Shown here: piece by piece, positions 1 through 32,000 of the stretch
Numbering within the stretch: position 1 is the first letter of the stretch
How the letters are laid out: each line of letters opens with the position of its first letter
Origin: Candidatus Saccharimonadota bacterium
GTDB taxonomy: Bacteria > Patescibacteriota > Microgenomatia > UBA1406 > GWC2-37-13
Direction of reading: 5' to 3'
NCBI GenBank assembly: GCA_001790095.1
Contig: MGBH01000001.1
Span: 990,001-1,022,000 of the forward strand
DNA length: 32,000 nt
Position numbers and translations under genes: made by a program
Notes under the pieces: generated by a model
Seen by the model: the letters and a program-made list of their open reading frames with translations, nothing else
Database searches by the model: none
What the model was told of the DNA's origin: nothing

Positions 1-589
1 TGGCTGCGTCAATTGCATAATGACAATTCTGTTTTTCTGATTCAACTATCTTTGACACCACATCTTTCCCTACAGCCTTTGTATCTAATAACTTATCTCC
101 TTGAAACCCCTTAGGAAAAAGATGTTCTATCACATGTCCTGCTGCTTGAGGAATCAGTTTATCAGAATAAGAGTCTGAATATCCATGTCCGGCAGCTCCA
201 AATAGTGCTTGAAGGTAAGTTATTTCTACTGGGGGAGGTGACCATCCGATTTTCCACCCATATTTATCCAAGGCAGGAATTGCGGAGATAAAGTTTCTTG
301 AGAGATAAGGTAGTTCTGTCTCCTTCTTCGTTGCATATACTTGAAGTTTTGCCAACCATTGCTCTTGTGACAGAGAGGTTTTACTTGTCTCTGCGTCACC
401 TACTCGTTGATTTGCTGGATTGTCCTCTGGCATATACTGCCACCCATGCAGTTCTCTACTTAATGAAGGAGGAATATTTACTTCAAGACCTAGATGCAAT
501 CTACGCTGAGTCTCTATTTTCAAAGCTTGAGGACCCATCTGAGATCGATCTACTAGATTAGAAGGAGAAACTTCGTTTTGAACAGTCAT
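1..589 (-). CDS. hypothetical protein, 5' part only (gene runs off the left edge of the window)
   Basis: Manual reverse-complement translation from ATG at 589..587 stays open down to position 2 (196 codons): MTVQNEVSPSNLVDRSQMGPQALKIETQRRLHLGLEVNIPPSLSRELHGWQYMPEDNPANQ...FGAAGHGYSDSYSDKLIPQAAGHVIEHLFPKGFQGDKLLDTKAVGKDV... It is absent from the ORF track, probably because no stop lies inside the window. It is longer than the opposing 298..561 ORF. No family recognised. Confidence 0.5.
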   Translation of the reverse strand, partial: MTVQNEVSPSNLVDRSQMGPQALKIETQRRLHLGLEVNIPPSLSRELHGWQYMPEDNPANQRVGDAETSKTSLSQEQWLAKLQVYATKKETELPYLSRNFISAIPALDKYGWKIGWSPPPVEITYLQALFGAAGHGYSDSYSDKLIPQAAGHVIEHLFPKGFQGDKLLDTKAVGKDVVSKIVESEKQNCHYAIDAA

Positions 590-663
590 ATTGTTTCACT
601 AATAGTATTACAAAAGTTTAAAACCGTCAAGTTACCAAGTTATATACTAGATATATTCATATT

Positions 664-2853
664 TTGTACAATATCTCTATGTTTAAAAAGTTCCCCCTTA
701 TTTTTTTGTGTGTACTTCTCTTTTATACCCGCTTTGTTGGTCTAGACTGGGGGTTGCCATACCCTATGCATCCTGATGAACGCAATATGGCCGTCGCAGT
801 TCAGCAACTTACCTGTAAAGGGTTGGGGCCAATCGCCTATCTCCAACCGCTAACCGAATGTCTGAATCCTCACTTTTTTGCGTATGGACAGTTTCCGATC
901 TATCTTGCATATTTTGGCATACTCATATTCCATTTTTTGCAAGGCATAAAAGCTCCTCCTGGTTTTATTGAGGCTACGATGGCTTTGCGAACAATCTCGG
1001 CATTAGCCTCAGTAGCAAATGCTTTTGTATTGTTTCGTATCATCGAATTTTCAATTTTAGATTTTCAATTTTCAAACAAATCTCATTCTAAAAATTCAAA
1101 AAATAAAAAATTGAATGAAAATTGGTTATTGAAAATTGGTTCATTCCTGGTCTTGATATTCTCTCCTTACTTCATCCAATTCTCCCATTTTGGTACCACC
1201 GAGTCACTTCTTATGCTCTTTTATTCTTTCATCATTTACGAATGCATCAAGCTCATTCAGAACAAAAACCTAAACACTAACTACTATCTACTAGCTACTA
1301 TTTCAGGAATTGCAATCGCCACAAAAGTTTCCTCCGTACTGTTTTTAGCCGTACCTGTCGTGTTTATAGGTATAAAAACAGGTTTGAGAAGTCTAACTGT
1401 ACTCTTTACTCTTTCCCGCTTTATTCTTCTTACCATGCTCGTCTCTATCATCTTTTCTCCCCACAACATCATCTCCCTTGAAGAGTTTGCGGGCTCGATG
1501 AACTATGAATCAGCGGTGGCAATCGGAAGCTATGTTGCCTTTTACACCAAACAGTTTGTCAATGCTCCCCCCCTTATATTTCAACTGACTAAGATTTTCC
1601 CTTTTGTATTGGGTTGGCCTCAATTTATATTGTCTGTCCTTGGTCTTCTTGTCTTATCATGGAGAGATAAAAGGATAAACGTGCTTCGATTTGCTTTTAT
1701 CGTTTTTTTTCTTCCGAATGCGTTTGTATTTGCAAAATGGACACGATTTATGACGCCTATTTTCCCGATTTTAAGCTTATTTACAATTCTCACACTTTGC
1801 AAACTTCTTAAAGTTTTCCAAAACAAATTCTCAATTATCAATGATCAATTTTCAATCATTTATCGAAAACTGAAAATTGAACGTTGGAGGTGTATTGAAA
1901 ATTGGAAATTGAAAATTGATCATTCTATAGTTTTTATATTAATCACTATAGTAATTCTCCCCGGTATCGCATACCTTTCTATCTACCAAACACCTGATGT
2001 CCGTTTTAGGGCTTCGAAGTGGATCTATAAATATATCTCCCCGGGCTCAAAGATCCTTTCTGAGACAGCCAACGTGATAGATATCCCCATTCCTCCACCA
2101 AACTACCACCCGCCAATTGCTAACTACCAAATCGTATCTTTTGATTTCTACAATCTTGACCAGAATCCAACCCTCCCTCCTCAACTAAACCAGTTTGTTA
2201 AAACCGCTGATTATATTTTTATTCCATCCAGACGCATATTTGCAAATCATCCCAAACTTCAGTATCCCCTCCTCAACAAGTATTACCAAGATCTGTATTC
2301 GGGAGGCCTGGGATATGAAAAAGTAGCAGAGTTCACCTCTTACCCAAAGATCAGCCTGTTTGGAAAGACTATCCTTGAACTGCCGGATGAGGGAGCTGAG
2401 GAAACATGGAGTGTGTTTGATCACCCGGTCATCAGAATATATAAAAAAGTTTCAAATTCCAAATTACAAATCACAAATGACAAACAAATTACAAATAACA
2501 AAATTCAAAACCCTCAACTGGATTTTTCAAACTACCAAACTACTAACTACCAACTACAGACTACTAATTACCACCTTCTTATCGCCGATACTCCCCAAAA
2601 GTGGGAAAAGGGCCTTATGTATGTACAAAACAGAGAAGATATTGGAGGATATGATGGTATGATATTTATGTTTCCGGATAGCAAAAAAAGATCTTTTTGG
2701 AATAAAAATACGTTTATTGATCTTGATATATATTGGATGAATGATGATAAAATCGCGGGAACAACCATGCTCCCCTCTATCGAAAAATCAAAAGATACGA
2801 TCATCACAACTTCGTCATCTGAAGTCAATGCGGTGATTGAGATTATCCAATAA
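664..2853 (+). CDS. GT-C fold (PMT/ArnT-like, GT39/83-type) lipid-carrier-dependent membrane glycosyltransferase fused to a C-terminal DUF192 domain
   Basis: 729-aa track ORF. The track start is TTG at 664. The first ATG is at 679 (MFKKFPLIFL...), preceded by TACAAT at 667-672. There are many hydrophobic segments, and the first loop 'GLDWGLPYPMHPDE' is typical of PMT/ArnT-like GT-C enzymes. The last ~95 aa ('ADTPQKWEKGLMYV..GMIFMF..SFWNKNTFIDLDIYWMNDD') follow the DUF192/COG1430 signature (A-x-T..GLM, GMLF, FWMKNT..PLDI). Three low-complexity segments are encoded by repeat DNA (see repeat features). Confidence 0.7.
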   Translation: MYNISMFKKFPLIFLCVLLFYTRFVGLDWGLPYPMHPDERNMAVAVQQLTCKGLGPIAYLQPLTECLNPHFFAYGQFPIYLAYFGILIFHFLQGIKAPPGFIEATMALRTISALASVANAFVLFRIIEFSILDFQFSNKSHSKNSKNKKLNENWLLKIGSFLVLIFSPYFIQFSHFGTTESLLMLFYSFIIYECIKLIQNKNLNTNYYLLATISGIAIATKVSSVLFLAVPVVFIGIKTGLRSLTVLFTLSRFILLTMLVSIIFSPHNIISLEEFAGSMNYESAVAIGSYVAFYTKQFVNAPPLIFQLTKIFPFVLGWPQFILSVLGLLVLSWRDKRINVLRFAFIVFFLPNAFVFAKWTRFMTPIFPILSLFTILTLCKLLKVFQNKFSIINDQFSIIYRKLKIERWRCIENWKLKIDHSIVFILITIVILPGIAYLSIYQTPDVRFRASKWIYKYISPGSKILSETANVIDIPIPPPNYHPPIANYQIVSFDFYNLDQNPTLPPQLNQFVKTADYIFIPSRRIFANHPKLQYPLLNKYYQDLYSGGLGYEKVAEFTSYPKISLFGKTILELPDEGAEETWSVFDHPVIRIYKKVSNSKLQITNDKQITNNKIQNPQLDFSNYQTTNYQLQTTNYHLLIADTPQKWEKGLMYVQNREDIGGYDGMIFMFPDSKKRSFWNKNTFIDLDIYWMNDDKIAGTTMLPSIEKSKDTIITTSSSEVNAVIEIIQ
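1045..1142. repeat. in-frame imperfect palindromic element built from CAATTTT/AAAATTG heptamers (insertion 1 in the GT-C gene)
   Basis: Left arm is gaattttcaattttagattttcaattttcaaac. The reverse complement of the right arm is gaaccaattttcaataaccaattttcattcaa, which shares AATTTTCAAT and ATTTTCA blocks with the left arm. Translated as SILDFQFSNKSHSKNSKNKKLNENWLLKIG between two hydrophobic segments. Confidence 0.7.
1839..1925. repeat. in-frame palindromic element (insertion 2 in the GT-C gene)
   Basis: Perfect 17-nt inverted repeat: aatgatcaattttcaat (1840-1856) and attgaaaattgatcatt (1908-1924). The spacer is rich in gaaaatt units. Translated as FSIINDQFSIIYRKLKIERWRCIENWKLKIDHS between hydrophobic segments. 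Confidence 0.75.
2449..2575. repeat. in-frame heptamer tandem-repeat block (CAAATNA units, then AACTAC-type units) linking the GT-C body to the DUF192 domain
   Basis: caaattc caaatta caaatca caaatga ... caaataa, followed by actaccaaactactaactaccaactacagactactaattacc. Translated as SNSKLQITNDKQITNNKIQNPQLDFSNYQTTNYQLQTTNYHL. Same unit family as the intergenic hairpins at 8437-8509 and 11309-11410. Confidence 0.65.
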
Positions 2854-2859
2854 TAAACA

Positions 2860-4080
2860 CTATTTTAACCAACCTGTTCCATTATTTACTCTCTCATGAG
2901 CTCTTGATTTCATAGGGTGTGGCTTACTTATTCCTTTATTTGATCCTTTCGATGGGTTAAATTTTGCTTTTTGTTTTCTTTTTGGAAATGATGCTTCAAG
3001 TTCTGTTGGATCTATAATCAATCCGACTCTTCCAGCTAAAAACGACATCCATGTTGCTTCAGGTGAGGGACGTTTTTTTTGCATCATTCTTGCAAATGAT
3101 TCTTTCTGAACGTCTCTGGCGCTCATCATAGCCGCTTCTGATACTCCATATTCTTCTAAAAGATCCACAAACTGATTCTCTTTTGGAGAATAATCCGCTC
3201 CTTGATCGCGATTGTGTCTTATGGTATCAAGTGCATCTTCATATGGCACTGTTCCACTATTTACAGCATCAATAAGAGGATAATAATACATGTAGGCAGA
3301 TATATTATGTGCACTATCATTCTGTCCTGTTATCTTTTGCATAAATCCAAGTAAATCTGAATTTTGATGCATAACAATTAACTCATCCATTGATATTCCG
3401 TACTCTTCAGCAAGAGCGATCATTAAATATCCTCCTTGTCCATATGACGTACGTCTGCGCACACCTAATTGTTGACCTTTATAAAGTTCTACAGCATCGG
3501 CAAGTGCTTCGCCATAGGCAGGAAGTGCCTCTCTTCCCTCCTCAGCTAGTGAAGGTACAACCATTGAAAATCCATCATAGAAAACCTCATCTTCTTCTGG
3601 CACACCAATTGAAGCAAGAACCTCTGGAGGAACAGGTGCTCGTGTAACATTTAAATGAGTAGCTTCATGATCTATTGCTCCTTGAGTAAGTTCTGCCCTT
3701 GCGGGTCCTCCATAGATAGTGGTTCTATGCTCATTAGTTGAATAATCATACTCCGTAGTCATTGAATACTTCCCCAGAGGATCTGGCTGCATATTTAGGT
3801 CTGTCCTACTTACAAGATCATCCGGATTACAGTTACCAGCTAAACCAGAACAATATGCTCCATAGACCAAAGCAAGCGCTTCCCTCATATCTACTCCCTC
3901 AGGAAAAACTGGCGCCTCAATACTTTCCGGGAGTCTTTGTATTTGCTCAACCTGAGAAGGTTGACCTGCACACCCAACCAACAAATAGTTTAAAACCATA
4001 AAGAATAACACATGGTTCAAAGATGGGTGGTGATGTTTTCTGCCCTGCTTTTCTACATATGAAGTATGTATTTCTTTCAT
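2860..4080 (-). CDS. putative lipoprotein with an HExxH zinc-metallopeptidase motif
   Basis: 406 aa. N-terminal hydrophobic segment ending in the lipobox-like 'LLVGC'. Single 'HEATH' (HExxH) motif in 'GAIDHEATHLNV'. No specific peptidase family recognised. Confidence 0.45.
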   Translation of the reverse strand: MKEIHTSYVEKQGRKHHHPSLNHVLFFMVLNYLLVGCAGQPSQVEQIQRLPESIEAPVFPEGVDMREALALVYGAYCSGLAGNCNPDDLVSRTDLNMQPDPLGKYSMTTEYDYSTNEHRTTIYGGPARAELTQGAIDHEATHLNVTRAPVPPEVLASIGVPEEDEVFYDGFSMVVPSLAEEGREALPAYGEALADAVELYKGQQLGVRRRTSYGQGGYLMIALAEEYGISMDELIVMHQNSDLLGFMQKITGQNDSAHNISAYMYYYPLIDAVNSGTVPYEDALDTIRHNRDQGADYSPKENQFVDLLEEYGVSEAAMMSARDVQKESFARMMQKKRPSPEATWMSFLAGRVGLIIDPTELEASFPKRKQKAKFNPSKGSNKGISKPHPMKSRAHERVNNGTGWLK

Positions 4081-4140
4081 GCAAGATAGTATACTATACT
4101 ATCTTATAGTATACAAGCTTATTATACTAATTACTCTTCC
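4081..4140 (-). promoter_or_regulatory. promoter/operator-like region upstream of the HExxH lipoprotein gene
   Basis: On the minus strand, TATACT (4093..4088) lies 7 nt before ATG 4080, and a further TATAAT lies upstream. The region consists of repeated tagtatac/tatact words, including the inverted repeat gatagta-tacta-tactatc (4085-4103). Confidence 0.3.
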
Positions 4141-5007
4141 TTAATTATCTATACCGCAGTACCATTGTATATCTTTTAGATTTAGCCCTGAACCCTTATA
4201 CTCATAATTACCACATGTTTTACAACGCTTGTTTTGATCATTGCACGCATCAAAACAATCAGGAACAGAACTATAAAACACTTTTGCATCTACCTTTTCA
4301 CAAGCGTGAAGATTCATCTCGCAGGGTTTATTGCAGCAAACAGTGTCCCTATATCCATATCCATTTTGATTTACATACTGCTGCATTTCTGAAGAAACTG
4401 ACCGATTCTGATGCAATGCATCTATTTGTTCCATTGTTGATATCTTAAAATAAGCCGGTGAGAGTTCATCGCACATATTAAACACGCCTCCGGAAAGCCA
4501 ATTGCCATTACACAAAGATCCTTTATTTTGATTGCACCAAGTAGCAAGATTCAATACCGGTTCTTTTTTGAATACTGTTGATTCCCCAAGTCGACACACA
4601 CCTTTAAATATTTCTGTTGCTCTTCCGGTTGTATTTACTTTTGGAAATGACACTACAAAACAAGGATAATCGATCCCTTCTTTACACGAGGTTAAAGAGT
4701 CAGTAATTCTTGGAGTTACGTTTTCATAATAATAATCCCCGTCATTATCTCCTGGTTTAAAGAATGTTTGGCCCCAGCAATCTTCCTTTTTTTGAATATA
4801 TACACTAAATCTGTCTGTTGTTTCGATGTACTGATCAAGATCTTTTGCAAATATTTTTGTAAAAAAAACGGGGTTAGAAGAAGCTTTGGGATTAGATGAT
4901 ATGTTCTTTATTTTACCTAAAGAGAGGCTTACCCACAAAACGATCGCCAAGATAAGACCGATAGATAAAAAAGTGAGATATTGTTTTGAAAAACATAGTT
5001 TATTCAT
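4141..5007 (-). CDS. secreted or membrane-anchored cysteine-rich protein, unknown function
   Basis: 288 aa. N-terminal hydrophobic anchor 'LTFLSIGLILAIVLWVSLSL'. Many Cys, clustered in the C-terminal third (TVCCNKPCEMNLHACEK..DCFDACNDQNKRCKTCGNYEY..WYCGIDN). No family recognised. Confidence 0.5.
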   Translation of the reverse strand: MNKLCFSKQYLTFLSIGLILAIVLWVSLSLGKIKNISSNPKASSNPVFFTKIFAKDLDQYIETTDRFSVYIQKKEDCWGQTFFKPGDNDGDYYYENVTPRITDSLTSCKEGIDYPCFVVSFPKVNTTGRATEIFKGVCRLGESTVFKKEPVLNLATWCNQNKGSLCNGNWLSGGVFNMCDELSPAYFKISTMEQIDALHQNRSVSSEMQQYVNQNGYGYRDTVCCNKPCEMNLHACEKVDAKVFYSSVPDCFDACNDQNKRCKTCGNYEYKGSGLNLKDIQWYCGIDN

Positions 5008-5058
5008 ATAAATTCATGATATAGACAAAGCAGTGCTTTTACAAGATCTATCTCTGTT

Positions 5059-6108
5059 TTATTTTTTAACTATTTTAAATACTGTTGGTGGATAGATAGA
5101 TAAGTCTTCAAGGATTATCCTCCCTTTTTGAGTAGGTTTGTTCAGATTCCAATCATAAATTCCAAGCTCACCCTCATCATCTATCGTATACGCACTGTAA
5201 TGAAGCTTGTCTTTATTAACAAGACCAATGATTTTGGCGATATAATCAGTATCTTCTTTTGATCCGAAATCTTCTCTATATACTCCTCCAAACTCACCAA
5301 CCAGTACTGGACAATCGTACATCACCTTCTCCCACAAAACCCCATATACAAGATGACCACTACTATCTTGAGCTTCCTGAGCATTCATCCAAGGATAATC
5401 ATGGAAATCACATATCACATTATCAATGGAAAGTGGATTCTTTTCATCGAAAATACGACCATACTGAACGCCTGTCATGAGTATAATGGCATTGGGGTTA
5501 TGTGCTCGAACATATGCTGAGGTTGATCGTGCAACCTTTTCCCATACAACCCATGGAATATCGCGCGGCTCAGCCCATAATCCATACATAATATGCTGTT
5601 CTGCCTTATACCTCTTTGCAACATGTTCCAACATCTGGGGAAACCGTGCCACTTGCGTTAAGCCATCATGAGAGGTGTCTTTAACATTTATCGCCGGCAT
5701 TACATAGAGATATATACTATTTTGTCTTGACCAAGCCACAATCTCATCTAATAAAGCATCTTTGCCTTGTGTCTGGTAGGGGTTTATATATATACCCAGA
5801 AGATTTATGTTCCACTCCTTCACCCTATCCAAACGTTTCATGAACTTATTTTTTGAAGTAAGCCCATTGGTCAATATCATACTTGTAACTCCTTTTAGTT
5901 GGACTATTTCGTCTGTGTCTTTTCTACGTATCTTATTTCCTTTTACATACAAAAGTGGGGGTCTATCTAGGACTGAAGGGGAAATTGTTTTTGCTTTTTT
6001 TATTGATGGGAGAGGTTTTTGAACACTTTTTACCCGCATAAAAAAAAAGGAAAGTGCGACCAATAAAATAAGAAGAGTAAAGAAAAAAACTTTTTTCGTC
6101 ATAACCAT
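5059..6108 (-). CDS. secreted glycoside hydrolase, GH5 (cellulase-family)-like
   Basis: 349 aa with an N-terminal signal/anchor. Motifs are placed as in GH5: 'YGLWAEPRD' (acid/base Glu of the N-E-P motif, with Asn replaced by Ala), 'CDFHDYPW' (H-x-Y), and 'PVLVGEFGG' (nucleophile Glu in the GEFG motif). Confidence 0.55.
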   Translation of the reverse strand: MVMTKKVFFFTLLILLVALSFFFMRVKSVQKPLPSIKKAKTISPSVLDRPPLLYVKGNKIRRKDTDEIVQLKGVTSMILTNGLTSKNKFMKRLDRVKEWNINLLGIYINPYQTQGKDALLDEIVAWSRQNSIYLYVMPAINVKDTSHDGLTQVARFPQMLEHVAKRYKAEQHIMYGLWAEPRDIPWVVWEKVARSTSAYVRAHNPNAIILMTGVQYGRIFDEKNPLSIDNVICDFHDYPWMNAQEAQDSSGHLVYGVLWEKVMYDCPVLVGEFGGVYREDFGSKEDTDYIAKIIGLVNKDKLHYSAYTIDDEGELGIYDWNLNKPTQKGRIILEDLSIYPPTVFKIVKK

Positions 6109-6111
6109 ATA

Positions 6112-7275
6112 TTATCTCTTTAGAGCCTCTATCCCCGGCAGCGTGCCTTTTTCAATAAATTCAAGCATCGCTCCTCCACCTGTTGAGATATGGGTTATCT
6201 TATCAAGATATTCCTTTTTTGAGATGGCAGCCAACGTATCTCCTCCCCCCACAACCGAAGTCACCCCTTCATTATTGGCAATTGAGTAATAAATGAAGTC
6301 TGTTCCCTGTCGAAATACGGGGTTTTCAAAATATCCTACAGGCCCATTCCAGATGATAGTCTTTGCTTTTGCCAAAATGCAGCCGATCTGAGCCTTTGTC
6401 TCAGGGCCTATATCAAAAATTGACTTGTTTTGAGGAATGCTATCTATCTTTACAACCTCACTTGTTTTACTGTCCTTATGTTCCCCCACCAATACATCCA
6501 CCGGAAGCAAGATGTGAGCCCTGTTTCCTTTAGCAAGAGCCAAAAGTTTTCTTGCCAGCTGCACTGATTCGTATTCGCAAAAGCTCGTCCCCACCTCTCG
6601 CCCCTGAGCGCATACAAAAGTATTTGCCAGTCCTCCCCCTATGATAAGGTAATCCACCATTTTTACCAGTTTATTTACTAAGCCTACTTTAGTAGATACT
6701 TTAGCTCCTCCGATGATCGCAACCATGGGCTTTTTCGGCTGTTTGATGACCTGACCCAACATATCTAACTCTTTTTTTAAAAGAAGCCCACCGTAACCCG
6801 GAATAAAATTGGGTGGCCCCACAACTGAGGTATCAGTCCGATGACACACCGCAAAAGCGTCATTCACGTACACATCGGCAAGGCCCGCAAGCTTTTTGGC
6901 AAATAAAGTCGAAAAGTCTTTTTCCTTAGGAAAAAAGCGGATGTTTTCAAGCATGTAGACTCCTTTTTCCTTAATAAAATCAGGAGTCTCAAAATGATCA
7001 ACAAGTGTCACTTTCTGACCCAGGTATTCCTGTAACCTTTTGGCAACTGGTTTGAGAGTATATTTTTTATCTATACCCTTTGGTCGTCCAAGGTGGGAGA
7101 TGAGAATAAGCGTATTATTATTTTCCAATAAACGATTGATAGTTGGAAGAGACTGACGGATACGGGCATCATCAGCTATAGTAGCATTGGGATTGAGTGA
7201 TACGTTGAAGTCAACCCGTAATAAAACACGTTTGTTTTTTATCTCAACCTCATCGATATATTGGATTGCTTTCAT
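6112..7275 (-). CDS. pgk: phosphoglycerate kinase
   Basis: 387 aa. 'LLRVDFNV', 'IIGGAKVSTKV', 'HISTGGGAMLEF' and overall PGK colinearity. Confidence 0.95.
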   Translation of the reverse strand: MKAIQYIDEVEIKNKRVLLRVDFNVSLNPNATIADDARIRQSLPTINRLLENNNTLILISHLGRPKGIDKKYTLKPVAKRLQEYLGQKVTLVDHFETPDFIKEKGVYMLENIRFFPKEKDFSTLFAKKLAGLADVYVNDAFAVCHRTDTSVVGPPNFIPGYGGLLLKKELDMLGQVIKQPKKPMVAIIGGAKVSTKVGLVNKLVKMVDYLIIGGGLANTFVCAQGREVGTSFCEYESVQLARKLLALAKGNRAHILLPVDVLVGEHKDSKTSEVVKIDSIPQNKSIFDIGPETKAQIGCILAKAKTIIWNGPVGYFENPVFRQGTDFIYYSIANNEGVTSVVGGGDTLAAISKKEYLDKITHISTGGGAMLEFIEKGTLPGIEALKR

Positions 7276-7314
7276 AGTAATTTACTTCAAACTAATAAAT
7301 AAAGTGTTTCTGAT

Positions 7315-7397
7315 GTCATCCCCGTGAAGACGGGGATCCAGTCTATAAATACATTGGTTGACATTTTAGTCTAGATTCCGGCCTTCGCCGGAATGAC
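7315..7397 (+). repeat. 83-bp double-hairpin (MITE/REP-like) element, copy A
   Basis: gtcatccccgtgaagacggggatcc...attccggccttcgccggaatgac. Two GC-rich hairpins: atccccg/cggggat at 7318-7337 and attccggc/gccggaat at 7375-7394. The two ends are inverted copies of each other. The reverse complement matches 12194-12276 at 82 of 83 positions. Located between gap and pgk. Confidence 0.9.
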
Positions 7398-7405
7398 GCA
7401 TTTTT

Positions 7406-8419
7406 TTAACAAAAATCAGACACTCTTTCCACCAAATCAACAATTCTTGTGGCATAACCCCATTCATTGTCATACCATCCAAATATCTTGAGCAATTTTC
7501 CACCAATAACCTTTGTGTAATTGGAGTCAAATATACATGAGTGTGAATCACCAATAAAATCACTTGACACAAGCGGGGCGGTTTCATAAGACAAAATACC
7601 CTTCATTACACCTGCAGCATATGTTTTAAAAGCTGAGTTCACTTCTTCAGCCGTTACATCTTTTTTCATGACAGCTGAGATATCAGTGAATGAGACTGTT
7701 GGAGTAGGCACTCGCACAGCCATACCATCAAGTTTACCAGCAAGTTCTGGGATAACTTTGCCTACTGCTTTTGCCGCTCCGGTTGTGGATGGGCCTATGT
7801 TGAGAGCTGCAGCACGGGATCTGTCAGGTTTTTTATTTGCTTCATCCAAAAGAGACTGGGTTGCGGTGTAAGAATGTACGGTGGTTAGATATCCCATCTC
7901 AACGCCAAACTCCTTTTCAATTACTTTAAACATAGGAGCTGCACAGTTGGTCGTACAGGATGCGTTTGAGATCACTTGTTCACTCTTCCAATCGATCTTA
8001 TCATCGTTTACTCCCAAAACTACATGAGTCGTCTCTTTGTCCTTTGACGGAGCGGTCAGAAGCACTTTTTTCACCGTTCCTTTTATATGTTTCATCAGAT
8101 CCTCTTTTTTGGTGAAGGCGCCTGTTGCATCGATTACCACATCAACCCCCCTTGACTCCCATGGGATAGCGTCAATATCAGCGATCATTGAGGCAGGGAT
8201 CTTTGTTCCATCAATGGTTATGCCATCCTCAACCGCTTCAACTTTTTTCCCGAATCTTCTATACACTGAGTCGTATTGCAAAAGATATGCCAACATATCA
8301 GGAGAGGTTTTGCGGGTATTGATAGCTACGATATCAAACGTATTCCGCTCACTTACAATGCGGGTAACTGCTCTTCCTATTCTTCCGAAACCATTTAGTC
8401 CGACTTTAATTTTTTTCAT
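7406..8419 (-). CDS. gap: type I glyceraldehyde-3-phosphate dehydrogenase
   Basis: 337 aa. 'GLNGFGRIGR' NAD-binding motif and the 'SNASCTTNC' active-site motif. Confidence 0.95.
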   Translation of the reverse strand: MKKIKVGLNGFGRIGRAVTRIVSERNTFDIVAINTRKTSPDMLAYLLQYDSVYRRFGKKVEAVEDGITIDGTKIPASMIADIDAIPWESRGVDVVIDATGAFTKKEDLMKHIKGTVKKVLLTAPSKDKETTHVVLGVNDDKIDWKSEQVISNASCTTNCAAPMFKVIEKEFGVEMGYLTTVHSYTATQSLLDEANKKPDRSRAAALNIGPSTTGAAKAVGKVIPELAGKLDGMAVRVPTPTVSFTDISAVMKKDVTAEEVNSAFKTYAAGVMKGILSYETAPLVSSDFIGDSHSCIFDSNYTKVIGGKLLKIFGWYDNEWGYATRIVDLVERVSDFC

Positions 8420-8436
8420 AATAATGAATCAATCGC

Positions 8437-8509
8437 AAATGTCAAATCTCAAAACTCAAATCTTGTTATAGATTTACGATTTGAAATGTAGATTTGCCAT
8501 TTGACATTT
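8437..8509 (-). terminator. heptamer-repeat hairpin downstream of fbp (candidate terminator or RNA-stability element)
   Basis: Outer stem aaatgtcaaat (8437-8447) pairs with atttgacattt (8499-8509). Inner stem aaatct (8458-8463) pairs with agattt (8470-8475) around the loop tgttat. The arms are tandem CAAATNT heptamers. An A/T-rich stretch follows on the minus strand. Confidence 0.5.
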
Positions 8510-8524
8510 AAGATCTAAAATAAC

Positions 8525-9475
8525 TTATAAAAATGTTAAATATTTCTCTATCTCTTTTTTGCTCCCCAACACAATCGGCACCCTCTGGGTCAAGTTCTGG
8601 GGCTCTATATCAAGCGGACTTTTACCCTGTGATGATACGGCCGATCCACCAGCCTGCTCAATAAGATATGACATCGGATTTACCTCATACATAAGTCGTA
8701 ACTTTCCTGTCGGGCGTTTTTTATTTGCGGGATTCATAAAAATCCCACCCTTTAAAAGGGTGCGATGCACATCAGCCACCATTGATCCAACATAACGCGA
8801 TTGATATGGTTTCTCTTCCTTTTTAATACTGGTCAAATAACGCTGCATGCTGTCTTCAAACAGTTCGACATTGCCATCGTTGATGGAATAATAATTCTTT
8901 GTTTCGGGCACTCTTATATTTTCATGCGAATGAAGAAAGCTACCAATCGTTGGATCAAGAGTAAACCCGTGTACTCCTTGGCCTGAAGAGTAGACGAACA
9001 TGACGCTTGACCCATATAAGACATATCCTGCGGCAACCTGCTTTCTCCCTTCTTGCAAAACGTCGCCTTTGTTTTGATAAATGGAAAAGATCGTACCAAT
9101 GTTAATATTTACATCAATGTTGGAAGAGCCATCAAGAGGATCAAAGAATACGTTGTATTTACCTTTTTTATCAACACATACCGGCTCTTCTTTTTCCTCG
9201 CTTGCAACATACCCTACCTGCCCGCTGTCTTTGAGCATATCAAATAAGAGTTTGTCTGAAAAATCATCCAGTTTCATAACCTCTTCATCATAAGCATTTG
9301 TTGCTCCTGTCTTGCCGAGAATATCTACTAATCCTGATCGTTTCACATGGCTTGCGATGATTTTTACTGCGTTTTCTATGTGGGTCAAAAGAAGAGTGAA
9401 GGAACCTGTTGCGTGGGGATTTTTTTTCTCCTGAGCTACGACAAATTCTGTTAGGGTTGTAATATGTCTATACAT
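8525..9475 (-). CDS. fbp: class 1 fructose-1,6-bisphosphatase
   Basis: 316 aa. 'FFDPLDGSSNIDVN' metal-binding motif, 'GYVASEE', C-terminal 'RLMYEVNPMSYLIEQAGG'. The start overlaps the fba stop by 8 nt. Confidence 0.9.
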   Translation of the reverse strand: MYRHITTLTEFVVAQEKKNPHATGSFTLLLTHIENAVKIIASHVKRSGLVDILGKTGATNAYDEEVMKLDDFSDKLLFDMLKDSGQVGYVASEEKEEPVCVDKKGKYNVFFDPLDGSSNIDVNINIGTIFSIYQNKGDVLQEGRKQVAAGYVLYGSSVMFVYSSGQGVHGFTLDPTIGSFLHSHENIRVPETKNYYSINDGNVELFEDSMQRYLTSIKKEEKPYQSRYVGSMVADVHRTLLKGGIFMNPANKKRPTGKLRLMYEVNPMSYLIEQAGGSAVSSQGKSPLDIEPQNLTQRVPIVLGSKKEIEKYLTFL

Positions 9476-10697
9476 AGGATTGGATTTTTTCTTTTGTTTG
9501 TAACACCTGGAGTTTGGTAAACATTGAGAGAAATTGTTTTTCTAGTGCCTCGCGAATCGGTTTTTTTTCTTCCTCGCTCAAACCCCATAACTCTTTTTTA
9601 AAGGGTCCGCATGCTTTTTTACGGGTTGTATATATAAATTGTTCATCGGTCTGTCCTTCTTTTCTCTCTTTAGCACAATTTTCTTTTAACCACGTATACG
9701 TCTTGTCTTTAAGGATCGTGGGTAAGTGTTCGTATATTGTATTTTGGAATCCGGTTGCCAAATGTATCTCAAGAGTCCTGGTCTCAGGGAATTTTCCGAA
9801 TAAAGCCTCGGGTAAAGTAGATGCGCCATGCTGTACTGCTCCACCGATAGCATACTCTTTCCTCCCCGCTTCACCAACCGTTTCAAGCACTCTAAAATCA
9901 AGTTTTACATCTGCAATTTTTCCATCGGGGAGTGGAATACCTCCGTGACTCGTTCCTGTCTGAACACTTACTTTACTGATTCCCCCCTTTGCCTTTGAAC
10001 TCTGTTTAAATCCGTTCATGAATGCCCTAAATTCTTCCACATTACTGTTTTTTCCGCCAATATGACCTATCTCTCCGCCGACTGAGACCATCACATTCAA
10101 AGGCTGTATTTGACGTATATAGTCGTGCAATAGCACGGTCATCTCATAATTATTTTTTTGTTGCTCATCGACCGTTGGTCGATCAAGGTCAACTAATGTT
10201 GAGGCATCAATGTCGATATTGTAGAACCCTGCCTCAACCGATGCTTTGACAAGCGTTTTAAGGGTATCAATTTCTTTTTGAGGATCGCTTGAATAAACGC
10301 TTCGTTTGAATTGATAGTGATCGCCTTGTAAAAAAACAGGGCCTTTATAGCTCTCTTTTATAGCCGCTGCCAACACTACAACCGCATATTCGTCTGGCTT
10401 TTGATCGGTATAGCTTTGCTCGCTACGTGCGATCTCCAAAATAAACGGGCCAATATTATTTTGGGTAACAAGTTTGAAGATAACTCGTGCGGTGTCGTAC
10501 GTCATAGCCCGTATATTTATGGCCGGCACTGTGAATCCACCCACCTTTCCTTGACCAATTGCGATATATAAATCATGAATTGAGGCAGGATAAATACCTT
10601 TTTCTTTTGCTAGACTGCGTATGCTATCTCGCGCCCCATTTTTTAACGTATCATCCGGAGAGAAAATCGCTTGATAAATGAGAGAGTCAATATCCAT
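9468..10697 (-). CDS. fba: class II fructose-bisphosphate aldolase family protein (long form)
   Basis: 409 aa. 'VPAINIR', 'LQGDH', 'IDIDAS', 'GEIGHIGG', 'TGTSHGG' and 'VQHGAST' occur in the order expected for class II aldolases. Confidence 0.8.
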   Translation of the reverse strand: MDIDSLIYQAIFSPDDTLKNGARDSIRSLAKEKGIYPASIHDLYIAIGQGKVGGFTVPAINIRAMTYDTARVIFKLVTQNNIGPFILEIARSEQSYTDQKPDEYAVVVLAAAIKESYKGPVFLQGDHYQFKRSVYSSDPQKEIDTLKTLVKASVEAGFYNIDIDASTLVDLDRPTVDEQQKNNYEMTVLLHDYIRQIQPLNVMVSVGGEIGHIGGKNSNVEEFRAFMNGFKQSSKAKGGISKVSVQTGTSHGGIPLPDGKIADVKLDFRVLETVGEAGRKEYAIGGAVQHGASTLPEALFGKFPETRTLEIHLATGFQNTIYEHLPTILKDKTYTWLKENCAKERKEGQTDEQFIYTTRKKACGPFKKELWGLSEEEKKPIREALEKQFLSMFTKLQVLQTKEKIQSYV

Positions 10698-10901
10698 AGG
10701 TGTTATGTTGCGAATTTATAACACTTACTCCCTCATTATGCCATATTTATAAGATTGTGCAAGTATGTAAGATTTATGTATCTTGTCGCCAAAGAACATG
10801 TATTTATTTGAATATAATTGCAAAATGCGACTTTTTATACGATCGCGTTGGTTTGCCCTGAGGGTGACGCGGTATAAAAAAACACATGAATAATTCCATC
10901 G

Positions 10902-10910
10902 TGTTATAAT
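10902..10910 (+). promoter_or_regulatory. extended -10 box (TGtTATAAT) 7 nt upstream of the HIT start codon
   Basis: tgttataat at 10902-10910 and ATG at 10918, with no Shine-Dalgarno sequence between them. Implies a leaderless or near-leaderless transcript. Confidence 0.4.
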
Positions 10911-10917
10911 ATACGGA

Positions 10918-11346
10918 ATGAAAGACTGTGTGTTTTGCAAAATAGTAACTGGGAAAATTCCAAGCTACAAGGTCTACGAGGATAACGATTTTATGGGATT
11001 TTTAGACATTGCTCCTCTTAATCCAGGAAACGTGCTTCTTATCCCCAAAACACACTACCACTGGGTGTACGATGCGCCAAATATGGGGAAGTATTTTGAA
11101 GTAGCAAGAAAAATAGGAATCGCCGCCCAAAAAGCCGTTGGGGCACACTCTATCAACTTTTTAACGCTTGGATACGAAGTACCTCATGCGCATATCCGTA
11201 TCATCCCCCGTTTTGATAATGATGGCCACACCGACGGTATTCGGCTAAGCGCAGTAAAAAAGATTGCACCAGATGAGATGAAAAAAATAGCAGAGCATAT
11301 TTTGAAGAATATCAAATCTCAAATGTCAAAAGTCAAATCTACATAG
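10918..11346 (+). CDS. HIT-family (histidine triad) nucleotide hydrolase/transferase
   Basis: 142 aa. 'CVFCKI' N-terminus and the histidine triad 'VPHAHIRIIP'. The last ~13 aa (KNIKSQMSKVKST) are encoded by the left arm of the heptamer hairpin. Confidence 0.85.
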   Translation: MKDCVFCKIVTGKIPSYKVYEDNDFMGFLDIAPLNPGNVLLIPKTHYHWVYDAPNMGKYFEVARKIGIAAQKAVGAHSINFLTLGYEVPHAHIRIIPRFDNDGHTDGIRLSAVKKIAPDEMKKIAEHILKNIKSQMSKVKST

Positions 11347-11410
11347 TAGATAACAAATATTTTATATTTGAAATGTCTATTTGAGATCTACCATTTGAAA
11401 TTTGACATAT
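11309..11410. terminator. long imperfect heptamer-repeat hairpin between convergent genes (candidate bidirectional terminator)
   Basis: Left arm is tcaaatc tcaaatg tcaaaag tcaaatc tacat. Right arm is atttgaaatgtctatttgagatctaccatttgaaatttgacat. It lies between the HIT gene (+) and the PilX-like gene (-), and overlaps both 3' ends. Confidence 0.45.
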
Positions 11411-12198
11411 TAAAACGTTGTCACAAAAAAGTCAGCTGGTATCTGCGGATAAGACTGAAACAGCTCTATTTTCTTCGTAACACCGGATGTGGTCTTTGCT
11501 TCAGAAGATATGGTCCTTCCTTGCGGCTTAAGAGCTGCTCCTTTAAATCCAAGTCTGCTTGGGCTGTTTACCACCCGAACTAGCAGGATTTTTTGCAAAG
11601 ATATACCGCTTAGAATAGTTTTATAGCCGAACTCAACGCCTTTGACAGTTTCTCCTGTCGGTGTCAGCGTAGTATCAGGATATGAAAAAATGGTATCACA
11701 ACTATTGGCAACATGTCTTGTCAAGGCATTGGTCGTATCAGCTATAAAAGTCAGCTCAAGAGCTGGACAGGTACTTTCTCCTTCTGTTTGTACGAATAAC
11801 TCAAGATTCCCACCTGACCAGGGATTGGAAAAAGTATTGGTCTCCTGATCATAATCGGTTAGATAAAACATATACTGCTCTCCCCGTTGTAAAAGAGGGG
11901 TGACAAACTCATCTCCGCCCCTTTCAATCACATCCGCCTGGCCTGTAATACCGGTTCCATCAAATGCAGGAAGCGAGCTTAAGGCTACTGTTGCTTTTGC
12001 CTGAATTGCTGCCTCAAGAGCAGCTTCAGCCGCAGCAAGGGCTTTTTGTGATTCCTCTTCTAGCTTGGTCATCTGGGTTTCGGTCGTTGAGGTAAAGGCA
12101 ATAGTCATCACAACCGTTATAGCAGTTGCCAACAACATGACGGTTATAAGTAATATTTGACCTTTTTGTTTAGCTTTTTTCATAAGTTTTTTTGTCAT
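11410..12198 (-). CDS. PilX-N-terminal-domain-like (type IV pilus minor-pilin-like) protein
   Basis: 262 aa. 'KGQILLITVMLLATAITVVMTIAFTSTTETQMT' followed by 'AAAEAALEAA' resembles the PilX_N pattern (R/K-G-x-x-L-hydrophobic helix, then ..AEaGl..). The ATG at 12198 lies inside repeat copy B. An alternative in-frame ATG is at 12183. Confidence 0.5.
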   Translation of the reverse strand: MTKKLMKKAKQKGQILLITVMLLATAITVVMTIAFTSTTETQMTKLEEESQKALAAAEAALEAAIQAKATVALSSLPAFDGTGITGQADVIERGGDEFVTPLLQRGEQYMFYLTDYDQETNTFSNPWSGGNLELFVQTEGESTCPALELTFIADTTNALTRHVANSCDTIFSYPDTTLTPTGETVKGVEFGYKTILSGISLQKILLVRVVNSPSRLGFKGAALKPQGRTISSEAKTTSGVTKKIELFQSYPQIPADFFVTTF

Positions 12199-12276
12199 TC
12201 CGGCGAAGGCCGGAATCTAGACTAAAATGTCAACTAATGTATTTATAGACTGGATCCCCGTCTTCACGGGGATGAC
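12194..12276 (-). repeat. 83-bp double-hairpin (MITE/REP-like) element, copy B (inverted relative to copy A)
   Basis: gtcattccggcgaaggccggaatctagactaaaatgtcaactaatgtatttatagactggatccccgtcttcacggggatgac. Differs from the reverse complement of 7315-7397 by a single base (caacTaatg versus caacCaatg). Located between the 1191-aa gene and the PilX-like gene. Confidence 0.9.
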
Positions 12277-12292
12277 AAATCGATATACAATT

Positions 12293-15200
12293 TTATTGTA
12301 TCTGTTTCCAATCATACATACTTATTGACAAATATGGCAACAAATCAAGATATTGACGTTGATCCATAGCGATAAACAATGATGGTCTTTGTAAATTTTG
12401 AAGTTGCCTTCCGTTTTCAAAGGTAGGCGTACCTGATTGATGAACAAGACCCCCTTTTATTTTAAGGGCAAGGTCTTCAGTATTGCCTGTTGTTACATTG
12501 TTGCCAATCAAAATCGCTTGCACCTCAGTGACAGTTGAGGAGATGGTAATATCTCTTGCAACGATCGCTATTGCAGCATTACCAACCGATGCGCTGTTTA
12601 AATCAATATTGATTCCAATCCTATTCTGATCAGCTACAAGAACAATTTTTTTGTTAACAAAATAAGATGAGTCGTTTATGTCTATGTCACTTCCCACATA
12701 ATAGATTCCATCTCCCACAATATCTGCAAGCTGCGTAATAGTCTTGTATTCCTTACGTGACTTCATATACTCTGCGTATTTTGTTGGAGTAAAGCTATGA
12801 AGCTGTATATAGGATGTGTTATACCAGTTAGGCTCTGAGTATTGAGTCGCATTTGGACCAAGTCTTAGATTGCCAGCACTTAAGATGCCACCTGCATTAT
12901 TCACAATAAGATATTTGTCAAGCGTATCGTCCGTATCTGAGTCTGTATATTTAAGCATGTTGTTGGGGATGATGCTTGACCTGCCAGATCTAAGATTGTC
13001 ATAAGAAACGTTACCCATCTTAAGCCACGATGAGGGAACAGAGAAAAATACAGGAATCGTTGGGACTACGCCGGGTGGCACAATGGGGGTTGGAGTAATA
13101 CTCCCTCCAAACGGTGTAGGGGTGGGAGGAAGCGGTGTTGCGGTTGGAATGGGTGTACTGGTTGGACTCACTTCTCCTGTTGGGATCGGAGTTAGAGTCG
13201 GACCGCCAGGAGTAACAGTTGGGATCGGAGTTAGAGTTGGACCGCCCGGAGTTATGGTTGGAGTCGGGGTCAGAGTTGGTCCGCCCGGAGTTATGGTTGG
13301 AGTCGGGGTCAGAGTTGGTCCGCCCGGAGTTATGGTTGGGGTTGGCGTTGATGTAGGGCCAACGGGTGTTGGAGTTAAAGTTGGCGTTGAAGTTGGAGCG
13401 TTAGTTGGGGTCGGTGTCAGAGTCGGACCGCCAGGAGTTATAGAAGGAGACGGAGTAGGACTCAAAAGACAGATTGTTATTATCTCAAGATACTCCCCTC
13501 CACATTGATTACTTTGACGCCAATCAACATTACCATAATCGCCATAAGTAGCAGAAAGAGTCATGTCAAAGCATGGCGGTATACAATCTCCTCCTTGATT
13601 ATCAACAATAAGGTTGCAACTATAGTTGGAGGGTGTTTTTGTACAAGTAGATGTGACACCAGGAGGTACGGTGACTTGTAGATCAAGCTGGTCCGGATCA
13701 ATATTCATACTTGTACTACAACTTGTACCTAAATCTTCAATATATTTTCCTTGGATATTGATAGTTGGATAGGGAGATGGAGTAGGTATGGTATAGATAG
13801 TAGTAGTCCAGCCTGAGGTATTGGTAAAACTATCCCGCGCCCTTACTCTCCCATAAAAAGTAGTTCCTCCTGGATATGATTGCTGAAGTGCCTGCTGTGT
13901 CGTATTGACCCAACTATTACTCCAACCTGAAGCAAGAGGACTATAGTCACTTTCTGTTGATACCTCTGATTGATATGGAAGAGCATTTAAACCACCACAT
14001 CCTCCATCGGTAGTTGTGTTCCATTTATAAGAGGCAAAATAATTTTCTCGGCAGTCAGGATCCGGATAAATGCTAACAAATGCTGCTCCACCTGGGGGAG
14101 TTGGAGCTGTTTGATCTATTGAAAGAGCGCGGCTTGGTGCAGGAATAGCAGGTGTCGTACATTTGATTGGAGCAGCTGTTGAACGTCCTCGTGCGCCCCA
14201 GTAATAAGTACCTGTACCAGTTACGCTACATGAGGCATAGCTAACAGGATTTGCGCTTGCAAGCCATCCGCTGTTACAACTCCACGGACTACCAAAACCA
14301 GTATCAGTATCTACTCCAAACTGTATCTGGTCTGAACAAGTATCATATGAGGCTGAAAGAGCGGGAATATTATTATAGCAACCTGATGCTGGCGACTGTC
14401 CGCTTACTCCACAGGTTGGAGCTATAAGATTATAGTTATATACTGTCGAACAGGTCTCTGCTGCTCCGTTTGAAGCACATATTTGAGCTGTCCCACTCCA
14501 TGCGCTTAGCGATATAGTATTATCCGTCCTTGCCGTATAGAGAATTCCTGTTTTTACTTCCACCCCGTTGATCAACAAACGGAATTGGTTGGTACGGGTT
14601 CCACATACGTATCCCCATCCTTGACTACACCCGTTGTTGTTATTGGGAAAGGTCCAGTCAACATCATACCGTTGAGTACAACCAGCCGCAGTATATAATG
14701 TCACTGAACTTACTACGGGTTGCAGGGGTGATGAATCAATACAGCAAGAACGTGAATCAGTTCCTCCACATGCAACTGAAGGAGAGCTACATGAACAAGC
14801 ACAGTTATTCTCAGCTCCAGGATTACAGGTTCGCTCTTCATTGCCGGTCCCACATGCAACACTACAAGAACCCCAGCTTCCCCAGCTTGCAGTACGGGTC
14901 GTACCAGCAGGAGTACATGTATCAACTCCTCCATTATAACCAGGTATCCATCCGCATGATGCACCAGTGCATCCGACATGCTGACCCGTACAGGTAAACC
15001 CAGCCCAGCTTGTTTGGCATCCGCTATACGGATAACTTTCTCCTGACTTTATACCCTGAAGAGCTTGTTCATAATAAGTGTCAGGACTTACGCTCACGTA
15101 GATGCTCGGTTGCGCCACCGGAGCAATAAACTGATCTCCTGCAGCGGGTGAATTCCAATCACCAAGTGGGCTTTTGTTTAATCGAACAGCGTATGCAGCA

Positions 15201-15868
15201 GCCCCAGCTAATGTATTCCAAGATATGGCAGCATTTGCTCCCCTTGTAGAACAGGAAACAACCACGTTGCTTGTACAGGGAAGTGGGGTTGGAGTGGGAG
15301 TGGATGTGGGGATGGGAGTAGATGTGGGGATGGGAGTGGATGTGGGGATGGGAGTAGATGTGGGGATGGGAGTAGAGCTGGGAGAAAAAACTGTAGGGAC
15401 GGGAGTAGAGCTGGGAGGAACTGTAGGAACTGGAGTATCTCCAGGCTCTTCAGTAGGACTCACACATGCATCACAACAACCAACTACCGAATTATCTCCC
15501 GATCCACCTATACATGGATAATAGGTACTATATTTAGTTGCACAATTACACAGTCCCCCTGGAACAGTTACTTCACAAACTGAAGAGCAAAGTATTGGAG
15601 AGTCACATCCATGAGTCACATTTGCACAATATCCAGTATCAACAGGCCCTATCCATTGACATGATTCGCAGCATATATCTCCAGGATGGTTCCAGCTATC
15701 ACCACTACAACTAGGTCCTCCTCCTACTCCACAATAACCCACTGGACAATCATAAGCAGCATGTAATAGTGTTGGTTTTATCACAAAAAAACTGAAAACA
15801 AATATGTTCACTATAATGAATAGCATTATTTGTTTATTGCTCTTGTTTTTAACACTTAAGATGTTCAT
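12293..15868 (-). CDS. large secreted/surface protein: Cys-rich N-terminal module, Pro/Thr tandem-repeat linkers, TSP1-like motif, unknown C-terminal domain
   Basis: 1191 aa. N-terminal anchor/signal 'IMLFIIVNIFVFSFFVI'. Dense Cys in residues ~40-135. (STPIPT)n and (TPTPTITPGGPTL)n repeats. 'SWGSWGSCSVACGTGNEERTC' at residues ~327-349. Confidence 0.6.
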   Translation of the reverse strand: MNILSVKNKSNKQIMLFIIVNIFVFSFFVIKPTLLHAAYDCPVGYCGVGGGPSCSGDSWNHPGDICCESCQWIGPVDTGYCANVTHGCDSPILCSSVCEVTVPGGLCNCATKYSTYYPCIGGSGDNSVVGCCDACVSPTEEPGDTPVPTVPPSSTPVPTVFSPSSTPIPTSTPIPTSTPIPTSTPIPTSTPTPTPLPCTSNVVVSCSTRGANAAISWNTLAGAAAYAVRLNKSPLGDWNSPAAGDQFIAPVAQPSIYVSVSPDTYYEQALQGIKSGESYPYSGCQTSWAGFTCTGQHVGCTGASCGWIPGYNGGVDTCTPAGTTRTASWGSWGSCSVACGTGNEERTCNPGAENNCACSCSSPSVACGGTDSRSCCIDSSPLQPVVSSVTLYTAAGCTQRYDVDWTFPNNNNGCSQGWGYVCGTRTNQFRLLINGVEVKTGILYTARTDNTISLSAWSGTAQICASNGAAETCSTVYNYNLIAPTCGVSGQSPASGCYNNIPALSASYDTCSDQIQFGVDTDTGFGSPWSCNSGWLASANPVSYASCSVTGTGTYYWGARGRSTAAPIKCTTPAIPAPSRALSIDQTAPTPPGGAAFVSIYPDPDCRENYFASYKWNTTTDGGCGGLNALPYQSEVSTESDYSPLASGWSNSWVNTTQQALQQSYPGGTTFYGRVRARDSFTNTSGWTTTIYTIPTPSPYPTINIQGKYIEDLGTSCSTSMNIDPDQLDLQVTVPPGVTSTCTKTPSNYSCNLIVDNQGGDCIPPCFDMTLSATYGDYGNVDWRQSNQCGGEYLEIITICLLSPTPSPSITPGGPTLTPTPTNAPTSTPTLTPTPVGPTSTPTPTITPGGPTLTPTPTITPGGPTLTPTPTITPGGPTLTPIPTVTPGGPTLTPIPTGEVSPTSTPIPTATPLPPTPTPFGGSITPTPIVPPGVVPTIPVFFSVPSSWLKMGNVSYDNLRSGRSSIIPNNMLKYTDSDTDDTLDKYLIVNNAGGILSAGNLRLGPNATQYSEPNWYNTSYIQLHSFTPTKYAEYMKSRKEYKTITQLADIVGDGIYYVGSDIDINDSSYFVNKKIVLVADQNRIGINIDLNSASVGNAAIAIVARDITISSTVTEVQAILIGNNVTTGNTEDLALKIKGGLVHQSGTPTFENGRQLQNLQRPSLFIAMDQRQYLDLLPYLSISMYDWKQIQ
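13188..13343 (-). repeat. 4 x 39-bp coding tandem repeat (TPTxTPGGPTLTP units)
   Basis: Units at 13188-13226, 13227-13265, 13266-13304 and 13305-13343. Units 3 and 4 are nearly identical. A partial further unit lies around 13408-13440. Confidence 0.85.
15296..15385 (-). repeat. about 4.5 x 18-bp coding tandem repeat (STPIPT units)
   Basis: gggagtRgatgtggggat repeated from 15296 (15296-15313, 15314-15331, 15332-15349, 15350-15367, then degenerate). Confidence 0.85.
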
Positions 15869-15877
15869 ATATTAAAT

Positions 15878-16687
15878 TCAATCAATTCTATTTACAGTAC
15901 TAAACAGCAATAGATTAGGATCCAAGACACCATTTTCTAGAAAGTTCATTAACGAAGTATGATAATTTGGATCTTCTAAAAAAGGCTTCATTACGTTTTG
16001 ATAGAAAACCCAATTAGAATCCATACCTCTAAGACTGGTAAATTGTAGTAAGATCATTACGTCTCCTCGTTGAGCGTTTGAAGTAAAAGGATGTGATTCT
16101 TCAATAAAGCTTTTCCACCAATTAAAATCTTGTAACTGTTCAGGGGTGGGAGCAAAAGTTATACCCGCCTGACTCATAAATGTCGTTGTGGCTTCTATCG
16201 TCTGTCCATTGATATATATTGTGCCATCAGAAGCTCTCACAACAAGGTTTTGCGCAAAATTGACAACCTGTCCATCTATAACATAACTACCTTGAAATCT
16301 AACCAGTGAGTCTCCTACTCTTTCCTCGTTTAAATATAGAGGTTCTGCCCCATATTCTGCTCCATGATAAAAAGCACGTATATTATACCAATCTGTTCTG
16401 TTGTCTCCGCTTTTGGTAGACGAGGCGAAAACATCTTTATATTTAGAACCAACCTTTATTTCAATCTGTTTGTTTAATGGCAATAATGTGAACTTTTTTT
16501 CTTCTTCCTTTTCGCGGATATACTGAACAAGCAGTATCATAATAAAGACAAATTCGATAAAAAAGATAAAGAAGAATAAAAAGAAAATAGGACTTGGTTT
16601 TTTACGCCTAGCGGTGCGAGAAATATCATTATGAAGCGGGTGATTTACAACCATATATTCATTATAACGCAACTGCAGAAAAATCAA
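15878..16687 (-). CDS. membrane-anchored protein carrying the shared ~177-aa C-terminal domain (paralogous to the C-terminus of the 801-aa lipoprotein)
   Basis: 269-aa track ORF that starts at TTG. The more likely start is ATG 16654 (MVVNHPL...), with TATAAT (16666..16661) 6 nt upstream. TM segment 'IFFLFFFIFFIEFVFIMILLV'. Residues 93-269 are almost identical to the C-terminus of the 17974..20379 product. Confidence 0.6.
   Translation of the reverse strand: MIFLQLRYNEYMVVNHPLHNDISRTARRKKPSPIFFLFFFIFFIEFVFIMILLVQYIREKEEEKKFTLLPLNKQIEIKVGSKYKDVFASSTKSGDNRTDWYNIRAFYHGAEYGAEPLYLNEERVGDSLVRFQGSYVIDGQVVNFAQNLVVRASDGTIYINGQTIEATTTFMSQAGITFAPTPEQLQDFNWWKSFIEESHPFTSNAQRGDVMILLQFTSLRGMDSNWVFYQNVMKPFLEDPNYHTSLMNFLENGVLDPNLLLFSTVNRID
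15899..16413. repeat. 515-bp direct repeat, copy 1 (partner 17998-18512)
   Basis: Constant offset of 2099 nt with no indels. 16015-16413 equals 18114-18512 exactly (399 bp, checked line by line). A ~62-bp patch (15954-16014) carries ~23 substitutions. The distal ~55 bp are identical again. Confidence 0.9.
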
Positions 16688-16712
16688 AGCTAAAAAATAC
16701 TATAATAAAACC

Positions 16713-18002
16713 ATGGTTAGTTATCTTCCAAAAACCATCTTTGTTTTGTTTTTTACCCTTATTTTTTTACTTGAGGGCCTATCTTTTAAAAAAGGAAGAG
16801 AGATCTCATATGTACTTATTTTGTGTATGCCGTCTTTTTTATTTTACCTTCATTTTATGTTTAAAAATAGAATAAAATTAAGCCCGTTTGTGGGGTTTGT
16901 CAGCGCCCTTTATATTGTGTTTGTTTCGTTGTCTGCTCTTTCCTCTAAACAAATAAACGTCTCTATTGAGGGCGTATTACTTACAATTGCAGTCGTCTCA
17001 CTTTTTATTTATTCTTCATACCATAGAGACGAATTACAAAACATAGTCCTTGCTATGATAATGATTTTGTCATTTGTTTTTATCAGTCGTCATGTTTTGT
17101 ACCGATTAATACCAATTGATTTTGGAGGTCTACTTACTTTATCAGCATTTCAGTTTTTTTACTCTTTTTATCCAAACCATAATCAGCTTGGGACTTTTTT
17201 AACTCTTCCAATAATTACATGTTTTTTTTATCTCTTTTTTACTGCACCTTCTGTAAAGACACCAACAAGTGAGTCGTTTATCAAAAAGACAATGTCGTGG
17301 CTTCTTACAAAAAAACATATATTACTTATACTCTTTTACTTTCCTTTTTTTATTTTTTCTTATTCCCGCTCGAGTTACAATTCCGTATTTTGGACCTTTA
17401 TCCTGATGTTGTTCTATAATAGAAAAATTCTTTTTTCAAACAATTTTTTTTCTAAGAAAAAGATCGTTTTTATTATTTTGTTTGGAATCATTGTTTTGCT
17501 TATGTTTTTTATCACTGTAGAAGAAGTAAAAAGTATTCCGATTATATCTTCTCTTCATGTATGGTTACAAAAATATGCAGGTCTCGGTGGAAAAAGTTTT
17601 CTCTCAGGAAGATTCTTAATGTTCTCTGACATGTTACAAAGAGCTGAAGGAAAATACTTATTAGGGCTCGGCAAACCTCTTATATACTCTCAATCATATA
17701 CTCTCCATACAAATATTGGGTGGCCATCCCATAGTCTGATAGTCGACATCATCGCAAAACAGGGTTTGTTAAGTTTTTTTGCTTTTGTATTACTTCATGT
17801 AGTTATATTTGTCAAATCAGATAAAAGAAGTGTTTTTTTCTATCTCTGGATCAACCTTTTCATTAATTTTCTTACAAATTGGAGCTACACATTCTATTCT
17901 TTATATTGTATATACTTTATCCTACCTGGATTGATCCCTGTTATCCTTTCTTCATCTACTCAAAATAAACAATTTATTCGATCATTCTACCCAATTGACT
18001 AA
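16713..18002 (+). CDS. polytopic membrane protein, O-antigen ligase/polymerase (Wzy_C)-like
   Basis: 429 aa with many TM segments. 'FSYSRSSY' and 'SGRFLMFSDML..GLG..WPSHSLIVDIIAKQGLLSFFAFVLL' resemble the Wzy_C pattern (SR..., R..w, G-x-G, aHN.yl..l.e.G..G). TATAAT at 16701-16706 lies 6 nt before the ATG. Confidence 0.5.
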   Translation: MVSYLPKTIFVLFFTLIFLLEGLSFKKGREISYVLILCMPSFLFYLHFMFKNRIKLSPFVGFVSALYIVFVSLSALSSKQINVSIEGVLLTIAVVSLFIYSSYHRDELQNIVLAMIMILSFVFISRHVLYRLIPIDFGGLLTLSAFQFFYSFYPNHNQLGTFLTLPIITCFFYLFFTAPSVKTPTSESFIKKTMSWLLTKKHILLILFYFPFFIFSYSRSSYNSVFWTFILMLFYNRKILFSNNFFSKKKIVFIILFGIIVLLMFFITVEEVKSIPIISSLHVWLQKYAGLGGKSFLSGRFLMFSDMLQRAEGKYLLGLGKPLIYSQSYTLHTNIGWPSHSLIVDIIAKQGLLSFFAFVLLHVVIFVKSDKRSVFFYLWINLFINFLTNWSYTFYSLYCIYFILPGLIPVILSSSTQNKQFIRSFYPID

Positions 18003-20379
18003 ACAGCAATAGATTAGGATCCAAGACACCATTTTCTAGAAAGTTCATTAATGAGGCATGATAAGTTTCATCATTTAAGAAGGATGCCATAAAATTTTGA
18101 TTGAAAGTCCAGCTAGAATCCATACCTCTAAGACTGGTAAATTGTAGTAAGATCATTACGTCTCCTCGTTGAGCGTTTGAAGTAAAAGGATGTGATTCTT
18201 CAATAAAGCTTTTCCACCAATTAAAATCTTGTAACTGTTCAGGGGTGGGAGCAAAAGTTATACCCGCCTGACTCATAAATGTCGTTGTGGCTTCTATCGT
18301 CTGTCCATTGATATATATTGTGCCATCAGAAGCTCTCACAACAAGGTTTTGCGCAAAATTGACAACCTGTCCATCTATAACATAACTACCTTGAAATCTA
18401 ACCAGTGAGTCTCCTACTCTTTCCTCGTTTAAATATAGAGGTTCTGCCCCATATTCTGCTCCATGATAAAAAGCACGTATATTATACCAATCTGTTCTGT
18501 TGTCTCCGCTTTCTTGAGAGGAGATAAAGACATTTTCAAGAGAATCCATACCCTGCTCTTCTGCCATTTCTTGCACTCTTGTTTCCCATAGCTTTGCGTC
18601 AGCTTCTCTAACAACCGATAAATCTGATAGAGCTATCTGAGATGTATCTTTAGGAGTTTGCACCCAGACTGATACATCACGATTTTGATCTACGAAAAAG
18701 GGGTTACTAAGACCAATGGTTATGTCTGCTTCTCCTTCTTGAATAATAGTTACAGAAAGTCCATCTTCTGAGATACGTATTGATCCATCAAATACCGCGC
18801 CTCCGGCAGAGGAAGAAAAACTCGCAAGCTCTGTCCTATCCACACTGCCCCCTCTTTTGCTGATAAACCCTTCGCTTTGCAATATCCAGTTTCCGTCTCT
18901 TTGCAAGAGATACAGCTTATTGCCCGATGATCCGTCTTGAGATGATATAAATACCAAACCGCTTTCATAGGATCCTTCTGTTTGCACTTCCATCTGTGCA
19001 TGCAAAGCTCTGTTTGGATTTGCATCAACAGTAAAACTACCAACCCCTGCACTTTCTCTATAGATAGTTGACTCCCCGATAAGCTGCTGCTCAACGACCG
19101 ATGGCGCATCAATCTGAGGGACTCCATCCAAATTACCCGTATACTCACTTATCGGCATATATGCTGCATGCTGTACTCCATCATTTTCATAGGTTACTAC
19201 AACAAACGTGTCACTGATAACACCTGTTGCTTGTATGACTACTCCCTCTGCTGGTGAGTTAAGTGAGTTTGCAAAAGAGTCAGGCATGTCATATATACGT
19301 AGTGTACCTGTGCTTGTCATCGTTTCAGCTACTTCTCCTGACTCTTGTGTTGATTCTTGTGTCGGTTGCCCTGCTACTGGCTGATCTGCGGCAACGAGCA
19401 TGATATCAGGATTTATACGGGTGACATTGACCCAACTCACCAAAGCTCCATCATTGTTATAATATCCAAGTATGATTTGAGTAGTGGAAGGATCACCGTC
19501 TCCTAAATTGTCATAGGTTAAATAAGGATGAGTGCCTGGCGGCGCCTCAACCACAGCAAGCTCAAGTAGATCATAATCTGTGGCACTTAAGCCCTGAGGT
19601 AAAAGTGATTGAAATGGAAAAAATGTTTGTGCGCTTTCATCCCAAACTTGCGGTAGGATAAAATTATTTGTACCTCTTTCAAAAAAAGCCATTGACCATC
19701 CATCCTGAGGCACTGAACGGGTTATGTAATAATAGTGCTGATCAAACCAACTCTGGATCGCATCATCTGAGGCAGGATCAACCTGTTCGTTTGGGTGAGC
19801 GATATTCCAATCCTGTACCAGCTTATTGGTCATCAGCTGTAGATATTGTGTTGCCAGCTGTGCTCTGTCGGCAGAATATTCTGGGTCCGAGGAATCAAAA
19901 ATGTGCGGTCTATCAGGATCATAATACGTATCAGAACTATCTATGTGTGATCCCATCCTGCTCACATTTACCCCATCAGGAATCGGTGCAAAATTGCTTG
20001 AGCTTGCTGGATATGCATAAACAAGTTGGCTTTCTGGAGTATTTGTTACAGTTGAAGTAGCTGTAGATTCTTGGGTATTAGTAGCGTGTAAAGTAGGCGT
20101 AGCCCTTTCTTGAGTTGAAGTAGCTGACGCTGTAACTGTGGGAGTAGCAGTATCAGTAGCTGTAGATGTAGATGTAGCTGTAGCTGTCTCAGTTTCGGGT
20201 GCTCCTGGACTTCCGCATCCTGCCAACACCAATGATGCTGCAGCAGGCATTGCCACTCTTGCAATAGGAGATCTCATTATCTGTCCACCATAAACAGCTG
20301 GCTTTACACCAGCTCCGTTTACGTTACTAATTGCACTTTTATCAAGGTTTTTTGAATGACGCGTATGCAACTCACCCAT
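17974..20379 (-). CDS. surface lipoprotein with Thr/Ser/Ala-rich linker and shared C-terminal domain
   Basis: 801-aa track ORF. The likely true start is ATG 20277 (MRSPIARVAMPAAASLVLAGC, lipobox LAGC), preceded by GGTGGA. Low-complexity 'ETETATATSTSTATDTATPTVTASATSTQERATPT' follows the lipobox. The last ~178 aa are shared with the 15878..16687 product. Confidence 0.65.
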   Translation of the reverse strand: MGELHTRHSKNLDKSAISNVNGAGVKPAVYGGQIMRSPIARVAMPAAASLVLAGCGSPGAPETETATATSTSTATDTATPTVTASATSTQERATPTLHATNTQESTATSTVTNTPESQLVYAYPASSSNFAPIPDGVNVSRMGSHIDSSDTYYDPDRPHIFDSSDPEYSADRAQLATQYLQLMTNKLVQDWNIAHPNEQVDPASDDAIQSWFDQHYYYITRSVPQDGWSMAFFERGTNNFILPQVWDESAQTFFPFQSLLPQGLSATDYDLLELAVVEAPPGTHPYLTYDNLGDGDPSTTQIILGYYNNDGALVSWVNVTRINPDIMLVAADQPVAGQPTQESTQESGEVAETMTSTGTLRIYDMPDSFANSLNSPAEGVVIQATGVISDTFVVVTYENDGVQHAAYMPISEYTGNLDGVPQIDAPSVVEQQLIGESTIYRESAGVGSFTVDANPNRALHAQMEVQTEGSYESGLVFISSQDGSSGNKLYLLQRDGNWILQSEGFISKRGGSVDRTELASFSSSAGGAVFDGSIRISEDGLSVTIIQEGEADITIGLSNPFFVDQNRDVSVWVQTPKDTSQIALSDLSVVREADAKLWETRVQEMAEEQGMDSLENVFISSQESGDNRTDWYNIRAFYHGAEYGAEPLYLNEERVGDSLVRFQGSYVIDGQVVNFAQNLVVRASDGTIYINGQTIEATTTFMSQAGITFAPTPEQLQDFNWWKSFIEESHPFTSNAQRGDVMILLQFTSLRGMDSSWTFNQNFMASFLNDETYHASLMNFLENGVLDPNLLLFSQLGRMIE
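17998..18512. repeat. 515-bp direct repeat, copy 2 (partner 15899-16413)
   Basis: See copy 1. Confidence 0.9.
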
Positions 20380-20418
20380 ATTTTTGAGATCGGAAAATAT
20401 AACCTATATTAATAGTAT

Positions 20419-20447
20419 ATTATCTCATAGTTTTGTCAAGCTGTCAA
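20419..20447 (-). promoter_or_regulatory. sigma70-type promoter, TTGACA-17 nt-GATAAT, upstream of the lipoprotein gene
   Basis: On the minus strand: TTGACA (20447..20442), a 17-nt spacer, then GATAAT (20424..20419). A second overlapping TTGACA lies at 20439..20434. Confidence 0.55.
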
Positions 20448-20493
20448 TGATTTTTCGCTTTCCAACGGTCTATACATAACAAATATGTATATG

Positions 20494-23400
20494 CTACATC
20501 ACGTTCTGAAACTGCATTTTTTGTAACATCTCCATGACTCTTTCATTCCAAATAGCGCCTTGTTGTGCGGGGGTTAGACTGGCGACTTTTCCTTCAATAT
20601 CTTCCAGTCTGAAAAAATAATACGCTTCATCCAACACGTCCTGGAAATCACTCCACATTTCCCGCTTCATTTCATCAGCCATAGCTTCTTTCCCCGCTCT
20701 CATCCTGTCTGGTAGATTCGAGGCTGCCTCTGTCACAGCAAGAACACCTGAAGGTAAAACCTGAATCTTTCCTCGGACATGAGGCGGGAGCTGAACCTGA
20801 GCTGTTCCTAGCTTGGCTACTGCAAGTCCTAATGGAGTTCGACCCTCAGCCATATGGATGCCATGAGATTCGCGCACGCGAGCTGGTAAAAACTCATCAA
20901 GCCATGATCCTGCAAAGGTGATTTGAGGTAATTTTAGACCCGCTTTTATAAGACTTTCTGACCCTCCTTGTGGAGGAGCGGGTTCAATAAGAATTTGCCC
21001 CTTGTGCGGATCTATTGTCTTTTTAACCGAGCGTTCTGACAGCTCCGTCATAACTCTCACATATTGGTCCAACTTCCCCATAAATGCCATCTGCCACTCA
21101 CGAAGCCGTACATCTTTGATACCTATGTCAAGCAATGCCCTTTTTCTTTCTTCCTCTTGAGCACGAAGGTGAATGAGGTGCTCTTGAAACAGCTCTGTTT
21201 GCGCTTCATTGTCTCCCTTGATAGCCTGTTTCCAAAGATATTCAAATCGTTTGAGGCGTTTTTCGTGGAGCATATCTGCTCCATAGGCCCATTGTGTCAG
21301 GGGCGGTATAGATATCCTATCTATTAAATAAGCATTAGCAGGATCTCTTATATCTTTTTCTGATAATATCAAGTGTCGTAATCCTGGAATATCGCCCCTG
21401 CCTACACGCTGCAATTCTTGCCAAAGCTCGCGCTCAGTTGTGGCTCCTGACACAAATACCTCAGGCCCTCCCCGATCAATCACAGCCTCTTCCAGATTGT
21501 CCAATTGAAAATCCCGACGCGTCATTTGGCTCGTGATGACGATCGTGCCTGCGGTACAACCTGTTAAGGCCTTTTGAAGCGAACCACGCTCTTCAAGCTC
21601 TTCAGATGCAGTCACGACCCGAAGCCATGGTGGCCTCTCTATAGGAAGAGCTACTTGTGAGCTATCTCCTAGTTTTATTTGACGAAGCACCCGAAGTGCT
21701 CTCGGCCCACTAATTTCACGTTCTGCTTCTTCCATACTAACTACTCTCTGCTCCACTGTGTCTTCCTTACCCTTACCCTTACTAAGAAGTAAAAGGTGTT
21801 TTAAGATTTCTTCCTCCCTTGCCTCCATACTTTCTTGATTAATGAGTATTGATCCAGATTCATTTAACATTTTGATCGCTTGTTCTAAAAGATGTGCCTC
21901 CTGTGCATCGCGCATGATAAAAAGACCAACTCTTCCTTCTCTTTGGATACGTTTTGCCTCTTGAAAAAGCCTAAGCATTTTTCTTTCCTCAGATACAAAC
22001 ATCACATCAGCCAATCCTCCATCTAGACAGGTGGTTTGAAGGGTGTCGATTTTGTGTTTTGGCTGTCTTACCTGTTCATGCCTTTCTATTCTCAACACCT
22101 CAGCCTCATAAATATCCGCATAAGAGGATGCTACAGGGATAAGAGAACCTGAGGTAAATCTCAGCTTTTTATATTGTTTAAAGAGCTCAATAGGCGCTAC
22201 ACTATTGGTCGTACGCGACACCTTCATCTCATTAACAACTCGGTCGTAAAGGAGTTGAAACTGCGCATTGTCAATCCCCCTTTCTTTTTTTTCGTCCTGC
22301 TCCCATATGTTTTTTAACCGCAAAAAGACTTCATGTAAACCCTCAAGTTGTCTCTTTTGAAGAGGAAAGCCGCTCTCATCAAGGAGCGTTGCTTCTTTAC
22401 CGCCCAGATACTGCTTCTGCTCCTCTGATGCAAAAACGGTTTCAAGGGCACATCTGATCATGTCTGCGTCCTGCTCAACTATCACGTGTCTTGTTTGTGT
22501 ACCTCCACTTTGCGGGTCGGTTGAAAACTTAAAATATGATTGATTAATCTTGCTTAATACATCCTGAAGAATAGCTGAGGCTCTGTTATATGCTCTTTCT
22601 GATAGTTTTATGTGATCTCCTGCTTTAAAATAGTCCCTACCCTCACCTTCTTCAAAAAGATCCTTATATTCATATAGAGCATCCCAAAAACTAATAAGTA
22701 TTTCTTGTGTAATCTCTTGTCTTAAATCAGAAGGCATTGTCTTTCTTTCGAAACCCTTTATTTCTTGCATGGTTCTATCTCTTAAAGAGGAGGGTTTTCG
22801 TTTTTTTCTAGATTTTCTTATTTCTTGCGCAAGCCTATTTCGTTCCTCAACAGGCATTATGTCTTGTTCTCTTTGAACCTCTCTTATTCCCATCCATTTA
22901 TCAATATATTCCCATGCTTTTGCTCCCTGGATCGTCTCACTTTGGATCCATGTCTCATGGGCACGATCAAGCATCTCATCATCTGCTTCCTGCACAAGCG
23001 CTATTCTCCCCTGTTTGCTGTAAAAACCCGGGTCAATGGCTGTCACAGTTTTACCTGGTTGATAGTATTGAGACGCATGATCAAGATAAGTAAAACCGAC
23101 AGCATCAGTGGTTGCATATAGTATGGTGCTGTCCCAAACTTCCTGATGAGCTTTCTTGCCTTTTTGGGGGACTAGTTTACCGTTTTTATATATATACTCC
23201 AACCTTGTCCCCACAGGATCTCCTCCCCTCTCATTTTCTTCAACAGATAGATCTGTAGCCACACCTACTCTTATCCCGAGTTTTTTTGAATAAAAATCTC
23301 CTATGTTTTCTGCATGCTCCAAAGCTTTTGCATAAGATTGTTCAAGGATATGAACTTTTTCTCCCTGAAGGGCAAACATTGCTGCGATAAGCGCATTGGC

Positions 23401-23919
23401 TTCTGTTTTTCCCTCTCCCGTATCAAGCTGGATACCCCTGTTATCTGTCTCAAGTTTGCCGAATATATACTCACCCTTATTCAAAAGCATCTGCGTCATA
23501 TAACAAAGCTGGTTGTCGCGAAACACAAACTTCTTTCCCCTTTCAGCGGCATGCTGCTCATACAAAGCAGCCATATAGGCAGTTGTATCTTCAGCCCATT
23601 GGAGCTCTTTTTCTCCCCCTTTTGGAATACTTTTCCATCCTTCCCTTAATCTTTCCGTCACTTTTTGTCGTTTTTCTTGTTTTATCGCGGTTTTTTTATA
23701 TTGACTACGTAATTCTTTTATGGTTGGAAGAGAGTAAGTATAAAATTCATCCTGCATTTTGCCTGACCTGTCAATTGAGGCGAGTGTGCCAAACCACCCT
23801 TCTGCAGTTCTTTTTTCTTGCCAAGAAAAAAAACCTTTTGTTTGAAAAGGGTCATAGACCTTGGAGCGTTTTCTTTGTGGGGATGGATCTCCTTGTAGTC
23901 CTGTCTCTACTACTTGCAT
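20494..23919 (-). CDS. highly diverged SecA-family (SecA-like / accessory-SecA-like) protein
   Basis: 1141 aa, colinear with SecA (consensus recalled from memory). The pairs below give this protein first and SecA second. 'LDTGEGKTEANALIAAMFALQGEKVHIL' versus MRTGEGKTL..YLNAL.GKGVHVV. 'ILYATTDAVGFTYLDH' versus ITYGTNNEFGFDYLRDN. 'ALVQEADDEMLDRAHETWIQS' versus [20 protein letters not shown]. 'LLDESGFPLQKRQLEGLHEVFLRLKN' versus IVDEFTGR.M.GRR.S.GLHQAIEAKE. 'TSQMTRRDFQL' versus TNMAGRGTDI. 'GRGDIPGLRHLILSEKD' versus GRQGDPGSSRFYLSLED. Several catalytic-motif residues are substituted. There is an extra ~130-aa N-terminal extension. Confidence 0.7.
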   Translation of the reverse strand: MQVVETGLQGDPSPQRKRSKVYDPFQTKGFFSWQEKRTAEGWFGTLASIDRSGKMQDEFYTYSLPTIKELRSQYKKTAIKQEKRQKVTERLREGWKSIPKGGEKELQWAEDTTAYMAALYEQHAAERGKKFVFRDNQLCYMTQMLLNKGEYIFGKLETDNRGIQLDTGEGKTEANALIAAMFALQGEKVHILEQSYAKALEHAENIGDFYSKKLGIRVGVATDLSVEENERGGDPVGTRLEYIYKNGKLVPQKGKKAHQEVWDSTILYATTDAVGFTYLDHASQYYQPGKTVTAIDPGFYSKQGRIALVQEADDEMLDRAHETWIQSETIQGAKAWEYIDKWMGIREVQREQDIMPVEERNRLAQEIRKSRKKRKPSSLRDRTMQEIKGFERKTMPSDLRQEITQEILISFWDALYEYKDLFEEGEGRDYFKAGDHIKLSERAYNRASAILQDVLSKINQSYFKFSTDPQSGGTQTRHVIVEQDADMIRCALETVFASEEQKQYLGGKEATLLDESGFPLQKRQLEGLHEVFLRLKNIWEQDEKKERGIDNAQFQLLYDRVVNEMKVSRTTNSVAPIELFKQYKKLRFTSGSLIPVASSYADIYEAEVLRIERHEQVRQPKHKIDTLQTTCLDGGLADVMFVSEERKMLRLFQEAKRIQREGRVGLFIMRDAQEAHLLEQAIKMLNESGSILINQESMEAREEEILKHLLLLSKGKGKEDTVEQRVVSMEEAEREISGPRALRVLRQIKLGDSSQVALPIERPPWLRVVTASEELEERGSLQKALTGCTAGTIVITSQMTRRDFQLDNLEEAVIDRGGPEVFVSGATTERELWQELQRVGRGDIPGLRHLILSEKDIRDPANAYLIDRISIPPLTQWAYGADMLHEKRLKRFEYLWKQAIKGDNEAQTELFQEHLIHLRAQEEERKRALLDIGIKDVRLREWQMAFMGKLDQYVRVMTELSERSVKKTIDPHKGQILIEPAPPQGGSESLIKAGLKLPQITFAGSWLDEFLPARVRESHGIHMAEGRTPLGLAVAKLGTAQVQLPPHVRGKIQVLPSGVLAVTEAASNLPDRMRAGKEAMADEMKREMWSDFQDVLDEAYYFFRLEDIEGKVASLTPAQQGAIWNERVMEMLQKMQFQNVM

Positions 23920-25051
23920 AGTTATTATTGTATACCATAGAGCCTTTATGAGCCAGGAGATTTTGATAATGATATAACATGTGTTTTGCGTGGTAGTTTT
24001 TTATCCGTCTCAAAGATTGATCCGCATAATAATCGCGGATATGTCTGTCTGAAATAATAGTTGACATGTGTTTGGCCAAGCTCTTACTGTTTTGCATGGG
24101 AAACAACAAACCATATTTATTTTTTCCCAGGATCTCCCCTGGACCATAAGGAGTATCTGAACTTATGACTGGCAAACCGTAGGACATCGCCTCAAGTATG
24201 GCATAAGGGTACCCATCCCAGAGTGAAGAATAGACAAAACAGTCAGCCTTTTTTAGCAGTCGTCCTACATCATGCTGCCAACCATAAACAACTATGCGTG
24301 ATGAGATGTTTAGCTCGTTGATTTCTTTAAGTATCTTGTTTTTGTCTTCTCCATCTCCTACAAGATATAAATATGCTCTGGAGTACTTTTTTGTTATGGT
24401 AGAAAACGCCTTTAAAATCGTTGCTATGTCTTTTTGAGGGGAGAAGCGTGAAATGGTGATAAATATAAAGTTCCTTGAAGGTGATTTTTTTCTCGTAGGT
24501 ATTCTTTTTGTACCGTTATATATAACTTTAATCTCATGTTTTGGATAAAAGTACTTCTCCAAACCGCTTTTAACCCCCTGGGAAACCGCTATATAGATAT
24601 CGCTCTTGTCGTGAAATATAAGTCTCCCGGCCACCTTTAATAAAGGTATTAATACAGAATTCGATTTTGTCTTAAAAACCATCTCTACATTATTATGAAA
24701 AGTAAAAATGCTCTGTTGAGGAAACCAATTTATAAGCTTAACCAATCTCCATAATAAGCCTGCATGAAAATCAACACAGAGTACTTTATCCGGCTTCTTC
24801 TTTTTAACAAGCGCACTTATTAATACTATTTCTTTACATAGCAAAAAGAGGTTGGAGGGGGTCAGTGCATAGAAGGACGGAAGACTCTTTTTTGAAATAT
24901 AGGTGATATTGTGCTTTATTTTGCTTTCAACAGGTGACGGAGAAGGCTCCAGACATACAGTATGAAACTCCATGCTTTTTATGTTTGTAAGCTCTAAGAT
25001 AAACGTTCCAGTACCGCCACTTACACTTTTTGTAATAGTAAGGACCATCAT
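23852..25051 (-). CDS. GT4-family (glycosyl transferases group 1) glycosyltransferase
   Basis: 399 aa. N-terminal 'SVSGGTGTFILEL'. C-terminal-half motif 'YPYAILEAMSYGLPVISSDTPYGPGEIL' is typical of GT-B/GT4 enzymes. The 3' end overlaps the SecA-like ORF start by 68 nt. Confidence 0.8.
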   Translation of the reverse strand: MMVLTITKSVSGGTGTFILELTNIKSMEFHTVCLEPSPSPVESKIKHNITYISKKSLPSFYALTPSNLFLLCKEIVLISALVKKKKPDKVLCVDFHAGLLWRLVKLINWFPQQSIFTFHNNVEMVFKTKSNSVLIPLLKVAGRLIFHDKSDIYIAVSQGVKSGLEKYFYPKHEIKVIYNGTKRIPTRKKSPSRNFIFITISRFSPQKDIATILKAFSTITKKYSRAYLYLVGDGEDKNKILKEINELNISSRIVVYGWQHDVGRLLKKADCFVYSSLWDGYPYAILEAMSYGLPVISSDTPYGPGEILGKNKYGLLFPMQNSKSLAKHMSTIISDRHIRDYYADQSLRRIKNYHAKHMLYHYQNLLAHKGSMVYNNNYASSRDRTTRRSIPTKKTLQGL

Positions 25052-25086
25052 GTGTAAATCATTGTATAATACAAATCGTTGATCTT

Positions 25087-26352
25087 ATGCATATAATATT
25101 TCTACTTTTAATCCTTGTTCTTAAACTTCCCTCATTTTACTTTCTGCCTTCCTCATCTTCCCTATTTACAAGCCACTCCCTAGTAAAAATAGGGGTCGTG
25201 CTTATTGCTATGTATATGTTGTACGATGAAAAAATTCGAAGAGCGGCAGGGCGAGCAGTTTTGTCAAACATGCCAATTATCCTTTTCTTGTTTTCGCAAT
25301 CAATCTCAGTCATATGTGCGAAAGATGTTGGATTGTTTTGGAAAAGTTACCATAATTTACTTATCAGCATCCTTATCTTTTTTAAGGCTGCGCTGTTGTT
25401 TGGAAAAAGAAGAAATCTTATTGTCCGTTTTTTATTTTTAGTTGCCATTATAACGACAGGGCTTGAAGTGGCTCTATATCTTGTCCCCAAAGATCTATTC
25501 AGACTCTTGCCTTTTCAGAGCGAAATCCTTGATGCCTTTATCGTTAATCTTGACCGCAACAGATTTTCATTTGAGTCTCATAATGAATTTTTACTTCTTG
25601 TTTTGTTGTTTGTTTCTTTTACTTCCTTGTCCAAAAAAAGGAGATTCGTTGGCCTGATCATAAGCGTAGTATTGATCGCTTTATCGTTTTATTCATCAAA
25701 TCGCACTCGACTCATTTCGCTTATGGGTGCGTTGATATTTTTTATAGTTTCTTTTTTCCATCTTCGTTTCATAAATCATAAGGGAAGATCTGCTAATATT
25801 GTCTTTACTCTTATAGCTGCTTTTGTCTTTGTATTTATTCTATTTCCTCCAAGAGCAATGTTTGAAAGAATTTTTGCTCCCTCTGAGTCCTCTGATTATG
25901 AAACGATTATTTTCCGTATCGATTCGATCAAACACTCTGCTTTACTTCTTCAATCTTCTCCCTTGCTGGGGGTTGGTCTTGGAAACTACCCCCTATATCC
26001 AGCAATACATAGATATGTCCCACCATATGAATTTGGCAAATCAGCTCAAAACAGATATGACAAAGCTGTTCCAGCCTCACCACACAATATATTTGCTCAA
26101 GTTGGTGCTGAGACAGGAATTGTTGGTTTGGGATCGTTTGTTTTCCTCATTTTCTGGTTTATCAGAAAAGACGTAGAGATGTGGCGAAAAGGTAAAGACA
26201 TAAAGATGGTGCTTTCGTTTTGTTCGTGGATTATATTCTTAACTTTTCTTTTCAACCCATCTCATACACTGTATATATCTGGATGGTTTTGGTTTTTAAG
26301 AGGAGTTATTTATTCTAAAAATCATTCAATCCCCTTGATCACAAAATCATAG
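25087..26352 (+). CDS. O-antigen ligase family (Wzy_C domain) membrane protein; PglL/WaaL-like
   Basis: 421 aa, polytopic. 'YSSNRTRLISLMGA', 'GVGLGNY' and 'SPHNIFAQVGAETGIVGLGSFVFLIFWF' match the Wzy_C signature well. TGTATAAT lies at 25063-25070 upstream. Confidence 0.7.
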   Translation: MHIIFLLLILVLKLPSFYFLPSSSSLFTSHSLVKIGVVLIAMYMLYDEKIRRAAGRAVLSNMPIILFLFSQSISVICAKDVGLFWKSYHNLLISILIFFKAALLFGKRRNLIVRFLFLVAIITTGLEVALYLVPKDLFRLLPFQSEILDAFIVNLDRNRFSFESHNEFLLLVLLFVSFTSLSKKRRFVGLIISVVLIALSFYSSNRTRLISLMGALIFFIVSFFHLRFINHKGRSANIVFTLIAAFVFVFILFPPRAMFERIFAPSESSDYETIIFRIDSIKHSALLLQSSPLLGVGLGNYPLYPAIHRYVPPYEFGKSAQNRYDKAVPASPHNIFAQVGAETGIVGLGSFVFLIFWFIRKDVEMWRKGKDIKMVLSFCSWIIFLTFLFNPSHTLYISGWFWFLRGVIYSKNHSIPLITKS

Positions 26353-27203
26353 AAAGAGTAGTGTGGGGTAGTGATAGTCAGGTATTTTCCCGGAATCAGT
26401 GTCTGCTCTTGGGCAAAGATAAGATTGCCGTCTTTTTGCTCCACCATAACCTTGGCTTTTACGGTGATGCTTATTCTTTGGGATGAAACAGAGGGGTCAA
26501 TAAAACGACCCTGCTCGACAGCAAAAGCCTGCGTATCGTCCCCCACGGCTTTTTCAGTAATTTTAAATACCGCATCTGTACCATCAAAATAGGTATCTCC
26601 CACACGTATGCTTTCATACTCCCACGGATGGGCATATTTTTTTTCTAAAGTAACTGTTTTGTGTTCGTAAACCTCACGAAAAGGAACCGTATCTATCTGC
26701 GTAACCGTGCCGCTTATAAAAGATGATGAAAGATCCAACTCAATCGGCATCCCCACACTTATGGGAGATCTTTTAAAACTATAGCTTCCGGATCTTCCCA
26801 TGCTTGTCACTTTGAGACGGGTTGTGATATATACATCAAACTGGTTGGTGATTCCGTTTATTGATCCCCATGGATAATAACGCACCGACAAAATCTCTGC
26901 AACTGGTTTGCCAATTATGTCTTTCTCGAGAACATTATTTTTTATAGCTTTGACAAACCAGACAGGAGCTTTTGCAGTTGAAGCCCACCACATACCCTGT
27001 CCAAGCTTGACTCTTGCATATATATAGGTTGGCTTTGTCACAAACAGTTTATATAGAGAAACTAATCCTACAGACAGTATGCAAAGGATAAAGATCCCAA
27101 CGATATAGTTTTTGTAAAATAAATGAAGAAGTTTCTTAATAGCTCTTTTGTTCCTTTTTGTCTTCATATGCGTATAATATAGCAAATGAAACACAAATCT
27201 CAA
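26322..27203 (-). CDS. membrane-anchored hypothetical protein
   Basis: 293-aa track ORF. The likely start is ATG 27167 (MKTKRNKRAIKK...). Single TM 'IVGIFILCILSVGLVSLYKLF', followed by a beta-rich extracytoplasmic region. No family recognised with confidence. Confidence 0.5.
   Translation of the reverse strand: MRFVFHLLYYTHMKTKRNKRAIKKLLHLFYKNYIVGIFILCILSVGLVSLYKLFVTKPTYIYARVKLGQGMWWASTAKAPVWFVKAIKNNVLEKDIIGKPVAEILSVRYYPWGSINGITNQFDVYITTRLKVTSMGRSGSYSFKRSPISVGMPIELDLSSSFISGTVTQIDTVPFREVYEHKTVTLEKKYAHPWEYESIRVGDTYFDGTDAVFKITEKAVGDDTQAFAVEQGRFIDPSVSSQRISITVKAKVMVEQKDGNLIFAQEQTLIPGKYLTITTPHYSFYDFVIKGIE
27173..27179. promoter_or_regulatory. overlapping divergent -10 boxes (TATAAT on +, TATTAT on -) in an 18-bp divergent gap
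   Basis: Plus strand: TATAAT at 27173-27178, 7 nt before ATG 27186. Minus strand: TATTAT at 27179..27174, 6 nt before ATG 27167. Confidence 0.35.
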
Positions 27204-28013
27204 ACCCTATTGCCTCAATCTGAAGTGATACTTTTTATTGCTGGGTTTTATATCAGGATTATTTTTGAACCATTTGAATTCCTATACGGCCAACAACAGT
27301 TTATGAAAGACTTTCTCACTATGTATGCAGGATTCATCATCAAAGGACCCATACCAAAAACTGATTATTTACTTCGAATTATTCATGCAAAAAACTTGAT
27401 TACATTATTCCGTAAGAAGGAAAACCTAGAGTTTATTTTATATGTAAAAAATATGAAAGAAAATCGCTGTACTACTTTTCATCATATAAGCTCCTCTCAA
27501 CTTCAAACACTTTTTAGAAAAATCCTTCTTGCTCTTTTGGCAAAACATGACGGGTTCCTTTTACATACGTCTGCGGTAAAGATTAATCGCTTAGCATATC
27601 TTTTTTTGGGAAAGCCTTATGCTGGCAAATCAACCTCAATGAAGCTCCTAAAAAGTAGTTATCCGCCTCTTGCTGATGATACGGGATTTATAAGGAAAAT
27701 AAACAATGATTATCTTTTCTTTCAAACTCCTTTTGTTGAAAAAGAGCATTGGATAAAAAAAGGATGGCGAGGGCTTGCTTTAGGGAAACTGTGTTTCTTG
27801 CGCAAATCCAAATCCTTTCATCTGAAAAAGATTGCTGATAAACATGATGTTTTACATCTGTTAATGCGGCAATTTTTTACTGAACAAGAGCATGCAAAAA
27901 AACAGACAGACTACCTTTTTGACTTTGTAAAAGGGTTTGATGAGTTTTATATACTTTCTTTTGCGAAAGATAAAAGAAAATTTATTGAATTTATGACCAC
28001 TCATGCGATATAA
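27186..28013 (+). CDS. HPr-kinase-C-terminal-domain-like P-loop protein (HprK-related kinase)
   Basis: 275 aa. 'FLLHTSAVKINRLAYLFLGKPYAGKSTSMKLLKSSYPPLADDTGFI' parallels the HprK/P core (hG..v...g.gvLi.G.SG.GKSe.al.L...g..LvaDD.v.i). The stop overlaps the PqqD-like start by 11 nt. Confidence 0.6.
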   Translation: MKHKSQTLLPQSEVILFIAGFYIRIIFEPFEFLYGQQQFMKDFLTMYAGFIIKGPIPKTDYLLRIIHAKNLITLFRKKENLEFILYVKNMKENRCTTFHHISSSQLQTLFRKILLALLAKHDGFLLHTSAVKINRLAYLFLGKPYAGKSTSMKLLKSSYPPLADDTGFIRKINNDYLFFQTPFVEKEHWIKKGWRGLALGKLCFLRKSKSFHLKKIADKHDVLHLLMRQFFTEQEHAKKQTDYLFDFVKGFDEFYILSFAKDKRKFIEFMTTHAI

Positions 28014-28266
28014 AATAGAAAAGGGTTTAATTGCACAACGCACAACAAAAAGGATGACTGTCTTTGACTCAAAAAATTTAACTTTTTTTACCTTCAATGA
28101 AACCGCTCTTTATATTTTTAATTGCCTTAAAAGGGGGTTTGATGACAAAGAATTGGTAAAACGAATGATGAAACGCTATCAGATAGATAAAATACAGGCT
28201 GAGAAGGATTTAGAAGAATTTATACAGCTCTTGAAAAAGGAAAAAATCGTCTCACTAAAGAAATAA
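28003..28266 (+). CDS. PqqD-family protein (RiPP recognition element, RRE)
   Basis: 87 aa. 'TVFDSKNLTFFTFNETALYIFNCLKRGFDDKELVKRMMKRYQIDKIQAEKDLEEFIQLLKKEKIV' fits the PqqD pattern (..LN.ta..iw.l.dG..t..el...l...y.v....a..D...fl..L...gli). Confidence 0.8.
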   Translation: MRYKIEKGLIAQRTTKRMTVFDSKNLTFFTFNETALYIFNCLKRGFDDKELVKRMMKRYQIDKIQAEKDLEEFIQLLKKEKIVSLKK

Positions 28267-29485
28267 GAATGACCCGTATATTTTGGAATATCACCCAATA
28301 TGCAGCATAAATAACTTGCGGATCCGCAAAGATTTGCACCTTTTTGCTCCAATGGTTTGGTGATAGGTGATACAGATACATAAACCTTTCTATACCAGCT
28401 TTGATTCGTGTTTGATCATCAAATACTACTGTGTGCAAAATCTTTTTATTAAAATATATTTTGTACTGCTTTTCTATAGGAATTCCTTTTATGAGAGAAC
28501 TTAAAAAAGGGGCCGTTTCGGGAAAATATTTTTTAAGTAGAAGAAAAGTAGCATATATATAGTTTTGCATTCTCAGTGTTTTAATTTTTTCTTGTATTGA
28601 ATGAACGTATCGCTCGCTTTTTTTACTTCTAACTATTTTACGTAATAACTCTAGTCGAAAAACTCCTCTATAGTTATGGTGAAAAAAGTGAAGTGCAAGA
28701 TAGATAATAAGATTTTCGGTAGAAAGGATGGGAATCGAATACTCCTGAATTATTATGGTCCTTTTTTCATTGAGACACATATCAGTAAATACGTCTATGA
28801 GGCTCTGTGGATATAGATTTTCAGATCGACTAAGTTGCGTCATCATAAACACTGCCTCTCTATGAAGATCAAATACTACGAACATTCCGTTGATGATTTT
28901 ATAATATGCGTTTTCTACTGTTTTACCTTGGAGTTTTTTCTGGGTTTGAGAGAGCGCTGTGTCTGATTTTTTATATCCTGTACTTAACAGGACCTCTTCT
29001 GCTTTTAAAAAATCTTCTTTTTTTACCAAAAAATCACAGTCCATATATATCCTTTGAGGGTGGGTTTTTTCAAAGTGTAGATGAAGAGGTAGCCCTTTAA
29101 GGATTACAAACTCTATTTTTTCTTTTTTGAATTTTTCCGCAAGGATCACTATTTGCTGGAAATAGAGAGTTGATTGTACAAGATAAAGGTCTTGAATTTG
29201 GACAATCTCTCCGTTTCTTTTTATGCTTTTAACTTTTGCAACCACTTGATCTGCTCTTATCTTTCCATCTGACTTGAGATTGTTGTCGCCTTTGGTAATA
29301 AGGTATTTCTTATGTCTGTCTTTGTATATAACCCTATGGGCAAAAAGAGTTGCTTGTTTTCTTGTGATTAGTATGTCGTTTATTTTGATATTGATTTTTT
29401 CCCGAGGGTCATAGAAGATAGTATCTTTAGTTTTAATAAGAGGATACATGCTCATACCTAACGAGCGTATGGATGATAGGGTCAT
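28220..29485 (-). CDS. fusion protein: SipW/Sec11-type (S26B) signal-peptidase-like domain + 'uncharacterised nucleotidyltransferase' (NTP_transf_5-like) domain
   Basis: 421 aa. N-terminal ~100 aa carry 'GMSMYPLIKTKD', 'AHRVIYKD' and 'ITKGDNNLKSDG', the S26B Ser/His signature order, with no preceding TM segment. The remainder has 'VILKGLPLHLHF..PQRIYMDCDFLV', typical of the nucleotidyltransferase family (KG...R..DiDlLV). Confidence 0.6.
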   Translation of the reverse strand: MTLSSIRSLGMSMYPLIKTKDTIFYDPREKINIKINDILITRKQATLFAHRVIYKDRHKKYLITKGDNNLKSDGKIRADQVVAKVKSIKRNGEIVQIQDLYLVQSTLYFQQIVILAEKFKKEKIEFVILKGLPLHLHFEKTHPQRIYMDCDFLVKKEDFLKAEEVLLSTGYKKSDTALSQTQKKLQGKTVENAYYKIINGMFVVFDLHREAVFMMTQLSRSENLYPQSLIDVFTDMCLNEKRTIIIQEYSIPILSTENLIIYLALHFFHHNYRGVFRLELLRKIVRSKKSERYVHSIQEKIKTLRMQNYIYATFLLLKKYFPETAPFLSSLIKGIPIEKQYKIYFNKKILHTVVFDDQTRIKAGIERFMYLYHLSPNHWSKKVQIFADPQVIYAAYWVIFQNIRVILISLVRRFFPFSRAV

Positions 29486-29501
29486 TTATTTTGTATGCGA
29501 A

Positions 29502-29678
29502 CTACTCTGAACATAATGATCCAAAACAATAAGTCCCCGAACAACAAGATGTTGTACCCCCCCCACAGTTACACGCAGCAAGTAGTTCTTCTGAATTTAA
29601 AGAAAACCTTCTCGTAAGAAATAAAGTGGAAGCAGATTTCTTTTTTATTATTGGTTTATAATATCTATGTTTTTTCAT
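29502..29678 (-). CDS. unlisted 58-aa ORF: candidate RiPP precursor (basic leader + 6-Cys Gly/Ser/Thr-rich core)
   Basis: Manual translation: MKKHRYYKPIIKKKSASTLFLTRRFSLNSEELLAACNCGGGTTSCCSGTYCFGSLCSE*. ATG at 29678..29676 overlaps the TGA stop of the upstream gene (ATGA overlap). Stop TAG at 29504..29502, 16 nt before the peptidase/NTase fusion gene. Below the apparent ~60-aa floor of the ORF track. Confidence 0.55.
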   Translation of the reverse strand: MKKHRYYKPIIKKKSASTLFLTRRFSLNSEELLAACNCGGGTTSCCSGTYCFGSLCSE

Positions 29679-30271
29679 CGATCAACAGTAATTATTATCT
29701 TTACAATAGCCTGCGTAATGGTAGGATCCTCAAACGGGTTCTCCTCAGTAGTAATGGTAATATGATCATCTTCTTTAATGGTAGAAGCATCAATTTGCTC
29801 TCCCTTCCCGTTTTGGACAGTGAATTTACTATCTTTTGCATAATAATACCGTGTTGAGGTTTTGCCATCTTCATACACTAAATTAAAAGCAATCTCATAC
29901 GCCTTCCCATTCTTTGTCTTTCCTTGAACAGATAGATCTTTCGCCCGACCCTTTTCCTCAAATAAAAGACGAGCTGTTCGCCCTGTTGAGGCGTTGTACT
30001 TTGAGAGCATAGTAATATATTTTGGATGTATTGCGCCGAGTTTTTTGTTTGGAAAAGGAGTCAAATAAGTTTGACACACATAGCTGTTTGGGTCTTTGTT
30101 TAGATATCCTTTTGTTTCTTCAGTTTTTGCAGGTAACGTTATGGTCTTTGTAGAGGTATAATAATACCATCCCACCTCACCGAGTGTAATAGTAAGAAGT
30201 ATAAAGAAGACGACAAGAAGGATTTTGTTTACGTTTCCCATATGTTTTAAGTGTAGGGCCGAGAGGGGCAA
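29675..30271 (-). CDS. membrane-anchored hypothetical protein
   Basis: 198-aa track ORF that starts at TTG. The likely start is ATG 30241 (MGNVNKILLVVFFILLTITL...). Single N-terminal TM. No family recognised. Confidence 0.5.
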   Translation of the reverse strand: MPLSALHLKHMGNVNKILLVVFFILLTITLGEVGWYYYTSTKTITLPAKTEETKGYLNKDPNSYVCQTYLTPFPNKKLGAIHPKYITMLSKYNASTGRTARLLFEEKGRAKDLSVQGKTKNGKAYEIAFNLVYEDGKTSTRYYYAKDSKFTVQNGKGEQIDASTIKEDDHITITTEENPFEDPTITQAIVKIIITVDR

Positions 30272-30281
30272 AAGTCAATCA

Positions 30282-31991
30282 TTATTCGCCCCTTTCAAAA
30301 TACGCCTTTAATATGTCTTTCGCAATTGGAGCCGCTATATCAGACCCCTGCCCCCCCTCCTCAACCAATACCGTCAACATTATCTCAGGATTGTCATAGG
30401 GCGCAAACACCGTAAACCAAGCATGGGGAGCGCCTGATTTGGCGTGGGATTCAGCCGTCCCTGTTTTGCAACCGGTCTGAATAGATTTATAAAAGGCGGG
30501 GTTGCGATCTAAAGATGCTTCAACCGATGCTTTTTTATCATCGGGTGTCTCTTGTAATTTTTTCATGCGCATCTCTGTATTTTTAACCTTAAAATCAAAC
30601 AAAGGCCATCCCGTACCTCCTGGTTCACAGGCTTGCTTCATGCCTTCTTTTACAATATTTTGTGTTTCTTTTGAGATATCAAGAGTCTGACAGCTGGGTT
30701 TTTCACCCTTGAGTAGCTTTGGTTGGCATAGTTTTCCCCCATTGGCAAACGGCAGCGCTCCTTGTGCTATTTGAATGGGTGACAATAGCGTATAACCTTG
30801 ACCAATGGAGTAGTTATATGTATCTCCTAAATACCATTTTTCATGTAGGGTCTCTTCTTTCCAAAAAGGAGAAGGAAGTACTCCTTCTGCCTCATCAATC
30901 CACACGTGTGTCTGTTTGCCTAAGCCAAAAATCCCCGCCCATTTTTTTATCCCCTCAGCCCCCAAGGCTTCACCTGCTTTGTAAAAGTAGATGTCGTTTG
31001 ATCTTCTCAAGGCTTTTGTAATGTCTACAAGTCCTTCTGTTTTGCCATATTGGAGAAAATACCAATTTCCAAATGATAATGGACCCGCTTTTATTGTCCC
31101 TGTGTCTTCTATAATTGTTTTGCTTGTTATTTTTTTCTCCTCAAGTGCGCCCGTTGCTACAAAGAGCTTAAAAAGCGAGCCGGGAGGATATGACCCTTCA
31201 GCAACTCGATTGAAAAGGGGCTTCTCCTCATCCTTGAAATATGACTCAACGCCCCGGTCTCCATCTTCAAACTTCTGCGGGTCATAAGAGGGGGAAGACA
31301 CAAATACCAAGACCTCACCCGTTGCCGGCACAAGCCCAACCACCGCAGCTTTTGTTTTTTTTATCGCTTCGTATGCTTTCTTTTGCAGATCAAGATCAAT
31401 TGCAAGGCGTACTGTTACGCCGTCTTTTGGAGGGATAACAGACAATGTTTTAAGAGATTTCCCCTTTGCATCAACCTCGGTAAGTTTCTTTCCCGGTACT
31501 CCCCGCAGGTCGCAGTCATACATTTTCTCTATTCCTTTTTTTCCTACACGATCTCCAAGCCGTAGTTTGTTTACACAGTTGTCATTTTGTATATTTTCTT
31601 TGTCTGCAAGCTGACGGTATCCGACCAAATGCGCCACCTCCTCCCTTATAAGATAGGTACGTTTTGACTCTATCCTTTCCTCTTTAGAGTCTATGTTTCC
31701 TTCTTTGTTTTCGGCCAAAACAAATCCTTTTCTGTCAAGGATTGTACCTCGTTTTGGTTCTATGACGATCTCCTTTATTCTATTTTCCTCAGAAAGTCTT
31801 CTGTAATAAGAACCTGAGACAACAGTCAACTGAAAAAGCCGTAGTCCCAAGACAAGAAAAGAAAAACATATGATAAATAAAAAAATATAAAGGTAGACGG
31901 CGTTATGAATCTGTGTTGCCCGGCCAAAATTGATATTGGCCCTATGGGCTGACTGATCTGTATGAATTCTTCTTGGGAAAAGGCGTTTCAT
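30282..31991 (-). CDS. mrdA: penicillin-binding protein 2 (peptidoglycan D,D-transpeptidase)
   Basis: 569 aa. N-terminal TM, then 'YYRRLSEENRIKE..KRGTILDRKG'. Transpeptidase motifs SxxK ('GSLFK'), SxN ('RSNDIYF') and KTG ('CKTGTAE'). Confidence 0.85.
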   Translation of the reverse strand: MKRLFPRRIHTDQSAHRANINFGRATQIHNAVYLYIFLFIICFSFLVLGLRLFQLTVVSGSYYRRLSEENRIKEIVIEPKRGTILDRKGFVLAENKEGNIDSKEERIESKRTYLIREEVAHLVGYRQLADKENIQNDNCVNKLRLGDRVGKKGIEKMYDCDLRGVPGKKLTEVDAKGKSLKTLSVIPPKDGVTVRLAIDLDLQKKAYEAIKKTKAAVVGLVPATGEVLVFVSSPSYDPQKFEDGDRGVESYFKDEEKPLFNRVAEGSYPPGSLFKLFVATGALEEKKITSKTIIEDTGTIKAGPLSFGNWYFLQYGKTEGLVDITKALRRSNDIYFYKAGEALGAEGIKKWAGIFGLGKQTHVWIDEAEGVLPSPFWKEETLHEKWYLGDTYNYSIGQGYTLLSPIQIAQGALPFANGGKLCQPKLLKGEKPSCQTLDISKETQNIVKEGMKQACEPGGTGWPLFDFKVKNTEMRMKKLQETPDDKKASVEASLDRNPAFYKSIQTGCKTGTAESHAKSGAPHAWFTVFAPYDNPEIMLTVLVEEGGQGSDIAAPIAKDILKAYFERGE

Positions 31992-32000
31992 TTTTTTACT

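Follow-up and report, generated by a model that had tools for sequence, protein, structure and literature searches.

Heptanucleotide repeat arrays translated in frame in a predicted GT-C-fold membrane glycosyltransferase of a CPR bacterium

The window (the whole stretch of 32,000 nucleotides analysed here, from a Roizmanbacteria (CPR) genome) contains a stop-free ORF that encodes a protein of 724 residues, in which a GT-C-fold membrane glycosyltransferase is fused to a C-terminal DUF192 domain (table 1). The latter was located at residues 634-721 with Pfam, and homologues of the protein belong to PF13231, PF02366, PF03901 and PF11028. In the AlphaFold2 model (pLDDT 83) the GT-C part was matched by Foldseek to ArnT, ALG9, AglB, PglB, AftA and Pmt4, and the DUF192 part to structures 3pjy and 3m7a. 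The predicted fold comprises a multi-pass N-terminal module, the first external loop of which bears an acidic motif, and a soluble C-terminal domain, as expected of a GT-C glycosyltransferase, and the sequence HPDERN (residues 31-36) is invariant. An identical protein is encoded by at least 24 independent contigs, one of them MGBF01000001.1 of GCA_001790045.1. An artefact of sequencing is thereby excluded as the origin of the ORF, and so is the possibility, initially considered, that sequencing errors have split it.

Four period-7 tracts (1046-1140, 1265-1304, 1826-1924 and 2446-2573) lie in this gene. The initial annotation had described three blocks of heptamer-based repeat DNA translated in frame; the translation is borne out by the open frame and all three blocks are present, but the tract at 1265-1304, a site that is repeat-bearing in orthologues too, had been overlooked. 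When a single criterion was applied to all lags from 4 to 15, nine period-7 tracts were counted in the window, against 0-3 at every other period except 14, and six of the nine fall inside the GT-C gene. All are imperfect, with 77-89% matches according to TRF.

Table 1. Positions of the host gene, its heptamer blocks and the intergenic palindromes, with the corresponding period-7 calls of TRF.
Feature	Position	Strand	TRF call (unit)	Description
Host gene	679..2853	+		GT-C-fold membrane glycosyltransferase fused to C-terminal DUF192 domain
Block 1 left arm	1046..1075	+	1046-1075 (AATTTTC)	(AATTTTC)4AA with two substitutions; 4.3 copies (TRF); read FSILDFQFSN
Block 1 spacer	1076..1110	+	1089-1111	A-rich; K/N/S-rich loop; weak 7/9-nt periodicity at 1085-1112
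Block 1 right arm	1111..1140	+		Decayed inverted cassette; read LNENWLLKIG
Additional heptamer tract	1265..1304	+	1276-1300 (ACTAACT)	ACTAACT-like; read NLNTNYYLLAT
Block 2 left arm	1826..1856	+	1826-1856	(AATTTTC)4AAT with four substitutions; read KFSIINDQFSI
Block 2 spacer	1857..1893	+		37 nt
Block 2 right arm	1894..1924	+	1894-1919 (ATTGAAA)	Inverted cassette; read IENWKLKIDH
Block 3a	2446..2511	+	2453-2502 (CAAATTA)	About 8 units CAAATNA; read VSNSKLQITNDKQITNNKIQN; linker after GT-C C-terminal domain
Block 3b	2528..2573	+	2528-2571 (AACTACY)	About 6 units AACTACN; read NYQTTNYQLQTTNYH; first DUF192 strands
Intergenic heptamer palindrome	8430..8521		8431-8463	CAAATNT x4, spacer, inverse array; between FBPase and GAPDH genes
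Heptamer palindrome	11306..11405		11308-11340	Convergent gene ends; fold z = -2.6/-4.6

The blocks are decayed copies of heptanucleotide arrays of four units and about 30 nt. Blocks 1 and 2 are each composed of (AATTTTC)4 followed by the inverse array, and in both right arms a TGG codon now stands in place of the in-frame TGA expected from a perfect GAAAATT repeat. Both arms recur at the same spacing of 780 nt, and the spacers within blocks 1 and 2 measure 35 and 37 nt, respectively, but the heptamer arms are all that the two blocks have in common, the spacers being unrelated. Peptides encoded by the blocks include NENWLLK and FSIINDQFSIIYR. A switch of reading frame between two arrays as a source of loop variation was considered and rejected because every block contains stops in both alternative frames.

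The description of blocks 1 and 2 as inverted repeats holds fully for block 2, the arms of which (1826-1856 and 1894-1924) are 81% complementary, with a perfect 17-nt core (1840-1856 paired with 1908-1924) and a predicted fold of -23.6 kcal/mol (z = -2.2). It holds poorly for block 1, with 72% complementarity between 1039-1067 and 1116-1144 and a fold no better than those of shuffled sequences (z = -0.5). In block 3 the repeats are purely tandem, and no structure was found on folding. In the AlphaFold2 model, block 1 corresponds to a disordered loop (residues 130-146, pLDDT <50) with helices 96-126 and 149-160 on either side, block 2 to the tips of a long helical hairpin (H361-398/H403-437) and block 3 to a disordered linker (residues 594-612, pLDDT <50) preceding DUF192, block 3b contributing strands E620-626 and E629-636. 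Thus, the placement of the insertions in loops that had been anticipated agrees with the model, in which block 1 extends a loop, block 2 the last helical hairpin, and block 3 is modelled as a flexible tether of DUF192.

Two intergenic palindromes of the window are built in the same way. That at 8430-8521 has a fold z of -3.6, while the left arm of that at 11306-11405 encodes the final 12 residues (KNIKSQMSKVKS) of a HIT-family ORF (10918-11346). The relation proposed between these hairpins and the blocks in the gene is confirmed as far as period and architecture are concerned, but a nearly identical unit (CAAATNA against CAAATNT) is found only in block 3, that of blocks 1 and 2 being AATTTTC.

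By taking into account a sample of 82 orthologue loci (1.33 Mb), the period-7 tracts could be counted on a larger scale. Their number was 260, against 7-93 at other periods from 4 to 15 and 110 at period 14; in the orthologue gene, the figures were 165 for period 7, 69 for period 14 and 0-24 for the others. The orthologue gene has 1.08 tracts per kb, compared with 0.022 for the remaining coding DNA and 0.73 for non-coding DNA, so that tracts are about 50 times denser in the GT-C gene than in other coding DNA; the order that applies in general (0.022-0.2/kb in coding DNA, 0.7-1.6/kb in non-coding DNA) is reversed in this family. The idea of a repeat family colonising intergenic and coding sites alike is supported in that the same class of array forms the intergenic palindromes, but only 24 of the 189 coding tracts of the 82 loci are found outside the GT-C family, which contains the other 165.

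Within the family, up to seven arrays per gene occupy about ten fixed sites. These lie in the first external loop (at its Cys-Cys loop), in loops that join helices, at the tip of the last helical hairpin on the cytoplasmic side, in loops at the surface of the C-terminal domain, and in the linker or at the 3' end. The units vary between orthologues and are homogeneous within an array, and no consensus beyond the 7-nt period emerged across the 260 tracts. With its recurrence of arrays at fixed sites, the family is a hotspot for non-triplet repeats in frame throughout the clade, and a jumping element of the Rickettsia type is not indicated. The GT-C family is exceptionally permissive to arrays; since their density in the gene loops equals or exceeds that of non-coding DNA, however, tolerance alone may not explain the hotspot. 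Of 35 perfect arrays, 33 are in the GT-C gene, and all have 3.6-4.7 units. Array length peaks at 27-34 nt in coding DNA, with hardly any longer, whereas in non-coding DNA it decays smoothly with a long tail. The proportion of units that are stop-free in all phases is 68% for coding arrays, but drops to 23% when the antisense strand is read and to 30% for arrays between genes. Upon translation, A-rich arrays yield K/N/Q/S loops (mean Kyte-Doolittle hydropathy -0.76, hydrophilic) and T-rich arrays F/L/I helix segments (+1.04, hydrophobic). Tract peptides evolve fast, amino acid identity being 0.285 within tracts and 0.523 outside.

The suggestion that the three segments are lineage-specific insertions is in part supported by the distances between conserved anchors, which are longer in the window protein than in most of the 82 orthologues compared: 49 residues at site 1 (median 34.5), 64 at site 2 (the maximum of the 82; median 41.5) and 39 at the linker (median 30). 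Homologous blocks are, however, present at the same places in the syntenic orthologue L001/L007 (56% amino acid identity), L001 including peptide and DNA resembling block 3b. GT-C orthologues without the DUF192 fusion terminate at the position of block 3a, in or beside a heptamer array. The hypothesis that block 3 once separated neighbouring GT-C and DUF192 genes as an intergenic repeat was not supported, as none of 64 unfused orthologues has a DUF192 gene within 10 kb, and GC-rich in-frame inserts of orthologues gave no further copies in these loci by blastn, contrary to what a dispersed element would give.

All 82 orthologues are intact, none being frameshifted. The indels seen among relatives are only of 7 residues, gained or lost: a pair of close strains differs by 7 residues (21 nt, three units) in the Cys-Cys loop array, CE[VQSPKFK]VQSC, and a second in-frame step between close strains is the gain of NQVQNSN. 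The array of the Cys-Cys loop coincides exactly with scaffold gaps in three assemblies and with a contig end in a fourth; 493-residue 'truncated' cluster members, considered as frameshifted alleles, actually reflect scaffold N-gaps.

Arrays are also found in frame in other genes. On metagenome contigs, (AATTTTC)4 is part of the genes for TsaD, FolD, KsgA, MurG, the CCA-adding enzyme, RibF, a Mur ligase and PurL, and an IleRS-like synthetase is also array-bearing; TsaD, FolD and the IleRS-like synthetase are presumably products of essential genes. In the TsaD family one and the same loop is missing, decayed or perfect, depending on the member. The identical (AATTTTC)4 array was detected in at least 120 metagenome contigs with GC contents from 0.24 to 0.60, in coding and non-coding DNA, and its start phase is nearly fixed, 27 of 28 arrays of 30 nt reading (AATTTTC)4AA between flanking A residues. 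Viral contigs gave 11 matches to (AATTTTC)4.

The reading that we favour, with a probability of roughly 0.55, is that the heptamer arrays are born by slippage, filtered for frame and stops and tolerated in loops, and that they represent neither a transposing family of the type of the Rickettsia palindromic elements (RPEs) nor phase variation. The blocks would be copies, old and in part decayed, of a kind of repeat that is common in Patescibacteria/CPR genomes, consisting of about four heptanucleotide units (approx. 30 nt), single or as an inverted pair with a spacer of about 36 nt. The emergence of arrays and their turnover would both take place in situ, with slippage or stuttering of replication as the most likely cause; inverted pairs would most likely arise from intra-strand template switching, and recombination would carry alleles from strain to strain. 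In coding DNA, the arrays that survive combine three features: their change in length is divisible by 3, as when about 1.x units become 4.x units through the addition of 21 nt; the phases that are read are free of stops, units being made of an A-run, a T-run and a C, and TGA being changed to TGG in inverted arms; and their location is one where about ten added residues are tolerated. The existence of a coding filter acting on length, stops and position is shown by the pattern of the arrays. In our view, the repeats are tolerated, fast-evolving filler. Against slippage, steps from one to four units need frameshifted intermediates, and none was seen in the 82 genes; furthermore, the preferred start phase is not predicted by simple slippage from random seeds, and an identical 30-nt array in contigs of 24-60% GC is more suggestive of a cassette inserted ready-made.

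Such an insertion, by a dedicated mechanism, of a four-unit cassette of about 30 nt, or of a palindromic composite of about 99 nt (RPE- or MITE-like), with persistence of the in-frame copies, is considered unlikely. Besides the nearly fixed phase and A flanks of the identical arrays, it would account for the shared build and size of blocks 1 and 2 with their common arm spacing, and for the presence of arrays in many unrelated housekeeping genes. Neighbouring arrays outside the gene are inverted in 10 of 17 pairs, and units are more often common to arrays of one gene or locus than to arrays of different ones (25% versus 15%, and 28% versus 12%). However, only 6 of 41 neighbouring pairs within the gene are inverted, units differ widely among sites, and the spacers of blocks 1 and 2 bear no relation to each other. 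Whatever the frame, a perfect inverse arm contains TGA, and its arrival would truncate the protein. Neither a target-site duplication at the block edges, as judged by eye, nor conserved ends outside the repeat were evident, and the 21-nt indel between close strains lies within an array, as expected from gain or loss of units. An exhaustive search with the block-2 peptide, though of low power, retrieved no second carrier protein. The coverage of this genome was 41 kb. It is improbable that in CPR, and possibly other bacteria, a hitherto undescribed process writes four-unit, fixed-phase cassettes of about 30 nt into DNA, sometimes as inverted pairs, as an ultra-small mobile or templated repeat with GT-C as its preferred or most tolerant target. 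Such a process would steadily supply essential proteins with peptides of about ten residues, and even transmembrane helices and domain linkers could be made in this way.

A further possibility, rated as improbable, is that the palindromic blocks, chiefly block 2, are kept as mRNA or DNA structure (for pausing or processing ahead of the last transmembrane helix, or else as a terminator or promoter within the gene), translation being a side effect. Block 2 folds better than shuffled sequence both in the window and in L001 (z = -3.2), despite 56% protein identity, and synonymous-site identity between the two genes is 0.69 in the blocks and 0.43 in the rest of the gene; together, these observations hint at a constraint at the nucleic acid level. 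Palindromic heptamer pairs are also found at the block-2 site in L006, L010 and L059 and at the block-1 site in L009, and -35-like and -10-like matches are present at 1895-1931, in the right arm of block 2. On the other hand, folding gave nothing significant for block 1 or block 3, most arrays within the gene are solitary, and no general DNA-level conservation of tracts in excess of composition was found over 3285 orthologue pairs, the window/L001 pair being the only one to show it. The hairpins of the window and L001 use different registers, which is why an apparent compensatory base pair between them was dropped. No canonical intrinsic terminator or terminator-like T run was found on scanning the repeats, nor any Rfam family match in the window.

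A contingency locus, in which slippage by 7 nt in either direction would toggle a surface glycosyltransferase on and off, is highly improbable: it would be suggested by a non-triplet repeat in a glycosyltransferase, by the perfect four-unit arrays near the 5' end of orthologues (Cys-Cys loop), by the strain pair three units apart and by the assembly breaks at the same loop, but, beside the intact orthologues and the identical window protein on its many contigs, repeat-number variation is absent from most of the clusters of at least 90% identity that were examined (none among 12 full-length members of one), the window arrays are imperfect and the perfect ones of orthologues have only about four units, up to seven arrays per gene are unlike the design of a switch, and arrays also occur in presumably essential genes such as those of TsaD, FolD and the IleRS-like synthetase.

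Non-triplet tandem repeats are normally excluded from coding DNA or serve as on/off switches. Here, intact proteins of a major lineage of uncultivated bacteria are instead regularly built with 7-nt arrays, which supply loops, a helix extension, transmembrane segments and a domain linker in portions of about 30 nt and bear clear marks of filtering for frame and against stops. They are thereby a concrete, countable source of protein length variation and of de novo peptides in reduced genomes. The arrays also disrupt assemblies, with scaffold gaps and contig ends at arrays, and swell the 'hypothetical' low-complexity regions in CPR annotations. No prior description of in-frame heptamer arrays was found in the searchable literature.

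Among known systems, heptanucleotide repeats have been reported in Neisseria pglE and in Haemophilus hmw promoters. The contingency loci of Neisseria and Haemophilus glycosyltransferases resemble the present gene in having a non-triplet tandem repeat within a glycosyltransferase ORF; here, however, no on/off polymorphism or frameshifted alleles were found, close relatives show no frame-shifting variation in repeat number, and, in place of one long perfect non-triplet tract in ORF or promoter, there are many short (four-unit) arrays, imperfect in the window. The SDR of Nostoc, repeats of 21-27 nt, were reportedly proposed by Elhai et al. in 2008 (cited through PMC3116915) to be mobile and are said to be associated with heptameric tandem repeats. 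The arrays share their very small size but, whereas SDR sequences are fixed, have no fixed sequence beyond the repeat unit.

The initial annotation had likened the blocks to RPEs, which are discrete families of about 150 bp with conserved sequence and peptide, present in dozens of unrelated genes per genome (PMC10969869). The likeness is real in that repeat DNA of about 100 nt, clearly palindromic in block 2 only, lies in frame in intact genes and is translated with the host protein at fold-tolerant loops or the surface (PMC10969869). Beyond this the comparison fails: no consensus element of about 100-150 bp transposing into unrelated genes was found, nor, in the 41 kb of this genome that were examined, a discrete multi-copy element with a conserved consensus or copies in many unrelated genes, single cassettes in many genes being a feature of other metagenome contigs. 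The repeats of the window share the 7-nt period only, with variable units and unrelated spacers, and arrays of this type are concentrated at fixed sites of a single gene family, where they change by gain and loss of units. Closer in type are the heptameric SSRs of bacteria, such as the cyanobacterial STRR and the GGGNATC repeats of Xanthomonas and Nostoc (PMC4692102), which are likewise dispersed tandem 7-nt units with a marked preference for about four, and which often lie at the end of a gene or run across a stop codon (PMC4692102). The arrays described here differ from them in having AT-rich units with one C or G, in being translated in many cases, and in having a hotspot in one gene family.

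The GT-C gene (679-2853, plus strand), which encodes a membrane glycosyltransferase fused to a C-terminal DUF192 domain, consists of 724 codons with no interruption of the frame. Because the identical protein is also found on at least 24 contigs, including MGBF01000001.1 (Candidatus Roizmanbacteria assembly GCA_001790045.1), the frame is real, as proposed in the initial annotation, and an ORF split by sequencing error is ruled out. The sole Pfam detection was DUF192 (aa 634-721); homologues contain GT-C family domains and are named as Roizmanbacteria or Microgenomates proteins. The AlphaFold2 model (pLDDT 83, pTM 0.75) matches ArnT, ALG9, AglB, PglB, AftA and Pmt4, and at its C-terminus the DUF192 structures 3pjy and 3m7a. 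The three heptamer-repeat blocks fall in a low-confidence loop (block 1; aa 130-146, flanked by helices 96-126 and 149-160), at the tips of a long helical hairpin (block 2; H361-398/H403-437, pLDDT 66-69) and in a low-confidence linker (block 3; aa 594-612); strands one and two of the modelled DUF192 domain are encoded by the AACTACN tract. Known GT-C structures place the C-terminal domain outside the cytoplasm; by analogy, the block 2 tip would be cytoplasmic and block 1 would lie on the outer face.

Under a single criterion applied across lags 4-15, alongside Tandem Repeats Finder, the window contains nine period-7 tracts, six of them in the GT-C gene, and 0-3 tracts for each other period, period 14 excepted. 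The arms of block 2 (1826-1856/1894-1924) are 81% complementary, with a perfect 17-nt core (1840-1856/1908-1924) and a predicted RNA fold of -23.6 kcal/mol (z = -2.2). Those of block 1 reach only 72%, and its fold is not above that of shuffled sequence (z = -0.5), so that the description of both blocks as inverted repeats is sound for block 2 and weak for block 1; structure was absent from the fold of block 3. The two intergenic elements fold with z = -3.6 and -2.6/-4.6, and Rfam gave no family match across the whole window. Segments 1046-1075 and 1826-1856 are (AATTTTC)4AA and (AATTTTC)4AAT with two and four substitutions, respectively, and 1111-1140 and 1894-1924 carry this array in inverse orientation; each of blocks 1 and 2 is therefore a pair of inverted ~30-nt cassettes around a 35-37-nt spacer (~99 nt in total), the two spacers being unrelated in sequence. 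In any frame, a perfect GAAAATT repeat would include TGA, and the GT-C gene shows TGG exactly at those positions (...NENWLLKIG, ...IENWKLKID). The intergenic elements, whose units the initial annotation related to those of the blocks, share the build of blocks 1 and 2 but consist of CAAATNT rather than AATTTTC units. The HIT-family ORF 10918-11346 extends into the left arm (11306-11341) of one of them, so that the repeat encodes the C-terminal 12 residues (KNIKSQMSKVKS); the protein has 142 aa, versus 132 aa (10 aa shorter) for the orthologue at the syntenic locus L001.

Other observations concern the same stretch. Units such as TTGACAT and TTGAAAA yield -35-like hexamers, and the best promoter-like match in the first 12.5 kb (11/12 positions) lies within an intergenic palindrome, immediately upstream of the GAPDH start codon. 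The GT-C gene is separated from PGK by three minus-strand genes (2860-6108), for proteins of 406 aa, 288 aa and, in the cellulase family, 349 aa; L001, otherwise syntenic, lacks them. A 1191-aa ORF without Pfam match carries in-frame tandem repeats whose number varies between strains, as shown by gene calls of 990, 1166 and 1178 aa on further contigs of this species. A ~0.5-kb direct repeat makes up the 3' portions of two ORFs on the minus strand (269 and 801 aa) and flanks a 429-aa ORF of low GC (30%), also without Pfam match; the arrangement could be an insertion or gene-conversion cassette.

Positions of heptanucleotide tracts and associated features (window coordinates, unless an L-numbered retrieved locus or a site in the orthologue gene is given; window period-7 tracts from Tandem Repeats Finder)
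Feature	Position	Unit or remark
Blocks 1, 2, 3	~1046-1140, 1826-1924, 2446-2573	
Period-7 tract	1046-1075	AATTTTC
Period-7 tract	1089-1111	
Period-7 tract	1276-1300	ACTAACT
Period-7 tracts	1826-1856 and 1894-1919 (ATTGAAA)	
Period-7 tract	2453-2502	CAAATTA
Period-7 tract	2528-2571	AACTACY
Period-7 tracts, intergenic	8431-8463 and 11308-11340	
Intergenic palindromic elements	8430-8521 and 11306-11405	CAAATNT
-35-like hexamers	8418-8445 (-), 8494-8521 (+), 1895-1931 (+)	
1191-aa ORF	12293-15868 (-)	
In-frame 39-nt and 18-nt tandem repeats	13179-13339 and 15295-15437	in 1191-aa ORF
~0.5-kb direct repeat	15899-16400/17998-18500	93-98% identical
Repeat-flanked ORF	16713-18002 (+)	
Fixed tract site	first transmembrane helix	
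Fixed tract site	loop between invariant C46 and C61	
Fixed tract site	127-168	block 1
Fixed tract sites	196-214 and 234-258	
Fixed tract site	376-433	block 2
Fixed tract sites	474-490, 530, 560-574	
Fixed tract site	3' end or linker	block 3
GC-rich inserts/L001 palindrome	L001 10820-10915, 11186-11296, 10175-10309; orthologue alignment A1 columns 330-380, 480-545	
Telomere-type arrays	L040 8007-8037, L008 11724-11759, L019 263-301	TTTAGGG/CCCTAAA
Two recurrent families, first set	L034 17602-17649, L035 17373-17419, L040 17015-17047, L045 17806-17851, L055 17172-17212	
Two recurrent families, second set	L027 7059-7094, L040 8007-8037, L047 2683-2714	
Array carriers	L110 (TsaD), L178, L104 (FolD), L201 and L157 (KsgA), L106 (MurG)	(AATTTTC)4
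Further array carriers	L190, L205, L208, L153, L128	(AATTTTC)4

Eighty orthologue loci from genome assemblies, together with L001 and the window (82 genes, 1.33 Mb, genes being called by a greedy longest-ORF approximation), contain 260 period-7 tracts, 110 of period 14 and 7-93 of other periods. The orthologue gene holds 165 of the 260 in 153 kb (1.08/kb), which are not 165 independent events because the 82 orthologues have common ancestry; all other coding DNA holds 24 in 1.08 Mb (0.022/kb) and non-coding DNA, edges included, 71 (0.73/kb). The excess in the orthologue gene is confined to periods 7 and 14. Its tracts cluster at about ten fixed sites, where the unit varies among orthologues (AAATTTC, AATTCAG, AAGTTCA, AATATCA, TTTTCAA and others) and the units inside one array are often identical. 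The peptides read from T-rich arrays are hydrophobic, some of them transmembrane helices (e.g. FLTFTFLLLTF; mean hydropathy +1.04), and those from A-rich arrays are hydrophilic loops (-0.76). Amino acid identity is 0.285 in aligned tract columns versus 0.523 outside, thus the tract peptides are not conserved. Measured between conserved anchors, blocks 1, 2 and 3 of the window span 49, 64 (the maximum of the 82 genes) and 39 aa, versus orthologue medians of 34.5, 41.5 and 30 aa and minima of 26, 28 and 22 aa. The blocks are therefore long, but they are not insertions private to this genome, as homologous blocks are present in L001/L007 (56% aa identity to the window). Between the window and L001, DNA identity is 73% in the blocks (third codon positions, 0.69) versus 63% (0.43) in the rest of the gene, and block 2 of L001 likewise folds well (z = -3.2).

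Orthologues also carry GC-rich in-frame inserts at further loop sites, with recurring peptide ends (QVARxKG ... LTESVVL; RSGIEGSLHFGRDDN), of which blastn against the retrieved loci gave no additional copies. The Cys-Cys loop of L001 (between C46 and C61) contains a heptamer palindrome (TAGAGAC and its inverse) surrounding a GC-rich centre. The plant-type telomere unit found in some arrays is probably a coincidence among many units. Two further gene families repeatedly carry heptamer arrays, each at a fixed relative position (~205-aa proteins, 60-80% of length; ~400-aa proteins, ~8%).

Of the perfect arrays (at least 18 consecutive lag-7 matches), every one of 3.6-4.7 units, the orthologue gene contributes 33, and the remaining coding DNA and non-coding DNA one each. 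With orthologue and metagenome loci pooled, arrays of 17-20, 21-26, 27-34 and at least 35 nt number 90, 23, 47 and 2 in coding DNA, and 81, 21, 17 and 8 in non-coding DNA; the coding series thus peaks again at 27-34 nt, with hardly any arrays beyond, and the non-coding series declines smoothly with a long tail. In ~98%-identical proteins the Cys-Cys loop array reads CEVQSC in one group versus CEVQSPKFKVQSC in the other, a difference of 7 aa or three units, and a second close pair shows a +7 aa step at site 487. All three phases are stop-free in 68% of coding-array units, compared with 23% when these are read on the antisense strand and 30% of intergenic units. The frame is intact in all 82 genes, and a change in unit number is absent from most clusters at 90% identity or above. 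These array lengths, in-frame steps, stop-free units and intact genes together indicate that the arrays are translated and that purifying selection keeps them in frame; the same features argue against excision at the RNA level and against phase variation. Apparent truncations (493-aa gene calls) coincide with scaffold gaps: upstream of these calls, N runs in L085 to L087 and the end of the L088 contig lie exactly on the Cys-Cys loop array region, and heptamer arrays appear to break assemblies and so produce truncated calls. The near-identical 481-aa fragment P0001 diverges from the window protein at an AACTACC...AACTACC direct repeat (2101-2129; NYHPPIANYQ versus NY--PTANC), shortly before the end of its contig; this may reflect sequence variation or faulty assembly at one more short repeat.

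Exact (AATTTTC)4 arrays were found on at least 120 metagenome contigs (GC 0.24-0.60), only two of those listed being GT-C orthologues. Among the matches listed, 71 of 127 arrays are within open frames of 150 codons or more, coding arrays read as KFSIFNFQFS, NFQFSIFNFQ or IFNFQFSIF, and recognisable hosts are TsaD, FolD, KsgA, MurG, CCA-adding enzyme, IleRS-like, RibF, Mur ligase and PurL; most arrays there measure 30-34 nt and nearly all begin precisely at AATTTTC, flanked by A. An identical 30-32-nt array occurs inside conserved housekeeping enzymes on contigs of GC 0.29-0.57. The contigs listed carry 158 more period-7 tracts (214/Mb; other periods 8-68/Mb, period 14 excepted). TsaD proteins, those with a named source being from Patescibacteria, show one loop in three states: absent, decayed (KFSISNSQFS, ENAKIKNQNE, ESNPKSQILNPKS) or perfect (L110). 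The L110 and L221 TsaD genes share 96.4% nucleotide identity with all differences within a ~85-nt patch around this loop, which indicates a short import by recombination in which one heptamer-derived loop was exchanged for another. In these genomes heptamer arrays are a general phenomenon, taken to its extreme in the GT-C family.

The best-supported explanation is that heptanucleotide arrays arise and turn over in place and are then filtered. Arrays would originate in situ, inverted pairs would be produced by template switching, and filtering would act through reading frame, absence of stops and structural tolerance. This would account for sites that stay fixed as their units change, for the 21-nt steps and 4.x-unit mode in coding DNA, for the stop-free bias, for the TGA-to-TGG changes and for the rapid peptide divergence. 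It does not explain how one unit becomes four with no null intermediate, why arrays start in a fixed phase, why GC-rich contigs contain the identical AT-rich cassette, and why arrays are as dense in the GT-C gene as in non-coding DNA. Because of these four points, a mechanism that writes the arrays by cassette insertion stays viable, if unlikely. An RNA-level role of block 2, to which the retention of its hairpin could point, is improbable, and phase variation of the GT-C gene is hardly credible given the intact frames, the mostly stable unit numbers and the scaffold gaps behind the truncations.

The blocks differ from Rickettsia palindromic elements (RPEs), families of ~150 bp, each with a conserved peptide, with 44 insertions in unrelated R. 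conorii genes (PMC10969869). The RPE analogy of the initial annotation is apt in that repeat DNA, palindromic above all in block 2, is here too translated at tolerant positions, and arrays do occupy both intergenic and coding DNA; however, unrelated spacers and varying units do not fit an RPE-like family, and the blocks have no conserved element consensus and are not dispersed into unrelated genes of their own genome, within the 41 kb examined. The published literature searched held nothing linking heptanucleotide repeats to Patescibacteria. The blocks belong to the heptameric simple sequence repeats, which are over-represented in bacteria, with four units preferred in Xanthomonas and Nostoc (PMC4692102); unlike those repeats, the GT-C arrays are AT-rich, translated and concentrated in one gene family.

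Follow-up and report, generated by a model that had tools for sequence, protein, structure and literature searches.

Inverted head-to-head SRM doublets resembling gene-less ssn units bracket a gap-fbp-fba-HIT-pilX segment in a Candidatus Roizmanbacteria genome

The window analysed here, a 32,000-nt stretch of a Candidatus Roizmanbacteria chromosome (contig MGBH01000001.1, positions 990,001 to 1,022,000), carries two copies of an 84-bp element, A and B, in inverted orientation (Table 1). Both are intergenic among co-directional genes, as the initial annotation had stated, and these genes are on the minus strand: A lies in the gap to pgk spacer and B between the gene of a 1191-aa surface protein and a pilX-like gene. 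Direct alignment of 7314-7397 with the reverse complement of 12194-12277 revealed 83 identical positions out of 84, the sole mismatch being the G at 7356 versus the base at 12235. A repeat search of the window recovered the same inverted arms of 84 nt, 99% complementary and 4796 nt apart. The pair had been described as near-identical 83-bp copies that differ at one base, which holds over the full 84 nt.

Table 1. Features of the locus, in window coordinates
Feature	Coordinates	Strand	Description
pgk	6112..7275	-	downstream neighbour of element A
element A	7314..7397	.	84-bp head-to-head SRM doublet in the gap to pgk spacer; aligns with 41 MAG doublets
element A arm 1	7314..7341	+	SRM hairpin TGTCATCCCCGTGAAGACGGGGATCCAG, type 1; SRM regex match; DNA fold
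element A spacer	7342..7370	.	29 nt, AT-rich, TCTATAAATACATTGGTTGACATTTTAGT
element A arm 2	7371..7398	-	SRM hairpin CGTCATTCCGGCGAAGGCCGGAATCTAG, type 2; SRM regex match; DNA fold
gap (GAPDH)	7406..8419	-	upstream neighbour of element A
pilX-like gene, probable true start	11410..12183	-	Met-6 of longest ORF; orthologue N-termini, 257-aa gene calls
element B	12193..12277	.	same doublet, opposite orientation; spacer between surface protein gene and pilX-like gene
element B arm 2 (type 2)	12193..12220	+	TGTCATTCCGGCGAAGGCCGGAATCTAG; SRM regex match
element B arm 1 (type 1)	12250..12277	-	TGTCATCCCCGTGAAGACGGGGATCCAG; SRM regex match
1191-aa surface protein gene	12293-15868	-	upstream of pilX-like gene, across element B

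In each element, a hairpin module of 27-28 nt is present in two diverged copies placed face to face. The two hairpins, ATCCCCGT-GAAG-ACGGGGAT and ATTCCGGC-GAAG-GCCGGAAT, both display an 8-bp stem and a 4-nt loop, and the single arms are predicted to fold as DNA with -8.4 kcal/mol (arm 1, z -3.2) and -9.5 kcal/mol (arm 2, z -4.1). The window holds exactly two occurrences of each hairpin 20-mer, against 0 matches expected from 100 shuffles. The AT-rich spacer between the hairpins contains TTGACA, and the termini are mutually inverted, (T)GTCAT...ATGAC, both as first described. Read inward from each arm, the spacer of element A ends in WCTAWAAT, which the alignment and the inner-junction consensus identify as the conserved sub-terminal boxes of the doublet family.

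Element B had also been credited with supplying the start codon of the pilX-like gene. An ATG at 12196-12198, inside the element, does open the longest ORF; it adds only five in-frame codons and is probably a longest-ORF artefact. The orthologues in two relatives begin at the equivalent of Met-6 (N-termini MKQNREKGQVLLIT and MKDKRNQQGQVLLIT), and so do the 257-aa gene calls in two further assemblies that cover this locus (L001 and L003). Hence, the real start is most likely at 12183-12181, 10 nt outside element B.

The hairpin module could be assigned to a known family. Neisseria NTS/dRS3 repeats are paired with the GIY-YIG ssDNA nuclease SsnA, and SRM-Ssn pairs occur more widely (Chenal et al. 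2025, Nat Commun 16:2388; PMC11893778). When the SRM regular expression published there was applied, all four arms matched, giving 4 matches in the window versus 0.05 expected. Element A arm 2 differs from the Neisseria NTS by two mismatches, which amount to one compensatory C-G to G-C stem pair. Because of these matches, elements A and B are head-to-head heterodimers of CGTC-tagged REPs, equivalent to NTS/SRM (Di Nocera, De Gregorio and Rocco 2013, BMC Genomics 14:522; PMC3733652). The stem pairing is maintained through compensatory change: among 24 distinct modules from a set in which stem positions were left free, pair 6-21 was Watson-Crick in 21 (6.9 expected) and pair 9-18 in 19 (8.2 expected). 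The module is also very widespread, with a relaxed 18-base pattern found in at least 120 IMG/VR stretches.

As described in the 2013 survey, CGTC REPs (including Rickettsia RPE-6/RPE-4 and Wolbachia CGTC-4) are mostly HH dimers, often heterodimers, with conserved spacers of 20-100 bp and no known transposase. Our doublets share the 8-bp stem, 4-nt loop and 3-nt tail, the outward tags, the conserved spacer within that range, the unlike stems that make a heterodimer, and a mostly intergenic location between unidirectional genes. They differ in that the survey linked no enzyme to its repeats, whereas in the host and in related MAGs the same ends enclose a GIY-YIG gene. According to its abstract, CPR is not among the phyla covered.

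The gene-bearing counterpart of the doublets emerged from a survey of 75 loci in about 20 Roizmanbacteria/Patescibacteria MAGs, in which 161 hairpins were counted. Besides 41 doublets of 82-96 bp and 10 short ones, these loci hold 7 units measuring 376-385 bp. These units read hairpin-TCTATAATTACCTTAT-ATG(97-aa GIY-YIG)-stop-GGAATATTTAGYYTGG-inverted hairpin, and their protein matches the GIY-YIG family (Pfam PF01541, 55 bits). The type 1 module is the commonest in related MAGs (46/165). The WCTAWAAT-type boxes also flank the ssn genes, and the inner-junction consensus of the units agrees with that of the doublets. Since the same unlike ends and inner junctions bracket the 97-aa GIY-YIG gene, the doublet appears, at the level of sequence, to be structurally a gene-less SRM-ssn-SRM unit, with the same sub-terminal boxes and orientation and lacking the ~290-bp gene. 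The shared junctions alone do not prove an origin by ssn deletion, since the ~12-nt sub-terminal box is found after unpaired SRMs as well; alternatively, a doublet may have captured the gene, or assembly from 40-nt modules may have taken place. Target-site duplications, which the initial annotation had proposed to look for, are absent at the elements, and 54 of 60 units have none.

The host chromosome itself contains one gene-bearing SRM-ssn-SRM unit, 24 kb from element A. The accessions of its protein (P0258) lie exactly 25 before that of the window GAPDH in three sibling genomes. The ssn locus (L211) shares 2838 nt, at 100% identity, with the record of the window itself (L215); the ssn ATG thereby maps to window coordinate -16768. 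Upstream of position 980679, the locus sequence is that of a sibling assembly and not of the window's own record. SRMs are found on both sides of the gene. Its 5' arm has the same stem as the type 1 arm, and its 3' arm is unlike the type 2 arm (CCGGC stem plus CTAG). Five more SRM elements, all decayed, occur in the linked 58.8 kb. Intact and decayed copies nearby and related copies in other genomes thus bear out the multi-copy REP/MITE-like family proposed at first. The host ssn gene is present and intact, with its catalytic residues kept. The 94-aa product is 58% identical (E 7e-40) to a 94-aa ORF of the NTS-dense gonococcal ssnA locus; its Y9, Y20 and E67 align with Y6, Y17 and E64 of SsnA, and core residues are all invariant among CPR and proteobacterial Ssn homologues.

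The nature of this gene also bears on the partner initially expected, a RAYT or IS200/IS605-type tyrosine transposase. If the doublets were REPINs moved by a Y1 (HUH) transposase encoded elsewhere, their architecture would fit, with two inverted REPs, a short spacer, one long hairpin and no target-site duplication, as described for REPINs in PMC3337134. REPIN-RAYT systems (Bertels & Rainey 2011; Nunvar et al. 2010) likewise combine a repeat-flanked single-copy enzyme gene with intact and decayed copies, and a Y1_Tnp gene lies near gap-pgk in one relative (L210). That locus, however, has no SRM, and the gene tables of the linked 58.8 kb list no Y1 gene. The tag is (C/T)GTC, continued as GTC(A/T), and not GTAG, and no transposase was found associated with CGTC REPs (PMC3733652). 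Moreover, the repeat-bracketed gene encodes a 94-97-aa GIY-YIG nuclease, Ssn, in the 7 related units and in the host. GIY-YIG chemistry has no covalent intermediate, ruling out strand transfer in the REPIN-RAYT style. We regard a Y1-driven system as extremely improbable. Sub-terminal hairpins that would be recognised as ssDNA and the lack of duplications recall IS200/IS605 elements, whose two hairpins share one strand and whose ends, unlike those here, are no terminal inverted repeats. As in IS-derived MITEs, short non-autonomous derivatives share both ends with a gene-bearing unit; classical MITEs differ, as they derive from DDE transposons and make target-site duplications.

Meanwhile, comparison with relatives provided insights into how the copies arrived. 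In four relatives (PGK 74-77% identical), element A is absent from the gap-pgk junction and no SRM occurs within 10-13 kb of the locus; in two (L209 and L210), gap and pgk overlap by 8 nt. At site B, the orthologous spacer of relatives L207 and L208 is 34-60 nt long and holds no SRM. With both sites free of SRMs in relatives and gap/pgk overlapping in two of them, elements A and B appear to be lineage-specific insertions into tight gene junctions. No precise empty site was found among the 75 loci or the nearest relatives, as the latter are too distant (about 77% PGK identity). The two elements are mutual closest relatives, and their 83/84 identity suggests recent copying of one, with the other element or a common master as the source.

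Such a pair had also been viewed as a substrate for inversion. It might exist for, or in practice cause, RecA-mediated recombination that flips the 4.8-kb gap-fbp-fba-HIT-pilX segment and switches operon connectivity. The near-identity, spacing and inverted orientation of the copies make this physically possible, but the idea was not supported: six assemblies of this population (NCBI, ENA, JGI) are 100% identical here and show one orientation, the same arrangement recurs in 24 contigs, and the order surface protein-pilX-fba-fbp-gap-pgk is collinear with the SRM-free relative L208. After inversion, the genes upstream of gap-fbp-fba and of pilX would run antisense to them, the substrate is short at 84 bp, and ordinary spread of the repeat family explains the pairing. 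Hence, we deem it very unlikely.

A portable promoter for pgk and pilX, formed by the inward TATAAA/TAAAAT boxes and the spacer TTGACA, seems improbable as well. In the ssn units, a perfect TATAAT lies 8 nt before the ATG and a Shine-Dalgarno sequence is missing, as would fit a leaderless ssn transcript, and the TAAAAT box of element A arm 2 faces pgk. Against this, our scan found no properly spaced sense-strand -35/-10 pair within either element, and the 21 promoter-like sites of the region do not exceed those of shuffles (15.2 +/- 3.8). The arm facing pilX in B is of the other type than the arm facing pgk in A. The same box is kept 3' of ssn, where firing would be antisense; this points to a function in recognition or as a sub-terminal feature.

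Repeats of this kind may act as RNA. E. coli REPs and Neisseria Correia elements protect upstream mRNA from 3' exonucleases or serve RNase III-type processing. Co-transcribed in the gap-pgk and surface protein-pilX messages, the elements could likewise form stable hairpins that act as exonuclease shields or RNase III-type sites. Their position between co-directional genes, the lack of any sense-strand terminator or canonical promoter in the scanned elements, and the strong RNA folds predicted for the entire element (-34.7 to -39.8 kcal/mol, z -3.9 to -6.2) agree with this, and many REPs have been argued to be transcribed and to act as RNA (Di Nocera 2013, PMC3733652). However, A and B are opposite relative to transcription, no Rfam family was matched, and SsnA does not bind RNA (PMC11893778). 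Conservation falls on strand-asymmetric DNA motifs, namely the GTCAT tag and the C that follows the palindrome, as an ssDNA-specific enzyme would require. The relatives manage with overlapping gap and pgk, so the hairpin is dispensable for expression of this operon. We therefore consider an RNA-level element rather doubtful; such a role may have been exapted and layered on a DNA-level origin.

Collectively, we think it quite probable that the elements are SRM heterodimers, gene-less ssn units inserted in this lineage, on which Ssn would act. The doublets belong to an already known system and are no new kind of element, since the repeat is of the NTS/dRS3 type and an Ssn nuclease is encoded 24 kb away. 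The NTS/SsnA system shares with them the hairpin module, a homologous partner protein and a motif-flanked ssn gene, and the gonococcal ssnA locus displays head-to-head doublets of ~109 bp whose sub-terminal sequence, ATCTAG(G)AC(G)TAAAAT.TCAA, is similar. Unlike in Neisseria, the host is a reduced-genome member of the Patescibacteria (CPR), the tag is mostly T-GTCAT instead of C-GTCAT, the heterodimer is compact at 84 bp, and the 58.8 kb inspected showed no clustering into large mosaic SRM arrays. The main text of PMC11893778 mentions neither Patescibacteria nor Candidatus, and its genome survey used RefSeq reference/representative genomes.

By analogy with Neisseria and Wolbachia biochemistry (PMC11893778), we infer binding and cleavage by the host Ssn, as well as the copying mechanism, the mobility and any host effect of the doublets. 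When the locus becomes single-stranded, as lagging-strand template, incoming transforming DNA or an extruded cruciform, the 94-aa Ssn would bind the hairpin on the strand reading GTCAT...ATC and nick a few nucleotides 5' of it. Nicks made by GIY-YIG nucleases are ordinary ones, which these enzymes cannot rejoin alone, and we know of no complete copy-and-paste mechanism for one. A head-to-head doublet would offer nick sites at both outer borders, one per strand, and could thus be a non-autonomous substrate of Ssn, like a REPIN with its RAYT. The 4.8-kb segment would then form an SRM-genes-SRM cassette, and incoming ssDNA might be cut on either strand.

The near-identical inverted pair described in the initial annotation was recovered in a repeat search. 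Doublets A and B are 84 nt long, 99% complementary and separated by 4796 nt. In direct comparison they share 83 of 84 identities, the sole difference being a G/A in the spacer, and each of their hairpin 20-mers occurs exactly twice in the window and in none of 100 shuffles. The coordinates and minus strand of the flanking genes place A in the spacer between gap and pgk, and B in the spacer between a surface-protein gene and a pilX-like gene. Both are intergenic between co-directional genes, as first described.

Coordinates of the doublets, neighbouring genes and linked SRM elements (window coordinates unless a locus is named; L211, host ssn locus in a sibling assembly; L215, the window's own record)
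Feature	Coordinates	Strand	Remark
Doublet A	7314-7397		
Doublet B	12194-12277		
pgk	6112-7275	minus	neighbour of A
gap	7406-8419	minus	neighbour of A
fbp, fba	between gap and pilX-like gene	minus	from gene table
HIT gene	in 4.8-kb segment between the doublets	plus	from gene table
pilX-like gene	11410-12198	minus	neighbour of B
PT-rich surface protein, 1191 aa	12293-15868	minus	neighbour of B
Decayed or variant SRM elements	-23631, -17003, -16890, -16396, -4808		
Insertion-bearing type-1 arms	L211 9937-9985 (~-16834); L215 4512-4585 (~-4808)		host chromosome
Host SRM-ssn(94 aa)-SRM unit	L211 9937-10313		SRM-flanked gene, physically linked to window

Each element is built from two facing copies of a single 27-nt module (GTCAT-YCCSGY-GAAG-RCSGGR-ATCYAG), which have diverged from one another and are separated by a 29-nt spacer. 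Stem differences between the type-1 and type-2 hairpins (arm 1 and arm 2) are compensatory: C..G/T..A, C..G/G..C and T..A/C..G. As single-stranded DNA, each arm is predicted to form an 8-bp stem with a 4-nt GAAG loop (-8.4 and -9.5 kcal/mol; z -3.2 and -4.1), and with RNA parameters a single long hairpin could form across the whole element (-34.7 to -39.8 kcal/mol; z -3.9 to -6.2). All four arms carry the (T/C)GTC tag and the ATC tail, with a C directly after the palindrome. The ATG in copy B, which had been read as the start of the pilX-like gene, is probably not its start, judging from orthologues at this site. The doublet accounts for this probably spurious upstream ATG, and hairpins of such kind generate many short ORFs.

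Other repeats were observed in the same region. AT-rich imperfect heptamer-like runs (CAAATNA / GAAATTT) lie in spacers at 2446-2509, 8431-8522 and 11306-11409, and include a 36-nt inverted pair (8486-8521 / 11309-11344, 83%). A similar AAATTTGAAATTCGAAATTTGAAA run occupies the surface-protein-to-pilX spacer of the relative L207 (2987-3020). Such runs may belong to a further small repeat family or may serve as a regulatory motif. A direct repeat of 300 nt (93%; 15899-16198 and 17998-18297, 2099 nt apart) covers the start of the gene for the 1191-aa surface protein and that of its upstream neighbour, which have paralogous N-termini; this repeat is a likely recombination substrate. The 1191-aa gene also contains tandem 39-nt and 18-nt repeats (13110-13481 and 15270-15420) coding for PT-rich linkers. 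Assemblies of this one population give it lengths of 1191, 1178, 1166 and 990 aa, between flanks that are 100% identical, which points to polymorphism in repeat length or to a collapsed assembly.

The class to which the doublets belong has been known since dRS3 (2000). A relaxed pattern with free stem positions and 18 specified bases matched at least 120 stretches in IMG/VR, and the consensus among the matches listed, GTCATTCCCGCGAAGGCGGGAATCCAG, led to the literature match with Chenal et al. 2025 (PMC11893778). In the available text of that article, the Neisseria Transformation Sequence (NTS; CGTCATTCCCGCGMAVGCGGGAATCYRG) extends the classical dRS3, and the Ssn-related motif (SRM) is a broader motif. 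SsnA, a 94-aa single-domain GIY-YIG nuclease, binds the hairpins and cuts a few nt upstream, acting solely on ssDNA and on one strand, and the ssn gene is often flanked by SRMs (PMC11893778). The same class was catalogued earlier as CGTC-tagged REPs, described in the available text of Di Nocera et al. 2013 (PMC3733652) as having an 8-9-bp stem, a 4-5-nt loop and a 3-nt tail, and as occurring mostly in head-to-head (HH) dimers, often heterodimers, with conserved spacers of 20-100 bp.

All four window arms match the SRM expression (HGTCWYN(0-2)YYVSBRHN(0-5)WNVSBRGN(0-2)RNCYNB), against 0.05 matches expected in the window. Mismatches to the strict NTS number 2, 3, 5 and 5 across the arms and are mostly compensatory stem pairs; arm 2 of A departs from the NTS by one compensatory pair. 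The sizes of stem, loop and tail, the outward tags and a spacer within 20-100 bp fit the CGTC-REP dimer architecture. Judged by their sequence, the window elements are HH heterodimers of the CGTC-REP/SRM class. Their tag is CGTC in one arm and TGTC in three, and the SRM definition permits H at this position. Among related units of CPR bacteria, 50 of 60 have a T before GTCAT and an A after ATGAC. No Rfam family was found anywhere in the window at gathering thresholds. Readings of the hairpins as integron attC sites or as terminators were rejected on motif and context.

Covariation was measured in the viral set from IMG/VR (24 distinct modules), in which stem bases were unconstrained by the search. 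Among the matches listed, pair 6-21 is Watson-Crick in 21 of the 24 modules (6.9 expected), with four pair types, and pair 9-18 in 19 (8.2 expected). This covariation argues that stem pairing is under selection. For the CPR set, a structure-based hairpin finder was used because the published SRM regular expression misses many CPR partner arms (tails CCAA or CCAT). Since this finder demands at least five of six stem pairs, its covariation counts were set aside and the measurement was redone on the unbiased viral set.

These viral-classed contigs (L004-L123) are rich in canonical SRM/NTS-like hairpins, both singletons and doublets. Among the matches listed, contig L089 carries four copies on one strand and L094 carries three, and small GIY-YIG ORFs adjoin some SRMs (L018, L037, L077 and L101). 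A fixed orientation of SRM singletons upstream of an RBS and ATG was rejected (31 vs 32 among the matches listed). A search of an annotated phage collection at E 1e-10 returned no Ssn homologue. The viral-contig SRMs may be true phage sequence or host flanks.

We scanned one genome per species with a pattern made of the 3′ half of the hairpin and the adjoining 11 nt of the element interior, degenerate so as to cover either arm, and recovered 75 loci from about 20 MAGs, none of them the host genome. These MAGs belong to Candidatus Roizmanbacteria and other Patescibacteria/Microgenomates, and several are labelled "uncultured Gammaproteobacteria". In these 75 loci there are 161 hairpins. Of the doublets, 41 (82-96 bp) can be aligned with the window element over its full length and 10 are short (52-65 bp); 7 long units measure 376-385 bp. 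Each long unit consists of a type-1 hairpin, TCTATAATTACCTTAT, an ATG, a 97-aa GIY-YIG ORF, a stop codon, GGAATATTTAGYYTGG and an inverted hairpin of the second type. The sole Pfam domain of this ORF is GIY-YIG (PF01541; 55 bits vs a cut-off of 22.6). The two unlike arms of the long units recur in the doublets without change of relative order, and doublets and units have a common inner-junction consensus (TCTATAATTAC...; from the other end inward, ACTAAA(A/T)AT...). This agreement in arms, order and inner junctions indicates that the doublet is a gene-less form of the SRM-ssn-SRM unit. A sub-terminal box of about 12 nt is also found after unpaired SRMs, so the change may have run in either direction, by ssn deletion from a unit or by ssn capture by a doublet.

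Joined-flank BLAST gave no empty sites among the 75 loci, the few spanning matches being other repeats. A metagenome scan with the lineage-specific arm returned eight unrelated SRMs, from source organisms of 40-67% GC. The MAGs labelled "uncultured Gammaproteobacteria" (loci L124, L125, L127, L130, L131, L138, L139, L142-L145 and others; CAYITZ01, CAZMBH01, CAYINK01 and more) carry Roizmanbacteria-type doublets and 97-aa Ssn units in an AT-rich context; their label looks doubtful, or else the element crossed phyla.

Inside the window, tblastn for an Ssn gene gave noise alone. Through the accessions of one 90% cluster of Ssn homologues we found P0258, a 94-aa protein of the host, whose accession numbers are exactly 25 lower than those of the window GAPDH in three sibling 1.217-Mb genomes. 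L211, its locus in a sibling assembly, and L215, the window's own record, share an overlap of 2838 nt at 100% identity. By this overlap the ssn ATG maps to window coordinate -16768, at a distance of 24 kb from A and 29 kb from B. The host unit comprises GTCATCCCCGTG, a 26-nt enlarged loop, ACGGGGATCCAG, TCTATAATAACCTTAAT, ATG...TAG and TCTGGATTCCCGCCTTCGCGGGAATGAC, and in its 5′ stem it exactly matches arm 1 of the window doublet. Within the linked 58.8 kb are two doublets, this one ssn unit and five decayed or variant SRM elements; the presence of both intact and decayed elements indicates a population of different ages in the host.

Two type-1 arms of the host have 26-33-nt insertions in the loop or stem and keep the outer stem and the TCTATAAT box; the one in L211 is the 5′ arm of the host ssn unit. 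According to the available text of Chenal et al. (PMC11893778), SsnA tolerates loop identity changes and loop extensions. Directly downstream of the ssn unit (L211 10374-10405, about -16396) is GTCATCCTCGGGCTTGGCCCGGGGATCCAG, a variant hairpin whose stem is longer and which resembles the NTSvar type (CGTCATACTCGGGNNNNNCCCGAGTATC) of N. wadsworthii.

The Ssn family was defined by a single domain of about 94-100 aa, homology to SsnA at E < 1e-10, equivalents of Y6/Y17/E64, and cd10448 (GIY-YIG_unchar_3); NCBIfam has no model specific to Ssn. The host protein (MFEKTFYVYILSSQKNGTLYVGV...KDLYI, 94 aa) is a single-domain GIY-YIG protein that retains every core residue invariant across CPR and proteobacterial homologues. 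It matched the N. gonorrhoeae chromosome in tblastn (E 8e-29) and, pairwise, a 94-aa gonococcal ORF at 58% identity (E 7e-40), with host Y9, Y20 and E67 aligned to gonococcal Y6, Y17 and E64. This ORF, unannotated in its record, was taken as the putative ssnA because of its length, the positions of these residues and the density of NTS around it (7 NTS and 11 dRS3 in 3.2 kb). The gonococcal records concerned, NZ_CP119142.1 and NZ_CP119140.1 (L217), of 2.17 Mb and held in a plasmid collection, are evidently chromosomes labelled as plasmids, and in L217 the ssnA-like ORF has no in-frame ATG, so that its start would be ATT. Ssn proteins of CPR bacteria, Nevskia (Gammaproteobacteria) and Desulfococcus (P0103 and P0114 vs P0258) are 65-68% identical across 94-97 aa. 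Hosts so distant would not usually share this much identity, which suggests that the proteins have spread horizontally and/or are very strongly constrained.

The nature of the flanked gene also bears on a REPIN/RAYT or IS200/IS605 system, for whose transposase gene the initial annotation had proposed a search. That explanation fails, as the tag is GTCAT and not GTAG, and the flanked gene encodes a GIY-YIG protein. Furthermore, the gene tables of the linked 58.8 kb contain no Y1_Tnp gene. A 234-aa Y1_Tnp (PF01797) gene was observed in the relative L210 (9571-10275), 2.4 kb downstream of pgk. No SRM hairpins occur in the 13 kb of L210 examined, so HUH transposases are present in the clade, unassociated with SRMs there.

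The nearest PGK relatives are 74-77% identical, and SRMs are absent within 10-13 kb in four of them (L207-L210). At site A, gap and pgk overlap by 8 nt in L209 and L210, and the gap-pgk spacers of L207 (5880-6000) and L208 (5877-6000), of 121-124 nt, contain other, unrelated palindromes. Palindromic elements seem to have landed repeatedly in the gap-pgk junction. The orthologous surface protein (...SMYDW[KR]QIQ*) of L207 and L208 is followed, at site B, by an SRM-free spacer of 34-60 nt. The SRM-free sites of the relatives indicate that both doublets are gains in the host lineage; the expected empty-site junctions are AAAGTGTTTCTGA joined to GCATTTTTTTAAC and TATATCGATT joined to AAAAAAACTTATG. 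The type-2 arm, with its CCGGC stem and CTAG tail, did not recur in any other of 165 modules, hence A and B are each other's closest relatives. The earlier suggestion of a MITE/REP family is borne out in the terminal inverted repeats and the REP class. As to target-site duplication, 54 of 60 related units have no direct repeat at the junctions. A classical IS-derived MITE was rejected on this ground and because what the gene-bearing relative codes for is a nuclease and no known transposase. Inversion of the segment between A and B, also raised at first, finds no support: six assemblies are 100% identical and in one orientation, and the gene order is collinear with L208.

A role as RNA stabiliser or processing site is possible as an add-on to the DNA element. 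The doublets would be co-transcribed and are predicted to fold strongly, without terminator or promoter. However, A and B are opposite in orientation relative to transcription, the conserved asymmetry suits a DNA enzyme that ignores RNA, and the relatives do without the spacer. The case for a portable promoter consists of -10-like boxes, but these have no -35. Neither an intrinsic terminator (GC hairpin plus T-run) nor a -35/-10 pair with 16-18-nt spacing was found on the sense strand at either element, and promoter and terminator site counts in the region are not above those of shuffles.

The analysis shows the sequence family, the selection on the hairpins, the ends that doublets and ssn units share, a cognate gene that is intact, and a presence specific to this lineage. 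By analogy with Neisseria and Wolbachia enzymology, Ssn would bind each arm in single-stranded DNA and nick just outside it. In an HH doublet, this would produce two nicks at the two outer borders, on opposite strands. The doublet would thereby be a non-autonomous substrate, as in REPIN/RAYT systems but with GIY-YIG chemistry. GIY-YIG enzymes cannot rejoin DNA. Extrapolating from the NTS-gene-NTS result in Neisseria, incoming homologous ssDNA over the 4.8-kb segment would be cut whichever strand enters. We tentatively propose, rating it a real but minority possibility, that SRM-ssn-SRM units are a distinct class of mobile elements driven by a GIY-YIG ssDNA nuclease, now or recently, and that the doublets are their non-autonomous "REPIN-like" derivatives, for whose copying the single ssn gene, 24 kb away, would act in trans.

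Both the repeat class (2013, CGTC REPs) and the nuclease partner (2025) are already published. In the available main text of Chenal et al. 2025 (PMC11893778), the terms "MITE", "REPIN", "Patescibacteria" and "Candidatus" are absent. Relative to the available text of the two key papers, the new points are the CPR occurrence and the HH doublets matched to the unlike ends of ssn units. The host, a Candidatus Roizmanbacteria with a CPR genome of 1.2 Mb, is a small clean case, with one intact unit, two near-identical doublets, decayed copies nearby and empty sites in relatives. A unit, doublets with its unlike ends, decayed copies and empty sites in relatives are what an autonomous element and its non-autonomous derivatives would be expected to leave, which makes the mobilisation of CGTC REPs by Ssn directly testable. 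If this is true, Ssn would be the mobilising enzyme that the CGTC-REP super-family (dRS3, RPE-6 and others) has long lacked, and the super-family with its enzyme would extend to CPR bacteria. A bolder corollary is that doublets bracketing pilX and glycolysis genes would let Ssn cut incoming homologous ssDNA of either strand, and that such cutting may tune recombination in an organism dependent on DNA uptake.

Follow-up and report, generated by a model that had tools for sequence, protein, structure and literature searches.

A reduced cell-envelope gene cluster of a CPR bacterium with candidate protein O-glycosylation genes and a divergent SecA paralog

Do the Wzy_C membrane proteins encoded in this DNA transfer glycans to the Pro/Thr- and Thr/Ser-rich exported proteins encoded beside them? 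An earlier note had proposed this for the window, that is, the whole stretch of 32,000 nucleotides analyzed here, and every ORF that it named lies where it had placed it. The host is a tiny groundwater bacterium of Candidatus Roizmanbacteria (CPR). CPR bacteria are known to possess neither an outer membrane nor LPS, and lipid A-core is therefore an improbable acceptor, in agreement with the note. LPS-core genes, which it had reported as missing, were likewise not found among the scanned ORFs of the window.

Based on comparisons with relatives, the region at 11.4–29.5 kb is a reduced and rearranged version of a cell-envelope cluster conserved in Roizmanbacteria-like CPR. At least six independent loci keep its core genes in synteny, with protein identities of 25–45%, so the clustering exceeds chance. 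Because this synteny is kept across distant relatives, the island genes are functionally linked, as had been supposed. The glycan-related genes are as follows.

25087–26352, plus strand: intact WaaL-fold Wzy_C membrane enzyme, 421 aa, oriented divergently from the GT4 gene (Pfam, profile, AF2, Foldseek)
16713–18002, plus strand: divergent, C-terminally truncated Wzy_C paralog, 429 aa (Wzy_C-carrying homologs, synteny)
23852–25051, minus strand: GT4 glycosyltransferase (Pfam Glycos_transf_1)
26322–27203, minus strand: DUF4330 protein, membrane-anchored, 293 aa (homology to relatives)
27186–29485, no single strand: HPr-kinase-related (ScmC-like) gene, PqqD-family chaperone gene (28003–28266) and S26-peptidase-like/NTP_transf_5 fusion, conserved together with the glycan genes

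The two proteins named as Wzy_C differ in how they are recognized. The 421-aa protein matches Pfam Wzy_C directly (E 1.3e-14), whereas the 429-aa protein gives no Pfam match even at E<=10 and is assigned through its relatives only. For the AF2 model of the 421-aa protein (pLDDT 83), WaaL 7TPG is the sole significant Foldseek match in the PDB (E 7e-6, TM ~0.55). Arg206, Arg277, and His333 are invariant in 24 sequences, with the spacing of the triads of E. coli WaaL (R215/R288/H338) and PglL (R224/R298/H349) (PMC3643930). However, the profile lies equally far from WaaL 7TPG (2.9e-7) and the O-OTase 9RMK (8.5e-6). A Pfam scan found the PglL_A motif in neither Wzy_C protein, and the sole O-OTase-specific match, to TfpM, reaches 25 bits where the cutoff is 600.

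The 429-aa protein shows only weak similarity to the 421-aa protein (E 0.014–0.024). It has four full-length relatives (26–28% identity, 91–98% coverage), all of which match Wzy_C (E 1e-11 to 1e-18), and it is thus a Wzy_C protein by transitive homology; its gene is syntenic with genes for proteins of 544–565 aa in loci L006, L008, and L012. Relatives of this type have one additional TM helix and a tail that weakly resembles TPR, the TPR call being below threshold, and the 429-aa protein lacks their C-terminal extension of ~130–150 aa. Moreover, it has G-L-G-K-P-L in place of G-x-G-P-G-N, so that the motif Asn is lost. Its gene is flanked by two direct repeats.

15899–16413, unstranded: 515-nt direct repeat, first copy, sharing 95.7% identity with the second
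17998–18512, unstranded: direct repeat copy 2, 515 nt, within the 3′ end of the 801-aa lipoprotein gene (repeat comparison)

The repeats share a core of ~385 nt without mismatches. In strain contig L003, a recombinant single copy is present, exactly 2099 nt are missing, and the 429-aa gene is absent. This paralog, the Wzy_C nearest the PT-rich proteins, looks degenerate and is variably present, and it may be decaying or dispensable. The proposal that it acts as the enzyme on these neighbors is weakened by the truncation, the lost Asn, and the absence from one strain contig. The same observations favor the view that there is no working island at all, in which the genes are neighbors by descent, the 429-aa Wzy_C is decaying, and the SecA-like protein is a relic, either inactive or repurposed, without an export role. 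We regard this view as very improbable, because gene order is kept although the proteins are only 25–45% identical, and the catalytic triad of the 421-aa enzyme is retained.

The candidate acceptors lie on the minus strand.

12293–15868, minus strand: secreted Cys-rich protein, 1191 aa, 52 Cys, two long Pro/Thr/Ser linkers (signal/anchor, tracts)
15227–15469, minus strand: its first linker, aa 134–214, 18-nt tandem repeats (repeat and tract analysis)
13043–13483, minus strand: its second linker, aa 796–942, 39-nt tandem repeats (repeat and tract analysis)
15878–16687, minus strand: TM-anchored protein, 269 aa, copy of the C-terminal domain of the 801-aa lipoprotein (TM aa 36–54)
17974–20379, minus strand: 801-aa lipoprotein, LAGC lipobox, Cys55, long N-terminal region, T/S/A-rich tether (lipobox, tract)
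11410–12198, minus strand: pilin-like protein encoded downstream of the 1191-aa gene, N-terminus of PilX_N type (sub-threshold PilX_N match, E 7.6e-4)

The exported low-complexity proteins described earlier are confirmed: the 1191-aa and 801-aa proteins carry tracts, that of the lipoprotein spanning aa 56–101, and the 269-aa protein shares with the lipoprotein a C-terminal domain of 209 aa (81% identical). Candidate acceptor tracts are thus present in the neighboring exported proteins. Pfam domains were found neither in any segment of the 1191-aa protein nor in the lipoprotein. The copy number of the second linker varies by strain, giving proteins of 1191 versus 1178 aa.

Related loci share the GT4 gene beside a Wzy_C gene, DUF4330 (33–42% identity to relatives, among the best-conserved members), and the second Wzy_C type with the weakly TPR-like tail. 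Genes of this second type always stand back-to-back with one for a giant Cys-rich secreted protein. In L006, L008, and L012, positional analogs of the 1191-aa protein (807–1028 aa) adjoin the Wzy_C-TPR gene, and this linkage is kept across lineages even though the giant proteins show no detectable homology to one another. In L015, the SecA-like module has as its neighbor a 422-aa homolog of the 1191-aa protein (34% across 313 aa). Furthermore, a PilX_N pilin-like gene accompanies the second Wzy_C type in L012 and in the window, where the two proteins occupy the same position and are 29% identical.

Beside the same GT4 and Wzy_C genes, relatives carry Bac_transf (a phosphoglycosyltransferase), WecG/TagA GT26, an epimerase, GDSL, carbamoyltransferases, and an LtaS-like gene of the sulfatase family. 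Taken together with the core, the first five of these form a pathway for a polyprenol-phosphate-linked glycan, which is therefore well supported. The window lacks these five, and the missing PGT and WecG genes suit the no-island view. No PGT, WecG, or flippase gene occurs within ~55 kb around the window, which counts against O-glycosylation by Wzy_C. The earlier argument from a missing polysaccharide pathway is weakened, as the absence is local only. Across all loci, neither a Wzx-type flippase nor a chain-length regulator or LCP ligase turned up.

In the leading reading, protein O-glycosylation by Wzy_C, the GT4 enzyme (Glycos_transf_1 E 1e-34, confirming its earlier identification) would build a lipid-linked glycan. 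On the outer side of the membrane, the WaaL-fold enzyme(s) would then transfer it to Ser/Thr of the neighbors' low-complexity tethers as O-oligosaccharyltransferase(s); surface proteins are proposed because these bacteria offer no lipid A-core acceptor. Synteny, adjacency to the pilin-like and giant proteins, and the TPR-like tail support the action of Wzy_C on adjoining PT/TS-rich proteins, whereas the missing PglL_A motif and the equidistance between WaaL and O-OTase do not. We hold this reading tentatively, at a little under an even chance, as its evidence is circumstantial.

Alternatively, the Wzy_C proteins might serve a cell-wall glycopolymer (secondary cell-wall or teichoic-acid-like) rather than proteins. 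GT4, WecG/TagA-like GT26, and Bac_transf would build an undecaprenyl-linked repeat unit that one Wzy_C polymerizes or passes on, and the surface-protein genes would reflect a general envelope neighborhood only. The relatives' TagA-like, LtaS-like, PGT, epimerase, GDSL, and carbamoyltransferase set fits a wall polymer equally well, Pfam Wzy_C cannot separate ligases, O-OTases, and some polymerases, and PglL_A is missing from both proteins. Nevertheless, the Arg/Arg/His triad is invariant and spaced as in WaaL/PglL, a hallmark of ligases and OTases, the flippase, chain-length regulator, and LCP ligase are missing from all loci, and the linkage of the TPR-tailed paralog to a giant secreted protein persists across lineages. 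We therefore consider a wall polymer a serious but unlikely explanation.

The linkers could also be glycosylated by other enzymes, an alternative missed by the earlier note: by a GT-C enzyme that would O-mannosylate the PT-rich linkers during export, or by the cytoplasmic GT4, which would act on the T/S-rich lipoprotein before the SecA-like motor exports it. The GT-C candidate is the following.

664–2853, plus strand: membrane protein with ~10 TM helices and a C-terminal DUF192, GT-C-like (transitive homology only)

Gene callers place its start at 679. Except for the C-terminal DUF192 (E 5e-12), the protein has no direct Pfam, NCBIfam, or PDB match. Among 13 relatives (48–58% identity), four match TMEM260-like O-mannosyltransferase (best E 2.6e-6), two PMT_2 (3.7e-6), and one Glyco_transf_22. 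The PMT/ArnT-like label given earlier thus narrows to GT-C-like, and this through the relatives only. The invariant loop-1 motif HPDERN favors a GT-C route, as do these matches to protein O-mannosyltransferase families; the assignment is nonetheless weak as well as transitive, and a distance of 9 kb, with glycolysis genes in between, separates the gene from the island. For the GT4 route, the GT4, SecA-like, and 801-aa genes are co-oriented, and GT4 has a C-terminal extension of ~25–30 aa, missing from homologs, by which the 3′ end of its gene runs 68 nt into the start of the SecA-like gene. GT4 also has sub-cutoff matches to SdgA, SdgB, and GtfA. However, its best matches are generic, it adjoins the 421-aa Wzy_C gene also in relatives without the SecA-like gene, GtfB, SecY2, and Asp proteins are missing, and a strong promoter-like site of its own precedes the 801-aa gene. 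Both routes together appear improbable to us, and O-glycosylation by Wzy_C remains the preferred reading.

The most novel part of the island is the SecA-like protein.

20494–23919, minus strand: rare divergent SecA paralog, 1141 aa (SecA_DEAD, hhalign)
20419–20447, minus strand: sigma-70-like promoter match, 11/12, extended −10, preceding the 801-aa gene (best match in the region)

Its SecA-like nature, noted previously, is borne out by SecA_DEAD (E 1.3e-14, ~50 bits only) and by hhalign to canonical SecA (probability 100%, E 4.6e-46). The family is rare, with 29 cluster representatives among 1.84 billion, and limited to a few Roizmanbacteria-like CPR lineages. In hhalign, NBD1-PPXD-NBD2 is kept, together with family-specific N- and C-terminal regions; PPXD, P-loop_SecA, and SecA_SW gave no Pfam match, and the wing/two-helix-finger region was not detectable in alignments of the family to canonical SecA. 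The Walker B Asp position is variable (Gln310 in the window protein), which, with the undetectable C-terminal SecA domains, would suit a relic. Walker A GEGKT, Glu311 (the motif II Glu), and Arg838 and Arg841 (arginine-finger positions) are invariant over 23 sequences, which argues against one.

In all six loci with downstream sequence available, the gene that follows the SecA-like gene encodes a lipoprotein whose N-terminus is unusually long, the lipobox Cys lying at residue 47–64; these long N-termini may in part be a start-codon artifact, as the window has an SD-like GGTGGA before Met35. By gene order, the SecA-like gene is paired specifically with the 801-aa lipoprotein gene, a point missed by the earlier note. 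Both lie between the two Wzy_C genes of the window and are absent from the syntenic relative L006, and SecY2 was found in none of the loci. Collectively, the SecA-like protein appears to be a dedicated exporter of a new kind, similar to SecA2; it may act as an export motor or targeting factor for the adjoining lipoprotein, its putative cargo.

Among known systems, Gram-positive Wzy-dependent glycopolymer clusters (TagA/WecG, phosphoglycosyltransferase, GT4, Wzy) resemble the relatives' combination of Bac_transf, WecG/TagA, GT4, epimerase, LtaS-like, and O-acyl/carbamoyl enzymes with Wzy_C. They differ in that the loci here lack the Wzx flippase, chain-length regulator, and LCP ligase, the Wzy_C proteins keep the ligase/OTase-type His, and the initiating genes were lost from the window or never there. 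Actinobacterial PMT systems O-mannosylate proteins during export. With GT-C protein O-mannosyltransferases (PMT_2, TMEM260-like), the 664–2853 protein shares the number of TM helices (~10), a first loop with an acidic DE motif, and close relatives that match these families; unlike them, it matches none itself, is fused to DUF192, and is not encoded beside the island genes.

WaaL (7TPG) is the best structural and profile match of the 421-aa protein, with the same catalytic-residue spacing, but identity is only 14%, a lipid A-core acceptor is not expected in a CPR host, and the window has no LPS genes. With PglL, PilO (TfpO), TfpM, and WsaB/WsfB, the similarity extends to the Wzy_C domain, the Arg/Arg/His triad, the WaaL-like fold, and genes adjoining candidate acceptors (pilin-like and large Ser/Thr/Pro/Ala-rich surface proteins). 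As reported, pglL adjoins a pilin gene in 21 of 31 genomes (PMC3643930), and a Wzy_C plus TPR architecture was described for WsfB and PglL (PMC2943079). Relatives of one window paralog have such a TPR-like tail (below-threshold call), and the monoderm-type host resembles that of WsaB/WsfB. In contrast, the window proteins lack PglL_A, match TfpM at 25 bits, and have negligible identity to characterized O-OTases; the TPR-tailed copy is truncated, and no initiating transferase or flippase is encoded there.

In the GtfAB/SecA2 accessory Sec system, cytoplasmic glycosylation precedes export, and Asp2 is an O-acetyltransferase. Compared with SecA2 systems (streptococcal SecA2/SecY2-Asp-GtfAB; mycobacterial, Listeria, and Clostridioides SecA2-only), the window protein is far more divergent, without a detectable wing/two-helix-finger or a conserved Walker B Asp; the locus lacks SecY2, Asp1–3, and GtfB, and the putative cargo is a lipoprotein rather than a serine-rich-repeat adhesin. 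Similar to the accessory Sec features described (PMC5578698), an extra SecA paralog gene adjoins a specific exported surface-protein gene and glycosylation genes, the putative cargo has an atypically long N-terminal region, and, comparable to Asp2, a GDSL-type esterase is encoded nearby in relatives.

The 421-aa protein is clearly a WaaL-fold member of the Wzy_C family. It and the other genes under study, all of which are present as the earlier note had listed them, are as follows:

664-2853 (+): GT-C candidate
12293-15868 (-): 1191-aa exported protein
13043-13483, within the preceding gene: second PT linker (aa 796-942), a 39-nt (13-aa, TPTPTITPGGPTL) repeat
15878-16687 (-): 269-aa protein
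16713-18002 (+): 429-aa Wzy_C protein
17974-20379 (-): 801-aa lipoprotein
20494-23919 (-): SecA-like protein, 1141 aa
23852-25051 (-): GT4 protein
25087-26352 (+): 421-aa Wzy_C protein
26322-27203 (-): 293-aa DUF4330 protein

Based on a Pfam scan, the 421-aa protein matches Wzy_C (PF04932) with an E value of 1.3e-14 and a score of 54.6 bits (cutoff, 31.7). Arg206, Arg277, and His333 are invariant in an alignment of 24 sequences of this type. The spacing of these residues equals that of the catalytic residues Arg215, Arg288, and His338 of Escherichia coli WaaL and Arg224, Arg298, and His349 of PglL (PMC3643930). Moreover, the AF2 model of this protein (pLDDT 83, pTM 0.85), the only Wzy_C model used with Foldseek, retrieved WaaL 7TPG as the top match and sole significant neighbour (E 7.3e-6, TM 0.54-0.56), and the second match, RodA, had an E value of 0.77. 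The PglL_A motif (PF15864) is a criterion that separates PglL from WaaL (PMC3643930); neither Wzy_C protein matched it at E<=0.01, nor did the 429-aa protein at E<=10. Similarly, the profile of the 421-aa protein is equally similar to WaaL 7TPG and to the O-oligosaccharyltransferase (O-OTase) 9RMK. For both Wzy_C proteins, the SecA-like protein, and the GT-C candidate, phmmer searches against PDB sequences were uninformative, whereas profile searches succeeded.

The 429-aa protein matches no Pfam or NCBIfam family (Pfam even to E<=10), and its similarity to the 421-aa protein has an E value of 0.014-0.024. It is a divergent Wzy_C member because Wzy_C is present in each of its four full-length relatives (26-28% identity; E 1e-11 to 1e-18). 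Its Arg219, Arg302, and His340 lie at positions aligned with the triad, and the histidine is not kept in two of the four relatives. These relatives, the TPR-tailed Wzy_C proteins, are 548-565 aa long and have one extra transmembrane (TM) helix and a helical tail of ~130 aa, in which TPR matches stay below threshold (TPR_8 E 0.002, TPR_12 E 0.04) and PDB matches to TPR proteins are weak. In the alignment, the 429-aa protein ends before this tail and shows G-L-G-K-P-L where the relatives have G-x-G-P-G-N.

A 515-nt direct repeat (15899-16413 and 17998-18512, starts 2099 nt apart) encloses practically all of the 429-aa Wzy_C gene, together with the 5' portion of the 269-aa gene. Its copies, which are 95.7% identical with a mismatch-free core of ~385 nt, constitute the domain common to the 269-aa and 801-aa genes. 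In L003, a contig from another sample, precisely these 2099 nt are missing and the encoded lipoprotein is an 800-aa chimera; a further contig, L004, breaks within the repeat. The absence in L003 reflects either strain-level recombination, that is, a deletion or insertion polymorphism with gene conversion, or assembly collapse. Collectively, the repeat-flanked variable presence, the truncation, and the motif loss suggest that the 429-aa Wzy_C gene may be dispensable or decaying. We consider it very unlikely that the system is a non-functional relic.

Loci with relatives of both Wzy_C proteins and of the SecA-like protein were taken from metagenomes and genomes and compared gene by gene. The recurring set comprises a GT4 gene beside the 421-type Wzy_C gene, a membrane-anchored DUF4330 protein, a TPR-tailed Wzy_C, an HPr-kinase-related/ScmC-like protein, a PqqD chaperone, and NTP_transf_5. 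The 293-aa ORF of the window is 33-42% identical to the relatives' DUF4330 copies; seven of seven family members match DUF4330 (best E 5.9e-9), and the window ORF alone gives E 0.011, below the cutoff. At 27186-29485, the window encodes an HPr-kinase-related (ScmC-like) protein, a PqqD-family chaperone (28003-28266), and an S26 signal-peptidase-like domain fused to NTP_transf_5. This segment looks like an HPr-rel-A or RiPP-maturation-type set and is conserved alongside the glycan cluster in four relatives' loci (L006, L012, L013, and L018). Additionally, the relatives, and not the window, carry Bac_transf (a small phosphoglycosyltransferase, PGT), a WecG/TagA GT26 enzyme, an NAD-epimerase, LtaS-like sulfatase-family enzymes, GDSL esterases, a carbamoyltransferase, and GH10-domain lipoproteins. 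The relatives' gene set therefore indicates that the cluster encodes a polyprenol-phosphate-linked glycan pathway. The earlier note had started from the premise that these Wzy_C genes come without a polysaccharide pathway, which is true only locally: no PGT, WecG, or flippase gene was found in the window flanks (~10 kb left, ~14 kb right), but the relatives' loci carry pathway genes. The TagA-like, LtaS-like, and PGT genes of the relatives also speak for a wall glycopolymer pathway in place of protein glycosylation, as does the lack of an O-OTase-specific signature in the PglL_A and profile comparisons. This is the main rival explanation, and we regard it as somewhat unlikely.

The gene order around the paralog is also conserved. 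The TPR-tailed Wzy_C gene always lies back-to-back with the gene for a large Cys-rich secreted protein (807-1028 aa). A giant secreted protein adjoins the paralog in the window, L006, L008, and L012, and a PilX_N-like gene is present in L012 and the window. Two further genes join the TPR-tailed Wzy_C in L008 and L012, one for a ~280-aa protein (PilX_N in L012) and one for a DUF87 ATPase; the window likewise has the order Wzy_C-429, (269 aa), 1191 aa, and PilX_N-like. In L006, a single 242-aa gene occupies the place of the window's SecA-like and lipoprotein genes. We infer that the SecA-like/lipoprotein pair is a module inserted between GT4 and the TPR-tailed Wzy_C gene, truncating the latter. 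A junction formed by this insertion fits the C-terminal extension of GT4 (~25-30 aa), which is absent from homologs and overlaps the start of the SecA-like gene by 68 nt (23852-23919).

The candidate acceptors are exported proteins. An N-terminal signal or anchor and 52 cysteines characterise the 1191-aa protein, in which tandem DNA repeats encode two P/T/S tracts (81 and 147 aa). The copy number of the 39-nt repeat varies between otherwise identical assemblies (1191 vs 1178 aa; locus L014), which makes the length of the linker polymorphic. The 801-aa protein combines an LAGC lipobox with a T/S/A tether, and the TM-anchored 269-aa protein has a C-terminal domain in common with it. Thus, the three exported proteins with low-complexity linkers or a common domain described in the earlier note are borne out by the signal, lipobox, and TM features and by the P/T/S and T/S/A tracts. 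BLASTP detected no homology among the large surface proteins of different lineages. The membrane-protein genes have a GC content of 0.32-0.38, and the SecA-like gene and those for the large secreted proteins have one of 0.42-0.47.

Thrombospondin type-1 repeats are glycosylation targets in animals. The segment WGSWGSCSVACGTG at aa 329-342 of the 1191-aa protein (14843-14884) resembles their WxxW...CSxxCG motif. This resemblance is unsupported because separate scans of nine segments from the 1191-aa and 801-aa proteins revealed no domain.

The GT4 assignment of the earlier note holds, with Pfam matches to Glyco_transf_4 (E 2e-10) and Glycos_transf_1 (E 1e-34). Against GtfA, the protein scores 56.6 bits (cutoff, 574.6). 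The earlier note placed a PMT/ArnT-like GT-C enzyme at 664-2853. The protein, which has ~10 TM segments and a DUF192 domain, gave no direct GT-C family match in Pfam, NCBIfam, or PDB sequences; GT-C character is suggested through its 13 relatives (48-58% identity), among which there are seven family-level matches (four TMEM260-like, two PMT_2, and one Glyco_transf_22), all to protein-O-mannosyltransferase-type GT-C families. Moreover, its acidic (DE) loop-1 motif, H31-P-D-E-R-N36, is invariant in 13 sequences. The features of the accessory Sec (aSec) system are SecY2, Asp1-3, GtfA/GtfB, and a serine-rich-repeat substrate (PMC5578698), and none of these was found in the window or the related loci. 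Glycosylation by the GT-C protein, or by the cytoplasmic GT4 in an aSec-like route, is in our judgement quite unlikely.

Beside the GT-C candidate, 1-589 (-) encodes the N-terminus of a 713-aa protein whose gene extends past the window. It is a soluble coiled-coil protein without a Pfam match, divergent from the GT-C candidate, and was rejected as a GT-C paralog for its soluble coiled-coil nature. Between the GT-C candidate and the glycolysis genes, 2860-6108 encodes exported proteins: a 406-aa lipoprotein (LVGC lipobox), a 288-aa protein with 17 cysteines, and a signal-anchored member of the GH5 cellulase family. A defence-system reading, raised by a sub-threshold GT4-conflict match, was ruled out by zero PADLOC matches for eight proteins.

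The SecA-like protein belongs to a rare family. A word-indexed search of 5.8 billion proteins returned two relatives only. When 1.84 billion cluster representatives were searched exhaustively with a profile, 29 members were recovered at E<=1e-30, below which the matches drop abruptly to ordinary SecA proteins (E ~1e-18). Among 185,579 species genomes, the family occurs at four loci only: one in Roizmanbacteria, one in Patescibacteria, and two on short contigs binned as Proteobacteria with CPR-type neighbours. L016 and L017, contigs in Gammaproteobacteria/Pseudomonadales MAGs on which a CPR-type SecA-like gene has a DUF4330 or Bac_transf neighbour, are probably binning contaminants. The same profile search gave, as second-tier matches, another SecA-like class unrelated to this locus (P0067, P0068, P0070, and P0071; ~640-660 aa), in which SecA_DEAD, PPXD, and P-loop_SecA are present and SecA_SW (wing/scaffold) is absent.

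The window protein and the family member P0041 match SecA_DEAD only (~50 bits), without Pfam matches to SecA_SW, P-loop_SecA, or SecA_PP_bind, whereas canonical SecA proteins match SecA_DEAD, PPXD, P-loop_SecA, and SecA_SW in the same comparison. In hhalign, the family aligns with SecA at a probability of 100% (E 4.6e-46) over 511 columns, template columns 100-625 of 802, from NBD1 through the PPXD insert and NBD2 to the beginning of the scaffold helix. This homology over NBD1-PPXD-NBD2 confirms the SecA-like protein of the earlier note. The alignment stops at template column 625, and the wing, two-helix finger, and C-tail of SecA remain unaligned with the family. The Walker A GEGKT, the motif II glutamate (Glu311), and the arginine-finger positions Arg838 and Arg841 are invariant across the family, and the Walker B aspartate position is variable (Gln310 in the window). 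An AF2 model built on a three-sequence alignment (pLDDT 42) is too poor for domain judgement.

At every locus with downstream sequence (six of six), a lipoprotein gene follows the SecA-like gene on the same strand. The lipobox cysteine lies at residue 47-64 in these six lipoproteins, two of which have no alternative Met start, and all six contain the loose motif G-x-[LM]-x-[PD]-[VIL]. Their mature domains differ, and one is GH10. Twin-arginine signals occur instead on the GH10 lipoproteins in the equivalent position of L012 and L013, two loci without the SecA-like gene. The strongest promoter-like site of the region is that of the 801-aa lipoprotein gene. The long N-terminus of the window lipoprotein is uncertain because an SD-like GGTGGA precedes Met35.

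The substrates of Wzy_C-family enzymes are undecaprenyl-diphosphate-linked glycans, on which they act at the outer side of the cytoplasmic membrane. The observations bearing on such a role here are the family memberships, the conserved linkage, the intact catalytic residues of the 421-aa protein, and the candidate acceptor tracts. The 421-aa protein might put the glycan of the cluster on the tethers of neighbouring surface proteins, and the TPR-tailed paralog might have done likewise ancestrally. The SecA-like protein, in turn, would be a dedicated export or targeting factor for the neighbouring lipoprotein. Taken jointly, glycan transfer to the tethers of the neighbours and dedicated export by the SecA-like protein form a tentative reading, to which we give slightly less than an even chance. 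A bolder version, which we rate as unlikely, is that Roizmanbacteria-like CPR bacteria possess a third, hitherto undescribed kind of accessory SecA, a pared-down NBD1-PPXD-NBD2 motor whose N- and C-terminal domains are new. It would recognise the extended N-terminus of the neighbouring lipoprotein and route the lipoprotein to the surface, where the WaaL-fold enzymes of the same cluster would O-glycosylate its low-complexity tether, thus coupling export and extracytoplasmic glycosylation in minimal genomes.

A life attached to host cells is assumed for CPR bacteria, whose surface proteins and glycans therefore probably govern attachment. Almost nothing is known about how CPR surfaces are constructed, and our literature searches on Wzy_C proteins or glycosylation, DUF4330, or extra SecA paralogs in these bacteria returned nothing relevant. 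The locus offers testable candidates: a conserved GT4/WaaL-fold pair in an organism without LPS, PT- and TS-rich candidate acceptors, and a rare SecA paralog with its candidate cargo. Should the SecA-like protein prove to be a dedicated exporter, the SecA2 concept would widen to a quite different lineage and to a minimal set of domains, with a bearing on what a SecA motor requires to work. If the Wzy_C enzyme is an O-OTase, it would represent a distant new branch that could serve glycoengineering; if the cluster makes a wall polymer, it would be ordinary envelope biology. The interest is moderate because functional statements beyond family membership and linkage are inferred.

Bacteria of the Candidate Phyla Radiation (CPR), to which the source organism belongs, are not known to have LPS. 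Compared with WaaL, the LPS genes of its system are absent from the window ORFs scanned and from the flanks; compared with Wzy polymerase systems, their Wzx flippase and chain-length regulator are absent from the window and from the Pfam lists of the related loci. WsfB, a monoderm S-layer O-OTase, combines Wzy_C with TPR (PMC2943079); of this WsfB/PglL architecture, the relatives have a tail with sub-threshold TPR similarity, and the 429-aa protein has no tail. PglL and other O-OTases target Ser/Thr within low-complexity regions, and their genes frequently neighbour those of their pilin targets (PMC3643930). The position of the TPR-tailed Wzy_C beside giant secreted and PilX_N-like putative acceptors resembles this adjacency. 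Collectively, the parts of the glycan cluster belong to known kinds, while the SecA-like/lipoprotein module is a variation on the accessory-SecA idea and the part most worth following up.

Follow-up and report, generated by a model that had tools for sequence, protein, structure and literature searches.

How do two neighbouring genes for different surface proteins come to end in the same domain, and with nearly the same bases? The question is raised by a direct repeat in the 32,000-nt stretch of DNA analysed here (the window). The two copies, each of 515 bp, lie at 15899-16413 (copy 1) and 17998-18512 (copy 2), at a fixed offset of 2099 nt. Both are in frame on the minus strand, and each forms the C-terminal ~177 aa of its protein. 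The copies share an identical run of 54 nt (15899-15952, matching 17998-18051), then a diverged patch of 62 nt with 22 substitutions (15953-16014 versus 18052-18113), and then an identical core of 399 nt (16015-16413 and 18114-18512). The patch has sharp borders, and its substitutions comprise 10 different base-change types. An earlier, sequence-only reading had reported the 515-bp repeat, the 2099-nt offset and the 399-bp identical core, with coordinates and offset that are exact; it also gave an identical end of ~55 bp and ~23 substitutions, where the pattern holds and the values become 54 nt and 22.

Copy 1 is the 3' part of a membrane-anchored protein gene (15878..16687, minus strand), which can be read as 269 aa from a TTG at 16687 or as 258 aa from an ATG at 16654. 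The TTG reading was set aside, as it is absent from public records and the databases use the ATG start. The 258-aa protein consists of one hydrophobic segment (residues 19-48 in this numbering), a short linker and the shared domain, copy 1 encoding residues 82-252. Copy 2 is the 3' part of an 801-aa lipoprotein gene (17974..20379, minus strand; likely true start M35, at 20277) and encodes residues 624-794. Here the order is a lipoprotein signal, a Ser/Thr-rich linker, a unique region of ~500 aa for which no homologues were found, and the shared domain. The lipobox LAG|C55 is read straight from the sequence (MRSPIARVAMPAAASLVLAG|C55) and conforms to a signal peptide ending [LVI][ASTVI][GAS]C; residues 35-57 also show a weak match to an NCBIfam lipoprotein-signal model. 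The hydrophobic segment and the lipobox thus bear out the original description of a TM-anchored protein and a lipoprotein. The final 6-7 residues differ between the two proteins (TVNRID versus QLGRMIE). Immediately downstream of copy 1 is the gene for a 1191-aa Cys-rich, Pro/Thr-rich secreted protein (12293..15868, minus strand), which starts 9 nt after the stop codon of the membrane-protein gene. The best promoter-like site is upstream of the 801-aa gene (20419..20447, minus strand; TTGACA-17-TG-GATAAT, 11/12), a consensus match with no evidence of function. The higher G+C of the 801-aa gene body had raised the question of a foreign source, which was rejected: the difference is one of amino-acid composition. 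GC3 is similar across the genes at the locus, and there is no need to assume an import from elsewhere.

When did the two copies become alike? The patch suggests that there are two answers, one for the duplication and one for the identity. The chance that all 22 differences would fall inside one 62-nt stretch of 515 is ~1e-18, and at the patch rate the remaining 453 nt should show ~160 differences, against 0 observed. Zero differences over 399 + 54 nt, against 22/62 in the patch, is the mosaic by which gene conversion is recognized. Within the patch (21 codons, of which 11 keep their residue between copies), synonymous sites are saturated (pS ~0.70) and pN is ~0.28, which argues that the duplication is old and the identity recent. 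The pN/pS ratio is ~0.4, and dN/dS is ~0.17 once corrected, a value drawn from 21 codons only. Weak homology also continues outside the repeat, for ~8 codons further upstream and down to the stop codon. The sequence-only reading had proposed recent conversion or recombination in place of an old duplication. Its first half stands, given the mosaic; its second half does not, as the saturated patch, a pN/pS well below 1 and homology beyond both repeat ends all speak for an old duplication.

The best reading of the locus, and we think a probable one, is that an old duplicate was recently overwritten by homogenizing gene conversion. Two adjacent same-strand surface-protein genes would each carry, at the 3' end, a paralogous copy of a ~177-aa domain that was duplicated long ago. 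Recent homologous recombination within the chromosome, presumably gene conversion of the RecA type, would then have replaced 399 bp and 54 bp in one of the copies by the sequence of the other, leaving the 62-bp patch as an unconverted relic between the converted tracts. The outcome would be concerted evolution of the 3' ends of the two genes. A candidate variant in which the conversion would extend over the whole of copy 1 is a short contig, L008, described next.

Might the order of events have been the reverse, with all 515 bp first homogenized and the copy-1 patch imported later from a diverged allele of another strain or an unseen third paralogue? The sharp patch borders would suit such an import, as would L008 (P0001; ENA ERZ909576, 1440 nt), which has copy-1 flanks on both sides and is of copy-2 type at 22/22 patch positions, i.e. 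a fully identical copy 1. L008, however, could be a low-coverage chimera and so an artefact, no third paralogue or diverged allele appears in 5.8 billion clusters, 1.84 billion representatives and three contig collections, and the diverged homology past both repeat ends fits an old local paralogue. An imported patch is therefore regarded as unlikely. A recent 515-bp duplication followed by localized hypermutation of the patch, or by diversifying selection on it, is another way to a cluster of differences, and the position of the cluster near the C-terminus is a frequent one for variable regions of this kind. The 10 substitution types are not adenine-specific, though, and saturated synonymous sites with pN/pS of ~0.4 are the opposite of what diversifying selection leaves. 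In addition, the assemblies together contain no more than two versions of the patch, that of copy 1 and that of copy 2, and there is no reverse transcriptase in the window. This makes hypermutation or diversifying selection highly improbable; a diversity-generating retroelement in particular was discarded, given the types of substitution and the lack of a reverse transcriptase in the window.

Is the second copy real? A 399-nt exact repeat exceeds the length of short reads, many contigs break in the repeat, and one contig (L018, described below) is without the spacer, all of which could point to a mis-join or duplicated contig ends. Breaks inside one copy, seen in several contigs, are nevertheless what a real repeat is expected to produce. 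Each copy has unique flanks on both sides, the copies are in frame in different long open reading frames, and they differ in the 62-bp patch. At least seven separate public records from three sources (ENA, NCBI and JGI), among them single-contig 1.2-Mb genomes, show both copies in this arrangement and with the same repeat sequences, and every contig that spans both copies has the same arrangement and sequence, so that an assembly artefact is unlikely; taking the evidence together, we consider an artefactual second copy barely credible. The records spanning both copies are of Candidatus Roizmanbacteria from groundwater of the Rifle aquifer. The assemblies are 99.7-100% identical, with no SNP in either repeat; all are from a single site and a nearly clonal population, and recurrence across them is thus not fully independent. 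For the same near-identity, population variation was discarded as a means of dating the conversion.

Apart from conversion, the same 515-bp direct repeat could serve as a substrate for crossing-over. What would be lost? The spacer between the copies is 1584 nt and holds a 429-aa gene (its last 5 nt are in copy 2), a 58-nt intergenic region and the first 81 codons of the 258-aa gene. A crossover would cut out a 2099-bp unit that contains the WaaL/Wzy_C-like gene as well as the short protein's promoter and N-terminus. The 801-aa body would be joined to the copy-1 patch and tail, and the 1191-aa gene would come to lie immediately downstream of the fused gene. The sequence-only reading had predicted a deletion junction between the repeats, and that arrangement is present in a public contig as a candidate allele. 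The contig, L018 (P0048; JGI 3300025117, 113 kb), carries an exact 2099-bp deletion and is otherwise collinear, with both flanks 100% identical to the window. Its single repeat joins the copy-1 patch and tail to the N-terminus of the 801-aa protein; it encodes an 800-aa hybrid, directly followed by the 1191-aa gene, and has neither the Wzy-like gene nor the 58-nt intergenic region. The swap of C-terminal tails foreseen in the same reading would be of small extent, altering no more than the 21-codon patch and the final 6-7 residues. The deletion could also be an assembler's collapse of the 399-bp exact repeat. The search for junctions ran through protein cluster members; a scan of metagenome_contigs for exact DNA matches to the repeat core gave 0, although the protein index led to JGI contigs that contain it, and that collection evidently lacks these samples. 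From their sequences we infer that L018 and L008 may be real alleles. That both are real, and that one 515-bp repeat thereby produces a standing polymorphism that varies surface proteins or glycans in a free-living population of an uncultured CPR bacterium, is put forward tentatively, as a possibility with the odds somewhat against it.

The gene that would be deleted is on the opposite strand (16713..18002, plus strand). It is transcribed away from the 258-aa gene and shares 29 nt with the 3' end of the 801-aa gene. The divergent intergenic region (16655..16712, 58 nt, 24% G+C) is presumably the shared promoter region of the 258-aa and Wzy-like genes, as judged from consensus matches only. The gene product is a 429-aa polytopic membrane protein, a divergent member of the WaaL/Wzy_C superfamily. 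It has no Pfam match of its own, falling short of the PF04932 gathering score and giving nothing even at E <= 10. Four homologues align with it at 25-29% identity over >90% coverage (E 1.7e-22 to 5.7e-8), and all four match PF04932 (best E 1.3e-18). An hhalign comparison with the Wzy_C protein encoded elsewhere in the window (25087-26352) gave 93.5%, and the best PDB fold match of a model of the protein (pLDDT 67) is WaaL 7TPG, with a TM of only 0.44-0.46. The earlier designation as a Wzy_C-like, O-antigen-ligase-like gene is thus sound as regards a distant relationship, traced through the homologues, although the protein itself reaches no Pfam threshold. The motifs compared were the periplasmic-loop Arg after the SYSR motif and the 'HN...E.G' motif. 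SYSRS is kept (R219), SHN has become SHS and E.G has become KQG; the GVGPGNF motif is degenerate as well (GLGKPLIY). With these replacements the putative enzyme activity is uncertain. In another assembly (L020) the gene carries a 28-bp frameshifting deletion which, if real, would suggest that it is dispensable. Wzy_C-type enzymes and a GT4 glycosyltransferase nearby point to a locus for a surface glycan or glycoprotein.

Is the shared domain known from elsewhere? For this ~177-aa domain, predicted and presumably extracellular, no relative was found in about 15 billion proteins. A word-indexed search with it returned only the short protein's own cluster, and a full HMMER scan of 1.84 billion representatives likewise gave only that cluster as a true homologue. 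A further 39 proteins in the HMMER scan matched a stretch of ~40 aa (QGSYVIDGQVVNF...DGTIYINGQTI) and were dismissed, since they do so through tandem 'QGSYxLTGQAxxF' repeats of their own and are not domain homologues. There was no match among PDB sequences, and Pfam, NCBIfam and PHROGs yielded weak matches below threshold only. Scans of genome, metagenome and viral contigs did not find the domain, and in no collection searched was there an orthologue outside the nearly clonal population, such as the classic criterion of concerted evolution (paralogues that group by genome and not by locus across species) calls for; so far, then, the domain is restricted to one species. A single-sequence AlphaFold2 model was unusable (pLDDT 38.6). 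The idea that the domain is a conserved feature of such loci was dropped on account of a distant syntenic locus (L006/L007) that is without the repeat. That locus keeps a Wzy-like gene, GT4, Wzy_C and a 293-aa gene, and its flanking surface proteins are mutually unrelated.

Do the repeats constitute a dedicated system for varying the cell surface, as had been proposed at first? A programmed, reversible system, by site-specific excision and integration or by cassette swapping, might switch the Wzy-like gene and the tails, and such a system would be in keeping with a locus that encodes surface and glycan functions and with deletion and converted alleles that may co-exist in the aquifer. However, no gene for a recombinase, an invertase or a reverse transcriptase occurs in the window. 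A site-specific recombinase domain was absent both from the scanned window open reading frames and from the precomputed Pfam annotation of the locus, and no recombinase gene occurs in the ~10 kb of annotated flank in the public records. The repeats are direct, long and coding, short core sites are absent, and the distant syntenic locus has no such repeat. A deletion between the repeats is a one-way loss and not a switch, irreversible unless a circle or a donor is kept. On this evidence a programmed system is very unlikely, and the claim of a surface-variation mechanism is not retained in that form.

What remains is ordinary homologous recombination acting in a 1.2-Mb CPR genome, as gene conversion and probably also as deletion between repeats, at a locus concerned with making the cell surface, the place where these episymbiotic bacteria attach and meet phage. 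The locus also marks a concrete candidate structural polymorphism in the Rifle population. Should the variant contigs be true alleles, some cells would have both surface proteins as well as a WaaL-like enzyme; others would be without the enzyme, with the lipoprotein fused to the other tail and transcription of the downstream 1191-aa adhesin-like gene rewired; and further cells would have a swapped patch. This would amount to simple recombination-driven variation of the cell surface or its glycans, using a domain without known relatives, with pressure from phage or from host attachment perhaps behind it. The process is well known, and the locus is a fresh example of it that opens no new question.

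Which known systems does it resemble? RecA-dependent deletion or duplication between long direct repeats is part of general bacterial genetics, and the 515-bp repeat (399 bp exact) around a 1.6-kb spacer is of this type, with L018 as the candidate one-unit deletion. In Borrelia vlsE and Neisseria pilE/pilS, one expression site is diversified from many silent, variable cassettes. Segmental gene conversion in surface-protein genes is common to these systems and the present locus, but here conversion makes two expressed genes alike, and there is no cassette array. In Brucella, the two omp2 genes are paralogous over their full length and oppositely oriented, so that exchange between them deletes nothing. 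In the present case only the C-terminal domain is common to both genes, and the orientation is direct. The likeness is in two closely linked envelope-protein paralogues with mosaic identity tracts from gene conversion: omp2a and omp2b are adjacent porin genes reported to exchange segments in this way (PMC7050475). A further parallel is with the outer-membrane protein paralogues babA/babB and homA/homB of H. pylori, whose 3' segments evolve in concert, most likely by RecA-dependent intragenome recombination, as set out in PMC3960876, which cites Pride & Blaser 2002 for this concerted evolution and for gene-conversion chimeras. There too the 5' and middle parts differ, the 3' ends are near-identical within a genome and chimeras arise; the H. 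pylori loci, however, are widely separated members of a large family with orthologues in all strains, and the process was shown experimentally. The Rifle locus differs in that its N-terminal parts are unrelated and its domain, without known relatives, is known from sequence alone, and in that there are only two copies, 2.1 kb apart in direct orientation, so that a crossover between them also deletes the spacer.

The 515-bp direct repeat is real and was accurately described by the sequence-only reading, as alignment reproduces its coordinates: copy 1 (15899-16413) and copy 2 (17998-18512), both on the minus strand, give a gap-free alignment with a 2099-nt offset. The segment figures proposed there (399, ~62 and ~55 bp, with ~23 substitutions) hold to within one. 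On copy 1, a core of 399 nt (16015-16413) has no differences from copy 2, a patch of 62 nt (15953-16014) has 22 substitutions of 10 types, and a short block of 54 nt (15899-15952) again has none. Had the remaining 453 nt diverged at the rate of the patch, they would carry about 160 differences, and none is observed; the computed chance of all 22 falling within one 62-nt stretch is ~1e-18. Apart from tandem arrays that code for Pro/Thr and an inverted pair of 84 nt, the window has no other long repeat.

Both copies are in frame and provide two proteins with a shared C-terminal domain. Copy 1 represents residues 82-252 of a 258-aa protein, which is TM-anchored as previously read, with only one hydrophobic segment (residues 19-48); the 269-aa length given for it is possible from an upstream TTG, but public records start at an ATG and give 258 aa. 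Copy 2 represents residues 624-794 of an 801-aa protein. Its N-terminus, taken from M35, reads MRSPIARVAMPAAASLVLAG|C, a lipoprotein signal that bears out the earlier assignment, with weak support from family models, and is followed by a Ser/Thr-rich linker and a body of ~500 aa for which a search found no homologues. Is this body of foreign origin, given its higher G+C? GC3 is alike (0.27-0.38) in the domain, both unique parts and neighbouring genes, which rules this out; the raised G+C is an effect of amino-acid composition. The final 6-7 residues of the two proteins are unlike (TVNRID in the 258-aa and QLGRMIE in the 801-aa protein).

The patch consists of 21 codons, 13 of which differ, 10 with a change of amino acid. 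By Nei-Gojobori counting on these 21 codons, pS is ~0.70 (saturated) and pN ~0.28, and the amino acid is conserved at 11 of the 21 codons, the signature of paralogues that diverged long ago and are under purifying selection. The same values do not fit recent hypermutation of the patch or diversifying selection on it. Beyond the core, diverged similarity also extends upstream for ~8 codons (DVFASSTK vs NVFISSQE, 14/24 nt), and weak similarity runs downstream to the stop codons. Together with the saturated synonymous sites, this indicates that the duplication is old and that the stretches of 399 nt and 54 nt became identical by recent overwriting, probably through homogenising gene conversion, in two events or in one with a patchy tract. 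The sequence-only reading had favoured recent conversion over an old duplication; the first part stands, and the second is contradicted by the saturated pS. A recent duplication followed by targeted mutation of the patch conflicts with both this value and the 10 types of substitution, and is given very little credence. Import of the patch after complete homogenisation of the copies is improbable, as no donor sequence was present in any database searched. The likely scenario is that intrachromosomal gene conversion maintains the identity of two old paralogous C-terminal domains, where the direct repeat would also allow a crossover that deletes a 2099-bp unit. The original interpretation is thus largely right, and the process itself is ordinary.

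Could the second copy be an assembly artefact, as was raised at the outset? Genomes of Candidatus Roizmanbacteria from the Rifle aquifer contain a sequence identical to the window, e.g. GCA_001790195.1 (contig MGBN01000001.1, 1.2 Mb). Contigs were read for the 801-aa gene (n=18) and the 258-aa gene (n=24), and the 429-aa gene between the copies is listed in 37 collection blocks. All fetched contigs that cover both copies, from at least seven separate ENA, NCBI and JGI records, have the same arrangement and repeat sequences. Six shorter contigs stop inside one copy, at window positions 16301 (L004) and 18240, 18215, 18196, 18078 and 18051 (L013-L017), and the 429-aa gene also has 9 blocks with contigs <2 kb; this is assembler behaviour at a true repeat. 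Because the flanks are unique, the reading frames intact and the patch distinguishes the copies, an artefact is very unlikely, indeed scarcely credible, as the origin of the repeat. Near-clonality of the population (99.7-100% identity; neither repeat has a SNP) makes the assemblies replicate views of one genome and not independent lineages.

Listing the members of two protein clusters revealed two recombinant forms. P0048, an 800-aa protein on a 113-kb contig (L018, JGI 3300025117), has the N-terminus of the 801-aa protein and the core, after which come the patch and tail (TVNRID) of copy 1. The contig runs collinear with the window, and its two flanks are 100% identical to it, but it lacks exactly 2099 bp and with them the 429-aa gene and the beginning of the 258-aa gene; the 1191-aa gene begins 9 nt after the hybrid gene. 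This appears to be the very deletion product that had been predicted, from a crossover inside the core, although it could be a collapse of a repeat exceeding read length. P0001 is a 258-aa protein on a 1440-nt contig (L008, ENA ERZ909576) that has copy-1 flanks on both sides and the copy-2 base at 22/22 patch positions, such that the entire 515 bp is identical to copy 2. It would represent a longer conversion tract, or could be a low-coverage chimera. The contig label names a final k-mer of 127, and the shared block of 54 nt is shorter, which, given how such assemblers work, argues somewhat for real reads across the junction. L018 and L008 each have roughly even odds of being a real allele. 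The reality of these deletion and conversion alleles in the aquifer is the one point that merits a quick follow-up. A programmed, reversible switch earns very little credence, as the deletion runs one way and domain scans of the window found no recombinase gene. The scans found no reverse transcriptase gene either.

The shared domain is predicted to be exposed outside the membrane in both carrier proteins, and it is without detectable relative. In a word-indexed search of 5.8 billion clusters, the sole match was the 258-aa protein's own cluster. A full scan of 1.84 billion representatives with HMMER gave this cluster plus 39 proteins that match only a ~40-aa stretch (QGSYVIDGQVVNF...DGTIYINGQTI) via their own tandem 'QGSYxLTGQAxxF' repeats, and they are ruled out as domain relatives for this reason. 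The motif, QGSYVIDGQVVNF / DGTIYINGQTIEA, is present in one to two copies at 18240-18380 (approximately residues 43-90 of the domain query), and as long tandem 'AAQGSYxLTGQAVxF' arrays, with up to 13 matched stretches, in the 39 otherwise unrelated proteins; seven of these, scanned against Pfam, gave no informative family for the repeat. There was no match among PDB sequences, only weak sub-threshold matches in Pfam, NCBIfam and PHROGs, and nothing in scans of genome, metagenome and viral contigs. The structure prediction proposed in the sequence-only reading, made as a single-sequence model, was unusable (pLDDT 38.6).

The gene between the copies (16713-18002, plus strand) encodes a 429-aa protein with ~11 hydrophobic segments. 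Its transcription diverges from that of the 258-aa gene across a gap of 58 nt (24% G+C) and converges on the 801-aa gene, with a 29-nt overlap. The protein has no Pfam matches, even at E <= 10, and some Wzy_C family motifs are degenerate. Nevertheless, each of its four homologues, which have 25-29% identity and >90% coverage, matches PF04932 (Wzy_C), the profile of the 429-aa protein's own family aligns with a bona fide Wzy_C protein at 93.5% probability, and a model of moderate quality (pLDDT 67) has the WaaL O-antigen ligase 7TPG as top solved-structure match (TM 0.44-0.46). The earlier label 'Wzy_C-like' is therefore fair, though the protein is divergent. The protein cluster P0002 has three member sequences. 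In one assembly (L020, JGI 3300025154) a 28-bp deletion between TTTTTT microhomologies, at ~17201-17228, shifts the frame and splits the protein into 171-aa and 236-aa pieces. In another (L019, ENA ERZ909579) a 2-bp deletion at ~19421-19422 shifts the frame of the 801-aa gene, giving the 323-aa P0047; either a true null allele or an error in sequencing or assembly could account for this. If real, the two frameshifts suggest relaxed selection on both genes.

Nine nt past the stop of the 258-aa gene is a gene for a 1191-aa secreted protein, Cys-rich and Pro/Thr-rich, and next on the downstream side is a PilX_N-like gene by domain match. The 1191-aa gene has tandem arrays encoding Pro/Thr-rich linkers, with periods of 39 and 18 nt (13179-13481; also 15270-15382). 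Among assemblies the 39-nt array differs by one unit (1178 vs 1191 aa) and its region has a cluster of 10 SNPs (13238-13280), suggesting repeat-unit exchange or else assembly noise. The 84-nt element, GTCATTCCGGCGAAGGCCGGAATC...GGATCCCCGTCTTCACGGGGATGAC, has two inverted, 99% complementary copies (7314-7397 and 12194-12277), both intergenic, in the GAPDH/PGK gap and between the 1191-aa and PilX-like genes. The element has two G+C-rich hairpins and inverted ends of its own. It resembles a MITE/REP-type element or a shared terminator; it has no Rfam match. The pair encloses 4.8 kb, and no inversion of this segment was seen in other assemblies. Upstream of the 801-aa gene, domain matches identify a GT4 glycosyltransferase gene, a second Wzy_C gene (25087-26352, the bona fide protein of the profile alignment) and, at 20494-23919 on the minus strand, a gene whose 1141-aa product carries a DEAD motor domain of SecA type (PF07517; 54.6 bits, distributed over residues 89-589). 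This protein scores far under the SecA family cut-offs in NCBIfam, and a PDB sequence search gave no match. Its gene lies between the GT4 gene (68-nt overlap) and the Ser/Thr-rich lipoprotein gene, a setting reminiscent of accessory-Sec loci for glycoprotein export; a SecY-like gene was not seen.

A locus of a distant relative, syntenic with the window (L006/L007; 16713-27203 set against L006 3950-10382, Logan SRR21621036), retains the Wzy-like, GT4, Wzy_C and 285/293-aa genes in order, the last with 36% protein identity. The 1141-aa gene is missing from L006. The surface proteins around the Wzy-like gene differ from those of the window and are mutually unrelated, including in L006 an 807-aa protein with a weak SdrD_B match, and there is no repeat; the shared-domain arrangement is thus specific to the window's lineage. 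Gene content suggests a surface-glycan locus that is conserved, with rapid turnover of the surface proteins that flank it.

A literature search for Candidate Phyla Radiation (CPR) bacteria and gene conversion found no linking paper among the matches listed. The closest described case is that of Helicobacter pylori babA/babB and homA/homB, whose 3' segments undergo concerted evolution, most likely by RecA-dependent intragenome recombination, and where chimeric genes arise (PMC3960876). Brucella omp2a/omp2b offers another example of gene conversion between linked genes (PMC7050475). The window repeat differs from these in that there are only two copies, joined to otherwise unrelated proteins, with a domain without known relatives, and in that they are in direct orientation 2.1 kb apart, such that deletion is a by-product. 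It is a new example of an already known, ordinary process.

What the first reader, a model, noticed from the sequence alone, without database searches (positions are those of the whole stretch)
20494..23919. Full-architecture but strongly degenerate SecA paralogue embedded among glycosyltransferase and surface-protein genes
Seen in sequence:
- Every SecA landmark is present in order: Walker A, the GFDYLRD-like block, the DEVD box region, the PPXD 'VDEFTGR..GLHQ' block, motif V, motif VI and the GRQGDPG..LSLED block.
- Conserved residues are widely substituted. Examples are QEAD for DEVD, TSGSL for MTGTA, TSQMTRRDFQL for TNMAGRGTDI, and ELWQELQRVGRGDIPG for RIDNQLRGRSGRQGDPG.
- A ~130-aa N-terminal extension is added.
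- The gene overlaps the 3' end of a GT4 glycosyltransferase gene.
- It lies beside a Wzy_C/PglL-like gene and directly upstream of a Thr/Ser-rich lipoprotein gene that has its own strong promoter.

Established knowledge: accessory SecA2 proteins in Gram-positive bacteria are dedicated to particular surface proteins, such as glycosylated serine-rich adhesins (with adjacent Gtf genes) and S-layer proteins.

Inference: this may be a dedicated export factor, or a non-catalytic SecA-derived scaffold, for glycosylated surface proteins in this lineage.
Basis: partly seen in the sequence, partly recalled or inferred. Interest (0 to 1): 0.78.

Follow-up and report, generated by a model that had tools for sequence, protein, structure and literature searches.

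The report
Divergent SecA-like ATPase paired with lipoprotein
A candidate-phylum bacterium (Roizmanbacteria) carries a rare, highly diverged but conserved relative of the secretion motor SecA that has lost one catalytic residue and almost always sits directly upstream of a large surface lipoprotein gene, so it is probably a dedicated export or targeting factor for that protein.

Summary
The 1141-aa ORF at 20494-23919 (-) is real and is a true SecA homologue. Pfam SecA_DEAD gives E=1.3e-14. Profile-profile comparison with canonical SecA gives E=1.3e-54 across NBD1, PPXD and NBD2. All 36 best PDB matches of its AlphaFold model are SecA or SecA2.

It is not decayed. It belongs to a small family: about 29 clusters among 1.84 billion representative proteins, and 8 loci in 241 million metagenome records. 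The only named sources are Roizmanbacteria. The family's unusual motifs are conserved: Walker A, the catalytic Glu and the motif V/VI arginines are invariant, but the Walker B Asp is replaced in 22 of 24 members.

The C-terminal third is helical. It could not be shown to be SecA's scaffold and two-helix finger. There is no zinc-finger tail.

In 10 of 11 loci with downstream sequence, a co-oriented lipoprotein gene follows directly. Each has a 30-60-aa N-terminal extension before its lipobox. Glycan-assembly genes (GT4, WecG, Wzy_C) lie within 10 kb in 7 of 8 loci with enough flank. No SecY2 or Asp genes were found.

Best reading: an accessory, substrate-dedicated SecA paralogue of the "SecA2-only" type, with an altered and probably slow ATPase. 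I could not confirm a canonical SecA in the same genome. New variant of a known kind.

The parts
20494..23919 (-). SecA-like gene (1141 aa; NCBI A2334_05985, annotated 'hypothetical protein')
   Evidence: The ORF is shown. Pfam SecA_DEAD gives E=1.3e-14. hhalign against canonical SecA gives E=1.3e-54. The AF2 model has pLDDT 74 and pTM 0.75, and its best 36 PDB matches are all SecA/SecA2.
23404..23418 (-). Walker A GEGKT (aa 168-172), equivalent to E. coli G105-T109
   Evidence: Invariant in 24 of 24 family members.
22981..22992 (-). Altered Walker B / DEAD box, QEAD (aa 310-313). Q310 replaces E. coli D209, and E311 corresponds to the catalytic E210.
   Evidence: hhalign places it opposite DEVD. 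The position before Glu is Q/A/S/T/G/C in 22 of 24 members and Asp only in the two most divergent. D209 and E210 are invariant in 15 canonical SecAs.
22210..22932 (-). Enlarged PPXD-like insertion in NBD1 (aa ~330-570). It ends in LLDESGFPLQKRQLEGLHEV, which corresponds to IVDEHTGR..GLHQ.
   Evidence: hhalign runs collinearly through E. coli residues ~221-377. Motif conservation is shown. The Pfam SecA_PP_bind model does not hit.
21376..21537 (-). NBD2 motifs V (ITSQMTRRD, R802 = E. coli R509) and VI (ERELWQELQRVGRGDIPGLR; Q834, R838 and R841 = E. coli Q570, R574 and R577)
   Evidence: R802, Q834, R838, R841, G846 and R848 are invariant in 24 of 24 members.
20518..21297 (-). C-terminal all-helical domain (aa ~875-1134), with a variable, low-confidence insert at aa 968-1068. 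It sits where SecA has its scaffold, wing and two-helix finger.
   Evidence: The secondary structure comes from the model. hhalign against the SecA C-domain gives probability 0.7%. The domain modelled alone (pLDDT 88) finds no PDB match better than E=1.8. The insert is missing in P0003.
20412..20447 (-). Promoter-like site between the SecA-like gene and the lipoprotein gene (TTGACA, 17-nt spacer, TG-GATAAT)
   Evidence: Matches 11 of 12 positions, the best site in 17500-25500. The sequence is shown.
17974..20379 (-). Thr/Ser-rich lipoprotein gene (801 aa as an ORF). The lipobox LAGC is at aa 52-55 (nt 20215-20226). An alternative start at M35 (nt 20277) is preceded by GGTGGA.
   Evidence: Translation is, the lipobox and linker composition, and the SD-like sequence. 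The equivalent gene is present in 10 of 11 related loci.
23852..25051 (-). GT4 glycosyltransferase gene whose 3' end overlaps the SecA-like start by 68 nt
   Evidence: Pfam Glycos_transf_1 gives E=1.1e-34. NCBIfam gives only sub-threshold matches, including GtfA at 56.6 bits against a cut-off of 574.6.
25087..26352 (+). Wzy_C-domain polytopic membrane protein (O-antigen ligase, polymerase or O-oligosaccharyltransferase type)
   Evidence: Pfam Wzy_C gives E=1.3e-14. There is a weak TfpM hit. About 9 TM segments are predicted.

Best explanation
The gene encodes an accessory member of the SecA family, dedicated to the large lipoprotein encoded directly downstream. This resembles the 'SecA2-only' systems of Gram-positive bacteria.

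Proposed mechanism:
1. The SecA-like protein recognises the lipoprotein precursor in the cytoplasm, through its enlarged PPXD/clamp. The likely handle is the precursor's unusually long N-terminal region ahead of the hydrophobic segment and lipobox.
2. It keeps the precursor export-competent and delivers or drives it through the housekeeping SecYEG channel. No second SecY is encoded nearby.
3. After export the protein is lipidated. Its Ser/Thr/Pro-rich linker is probably decorated by the adjacent GT4/WecG/Wzy_C glycan machinery.
4. The nucleotide site is remodelled rather than lost. ATP binding residues, the catalytic Glu and the arginine fingers are invariant, but the Mg-coordinating Walker B Asp is replaced. 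The protein is therefore likely a slow ATPase or an ATP-dependent switch, and may need the canonical SecA for processive translocation.

Shown: SecA homology of the motor and PPXD; family-wide conservation of the altered motifs; the conserved gene pair; conservation of the N-terminal extension.

Inferred: substrate binding, use of SecYEG, ATPase behaviour, glycosylation, and the existence of a canonical SecA in this genome.
For: - Homology: Pfam SecA_DEAD is above its cut-off. hhalign gives E=1.3e-54 over family columns 44-809 against SecA columns 22-625. Foldseek ranks 1-36 are SecA/SecA2, and the best matches are SecY-bound SecA (6itc_A, E=2e-20, TMt 0.63).
- Purifying selection on a remodelled site: GEGKT, E311, R802, Q834, R838, R841 and R848 are invariant in 24 members that are only 21-33% identical to the window protein. 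Walker B Asp is absent in 22 of 24.
- Not housekeeping-like: it scores 22.6 bits against TIGR00963, whose cut-off is 800. It is 30-33% identical between genomes whose aldolase, HIT and PBP are 57-60% identical. It is rare: about 29 clusters at E<=1e-30 among 1.84e9 representatives, 8 metagenome loci and 1 GTDB representative locus.
- Gene pair: 10 of 11 loci have a co-oriented lipoprotein gene directly downstream. The spacing runs from a 4-nt overlap to 186 nt, computed from the coordinates. The upstream neighbour varies.
- Extension: the Cys lies at position 47-71 of every precursor. The N-terminal extension aligns between distant pairs: L008/L094 from residue 1; L090/L094 at 38% identity over residues 18-85, which is their only BLAST match.
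- Co-inheritance: SecA-like sub-clades track the lipoprotein types.
- Glycan genes lie within 10 kb in 7 of 8 loci with enough flank.
- Precedent: C. difficile SecA2 exports S-layer and cell-wall proteins through the general channel (PMC7503281).
Against: - A canonical SecA in the same genome was not demonstrated. My attempt failed.
- The C-terminal domain cannot be shown to be a SecA scaffold with a two-helix finger, so docking on SecY is unproven.
- Loss of the Walker B Asp would be expected to cripple ATP hydrolysis. In E. coli, SecA D209N binds ATP but does not hydrolyse it (my own knowledge; not found in the paper library).
- One locus (L091) lacks the downstream lipoprotein gene.
- All loci seem to come from one lineage with shared synteny (HIT-aldolase, PBP, PqqD module). 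Adjacency could therefore partly reflect inheritance rather than function.
- Another lipoprotein in the window also has a fairly long (23-aa) n-region.
- In the window gene an SD-like GGTGGA precedes M35. If M35 is the real start, this copy would have no extension.
Confidence: 0.5

Rival explanations
1. It is a SecA-derived, ATP-binding but essentially non-hydrolysing chaperone or scaffold that does not translocate anything itself. It would hold the lipoprotein precursor in the cytoplasm, for example for modification or timing. Alternatively it would act as a specificity adaptor that heterodimerises with the housekeeping SecA.
For: - The Walker B Asp is lost in 22 of 24 members, while the binding residues are invariant.
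- The C-domain is not demonstrably a two-helix-finger scaffold.
- There is no SEC-C tail.
- The same gene-pair evidence applies as for the main explanation.
- A SecA1-SecA2 interaction is documented in mycobacteria (PMC4457860; title and abstract seen).
Against: - The catalytic Glu and all the arginine fingers are invariant. This is hard to explain if hydrolysis were irrelevant.
- The whole-chain model aligns best with SecY-engaged SecA.
Confidence: 0.22
2. It is a SecA-fold ATPase recruited to a different job in the surrounding variable cluster, such as glycan or RiPP biology or inter-organism conflict. The adjacent lipoprotein gene would be only a syntenic neighbour.
For: - The gene lies between a PqqD/NTP_transf_5 (RiPP-like) module and a GT4/Wzy_C glycan cluster in several loci.
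- There are weak GT4-conflict Pfam hits.
- It evolves fast, like its neighbours.
- All loci come from one lineage.
Against: - PADLOC finds nothing for the gene or its neighbours.
- There are no phage or viral relatives.
- The upstream modules vary, whereas the downstream lipoprotein is kept in 10 of 11 loci even though it diverges beyond recognition.
- The PPXD, SecA's preprotein-binding domain, is retained and enlarged.
Confidence: 0.12
3. It is the only, housekeeping SecA of a fast-evolving lineage.
For: - JGI annotates one member as 'preprotein translocase subunit SecA'.
- I could not find a second SecA because the rest of the genome was not searchable.
Against: - It scores 22.6 bits against the 800-bit SecA equivalog cut-off.
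- It lacks an Asp that is invariant in canonical SecA.
- It is about twice as diverged as housekeeping neighbours.
- It is extremely rare in databases, although Roizmanbacteria and other CPR genomes are numerous.
- SecA is a near-universal bacterial marker (my own knowledge: TIGR00963 is in the GTDB bac120 set).
Confidence: 0.06
4. It is a decaying relic or pseudogene, which is the literal reading of 'degenerate'.
For: - Many canonical motifs are substituted.
- One relative (L097) is split by a frameshift.
Against: - The reading frame is intact over 1141 codons and identical in six assemblies.
- 23 columns are invariant and about 37 nearly invariant across 24 members at ~30% identity, including the deviant motifs.
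- The fold is predicted with confidence.
Confidence: 0.02

Closest known systems
Housekeeping SecA (E. coli, B. subtilis, T. maritima; PDB 6itc, 3din, 1tf5)
   Same: - Same fold for the DEAD motor (NBD1 and NBD2), with a PPXD inserted in NBD1 and the motifs in the same order.
- It keeps the Walker A motif, the catalytic Glu and the motif V/VI arginines.
- A long helical domain follows NBD2.

   Different: - About 13% identity in structural alignment.
- The Walker B Asp is replaced.
- MTGTA becomes TSGSL and GRGTD becomes (H/R)RD.
- The PPXD is about 90 aa larger.
- NBD2 carries an insert at aa ~690-760.
- There is an N-terminal extension of about 40-60 aa with its own conserved motif (DPF...EGYFG..S.DRS).
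- The wing domain is replaced by a variable segment.
- There is no SEC-C tail.
- NCBIfam and Pfam models for the SecA C-domains do not match.

'SecA2-only' accessory systems (Mycobacterium SecA2, PDB 4uaq; C. difficile SecA2, PDB 6sxh; Listeria SecA2)
   Same: - An extra SecA-family ATPase with no dedicated SecY2.
- It is tied to particular surface or cell-wall proteins (PMC7503281).
- Mycobacterial SecA2 also lacks the wing domain (my own knowledge).
- These structures are among the significant matches (ranks 20, 25 and 27).
   Different: - Known SecA2s are 35-55% identical to SecA1, keep the DE Walker B and are active ATPases.
- This family scores 25.8 bits against TIGR04221, whose cut-off is 725.
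- It sits next to its presumed substrate gene.
- It occurs in a CPR lineage, and its presumed substrate is a lipoprotein.
Accessory Sec (aSec) SecA2/SecY2/Asp1-3/GtfAB systems of streptococci and staphylococci
   Same: - The SecA paralogue is clustered with GT4-type glycosyltransferases and with a Ser/Thr-rich surface protein.
- That surface protein's precursor has an unusually long N-terminal signal region.
   Different: - No SecY2 or Asp genes lie within +/-10 kb in any locus.
- The GT4 is not GtfA.
- The glycan genes (WecG, Wzy_C, epimerase) look like a lipid-linked, extracytoplasmic pathway rather than cytoplasmic GtfAB glycosylation.
- The substrate is a lipoprotein, often with a GH10 domain, not a serine-rich-repeat adhesin.
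Uncharacterised short (~640-670 aa) SecA-like proteins with DEAD + PPXD + P-loop_SecA and no scaffold/wing domain
   Same: They are the next-best hits to the family profile (E ~1e-18 to 1e-11). They share the motor and the PPXD.
   Different: They match the SecA Pfam models strongly (200-240 bits) and lack any C-terminal helical domain. The window family is far more diverged and longer.

Membership tests
SecA superfamily (homology) | DEAD-like motor: NBD1 + NBD2 with SecA-type motifs | tested here: met
   Pfam SecA_DEAD scores 54.6 bits against a cut-off of 24.6. hhalign gives probability 100% and E=1.3e-54. Foldseek ranks 1-36 are SecA.
SecA superfamily (homology) | Preprotein cross-linking domain (PPXD) inserted in NBD1 | tested here: met
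   The hhalign alignment is collinear through E. coli ~221-377, including the DE.TGR..GLHQ block. Pfam SecA_PP_bind itself does not hit.
SecA superfamily (homology) | Helical scaffold domain with two-helix finger | tested here: inconclusive
   Long helices are present at the right place, and whole-chain Foldseek alignments span about 1100 columns. However, hhalign of the C-domains gives probability 0.7%, and the isolated domain finds no PDB match (best E=1.8). The LRGYAQ.DP fingertip motif is absent.
Canonical (housekeeping) SecA | Walker B Asp-Glu (DEVD) | tested here: not met
   The window protein has Q310-E311. 22 of 24 family members lack the Asp, whereas 15 of 15 canonical SecAs have it.
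Canonical (housekeeping) SecA | Score above the TIGR00963 / PRK09200 cut-offs | tested here: not met
   22.6 bits against 800, and 32.5 bits against 862.
Canonical (housekeeping) SecA | Helical wing domain and C-terminal SEC-C zinc-binding tail | tested here: not met
   There is no SecA_SW or SEC-C Pfam hit. The wing position is a variable, low-confidence insert that is absent in P0003.
SecA2-only accessory systems | A housekeeping SecA1 coexists in the same genome | not testable with these tools
   Only 32 kb of the 1.217-Mb contig was readable. An indirect attempt retrieved Chlamydiota SecAs.
SecA2-only accessory systems | Membership of the Mycobacterium SecA2 equivalog (TIGR04221) | tested here: not met
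   25.8 bits against a cut-off of 725.
SecA2-only accessory systems | Dedicated to a small set of surface proteins | tested here: inconclusive
   A conserved adjacent lipoprotein gene is present in 10 of 11 loci. This is genomic association only.
aSec SecA2/SecY2 system | Adjacent SecY2 and Asp1-3 genes | tested here: not met
   No SecY or Asp Pfam families appear among the genes within +/-10 kb in the window, L007, L008, L088, L090 or L091.
aSec SecA2/SecY2 system | GtfA/GtfB glycosyltransferase pair | tested here: not met
   The GT4 scores 56.6 bits against the TIGR02918 (GtfA) cut-off of 574.6.

The most novel reading that the evidence does not exclude
This would be a naturally hydrolysis-impaired SecA paralogue that works as a substrate-specific targeting adaptor. 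It would read a leader-like N-terminal extension on one lipoprotein precursor and hand it to the general SecA/SecYEG machinery. If so, it would be the first accessory Sec system in the Candidate Phyla Radiation, the first dedicated to a lipoprotein, and the first SecA family that dispenses with the Walker B aspartate.
Probability: 0.25. Interest if true: 0.75.

Novelty: new variant of a known kind. Interest (0 to 1): 0.58.

Why it matters
- Accessory SecA proteins are so far a Gram-positive (Firmicutes and Actinobacteria) phenomenon. All known ones keep a canonical ATPase site.
- A CPR-specific family that keeps every nucleotide-site residue except the Mg-coordinating Asp would be a natural experiment on how much ATP hydrolysis a SecA needs, and on how substrate specificity is built into the PPXD/clamp.
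- The family is genetically welded to one large surface lipoprotein, often carrying a GH10 glycosidase domain. It therefore points to a cell-surface enzyme that these tiny, host- or community-dependent bacteria treat specially, and it gives a concrete substrate-factor pair to test.
- The family is currently annotated either as 'hypothetical protein' or, misleadingly, as SecA.

Tried and rejected
1. Finding the genome's canonical SecA. I took P0038, the best canonical-type hit to the family profile, as a possible CPR SecA and searched with it. Its relatives are Chlamydiota and Verrucomicrobiota SecAs. Cluster look-ups gave no organism names. Composition and tblastn triage of candidates was uninformative.
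It returned 78 canonical SecA loci and one true relative.
3. C-terminal domain. hhalign against the SecA C-domain was not significant. A separate AF2 model (pLDDT 88) gave only generic long-helix matches.
5. Phage or mobile origin was rejected. There is no tblastn hit in 50,697 phage records, no relatives in IMG/VR and no PADLOC match.
6. Homology of the window lipoprotein to the partner lipoproteins. BLASTP, Pfam and PDB found nothing. Only the architecture is shared.
7. Literature. Nothing was found on SecA-like paralogues in Roizmanbacteria, Patescibacteria or CPR. The 2017 SecA2/SecY2 survey does not mention candidate phyla. No open-access paper was found for SecA D209N.
8. There are no Rfam families or tRNAs in the window.

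Full report
**Source and gene**

The window is part of the 1.217-Mb contig MGBJ01000001.1 of Candidatus Roizmanbacteria bacterium RIFOXYB2_FULL_38_10. The surroundings are cellular: glycolysis genes, a PBP, HIT and PilX-like genes. The ORF 20494-23919 (-) encodes 1141 aa. Its DNA is identical in six independent assemblies from NCBI, ENA and JGI, so it is not an assembly artefact.

**Is it SecA?**

Yes, for the N-terminal ~870 residues.
- Pfam SecA_DEAD hits at E=1.3e-14. The match spans aa 89-589 because of a large internal insertion.
- NCBIfam SecA and SecA2 models match only around Walker A, far below their cut-offs: 22.6 vs 800, 32.5 vs 862 and 25.8 vs 725 bits.
- A profile of 24 family members was compared with a profile of 15 canonical SecAs including E. 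coli. The result is probability 100% and E=1.3e-54, collinear from family column 44 to 809 and SecA column 22 to 625. This covers NBD1, PPXD and NBD2.
- An AlphaFold2 model built on the family alignment has pLDDT 74 and pTM 0.75. Its 36 best PDB matches are all SecA or SecA2. The top ones are SecY-engaged complexes (6itc_A, E=2e-20, TMt 0.63). Other SF2 helicases appear only from rank 37.

**What is not SecA-like**

- The Pfam models for PP_bind, P-loop_SecA, SecA_SW and SEC-C do not hit.
- After NBD2 the model shows long helices (875-968), a low-confidence segment (968-1068) and two more helices (1069-1134). The low-confidence segment is variable and is deleted in P0003.
- This is the topology expected for a scaffold, a wing replacement and a helical hairpin. 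I could not show homology, however. hhalign of the C-domains gives probability 0.7%. The domain modelled alone (pLDDT 88) finds nothing better than E=1.8 in the PDB.
- The N-terminal extension is about 40-60 aa, not 130. The Walker A Lys is residue 171 here and 108 in E. coli.

**Not degenerate: a conserved, remodelled family**

- An exhaustive HMM search of 1.84 billion representative proteins found 29 proteins at E<=1e-30. Scores then drop sharply to ordinary SecA relatives at about 1e-18.
- Family-specific patterns found only 8 loci in 241 million metagenome records, none in IMG/VR and none in phage genomes.
- The only named sources are two Roizmanbacteria. The unnamed loci share synteny with the window.
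- Across 24 members that are 21-33% identical to the window protein, these residues are invariant: GEGKT, E311, S590, R613, R802 (= E. coli R509), Q834, R838, R841 (= Q570, R574, R577), G846 and R848.
- The residue before the catalytic Glu, which is the Walker B Asp (D209) invariant in all 15 canonical SecAs, is Q, A, S, T, G or C in 22 of 24 members. Only the two most divergent, most SecA-like members keep Asp.
- So the nucleotide site is intact except for one specific, family-wide change. From my own knowledge, E. coli SecA D209N binds ATP but cannot hydrolyse it. I therefore expect slow or regulated hydrolysis.

**Context**

I obtained 11 loci with sequence downstream of the gene: the window, L007, L008, L009, L088, L090, L091, L093, L094, L095, L097 and L099, where L096 is the same as L007 and L098 the same as L091.

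*The downstream lipoprotein*
- In 10 of the 11 loci the next gene is on the same strand, between a 4-nt overlap and 186 nt away. It encodes a 500-800-aa protein with a lipobox: LAGC, LAAC, LASC, LTGC, LPGC, LGAC, LSAC, LTAC, TTAC, or a weaker ATVC. The Cys lies at position 47-71, so it is preceded by a 30-60-aa extension.
- L091 is the exception.
- Six partners carry, or are related to, a GH10 domain. The window's partner and four others do not, and the window's partner has no detectable relatives.
- The extension is translated and constrained. L008 and L094 align from residue 1. The only BLAST match between the L090 and L094 partners is residues 18-85 vs 14-90, at 38% identity. An alignment shows a basic start, an h-x-[N/D]-h-[N/D] patch, a near-invariant Pro and then the hydrophobic segment.
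- Two caveats apply. In the window gene an SD-like GGTGGA precedes M35, which would give a standard 21-residue signal peptide. One unrelated lipoprotein in the window has a 23-aa n-region.

*The rest of the neighbourhood*
- The upstream neighbour varies: GT4, a 279-aa membrane protein, NTP_transf_5, an HPrK-like gene or a GDSL lipase.
- SecA-like sub-clades track the partner types.
- Glycan-assembly genes (GT4, WecG, GT2, epimerase, AsnB, Wzy_C) lie within 10 kb in 7 of 8 loci with enough flank.
- No SecY2 or Asp genes occur in any locus.
- The SecA-like protein is 30-33% identical between genomes whose aldolase, HIT and PBP are 57-60% identical. It evolves about as fast as the surface-cluster genes.

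*Details confirmed in the window*
- The overlap with the GT4 gene is 68 nt. The conserved N-terminal residues M1, E5, R18 and D23-P24-F25 support the upstream start.
- A promoter-like site matching 11 of 12 positions, with TG, lies between the SecA-like gene and the lipoprotein gene.
- The 60 residues after the lipobox Cys are 57% Ser/Thr/Pro.

**Interpretation**

The best-supported reading is an accessory SecA-family factor dedicated to the adjacent lipoprotein. It would use the general SecYEG channel, as in the SecA2-only systems. C. difficile SecA2, for example, exports S-layer and cell-wall proteins (PMC7503281).

It differs from every known SecA2 in these respects:
- its extreme divergence;
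- the lost Walker B Asp;
- the enlarged PPXD;
- the unrecognisable C-domain;
- its lineage (CPR);
- its lipoprotein partner.

The resemblance to aSec (a GT4 neighbour, a Ser/Thr-rich substrate and a long signal region) is only partial. SecY2, the Asp proteins and GtfA/B are absent.

The main rival is a non-translocating ATP-switch chaperone or adaptor. An unrelated function with the lipoprotein as a mere syntenic neighbour is less likely. So is its being the sole housekeeping SecA. Decay is excluded.

**Main gap**

I could not verify a canonical SecA in this genome. The argument against 'sole SecA' is therefore indirect:
- the sub-threshold model scores;
- the missing invariant Asp;
- the faster evolutionary rate;
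- the rarity of the family.

No literature on such a family was found.

**Verdict**

This is a real, conserved and so far undescribed SecA-derived family. It is a new variant of the accessory-SecA theme and of moderate to high interest.

Noticed in passing
window 26322-29485 (and L088 2901-9939): This is a RiPP-like module. It comprises PqqD (28003-28266 +), an HPr-kinase-like 275-aa protein (27186-28013 +) and a 421-aa protein (28220-29485 -). The 421-aa protein has an NTP_transf_5 domain (aa ~103-321) preceded by an N-terminal ~90-aa region that resembles archaeal-type signal peptidase I. In a relative (L088) the same module sits with two radical-SAM genes, an ScmC-like gene and a 55-aa ORF, directly upstream of the SecA-like gene.
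   Followed up: partly
window 15878-16687 (-), 16713-18002 (+), 17974-18600 (-): The 269-aa ORF is an 81% aa copy of the last 209 codons of the lipoprotein gene (96% nt identity over a 516-nt BLASTN match). A 30%-GC ORF with about 10 TM segments and no Pfam match (possibly Wzy-like) lies between the two copies. A strain variant (L002) lacks both and carries a hybrid 800-aa lipoprotein. This suggests repeat-mediated recombination in a surface-protein locus.
   Followed up: partly
proteins P0036, P0037, P0040 and many others; P0157-P0163: There is a large, apparently uncharacterised group of ~640-670-aa SecA-like proteins. They have strong SecA_DEAD, PP_bind and P-loop_SecA matches but no scaffold/wing domain. 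There are also ~1500-aa giants with SecA_DEAD + P-loop_SecA. Neither group is encoded in this window.
   Followed up: no
window 12293-15868 (-) and 11410-12198 (-): A 1191-aa protein has a Cys-rich N-terminus, and its C-terminal ~300 aa recur in L009 (422 aa) and L091 (549 aa). It is followed by a conserved PilX_N-like 262-aa protein. Together they form a second conserved surface gene pair downstream of the lipoprotein.
   Followed up: partly
L097 6523-9520: The SecA-like gene of this metagenome contig is split into two overlapping ORFs. This is either a frameshift (possible pseudogene) or an assembly error.
   Followed up: no
window 2860-4080 (-): An unrelated 406-aa lipoprotein (lipobox LVGC, Cys at position 37) also has a 23-aa n-region. 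Somewhat long lipoprotein n-regions may therefore be a lineage trait.
   Followed up: no

Follow-up and report, generated by a model that had tools for sequence, protein, structure and literature searches.

The closest described relatives of the locus studied here are the lasso-peptide clusters of paeninodin (padeK), pseudomycoidin (psmK/psmN), and Bradymonas (bsfB1/K/N). In the pseudomycoidin pathway, PsmK phosphorylates the precursor at its C-terminal Ser and PsmN is needed for the hexose on the Ser phosphate, its DxD mutant being inactive (PMC6993621). BsfK is a characterised lasso-precursor kinase as well, and its phosphorylation of the precursor is strongly boosted by the RRE BsfB1. According to a review, lasso clusters of Firmicutes contain nucleotidyltransferases (NTases) in fusion with the leader protease B2. 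Two further systems of unknown function, HPr-rel-A (TIGR04352/04353) and SynChlorMet (ScmC/ScmD), both of them NCBIfam-defined, also contain a P-loop protein of the HprK superfamily together with a chaperone of the PqqD family.

The window analysed here, a stretch of 32 kb, comes from an uncultured, tiny-celled bacterium (Roizmanbacteria). The original prediction had placed a cassette of four genes in it; all four were present at the positions given, each belonging to a conserved family, but a fifth member, the transmembrane (TM) protein p198 of the c6 family, had been overlooked. The gene of a P-loop protein of the HprK/PEPCK fold and putative peptide kinase assisted by an RRE (27186–28013, plus strand, 275 aa) is coupled by an 11-nt overlap to the gene of a stand-alone PqqD-family RRE (28003–28266, plus strand, 87 aa). 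The peptidase::nucleotidyltransferase fusion gene (28220–29485, minus strand, 421 aa) is convergent with the PqqD gene, the two sharing 47 nt. The 58-aa precursor ORF (29502–29678, minus strand, stop codon at 29502–29504) starts with an ATG overlapping the stop codon of p198 (ATGA), which lies directly upstream (29675–30241, minus strand) and is translationally coupled to it. No published description of this cassette was found in the literature.

The kinase protein gave no Pfam match at threshold and a weak one to the NCBIfam model hpr-ser (E = 1e-3). Meanwhile, residues H127, S129, A130, G142, A146-G-K-S-T150, and L162-A-D-D165 are invariant in its family, and a Foldseek search with its AF2 model (pLDDT 88.9) returned PEPCK first and then the HprK/P structures 1ko7, 1knx, 2qmh, and 3tqf. 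The family profile was matched to BsfK by hhalign with a probability of 97.7% (E = 2e-12), and in BLASTP the window protein and BsfK were 43% identical across 53 aa (E = 1e-7). The HprK-like assignment thus stands on the fold, the invariant motifs, and the BsfK match, although the Pfam threshold was missed. The PqqD assignment was upheld by PF05402 (E = 3.4e-11, 43.7 bits, cutoff 23.4). The top NCBIfam model for this protein was lasso_PqqD_Strm with 42.7 bits, on which the validated lasso B1 protein BsfB1 scored 50.5 bits; pairwise BLAST between the window PqqD and BsfB1 showed no similarity. The proposed membership in the HPr-rel-A system had to be abandoned: PqqD_rel_X reached 20.9 bits where 35 are required, and HprK_rel_A did not match the window protein and scored 16–23 bits on its relatives against a cutoff of 200. 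The cross-match to SynChlorMet was weak as well (ScmC model, at most 24 bits, cutoff 125), and the model names indicate no S26::NTase fusion in either system. The real affinity of the cassette is to the parts of lasso pathways, namely the lasso_PqqD model, the YxxPxL-type leader, and the BsfK match.

The predicted fusion of an S26B-type peptidase with a nucleotidyltransferase was confirmed. The Sec11/SipW-type (S26B) domain, the proposed leader peptidase, spans residues 1–95 (29201–29485, minus strand). Residues 9–89 scored 47.5 bits on the archaeal-type signal peptidase I model TIGR02228, slightly under its cutoff of 51.85, and the family profile matched human SEC11A (E = 2.4e-5). Across 23 homologues, M13 and P15 never vary and G10 and S12 are kept in 90% or more; H50-R51, K65, G66, D67, and D73 are invariant as well. 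Foldseek placed the domain next to SipA, Sec11, LexA, and SpsB. A hydrophobic segment was sought at its N-terminus and was absent, indicating that there is no N-terminal membrane anchor. S26B peptidases usually act at the outer face of the membrane, and we know of no precedent for a soluble cytosolic one. The NTP_transf_5 domain (PF14907, E = 2.2e-20, 73.8 bits, cutoff 31.2) covers residues 103–321 (28523–29179, minus strand) and carries the invariant D149-x-D151 and D206, its structural neighbours being LnuA, ANT(2'')-Ia, and TM1012; a helical C-terminal region runs on to 28223 (minus strand). The S26 module is separable from the NTase: in other loci it forms a gene of its own beside a QueC-like::PqqD fusion, and in L035, L041, and L045 this separate gene encodes 142 aa.

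No gene is called at the 58-codon ORF in the public annotation. A leader HMM retrieved 34 ORFs from related loci at E < 1e-3 (top score 65 bits), and the window ORF scored 63 bits in the first round and 42 bits in the second, while the best E-value among 7766 reversed-sequence ORFs of the same loci was 0.26. As the matches far exceed this control, the ORF is more than a chance one. A leader-bearing ORF was located within 3 kb of 25 of the 34 kinase genes. The leader-plus-core layout that had been proposed for the single peptide was borne out at the level of the family (at least 32 precursors), in which a conserved leader, YxxPx[ILV] followed by K[IV] and F and then by LLA, precedes a hypervariable tail. 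In the window, the leader recognised by the HMM comprises residues 1–35 (29574–29678, minus strand), with the motifs Y6-x-x-P9-x-I11 (29646–29663, minus strand) and L32-L33-A34 (29577–29585, minus strand), and the putative core comprises residues 36–58, CNCGGGTTSCCSGTYCFGSLCSE (29505–29573, minus strand; 6 Cys, 7 Ser/Thr). The conservation of the LLA motif, on which this assignment is based, suggests cleavage after A34 or A35.

The six Cys of the core agree with the predicted Cys-rich peptide, but this is not a family trait, as three or more Cys occur in only 13 of the 32 precursors. A large share of the tails consist of 4–12 residues with no Cys, and in several precursors, for example those with LLADVPR and LLAVVKM, the tail has no Ser/Thr either. 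These tails weaken the elimination of Ser/Thr followed by Cys addition as a unifying chemistry, and those devoid of Ser/Thr mean that phosphorylation of these residues cannot be the universal modification.

Conservation was examined in 30 well-flanked loci, which have at least 3 kb on either side of the fusion gene. The fusion gene was adjoined by a PqqD gene in 28 of them, all in Microgenomates-type MAGs, a kinase gene was present in 23, and c6 in 17; a compact, conserved, RRE-centred peptide-maturation cassette is thereby supported, as predicted. The stop/start overlap of the kinase and PqqD genes and the convergent layout of the fusion and PqqD genes recur across loci. About one third of the loci with fusion and PqqD have neither kinase nor precursor within 6 kb. 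One could suppose that the locus is a decayed lasso cluster, or its small ORF a product of chance, with no present function, given that the lasso cyclase and the B2 protease are absent and that the small ORF is missing from the public annotation. Yet approximately 60 species-level genomes share the architecture and keep its catalytic residues intact, the stop/start overlaps are conserved, the leader family stands out from the reversed control with high significance, and an Asn-synthase homologue, of the true glutamine-hydrolysing type, occurs in just 1 of 60 loci. This conservation largely refutes the idea of decay or a chance ORF, which we regard as very improbable.

The claim that no known class-defining RiPP enzyme is present also held: neither the 32-kb window nor a further 10 kb beyond it contained a lasso cyclase, a B2 protease, a YcaO, or a radical SAM enzyme, and the window has no exporter gene. 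Meanwhile, related loci carry extras, including radical SAM enzymes, a QueC-like::PqqD fusion, ABC exporters, and YcaO with a dehydrogenase. The cassette is adjoined by YcaO (PF02624, E = 4e-46) and by a dehydrogenase of the nitroreductase type in 9 of the 30 well-flanked loci, and in L057 these two accompany a precursor core of CSCSCS repeats. Together with the richness of the window core in Cys, Ser, and Thr, this would suit a cassette that provides leader recognition, tailoring, and leader removal, while the class-defining azol(in)es of the core are formed by a YcaO cyclodehydratase and a SagB-type dehydrogenase whose genes lie elsewhere in the genome, giving a TOMM/LAP-type product. We consider this unlikely, because YcaO and the dehydrogenase are absent from the window and the 10 kb beyond it, because six loci with Cys-rich precursors (L011, L016, L017, L018, L024, L053) also have neither within 6 kb, and because many precursors are Cys-free.

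The surroundings of the cassette include cell-envelope genes. p198 has one N-terminal TM helix (residues 10–37 of the long ORF; the annotated protein has 188 aa) and a beta-rich domain of ~150 aa, and p198/c6 gave no match in Pfam, NCBIfam, or PADLOC; in 14 or more loci, a leader-bearing ORF is directly preceded by a c6 gene. The TM-anchored, weakly DUF4330-like p293 (26322–27167, minus strand) is divergent from the kinase gene and belongs to a syntenic envelope block with Wzy_C (25087–26352) and GT4 (23852–25051) genes; it was found in 26 loci by BLAST and in 16 of the 30 well-flanked ones, and its membership of the cassette is uncertain. Within 3 kb, the well-flanked loci contain Bac_transf (15), p293 (12), and Wzy_C (12), with PBP2 also near in several, and this synteny of the fusion and PqqD pair with glycan genes is kept among relatives whose fusion proteins are just 32–50% identical. 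Such a setting would fit a lineage-specific envelope-sorting system rather than a natural product, in which YxxPxI...LLA is an address tag on diverse cargo, removed by the signal-peptidase-like domain, and the cargo is joined by the kinase and NTase, via a phosphodiester-linked sugar, to the glycan of the neighbouring Bac_transf, Wzy_C, and glycosyltransferase genes. A GT2 gene lies between kinase and fusion in 4 loci, the same leader occurs on 157–198-aa proteins with self-cleaving Hint or Peptidase_S74 domains, c6 and p293 are both membrane-anchored, and the sole characterised kinase and NTase pair yields a Ser-phosphate-hexose linkage. However, to our knowledge PqqD-type RREs serve peptide-modifying enzymes in all characterised cases, the short hypervariable tails resemble RiPP or bacteriocin cores, the ABC exporters, YcaO, and radical SAM enzymes of related loci are typical RiPP accessories, and the synteny may come from inheritance and not from function. 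We therefore hold envelope sorting to be a possible but rather doubtful explanation.

The reading that we prefer, with somewhat better than even confidence, is that the cassette derives from lasso-type peptide-maturation machinery, reduced to a minimum and without a cyclase, and works by RRE-guided phosphorylation, NTase decoration, and leader removal. The precursor would be translated in coupling with p198 and its Y6-x-x-P9-x-I11 motif would be bound by the PqqD RRE, which may hand the peptide to the kinase for phosphorylation of Ser/Thr hydroxyls in the C-terminal part. By analogy with PsmN, the NTP_transf_5 domain could then place a hexose or other group onto the phosphate; alternatively, it may nucleotidylylate the peptide directly. 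The cytosolic Ser12/His50 peptidase domain would cut the leader after L-L-A(-A/G), a conserved motif of small residues, in place of the lasso B2 cysteine protease, and the freed Cys-rich peptide of 22–23 residues would exit the cell and may form disulfides. In sum, the observation behind the original prediction is confirmed, and its interpretation is partly supported.

Compared with known systems, the peptidase domain shares with the S26B enzymes (Sec11, archaeal signal peptidase I, Bacillus SipW) the boxes G-x-S-M-x-P, H-R-V, and T-K-G-D-N-N...D as well as the fold, but it has no N-terminal TM anchor, is fused to a cytosolic NTase, and presumably acts on an RRE-bound leader rather than on a Sec signal peptide. 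With TOMM/LAP systems the cassette shares Cys/Ser/Thr-rich cores and, in a minority of related loci, the adjacent YcaO and SagB-type dehydrogenase, which are absent in and near the window; in those systems the RRE is part of an E1-like or Ocin-ThiF-like partner, whereas here it is a stand-alone PqqD.

With lasso clusters, the cassette has in common the stand-alone PqqD RRE with lasso_PqqD as the best model, the leader YxxPx(L/I) with spacing identical to that of the lasso YxxPxL, the ANT(2'')/LnuA-like fold and DxD motif of the NTase, and the HxSAV, GxSGAGKST, and LADD core of BsfK. The window leader motif also matches the BsfA leader IYKKPQL...TLAA, to which the leader is nearly identical. 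The structural neighbours of the NTase are those reported for PsmN too (PMC6993621). A protease::NTase fusion has been reported from Firmicutes lasso clusters as well, but with a B2 protease. PadeK and PsmK act on a C-terminal Ser, which is not conserved in the window family. The leader is approximately twice as long and ends in LLA instead of Thr(-2), the precursor is coupled to an additional TM protein, and the host lineage is CPR. The core has no Asp/Glu at positions 7–9, which makes a lasso ring impossible. Unlike lasso clusters, the cassette lacks both an Asn-synthetase-like macrolactam cyclase and a transglutaminase-like B2 protease, but has a Sec11/SipW-type Ser/His peptidase; as a signal-peptidase-like protease is thus found without a ring-forming enzyme, its product is probably an undescribed kind of modified peptide.

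The four ORFs of the original prediction were present exactly at their coordinates. The gene for the HprK-like kinase (275 aa; 27186-28013, plus strand) overlaps the start of the PqqD gene (87 aa; 28003-28266, plus strand) with its last 11 nt. The gene for the fusion of an S26B peptidase with an NTP_transf_5 nucleotidyltransferase (NTase) (421 aa; 28220-29485, minus strand) converges on both of them and overlaps the PqqD gene by 47 nt. The 58-codon ORF (29502-29678, minus strand), which is uncalled in the public annotation, precedes the fusion gene, and its ATG overlaps the stop codon of the upstream p198 gene (ATGA), a pairing that had been overlooked. The p198 gene (29675-30241/30271, minus strand) encodes a membrane-anchored product of 188-198 aa and comes after the PBP2 gene (30282-31991, minus strand). 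A protein (P0001) with 100% identity to one of the window comes from Candidatus Roizmanbacteria RIFOXYC2_FULL_38_9, a CPR/Microgenomates MAG (record MGBN01000001.1). The scan of 26000-32000 for promoters and terminators gave counts not above those of shuffled sequences.

Elsewhere in the window, six ORFs of 269-1191 aa, namely 12293-15868(-), 17974-20379(-), 16713-18002(+), 15878-16687(-), 2860-4080(-), and 4141-5007(-), had no Pfam match at E ≤ 0.001, and the sole match of a 1141-aa ORF at 20494-23919(-) was a stretched SecA_DEAD domain. The minus-strand carbohydrate-metabolism run at 5059-10697 (GH5 cellulase, phosphoglycerate kinase, GAPDH, fructose-1,6-bisphosphatase, and class II aldolase) is ordinary gene content with no relation to the cassette.

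The leader-plus-core layout ascribed to the 58-codon ORF proved to be that of a real precursor family, in which a conserved leader is followed by a hypervariable tail. A leader HMM was built from the first recognisable relatives of the 58-aa peptide. In about 60 related loci, it found 34 ORFs at E < 1e-3, with scores of up to 65 bits, and the best of 7766 control ORFs, obtained by reversing the sequences of these loci, reached E = 0.26. That the locus has decayed or that the ORF arose by chance is extremely improbable. The removal of duplicates left 32 distinct short precursors from 26 loci and the window. Their leaders have a Lys/Arg-rich N-terminus, the motif Y-x-x-P-x-[ILV], and then K-[IV] with an aromatic residue; (E)-x-x-[LF]-L-A-(A/G) follows about 15-20 residues after the leader motif and opens into the tail. 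The window peptide has Y6, P9, and I11, then L32-L33-A34-A35, and then CNCGGGTTSCCSGTYCFGSLCSE. The spacing of Y, P, and [ILV] is that of the lasso leader motif YxxPxL, found at positions -17 to -12 (PMC10368454). The leader of the Bradymonas lasso precursor BsfA (…IYKKPQLTYHSTLAAIIR↓G…) is almost superimposable on leaders of the family such as MKIKYKKPQIKK….

The Cys-rich character noted for the window peptide did not hold as a general trait, as only 13 of the 32 precursors contain at least three Cys. Two precursors have two Cys, and ten end in tails 4-14 residues long that contain one Cys or none (e.g., LLADVPR, LLAGEIS, and LLAVGTC). The other seven are short, five of them being without LLA and ending in W..Y or W..H. 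Cys is the C-terminal residue in 10/32.

Precursors of 29-34 aa with a YxxPx[ILV] leader and no LLA were seen in related loci L042:2305-2394(-), L037:4222-4311(-), L050:3086-3190(-), L045:1305-1406(-), and L035:1308-1400(+), with the ends VWTMSY, IQTWY, IWTDY, and VWGGSSSH. This W..Y/W..H subclass co-occurs with genes for radical SAM enzymes, an FAD-binding oxidase, GT2, and a QueC-like::PqqD fusion. Another ORF (L057:4460-4810(+)) encodes a precursor of 116 aa whose leader is that of the family and whose core is a long CSCSCSCSC... repeat. It adjoins genes for YcaO and a SagB-type dehydrogenase and looks like an azole-peptide precursor.

Some relatives carry larger domains behind the leader. 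Three ORFs lying directly after a gene of the p198 family (L009:2579-3157(+), L040:2707-3264(-), and L003:1731-2327(+)) have a YxxPxI...LLA/LIA leader and a six-residue Cys-containing segment (QYCVGG or QSGCGG). They end with a Hint/PT-HINT/intein-splicing domain with a Hedgehog-like G↓CF junction and nothing beyond Hint. Judged from these sequences, this arrangement suggests a self-catalysed C-terminal thioester on a short core. In L027:11359-11832(+), the LA-KK segment of a leader-bearing ORF is followed directly by SDYRLKKNI and Peptidase_S74 (PF13884, E = 2e-15), an intramolecular-chaperone autoprocessing domain and a second self-cleaving type behind the family leader. The two kinds of precursor suggest a self-processing step, which for RiPP precursors is undescribed in the literature searched.

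The assignment of the 87-aa protein to the PqqD family was borne out by PF05402 (43.7 bits against a gathering cutoff of 23.4; E = 3.4e-11; profile positions 6-67 of 67). Its top NCBIfam models are lasso B1 chaperones, lasso_PqqD_Strm giving 42.7 bits; BsfB1, the experimentally validated lasso RRE of Bradymonas, scored slightly higher (50.5 bits) on that model. Since the two proteins did not align in pairwise BLAST, the relation between the window PqqD and BsfB1 is one of common family models only.

As for the HprK-like call, its fold, its motifs, and a profile match to the Bradymonas kinase BsfK spoke for it, and HMM support did not, with no Pfam match and a marginal hpr-ser match. For HPr kinase/phosphorylase proper, the window kinase had no PF07475 match and scored 18.3 bits on TIGR00679 against a cutoff of 240. 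Even BsfK, which phosphorylates Ser in a lasso precursor and is strongly stimulated by the RRE BsfB1 (PMC10368454), stays below every curated HprK model cutoff (37 bits on TIGR00679); therefore, weak HMM scores are normal for such kinases. The kinase-family profile matched BsfK with a probability of 97.7% (E = 2e-12; 42% identity over the catalytic core). The HprK signature is invariant in the family: H127, S129, and A130, then G142 and A146-G-K-S-T150 (Walker A), and then L162-A-D-D165. The AF2 model of the kinase (pLDDT 88.9) was matched by Foldseek to PEPCK and HprK/P (HPr kinase/phosphatases) at E values from 3e-7 to 4e-4. Against PDB sequences, the family profile gave mostly 30-residue Walker-A matches to ABC transporters, and only the longer matches to 1ko7 (HprK/P) and PEPCK were informative. 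The window kinase is a member of the HPr kinase/phosphorylase superfamily with the HprK/PEPCK P-loop fold. It should be noted that its relatives P0122-P0136 carry the precomputed Pfam accession PF27840, so a Pfam family already exists for them and may hold a curator's view of the family.

Both halves of the fusion protein were likewise confirmed. The NTase domain (residues 103-321) matched PF14907 with 73.8 bits against 31.2 (E = 2.2e-20), and in an alignment of 23 homologues with 41-49% identity to the window protein, its carboxylates D149 and D151 (metal-binding DxD) and D206 are invariant. The N-terminal domain of about 95 residues scored 47.5 bits on TIGR02228 (archaeal-type signal peptidase I), below the cutoff of 51.85. 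All S26B boxes are present and align to the SEC11A motifs, namely Ser (GxSMxP), His (HRV), and GDNN...D; S12 is kept in at least 90% of the homologues and M13, P15, H50-R51, K65, G66, D67, and D73 in 23/23. The fusion-family profile also matched human SEC11A and SEC11C (E = 2e-5) with the motifs in register. Structural neighbours of the AF2 model (pLDDT 87) are LnuA, ANT(2'')-Ia, and TM1012 for the NTase part and SipA, Sec11, LexA/UmuD, and SpsB for the peptidase part. No N-terminal hydrophobic segment or anchor was found in the fusion, where the sole hydrophobic stretch is a borderline helix at the C-terminus. A cytosolic or peripheral location is therefore predicted for the peptidase, as for its ATP/NTP-using partners. 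More than 400 proteins of the collection searched belong to the family, almost all of them 390-460 aa long, and the source-named ones come from Roizmanbacteria or the Microgenomates or Patescibacteria group.

Neighbours were counted in the 30 loci that extend at least 3 kb on each side of the fusion gene. PqqD was present in 28, usually convergent and overlapping with the fusion gene, the HprK-like kinase in 23, c6 (the p198 family) in 17, and a leader-bearing ORF in 13. Such an ORF lies within 3 kb of 25 of the 34 kinase genes, and c6 followed by the precursor forms a fixed, usually overlapping pair beside the kinase gene. In about one-third of the loci with the fusion and PqqD, neither kinase nor precursor occurs within 6 kb. 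This linkage pattern indicates two sub-modules, fusion+PqqD and c6+precursor+kinase, which are adjacent in the window and up to a few kb apart elsewhere. A homology search with p198 returned only p198 itself, the c6 family being recovered by BLAST and HMM within the fetched loci. Optional neighbours in subsets of the loci are several radical SAM enzymes (one B12-binding), GT2, an FAD-binding oxidase, and a carbamoyltransferase; an ABC exporter occurs in 5/30.

In L035, an ORF at 8809-10074(+) accompanied by 10067-10495(+) encodes a protein of about 420 aa with a QueC-like PP-loop ATPase domain and a C-terminal PqqD. The same fusion was seen in L041, L045, L050, and L037, and it adjoins a stand-alone S26B peptidase (142-146 aa) in L035, L041, and L045. 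This is an alternative arrangement of the same parts, which sometimes shares a locus with the S26::NTase fusion. In L016:7197-7856(-), L007:5021-5683(-), L010, and L048, the fusion gene is separated from the PqqD gene by an AbiEii-type nucleotidyltransferase toxin, and small nucleotidyltransferase/HEPN-like pairs (clusters c16 and c25) lie just upstream of the fusion gene in L001, L004, and L016. Mobile toxin-antitoxin cassettes seem to insert at this site. The records of L001, L002, L004, L007, and others bear the title 'uncultured Gammaproteobacteria bacterium' (TPA co-assembly MAGs), and that of one locus reads Omnitrophota. Yet all of these have synteny of the Microgenomates type, their PBP2 shares 54-69% identity with the one in the window, and their organism names look unreliable.

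The fusion+PqqD pair is syntenic with p293 (26322-27167, minus strand; TM-anchored and weakly DUF4330-like), a Bac_transf phosphoglycosyl transferase, Wzy_C, GT4/GT2, and PBP2, and this arrangement is retained between genomes with as little as 32-50% identity in their fusion proteins. The synteny with envelope genes may be inherited or functional. It is what motivates the alternative that the cassette is a system for leader-directed processing and envelope attachment, which we consider unlikely.

YcaO together with a SagB-type dehydrogenase was found in 9 of the 30 loci. Neither the window nor the adjacent 10 kb encodes YcaO, the TOMM/LAP enzyme, and the formation of an azole peptide by a YcaO acting in trans appears very unlikely.

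With moderate confidence, we favour the interpretation of the cassette as a cyclase-less derivative of lasso-type machinery. The RRE would bind the YxxPxI leader, the HprK-family kinase, assisted by the RRE, would phosphorylate hydroxyls of the tail, and the NTase domain would attach a further group. The S26B domain would cut the leader off after LLA(A/G), a small-residue site compatible with type I signal peptidase specificity. Several observations speak against a cyclase-less lasso-type system: some tails are without Ser, Thr, and Cys, no C-terminal Ser is conserved, no exporter is encoded, and a cytosolic S26B enzyme has no known precedent.

We tentatively propose that the cassette defines a new RRE-dependent peptide class, widespread in Microgenomates (CPR). 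Its core maturase would be a cytosolic Sec11-type Ser/His peptidase fused to an NTase resembling PsmN of the pseudomycoidin pathway, alongside a kinase of the HprK family and an RRE and a leader that are both of lasso type. It would yield linear or Cys-rich peptides bearing phospho, glycosyl, or nucleotidyl groups. In some species, a Hint (G↓CF junction) or Peptidase_S74 domain at the C-terminal end would let the precursor process or activate its own C-terminus. A link of the products to the cell envelope of these episymbiotic bacteria is possible. As a whole, the proposal would make the lasso "accessory" trio of RRE, HprK-type kinase, and PsmN-type NTase an independent platform for peptide maturation, whose leader protease is a non-homologous, soluble Sec11-type enzyme fused to the NTase. 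The cassette places a conserved peptide system with hypervariable cores in Microgenomates. The compact system of four or five genes is suited to testing NTP_transf_5 chemistry; PsmN is known only genetically.

Comparison with known systems began with the RiPP classes. As originally predicted, no known class-defining RiPP enzyme is encoded in the window, and there is none in the next 10 kb; assignment of the window to a lasso cluster, TOMM, lanthipeptide, or radical-SAM RiPP was rejected on this ground. Likewise, neither a transporter nor any of the accessory enzymes of the related loci is encoded in the window or in the 10 kb that follow. PADLOC gave no match for the six cassette proteins at E ≤ 0.01, and a known anti-phage defence system was rejected as well.

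The proposed membership in the HPr-rel-A system (TIGR04352/TIGR04353) was not upheld. PqqD_rel_X scored 20.9 bits on the window PqqD against a cutoff of 35, the window kinase had no HprK_rel_A match at E ≤ 0.1, and its relatives reached 16-23 bits against 200. HPr-rel-A and SynChlorMet are the other named pairings of HprK-like and PqqD-like proteins, and the cassette stays below the curated cutoffs of both. With the S26B signal peptidases (Sec11/SipW/archaeal SPase I), the fusion has the catalytic boxes in common; the model score and membrane anchor of those enzymes are lacking.

No lasso cyclase (PF00733) was matched among the scanned window ORFs or the genes called in the next 10 kb. The domain occurs in one of the 60 related loci, in a 621-aa protein with an MCGI glutaminase N-terminus (L024:623-2488(-)) that passes TIGR01536 (glutamine-hydrolysing asparagine synthase) and not the lasso cyclase model. 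This homologue divergently adjoins the c6-precursor-kinase module and may serve as a tailoring amidotransferase, not as a lasso cyclase. The transglutaminase-like B2 protease is absent from the window and the annotated neighbour clusters, the S26B domain being there instead. The lasso pairing of an RRE with a YxxPxL-type leader is present and conserved in the family (PF05402 above its cutoff; Y6-x-x-P9-x-I11). A lasso core has Gly, Ala, Ser, or Cys at its N-terminus and Asp or Glu at positions 7-9 for ring closure. This acidic ring acceptor is absent, as the core CNCGGGTTSCC... has T, T, and S there and its sole acidic residue is the C-terminal E58.

The favoured mechanism has precedents. In the pseudomycoidin pathway, PsmK phosphorylates the precursor, and PsmN, an "uncharacterised NTP transferase" modelled by its authors on ANT(2''), is required for the hexose on the phosphate and is inactive as a D134A/D136A mutant (PMC6993621). 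NTases fused to the B2 protease have been reported in lasso clusters of Firmicutes (PMC8498205). No description of an S26::NTP_transf_5 fusion with PqqD or of the precursor family was found in the openly accessible literature searched. The protease::NTase logic is common to the Firmicutes fusions and that of the window, although the window protease is non-homologous. The cassette resembles the tailoring half of a lasso pathway but has no cyclase, no B2 protease, and no ring-forming acidic core residue.

Follow-up and report, generated by a model that had tools for sequence, protein, structure and literature searches.

We analyzed a stretch of 32,000 nucleotides of a Microgenomates genome, called the window below. 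It contains a gene for a 421-aa protein which joins an S26B-type peptidase domain to a nucleotidyltransferase domain, and this gene lies among genes for a predicted RiPP recognition element (RRE), a predicted kinase, a predicted precursor peptide and predicted glycan-handling proteins. The features are:

23852..25051, plus-strand coordinates, gene on the minus strand: GT4 glycosyltransferase in a polysaccharide-type neighbourhood (PF00534, E 1.1e-34)
25087..26352, plus strand: Wzy_C (O-antigen-ligase-like) membrane protein (PF04932, E 1.3e-14)
26322..27203, minus strand: 293-aa protein with an N-terminal transmembrane segment (hydropathy; sub-threshold DUF4330 match only)
27186..28013, plus strand: HprK-like P-loop kinase of ScmC/LppK type, 275 aa (identity to LppK; weak TIGR00679 match)
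28003..28266, plus strand: PqqD-family RRE, 87 aa (PF05402, E 3.4e-11; lasso-type NF033530, E 4.9e-11)
28220..29197, minus strand: second part of the fusion protein, with a connecting helix (97-121), a PF14907 core (about 126-254) and a helical bundle (256-414), stop codon included (PF14907 and fold matches)
29198..29485, minus strand: first part of the fusion protein, an S26B (SipW/Sec11/LppS-like) peptidase domain, residues 1-96 (TIGR02228, SEC11 profile, identity to LppS, fold)
29502..29678, minus strand: unannotated 58-aa predicted precursor peptide (leader HMM, direct reading)
29675..30271, minus strand: 198-aa protein with an N-terminal transmembrane segment; its gene adjoins that of the precursor on the upstream side and shares bases with the start of it (KD hydropathy)

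The fusion protein is read from one frame (28220-29485, minus strand) with no internal stops. An in-frame TAA stands immediately 5' of its ATG, and the N-terminal helix of about 10 residues found in most homologues is absent from it. We found hundreds of full-length homologues in Microgenomates, which belong to the candidate phyla radiation (CPR). There were 415 word-indexed matches, nearly all 385-465 aa long and with coverage of 90-99%; the homologues formed 204 clusters (50% identity, E<=1e-30), and 80 genomic loci carried them. The frame is uninterrupted, the homologues are full-length, and the clusters and loci are many. Therefore we rejected a frameshift or an assembly artefact: the peptidase and the nucleotidyltransferase form one polypeptide, as an earlier note made from this DNA alone had proposed, and the architecture is conserved. 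Its assignment of the two folds was confirmed by the TIGR02228 and PF14907 models and by an AlphaFold2 model (mean pLDDT 93.3, pTM 0.92). Compared with the PDB in Foldseek, this model matched nucleotidyltransferases (5uvd, TM1012, LnuA, ANT(2'')-Ia) as well as S26/S24 peptidases (SipA, SEC11A, SpsB, LexA, UmuD'). Both catalytic residue sets were 96-99% conserved among homologues. For 43 of 320 homologues the start had been called at the Met of the SMxP motif, by which the catalytic Ser is lost from the annotation; such calls are an annotation problem for this family.

The peptidase domain is beta-rich in the predicted structure. Its motifs are S12-M13-Y14-P15 (within GMSMYP), H50-R51-V52, K65-G66-D67-N68-N69 and D73. 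Residues 9-89 matched TIGR02228, the NCBIfam model of archaeal/ER-type signal peptidase I (E 1.7e-12), with 47.5 bits, which is below the curated cut-off of 51.85; LppS, a leader peptidase compared below, reached 62.8. The match comprised model positions 37-122 of 158, and the membrane-anchor part of the model was unmatched. Further, the family profile matched human SEC11C and SEC11A (7p2q, 7p2p), with GSMEP, HRV and KGDNN..D aligned. We observed no hydrophobic segment before the catalytic Ser in this protein and in 98 homologues (maximum Kyte-Doolittle 19-residue mean 1.03). An S26B-type module thus begins near residue 10, with the motifs where they had been claimed and with no N-terminal anchor. 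The SipW/Sec11/archaeal type I signal peptidases (MEROPS S26B) share with it the fold, the SMxP, HR and GDNN..D motifs and the Ser/His(/Asp) set. Classical members, however, have an N-terminal membrane anchor, whereas the domain described here has none, its fusion partner is presumably a cytoplasmic enzyme, and it is associated with an RRE and with leader peptides. A Ser/His dyad had been expected. Ser was present at position 12 in 267 of the 277 homologues with this position aligned, His50 in 307 and Asp73 in 308 of 320, and Ser12, His50, Asp67 (in KGDNN) and Asp73 were 96-98% conserved in the 320 homologues. The Ser and the His of the dyad hold, but the predicted catalytic set is Ser12/His50/Asp73.

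The second part of the protein (residues 103-321) matched Pfam PF14907, NTP_transf_5, with E 2.2e-20 and 73.8 bits (cut-off 31.2); the first 50 or so profile positions are replaced by the peptidase. The core motifs are KGLP (130-133), D149-x-D151 and D206/H208. D149 was conserved in 318, D151 in 319 and D206 in 313 of 320 homologues, and these residues and G131 are approximately 98-100% conserved. A Pfam ALO match (residues 141-264, E 4e-5) was regarded as spurious, as it overlaps the far stronger PF14907 match and neither fold nor context supports it.

A hydrophobic or amphipathic helix lies at the C-terminus (approximately 389-414; KD19 1.55, family median about 1.7), and it had not been noticed when the protein was described as apparently soluble. 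Hydrophobic C-terminal tails are also present on unfused paralogues and on LppS, where we read the tail directly from the sequence in Supplementary Data 1 (PMC13381572). Moreover, LppS was poorly soluble (PMC13381572), and one homologue (P0147) is an S26-PF14907-Bac_transf triple fusion, continuing into a membrane phosphoglycosyl transferase of the polyprenyl-phosphate type. Because of the conserved helix, these tails, the poor solubility of LppS and the triple fusion, solubility is unproven; what stands of the description is the lack of an N-terminal anchor.

The 58-aa ORF beside the fusion gene is absent from the gene calls of the NCBI record, the sole source record checked. Its start codon and the stop codon of the preceding ORF overlap in ATGA. 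In the predicted leader (residues 1-34), Y6-Y-K-P9-I-I11 fits the lasso-like RRE-binding motif YxxPx[ILV]. The junction is E31-L-L-A34, and the predicted core (35-58) is ACNCGGGTTSCCSGTYCFGSLCSE, with 6 Cys. The residue following the junction is Cys36, not Ser, and the nearest hydroxyls are those of T42, T43 and S44. The whole peptide returned one weak relative in phmmer, and a leader-only HMM was needed; it gave 51 matches in 42 sources and 0 in the reversed-DNA control, and matched this precursor with E 6e-5. The leader-bearing peptides form a family of 47, this ORF among them; the control gave none. A hydrophobic-L-A junction is found 22-42 residues past the Tyr in 41 of the 47 (bulk 26-37), figures partly shaped by the search pattern used. 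The leaders have a second block, KKIxLNxF, followed by a linker of 10-20 residues, and some are fused to Hint or S74 self-processing domains. Cys makes up 14% of the cores and 0.35% of the leaders. The core types are Cys-rich, microcin-B17-like (Gly/Cys/Ser) beside YcaO, tiny (3-5 residues) and long (up to approximately 130 aa).

The RRE gene and the fusion gene converge, and 47 nt at the 3' end of the fusion gene are common to both. The kinase has a Walker A motif GKPYAGKST and an LADD motif; it matches the HPr(Ser) kinase model TIGR00679 weakly, and its homologues carry PF27840 (ScmC). We found PqqD in 62 and the kinase in 46 of 82 related loci; among the 43 that were well flanked, PqqD was present in 36, the kinase in 29 and a precursor in 25. 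Several kinase paralogues often occur in one locus, each beside its own precursor. Homologues of the 293-aa protein were detected in 32 loci (E down to 6e-80); this neighbour is often encoded divergently from PqqD or the kinase. The 198-aa protein has weak homologues in 7 loci, and a similar transmembrane family of about 185 aa occurs in 27. No ABC transporter (MsbA-like exporter) was found among the window ORFs, and 7 of 43 related loci have one. YcaO and SagB-type dehydrogenase were absent from the window, so a YcaO/TOMM (linear azol(in)e) pathway was rejected for it; YcaO was present in 15/43 and a SagB-like dehydrogenase in 14/43 related loci.

We compared these proteins with the linear polyphosphorylated peptide (LPP) pathway of Bacillota (soil bacilli), which consists of LppA, LppB, LppK, LppS, LppN and LppD (Popov et al., Nat Commun 2026, PMC13381572). 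LppS is a stand-alone SipW-like leader peptidase, shown experimentally to depend on the RRE (LppB), and the substitutions S29A, H68A and D93A each abolish its activity (PMC13381572). LppK polyphosphorylates core Ser3, and in the LppB-LppA crystal structure N33 and D70 of LppB fix the leader Pro and Tyr (PMC13381572). The peptidase domain was 36% identical to LppS over 95 aa (E 3e-15; hhalign probability 97.9%), and S12/H50/D73 aligned with S29/H68/D93. Between the kinase and LppK the identity was 33% across 110 aa, P-loop included (E 6e-12). The similarity of PqqD to LppB in BLASTP was weak (E 0.034); its Asn32 and Asp69 are equivalent to N33 and D70 of LppB and were conserved in 62/64 and 63/64 sequences, respectively. 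[quoted passage not shown] The family profile gave no hhalign match to the single LppN sequence, obtained from an OCR'd supplementary figure, and the link to LppN therefore rests on shared PF14907 membership.

Tailoring of the lasso peptides paeninodin and pseudomycoidin (PadeK/PsmK, PsmN) likewise involves an HprK-like kinase, a DxD NTP-transferase-like protein, an RRE-bound precursor and a [Y/W]xxP leader (PMC6993621); PsmN was likened by its description as NTP-transferase-like, not by a Pfam scan. PsmK and then PsmN phosphorylate and hexosylate the peptide, PsmN is needed for the hexose on phosphoserine, and its DxD pair is essential (PMC6993621). These pathways differ in having a macrolactam cyclase C, a Cys protease B2 and a separate PsmN, and in having no S26 peptidase (PMC6993621). 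The SynChlorMet cassette (ScmC, ScmD) is related through the ScmC family PF27840, found on homologues of our kinase, and ScmD TIGR04248 is the best NCBIfam match of LppB, below cut-off. This cassette pairs ScmC/ScmD with radical SAM/SPASM enzymes and, to our knowledge, has no S26 peptidase or PF14907 component; our literature search for it gave no match.

The two folds, the conserved catalytic residues, the lack of an N-terminal anchor, the conservation of the fusion, the co-localised RRE, kinase and precursor and the homology to LppS, LppK and LppN were all computed directly. Shared with the LPP pathway are an anchor-less SipW-type Ser/His/Asp peptidase, a discrete PqqD RRE, an HprK-like kinase and a PF14907 nucleotidyltransferase, and also a precursor with N-terminal YxxPx[VLI] and a variable C-terminus, the lack of a lasso cyclase and surroundings of polysaccharide genes. 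On these sequence comparisons and analogies we estimate, with a probability of about 0.8, that the fusion protein is the LppS-LppN equivalent, a leader peptidase joined to a tailoring nucleotidyltransferase, of an LPP-type RiPP pathway in this Microgenomates (Candidatus Roizmanbacteria) genome. The substrate of the peptidase would then most likely be the adjacent peptide rather than secretory proteins, as the earlier note had argued; the homology to LppS, the presence of PqqD and kinase in most well-flanked loci and the closeness of precursors to the kinase or fusion gene (36 of 49 lie approximately 120 nt away or less) favour this.

In the LPP-type pathway, the PqqD protein would bind the precursor through Y6-x-x-P9-x-I11 of its leader, as judged from the LppB-LppA structure and the conserved Asn32/Asp69. 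The HprK/LppK-like kinase would phosphorylate a hydroxyl residue near the leader-core junction, by analogy with LppK. The nucleotidyltransferase domain (D149/D151/D206) may then place a further group on the phosphate, probably a sugar or sugar-phosphate, in view of the PsmN-dependent hexosylation and the glycan genes nearby. The S26B domain (Ser12/His50/Asp73) would cut the leader from the RRE-presented modified precursor, a role suggested by the LppS mutants. S26 peptidases prefer a small P1 and a hydrophobic P3 residue; this preference and the family motif suggest that cleavage most likely occurs after Ala34 of the hydrophobic-Leu-Ala junction. The conservation of the fusion argues that both domains act on the same intermediate in one complex, and tailoring would be coupled with leader removal, probably at the cytoplasmic face of the membrane.

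There are also differences from the published pathway. LppS and LppN are separate proteins of Bacillota, whereas here they are one polypeptide in Microgenomates. The LPP leader consensus is YxxPxVLxHQxIxFETxxS (PMC13381572); the precursor here has a longer leader, the KKIxLNxF block, a hydrophobic-L-A junction and no FET motif, and the cores are mostly Cys/Gly/Ser-rich, unlike those of LPPs. The MsbA-like exporter (LppD) is usually absent here, about a third of the related loci add YcaO and a SagB-like dehydrogenase, and one locus can hold several kinase paralogues with their own precursors, both unlike LPP. Several observations count against the LPP-type reading: the exporter is missing, the precursor agrees with the LPP consensus no further than YxxPx[VLI], the PqqD-LppB similarity is weak, the tie to LppN depends on Pfam membership, and LppN itself was inactive in the heterologous system used (PMC13381572). 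The missing N-terminal helix counts against it as well, as the alpha1 helix of LppS contacts the RRE-leader complex (PMC13381572). Further, in 5 of the 43 well-flanked loci neither PqqD nor the kinase lies near the fusion gene; loci L001 and L002, with neither called alongside, show what was a minority pattern in the systematic survey. The earlier note had not recognised the arrangement from characterised RiPP pathways. This holds in part: the four functions are known as separate LPP genes and the pathway type is already known, but the LppS-LppN fusion, the spread beyond Bacillota, a junction motif other than that of LPPs, the Cys-rich cores and the links to YcaO and glycan genes are new.

We considered other explanations. 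A tentative one, for which we see a minor chance, is a cell-surface glycoconjugate pathway at the inner membrane face in CPR bacteria, instead of one that makes a diffusible natural product. The kinase would phosphorylate the RRE-held peptide, which would serve as primer or acceptor; the nucleotidyltransferase would add a phosphodiester-linked sugar with neighbouring glycan enzymes (GT4, Wzy_C/O-oligosaccharyltransferase-like, phosphoglycosyl transferase), the Wzy_C-type neighbours would extend or transfer the glycan, and the peptidase would release the product at the membrane. Of the 43 well-flanked loci, 29 have Wzy_C and 11 have GT4 genes; both adjoin the cluster in the window, and the Wzy_C protein of the window, possibly an accessory glycan-handling component, weakly matches the O-linking oligosaccharyltransferase TfpM. 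The triple fusion P0147 and the need for PsmN in adding hexose to phosphoserine (PMC6993621) are consistent with it. Capsule loci surround the LPP clusters of Bacillota, and the authors who described these suggested outside partners for LppN (PMC13381572). The neighbourhood, however, may reflect conserved synteny of Microgenomates envelope genes (PBP2, p293, Wzy_C) and not function, and this explanation refines rather than excludes the LPP-type one.

It is improbable that the peptidase-like domain has no catalytic activity and only binds or chaperones the peptide, keeping the precursor in place for the nucleotidyltransferase while another protease removes the leader. SipA, a signal-peptidase homologue serving in pilus assembly, was among the best fold matches (4n31), the N-terminal helix of most homologues is missing here, and the TIGR02228 score is just under the cut-off. 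However, the four residues Ser12, His50, Asp67 and Asp73 are conserved as given above, the catalytic positions align with those whose mutation abolishes cleavage by LppS, and we found no other protease gene conserved across the related neighbourhoods.

We consider a degenerate or split lasso-peptide pathway, with the cyclase elsewhere in the genome and a phosphorylated lasso peptide as the product, very unlikely. The best NCBIfam matches of the RRE are lasso-type PqqD models, though the NF033530 match is below cut-off, the leader has YxxPx[ILV], a kinase and PF14907 pair is typical of paeninodin-type clusters (PMC6993621, PMC13381572), and an Asn-synthase gene occurs in 6 related loci. Among the ORFs of the 32-kb window, on the other hand, there is neither a lasso cyclase (Asn-synthetase-like C) nor a transglutaminase-like B2 protease, and in the one locus checked (L036) the glutaminase domain of the Asn synthase is intact and begins with MCGIVG, typical of ordinary AsnB. 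Moreover, the leader has no Thr at position -2, and cores of up to approximately 130 aa, or merely 3-5 aa, misfit the lasso topology.

It is also very unlikely that the protein is a housekeeping signal peptidase of SipW/Sec11 type which acquired an unrelated enzyme by fusion and goes on processing secretory preproteins. Classical S26B signal peptidases cut Sec signal peptides on the outer face, signal peptidase I models and SEC11 gave the best family matches, and JGI labels many homologues 'signal peptidase I'; but the anchor is absent in all homologues examined, so the active site would not be placed on the outer face, the linkage to RRE, kinase and leader-bearing precursors is tight, and the closest characterised relative, LppS, is a dedicated RiPP peptidase. 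Equally unlikely is an S24-type self-cleaving module regulating the nucleotidyltransferase by autoproteolysis: LexA and UmuD' are among the fold matches and there is a sub-threshold Pfam Peptidase_S24 match, but S24 peptidases use a Ser-Lys dyad while the conserved general base here is the His of HRV, followed by the S26B signature GDNN..D, we saw no conserved Ala-Gly or Cys-Gly site for self-cleavage, and the similarity to LppS and SEC11 is much stronger.

In summary, these results extend the LPP family of RiPPs, described in 2026 and stated to be restricted to Bacillota (PMC13381572), to hundreds of Microgenomates genomes, and the precursor family offers many testable substrates. The fusion, together with that to a phosphoglycosyl transferase, is a lead on the chemistry of LppN/PsmN-type proteins, which could be transfer of a sugar or sugar-phosphate onto a peptide phosphate with the help of glycan machinery. 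The genomes of CPR organisms are very small, and few natural-product pathways have been recognised in them. If the phosphoglycosylation route were true, the fusion would reveal the missing partner chemistry of LppN, and Cys-rich phosphoglycopeptides would be surface or secreted molecules of these episymbiotic bacteria.

The gene at 28220-29485 on the reverse strand was a single, uninterrupted frame. Its 421-aa product matched a hypothetical protein from Candidatus Roizmanbacteria RIFOXYC2_FULL_38_9, encoded on a 1.2-Mb contig, at 100% identity. An earlier note had read it as an apparently soluble SipW/Sec11-like peptidase domain fused to a nucleotidyltransferase and acting on the adjacent peptide. 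Both domains are real and lie where they had been placed, as profile searches and structure prediction agreed. TIGR02228 (archaeal/ER-type signal peptidase I) matched residues 9-89 (E 1.7e-12) with 47.5 bits, which falls below the curated cut-off of 51.85 bits. Only model positions 37-122 of 158 were matched, so that nothing in the fusion protein corresponds to the anchor portion. The Pfam model PF14907 (NTP_transf_5) matched residues 103-321 (E 2.2e-20). When the PDB was searched with a profile of 98 fusion homologues, human SEC11C and SEC11A were retrieved, with GSMEP, HRV and KGDNN..D aligned. The AlphaFold2 model was confident (pLDDT 93.3, pTM 0.92) and consisted of a beta-rich domain (residues 4-95), a long helix (97-121), an alpha/beta core (126-254) and a bundle of helices extending to residue 414. 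Foldseek against the PDB returned two groups for this model, nucleotidyltransferases (5uvd, TM1012, LnuA, ANT(2'')-Ia) and S26/S24 peptidases (SipA, SEC11A, SpsB, LexA, UmuD').

The fusion is genuine and not an artefact. Besides the single frame, a word-indexed search yielded 415 relatives, almost all of them 385-465 aa long with coverage of 90-99%, an exhaustive search gave 204 clusters (50% identity, E<=1e-30), and 80 genomic loci of homologues (L-numbers below) were retrieved. Informative titles among these loci were all Microgenomates (Roizman-, Gottesman-, Levyi- or Beckwithbacteria). Within L003-L082, many loci with CPR-typical gene order bear the record title 'uncultured Gammaproteobacteria' (from binchicken and further TPA MAGs), and a single one bears 'Omnitrophota'; we regard both names as unreliable, and they seem to stem from defaults or mis-binning. 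Conservation was then tallied in the 320 sequences having both domains. In the peptidase domain, Ser12 was kept in 267 of the 277 homologues with this position aligned, His50 in 307/320, Asp67 in 313/320 and Asp73 in 308/320, and further along the protein Asp149, Asp151 and Asp206 were kept in 318, 319 and 313 of 320, respectively. In 43 of the 320 homologues the start was called at the Met of SMxP, so that the catalytic Ser is missing from the annotation, which looks like a systematic start-codon error in this family. The NCBI record MGBN01000001.1 places the start of the fusion protein at Met11.

The lack of an N-terminal membrane anchor was borne out, as no hydrophobic stretch preceded the Ser in any of the 98 homologues checked. 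That the protein is soluble is not established, since it carries a hydrophobic or amphipathic C-terminal helix (about residues 389-414) and its unfused paralogues have hydrophobic C-terminal tails. These stand-alone, LppS-like and S26-like proteins of 142-146 aa (L055 10067-10495, L064 4153-4593 and L074 3006-3443, all forward strand) have the same catalytic motifs and no N-terminal anchor, and sometimes share a locus with a fused copy.

The genes around the fusion gene were as follows.
27186-28013: HprK-like P-loop protein (kinase-like), 275 aa, preceding the PqqD gene; its homologues carry PF27840 ScmC
28003-28266: PqqD-family gene, convergent with the fusion gene with a 47-nt overlap (PF05402, 3.4e-11; lasso-type PqqD models)
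29502-29678, reverse strand: 58-aa precursor ORF directly upstream of the fusion gene, its ATG overlapping the stop of the preceding ORF; not annotated in MGBN01000001.1

We counted neighbours at 43 related loci with at least 3 kb on either side of the fusion gene. A PqqD gene was found near it at 36 loci, a kinase at 29, a recognisable precursor at 25, YcaO at 15, a SagB-like dehydrogenase at 14 and an ABC exporter at 7. The window contained no lasso cyclase, B2 protease, YcaO, SagB-like, radical SAM or ABC exporter gene. Two flanking reverse-strand genes (26322-27203 and 29675-30271) encode proteins with N-terminal transmembrane segments and without family assignment; the former, of 293 aa, is matched by strong homologues at 32 related loci, where they often adjoin the PqqD gene. 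Elsewhere on the reverse strand of the window lie very large ORFs of 1191 aa (12293-15868) and 801 aa (17974-20379) and two adjoining ORFs of 406 and 288 aa (2860-5007), all without a Pfam match, and a 1141-aa ORF (20494-23919) whose sole match is stretched and SecA_DEAD-like. A QueC-like PP-loop ATPase (L074 1451-2791, forward strand; PF06508, E 2.6e-10) recurs near the module at 5 other loci; its C-terminal tail is weakly PqqD-like, at a sub-threshold E of 0.0077.

This gene set corresponds to that of the 'linear polyphosphorylated peptides' (LPPs) described in Bacillota (Popov et al., Nat Commun 2026, PMC13381572), to which the authors consider LPPs restricted. LPP precursors (LppA) bear the motif YxxPxVLxHQxIxFETxxS, LppK places several phosphates on core Ser3, and LppS is the LppB-dependent leader peptidase, inactive as S29A, H68A or D93A; LppN was inactive in the heterologous host, and the authors suspect an outside partner for it; capsule loci often surround the clusters (PMC13381572). 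The paper mentions no fusion, membrane segment or CPR organism (PMC13381572).

We compared the window proteins with LPP sequences from the supplements of PMC13381572. Over an alignment of 95 residues, the fusion N-domain and LppS shared 36% identity (E 3e-15; hhalign probability 97.9%), with S12, H50 and D73 aligned to S29, H68 and D93. LppS likewise has no N-terminal anchor, and its TIGR02228 match starts at model position 38. Across the P-loop region the kinase-like protein had 33% identity with LppK (E 6e-12), and LppN is a PF14907 protein (E 7.7e-26). Similarity of the PqqD protein to LppB was weak overall (E 0.034). However, LppB holds the Pro and Tyr of the leader in place with N33 and D70, which correspond to N32 and D69 in the window; these are kept in 62/64 and 63/64 family members.

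Small ORFs beside fusion or kinase genes shared an N-terminal motif, roughly KK-x-Y-x-K-P-x-I-x-x-K-K-I-x-L-N-x-F. A leader HMM gave 51 matches (E<=0.01), spread over 42 sources, and no match when the DNA was reversed. A hydrophobic-Leu-Ala junction lay 22-42 residues past the Tyr (bulk 26-37) in 41 of the 47 unique peptides, a count shaped in part by the search pattern; a further match at 164 residues was a stray inside a Hint domain. Independently of that pattern, composition shifted at the junction, with 0.35% Cys in leaders and 17% Gly, 14% Cys and 11% Ser in cores. In the window precursor the leader spans residues 1-34 (Y6, P9, I11; junction E31-L-L-A34) and the predicted core is ACNCGGGTTSCCSGTYCFGSLCSE. 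In 36 of 49 cases, about 120 nt or less separated the precursor from a kinase or fusion gene.

At multi-kinase loci each kinase paralogue had one precursor beside it, suggesting joint diversification of kinase and precursor around a single, shared fusion protein and a single, shared PqqD. Such paralogues abut their own divergent precursor genes in L025 (2508-2708, 4858-5064), L034 (3165-3374, 4916-5110), L026 and L030. Some peptides with the YxKPxI leader and LLA junction run into a Hint/intein-like domain (L063 2707-3297, reverse, PF14890 E 9.5e-13 and PT-HINT 1.9e-9; L005 1728-2327, forward; L048 1-467, reverse), so that a short Cys-containing segment would precede a self-cleaving or thioester-forming module. 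Another leader-bearing peptide (L038 11359-11832, forward) is fused to a self-cleaving Peptidase_S74 intramolecular-chaperone domain (PF13884, E 1.9e-15). At about one third of related loci the module occurs with a YcaO cyclodehydratase (e.g. L062 1149-2480) and a nitroreductase-type dehydrogenase (SagB-like, e.g. L033 2879-3703). Precursors there (L033 4242-4991, L041 1338-1850, L062 4825-5049, all forward) have long, microcin B17-like Gly/Cys/Ser cores, suggesting that azoles are formed on peptides with this type of leader.

From homology we infer a four-step route as the most likely one. The YxxPxI leader would be bound by the PqqD protein, a hydroxyl residue near the junction would be phosphorylated by the kinase, the phosphate would then be elaborated by the nucleotidyltransferase domain, and the leader would be removed by the S26 domain, with the predicted cut after Ala34. 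We placed the cut there because P1 is then small (Ala; Thr in LppA) and P3 hydrophobic (Leu, Val, Tyr or Phe; Phe in LppA, where it inserts into a hydrophobic cleft, PMC13381572). With a cut before the Ala, Leu would occupy P1.

In lasso peptide tailoring, PsmK phosphorylates the peptide, and addition of hexose to this phosphate needs the nucleotidyltransferase-like PsmN, whose DxD pair is essential (PMC6993621). The window carries GT4 and Wzy_C genes near the cluster, and Wzy_C recurs at 29 of the 43 loci. The 589-aa homologue P0147 is a triple fusion of S26-like, PF14907 and Bac_transf domains (PF02397, E 9.4e-52), the last being a polyprenyl-phosphate phosphoglycosyl transferase that ties the nucleotidyltransferase to glycan-initiating chemistry and the membrane. 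Together, the glycan neighbours and this fusion support, but do not prove, a part for the PF14907 domain in transferring a sugar or sugar-phosphate at the membrane.

The CPR system differs from LPP in several ways. The LppS and LppN equivalents are fused, the hosts are CPR and not Bacillota, the leader has two blocks and an L-A junction, and the cores are Cys-rich; loci often add YcaO and a dehydrogenase, and one locus may hold multiple kinase-precursor pairs. Three features of the window fit the proposed route less well: its fusion protein lacks the N-terminal helix of roughly 10 residues found in LppS and most homologues, the residue following the junction Ala-Ala is Cys and not Ser, and there is no exporter.

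In summary, the functional reading in the earlier note was largely right, although the pathway type is already characterised as LPP. What is new here is the fused form, the CPR hosts and a different precursor class. These fusions broaden the range of the LPP family and offer a lead on the chemistry of LppN.
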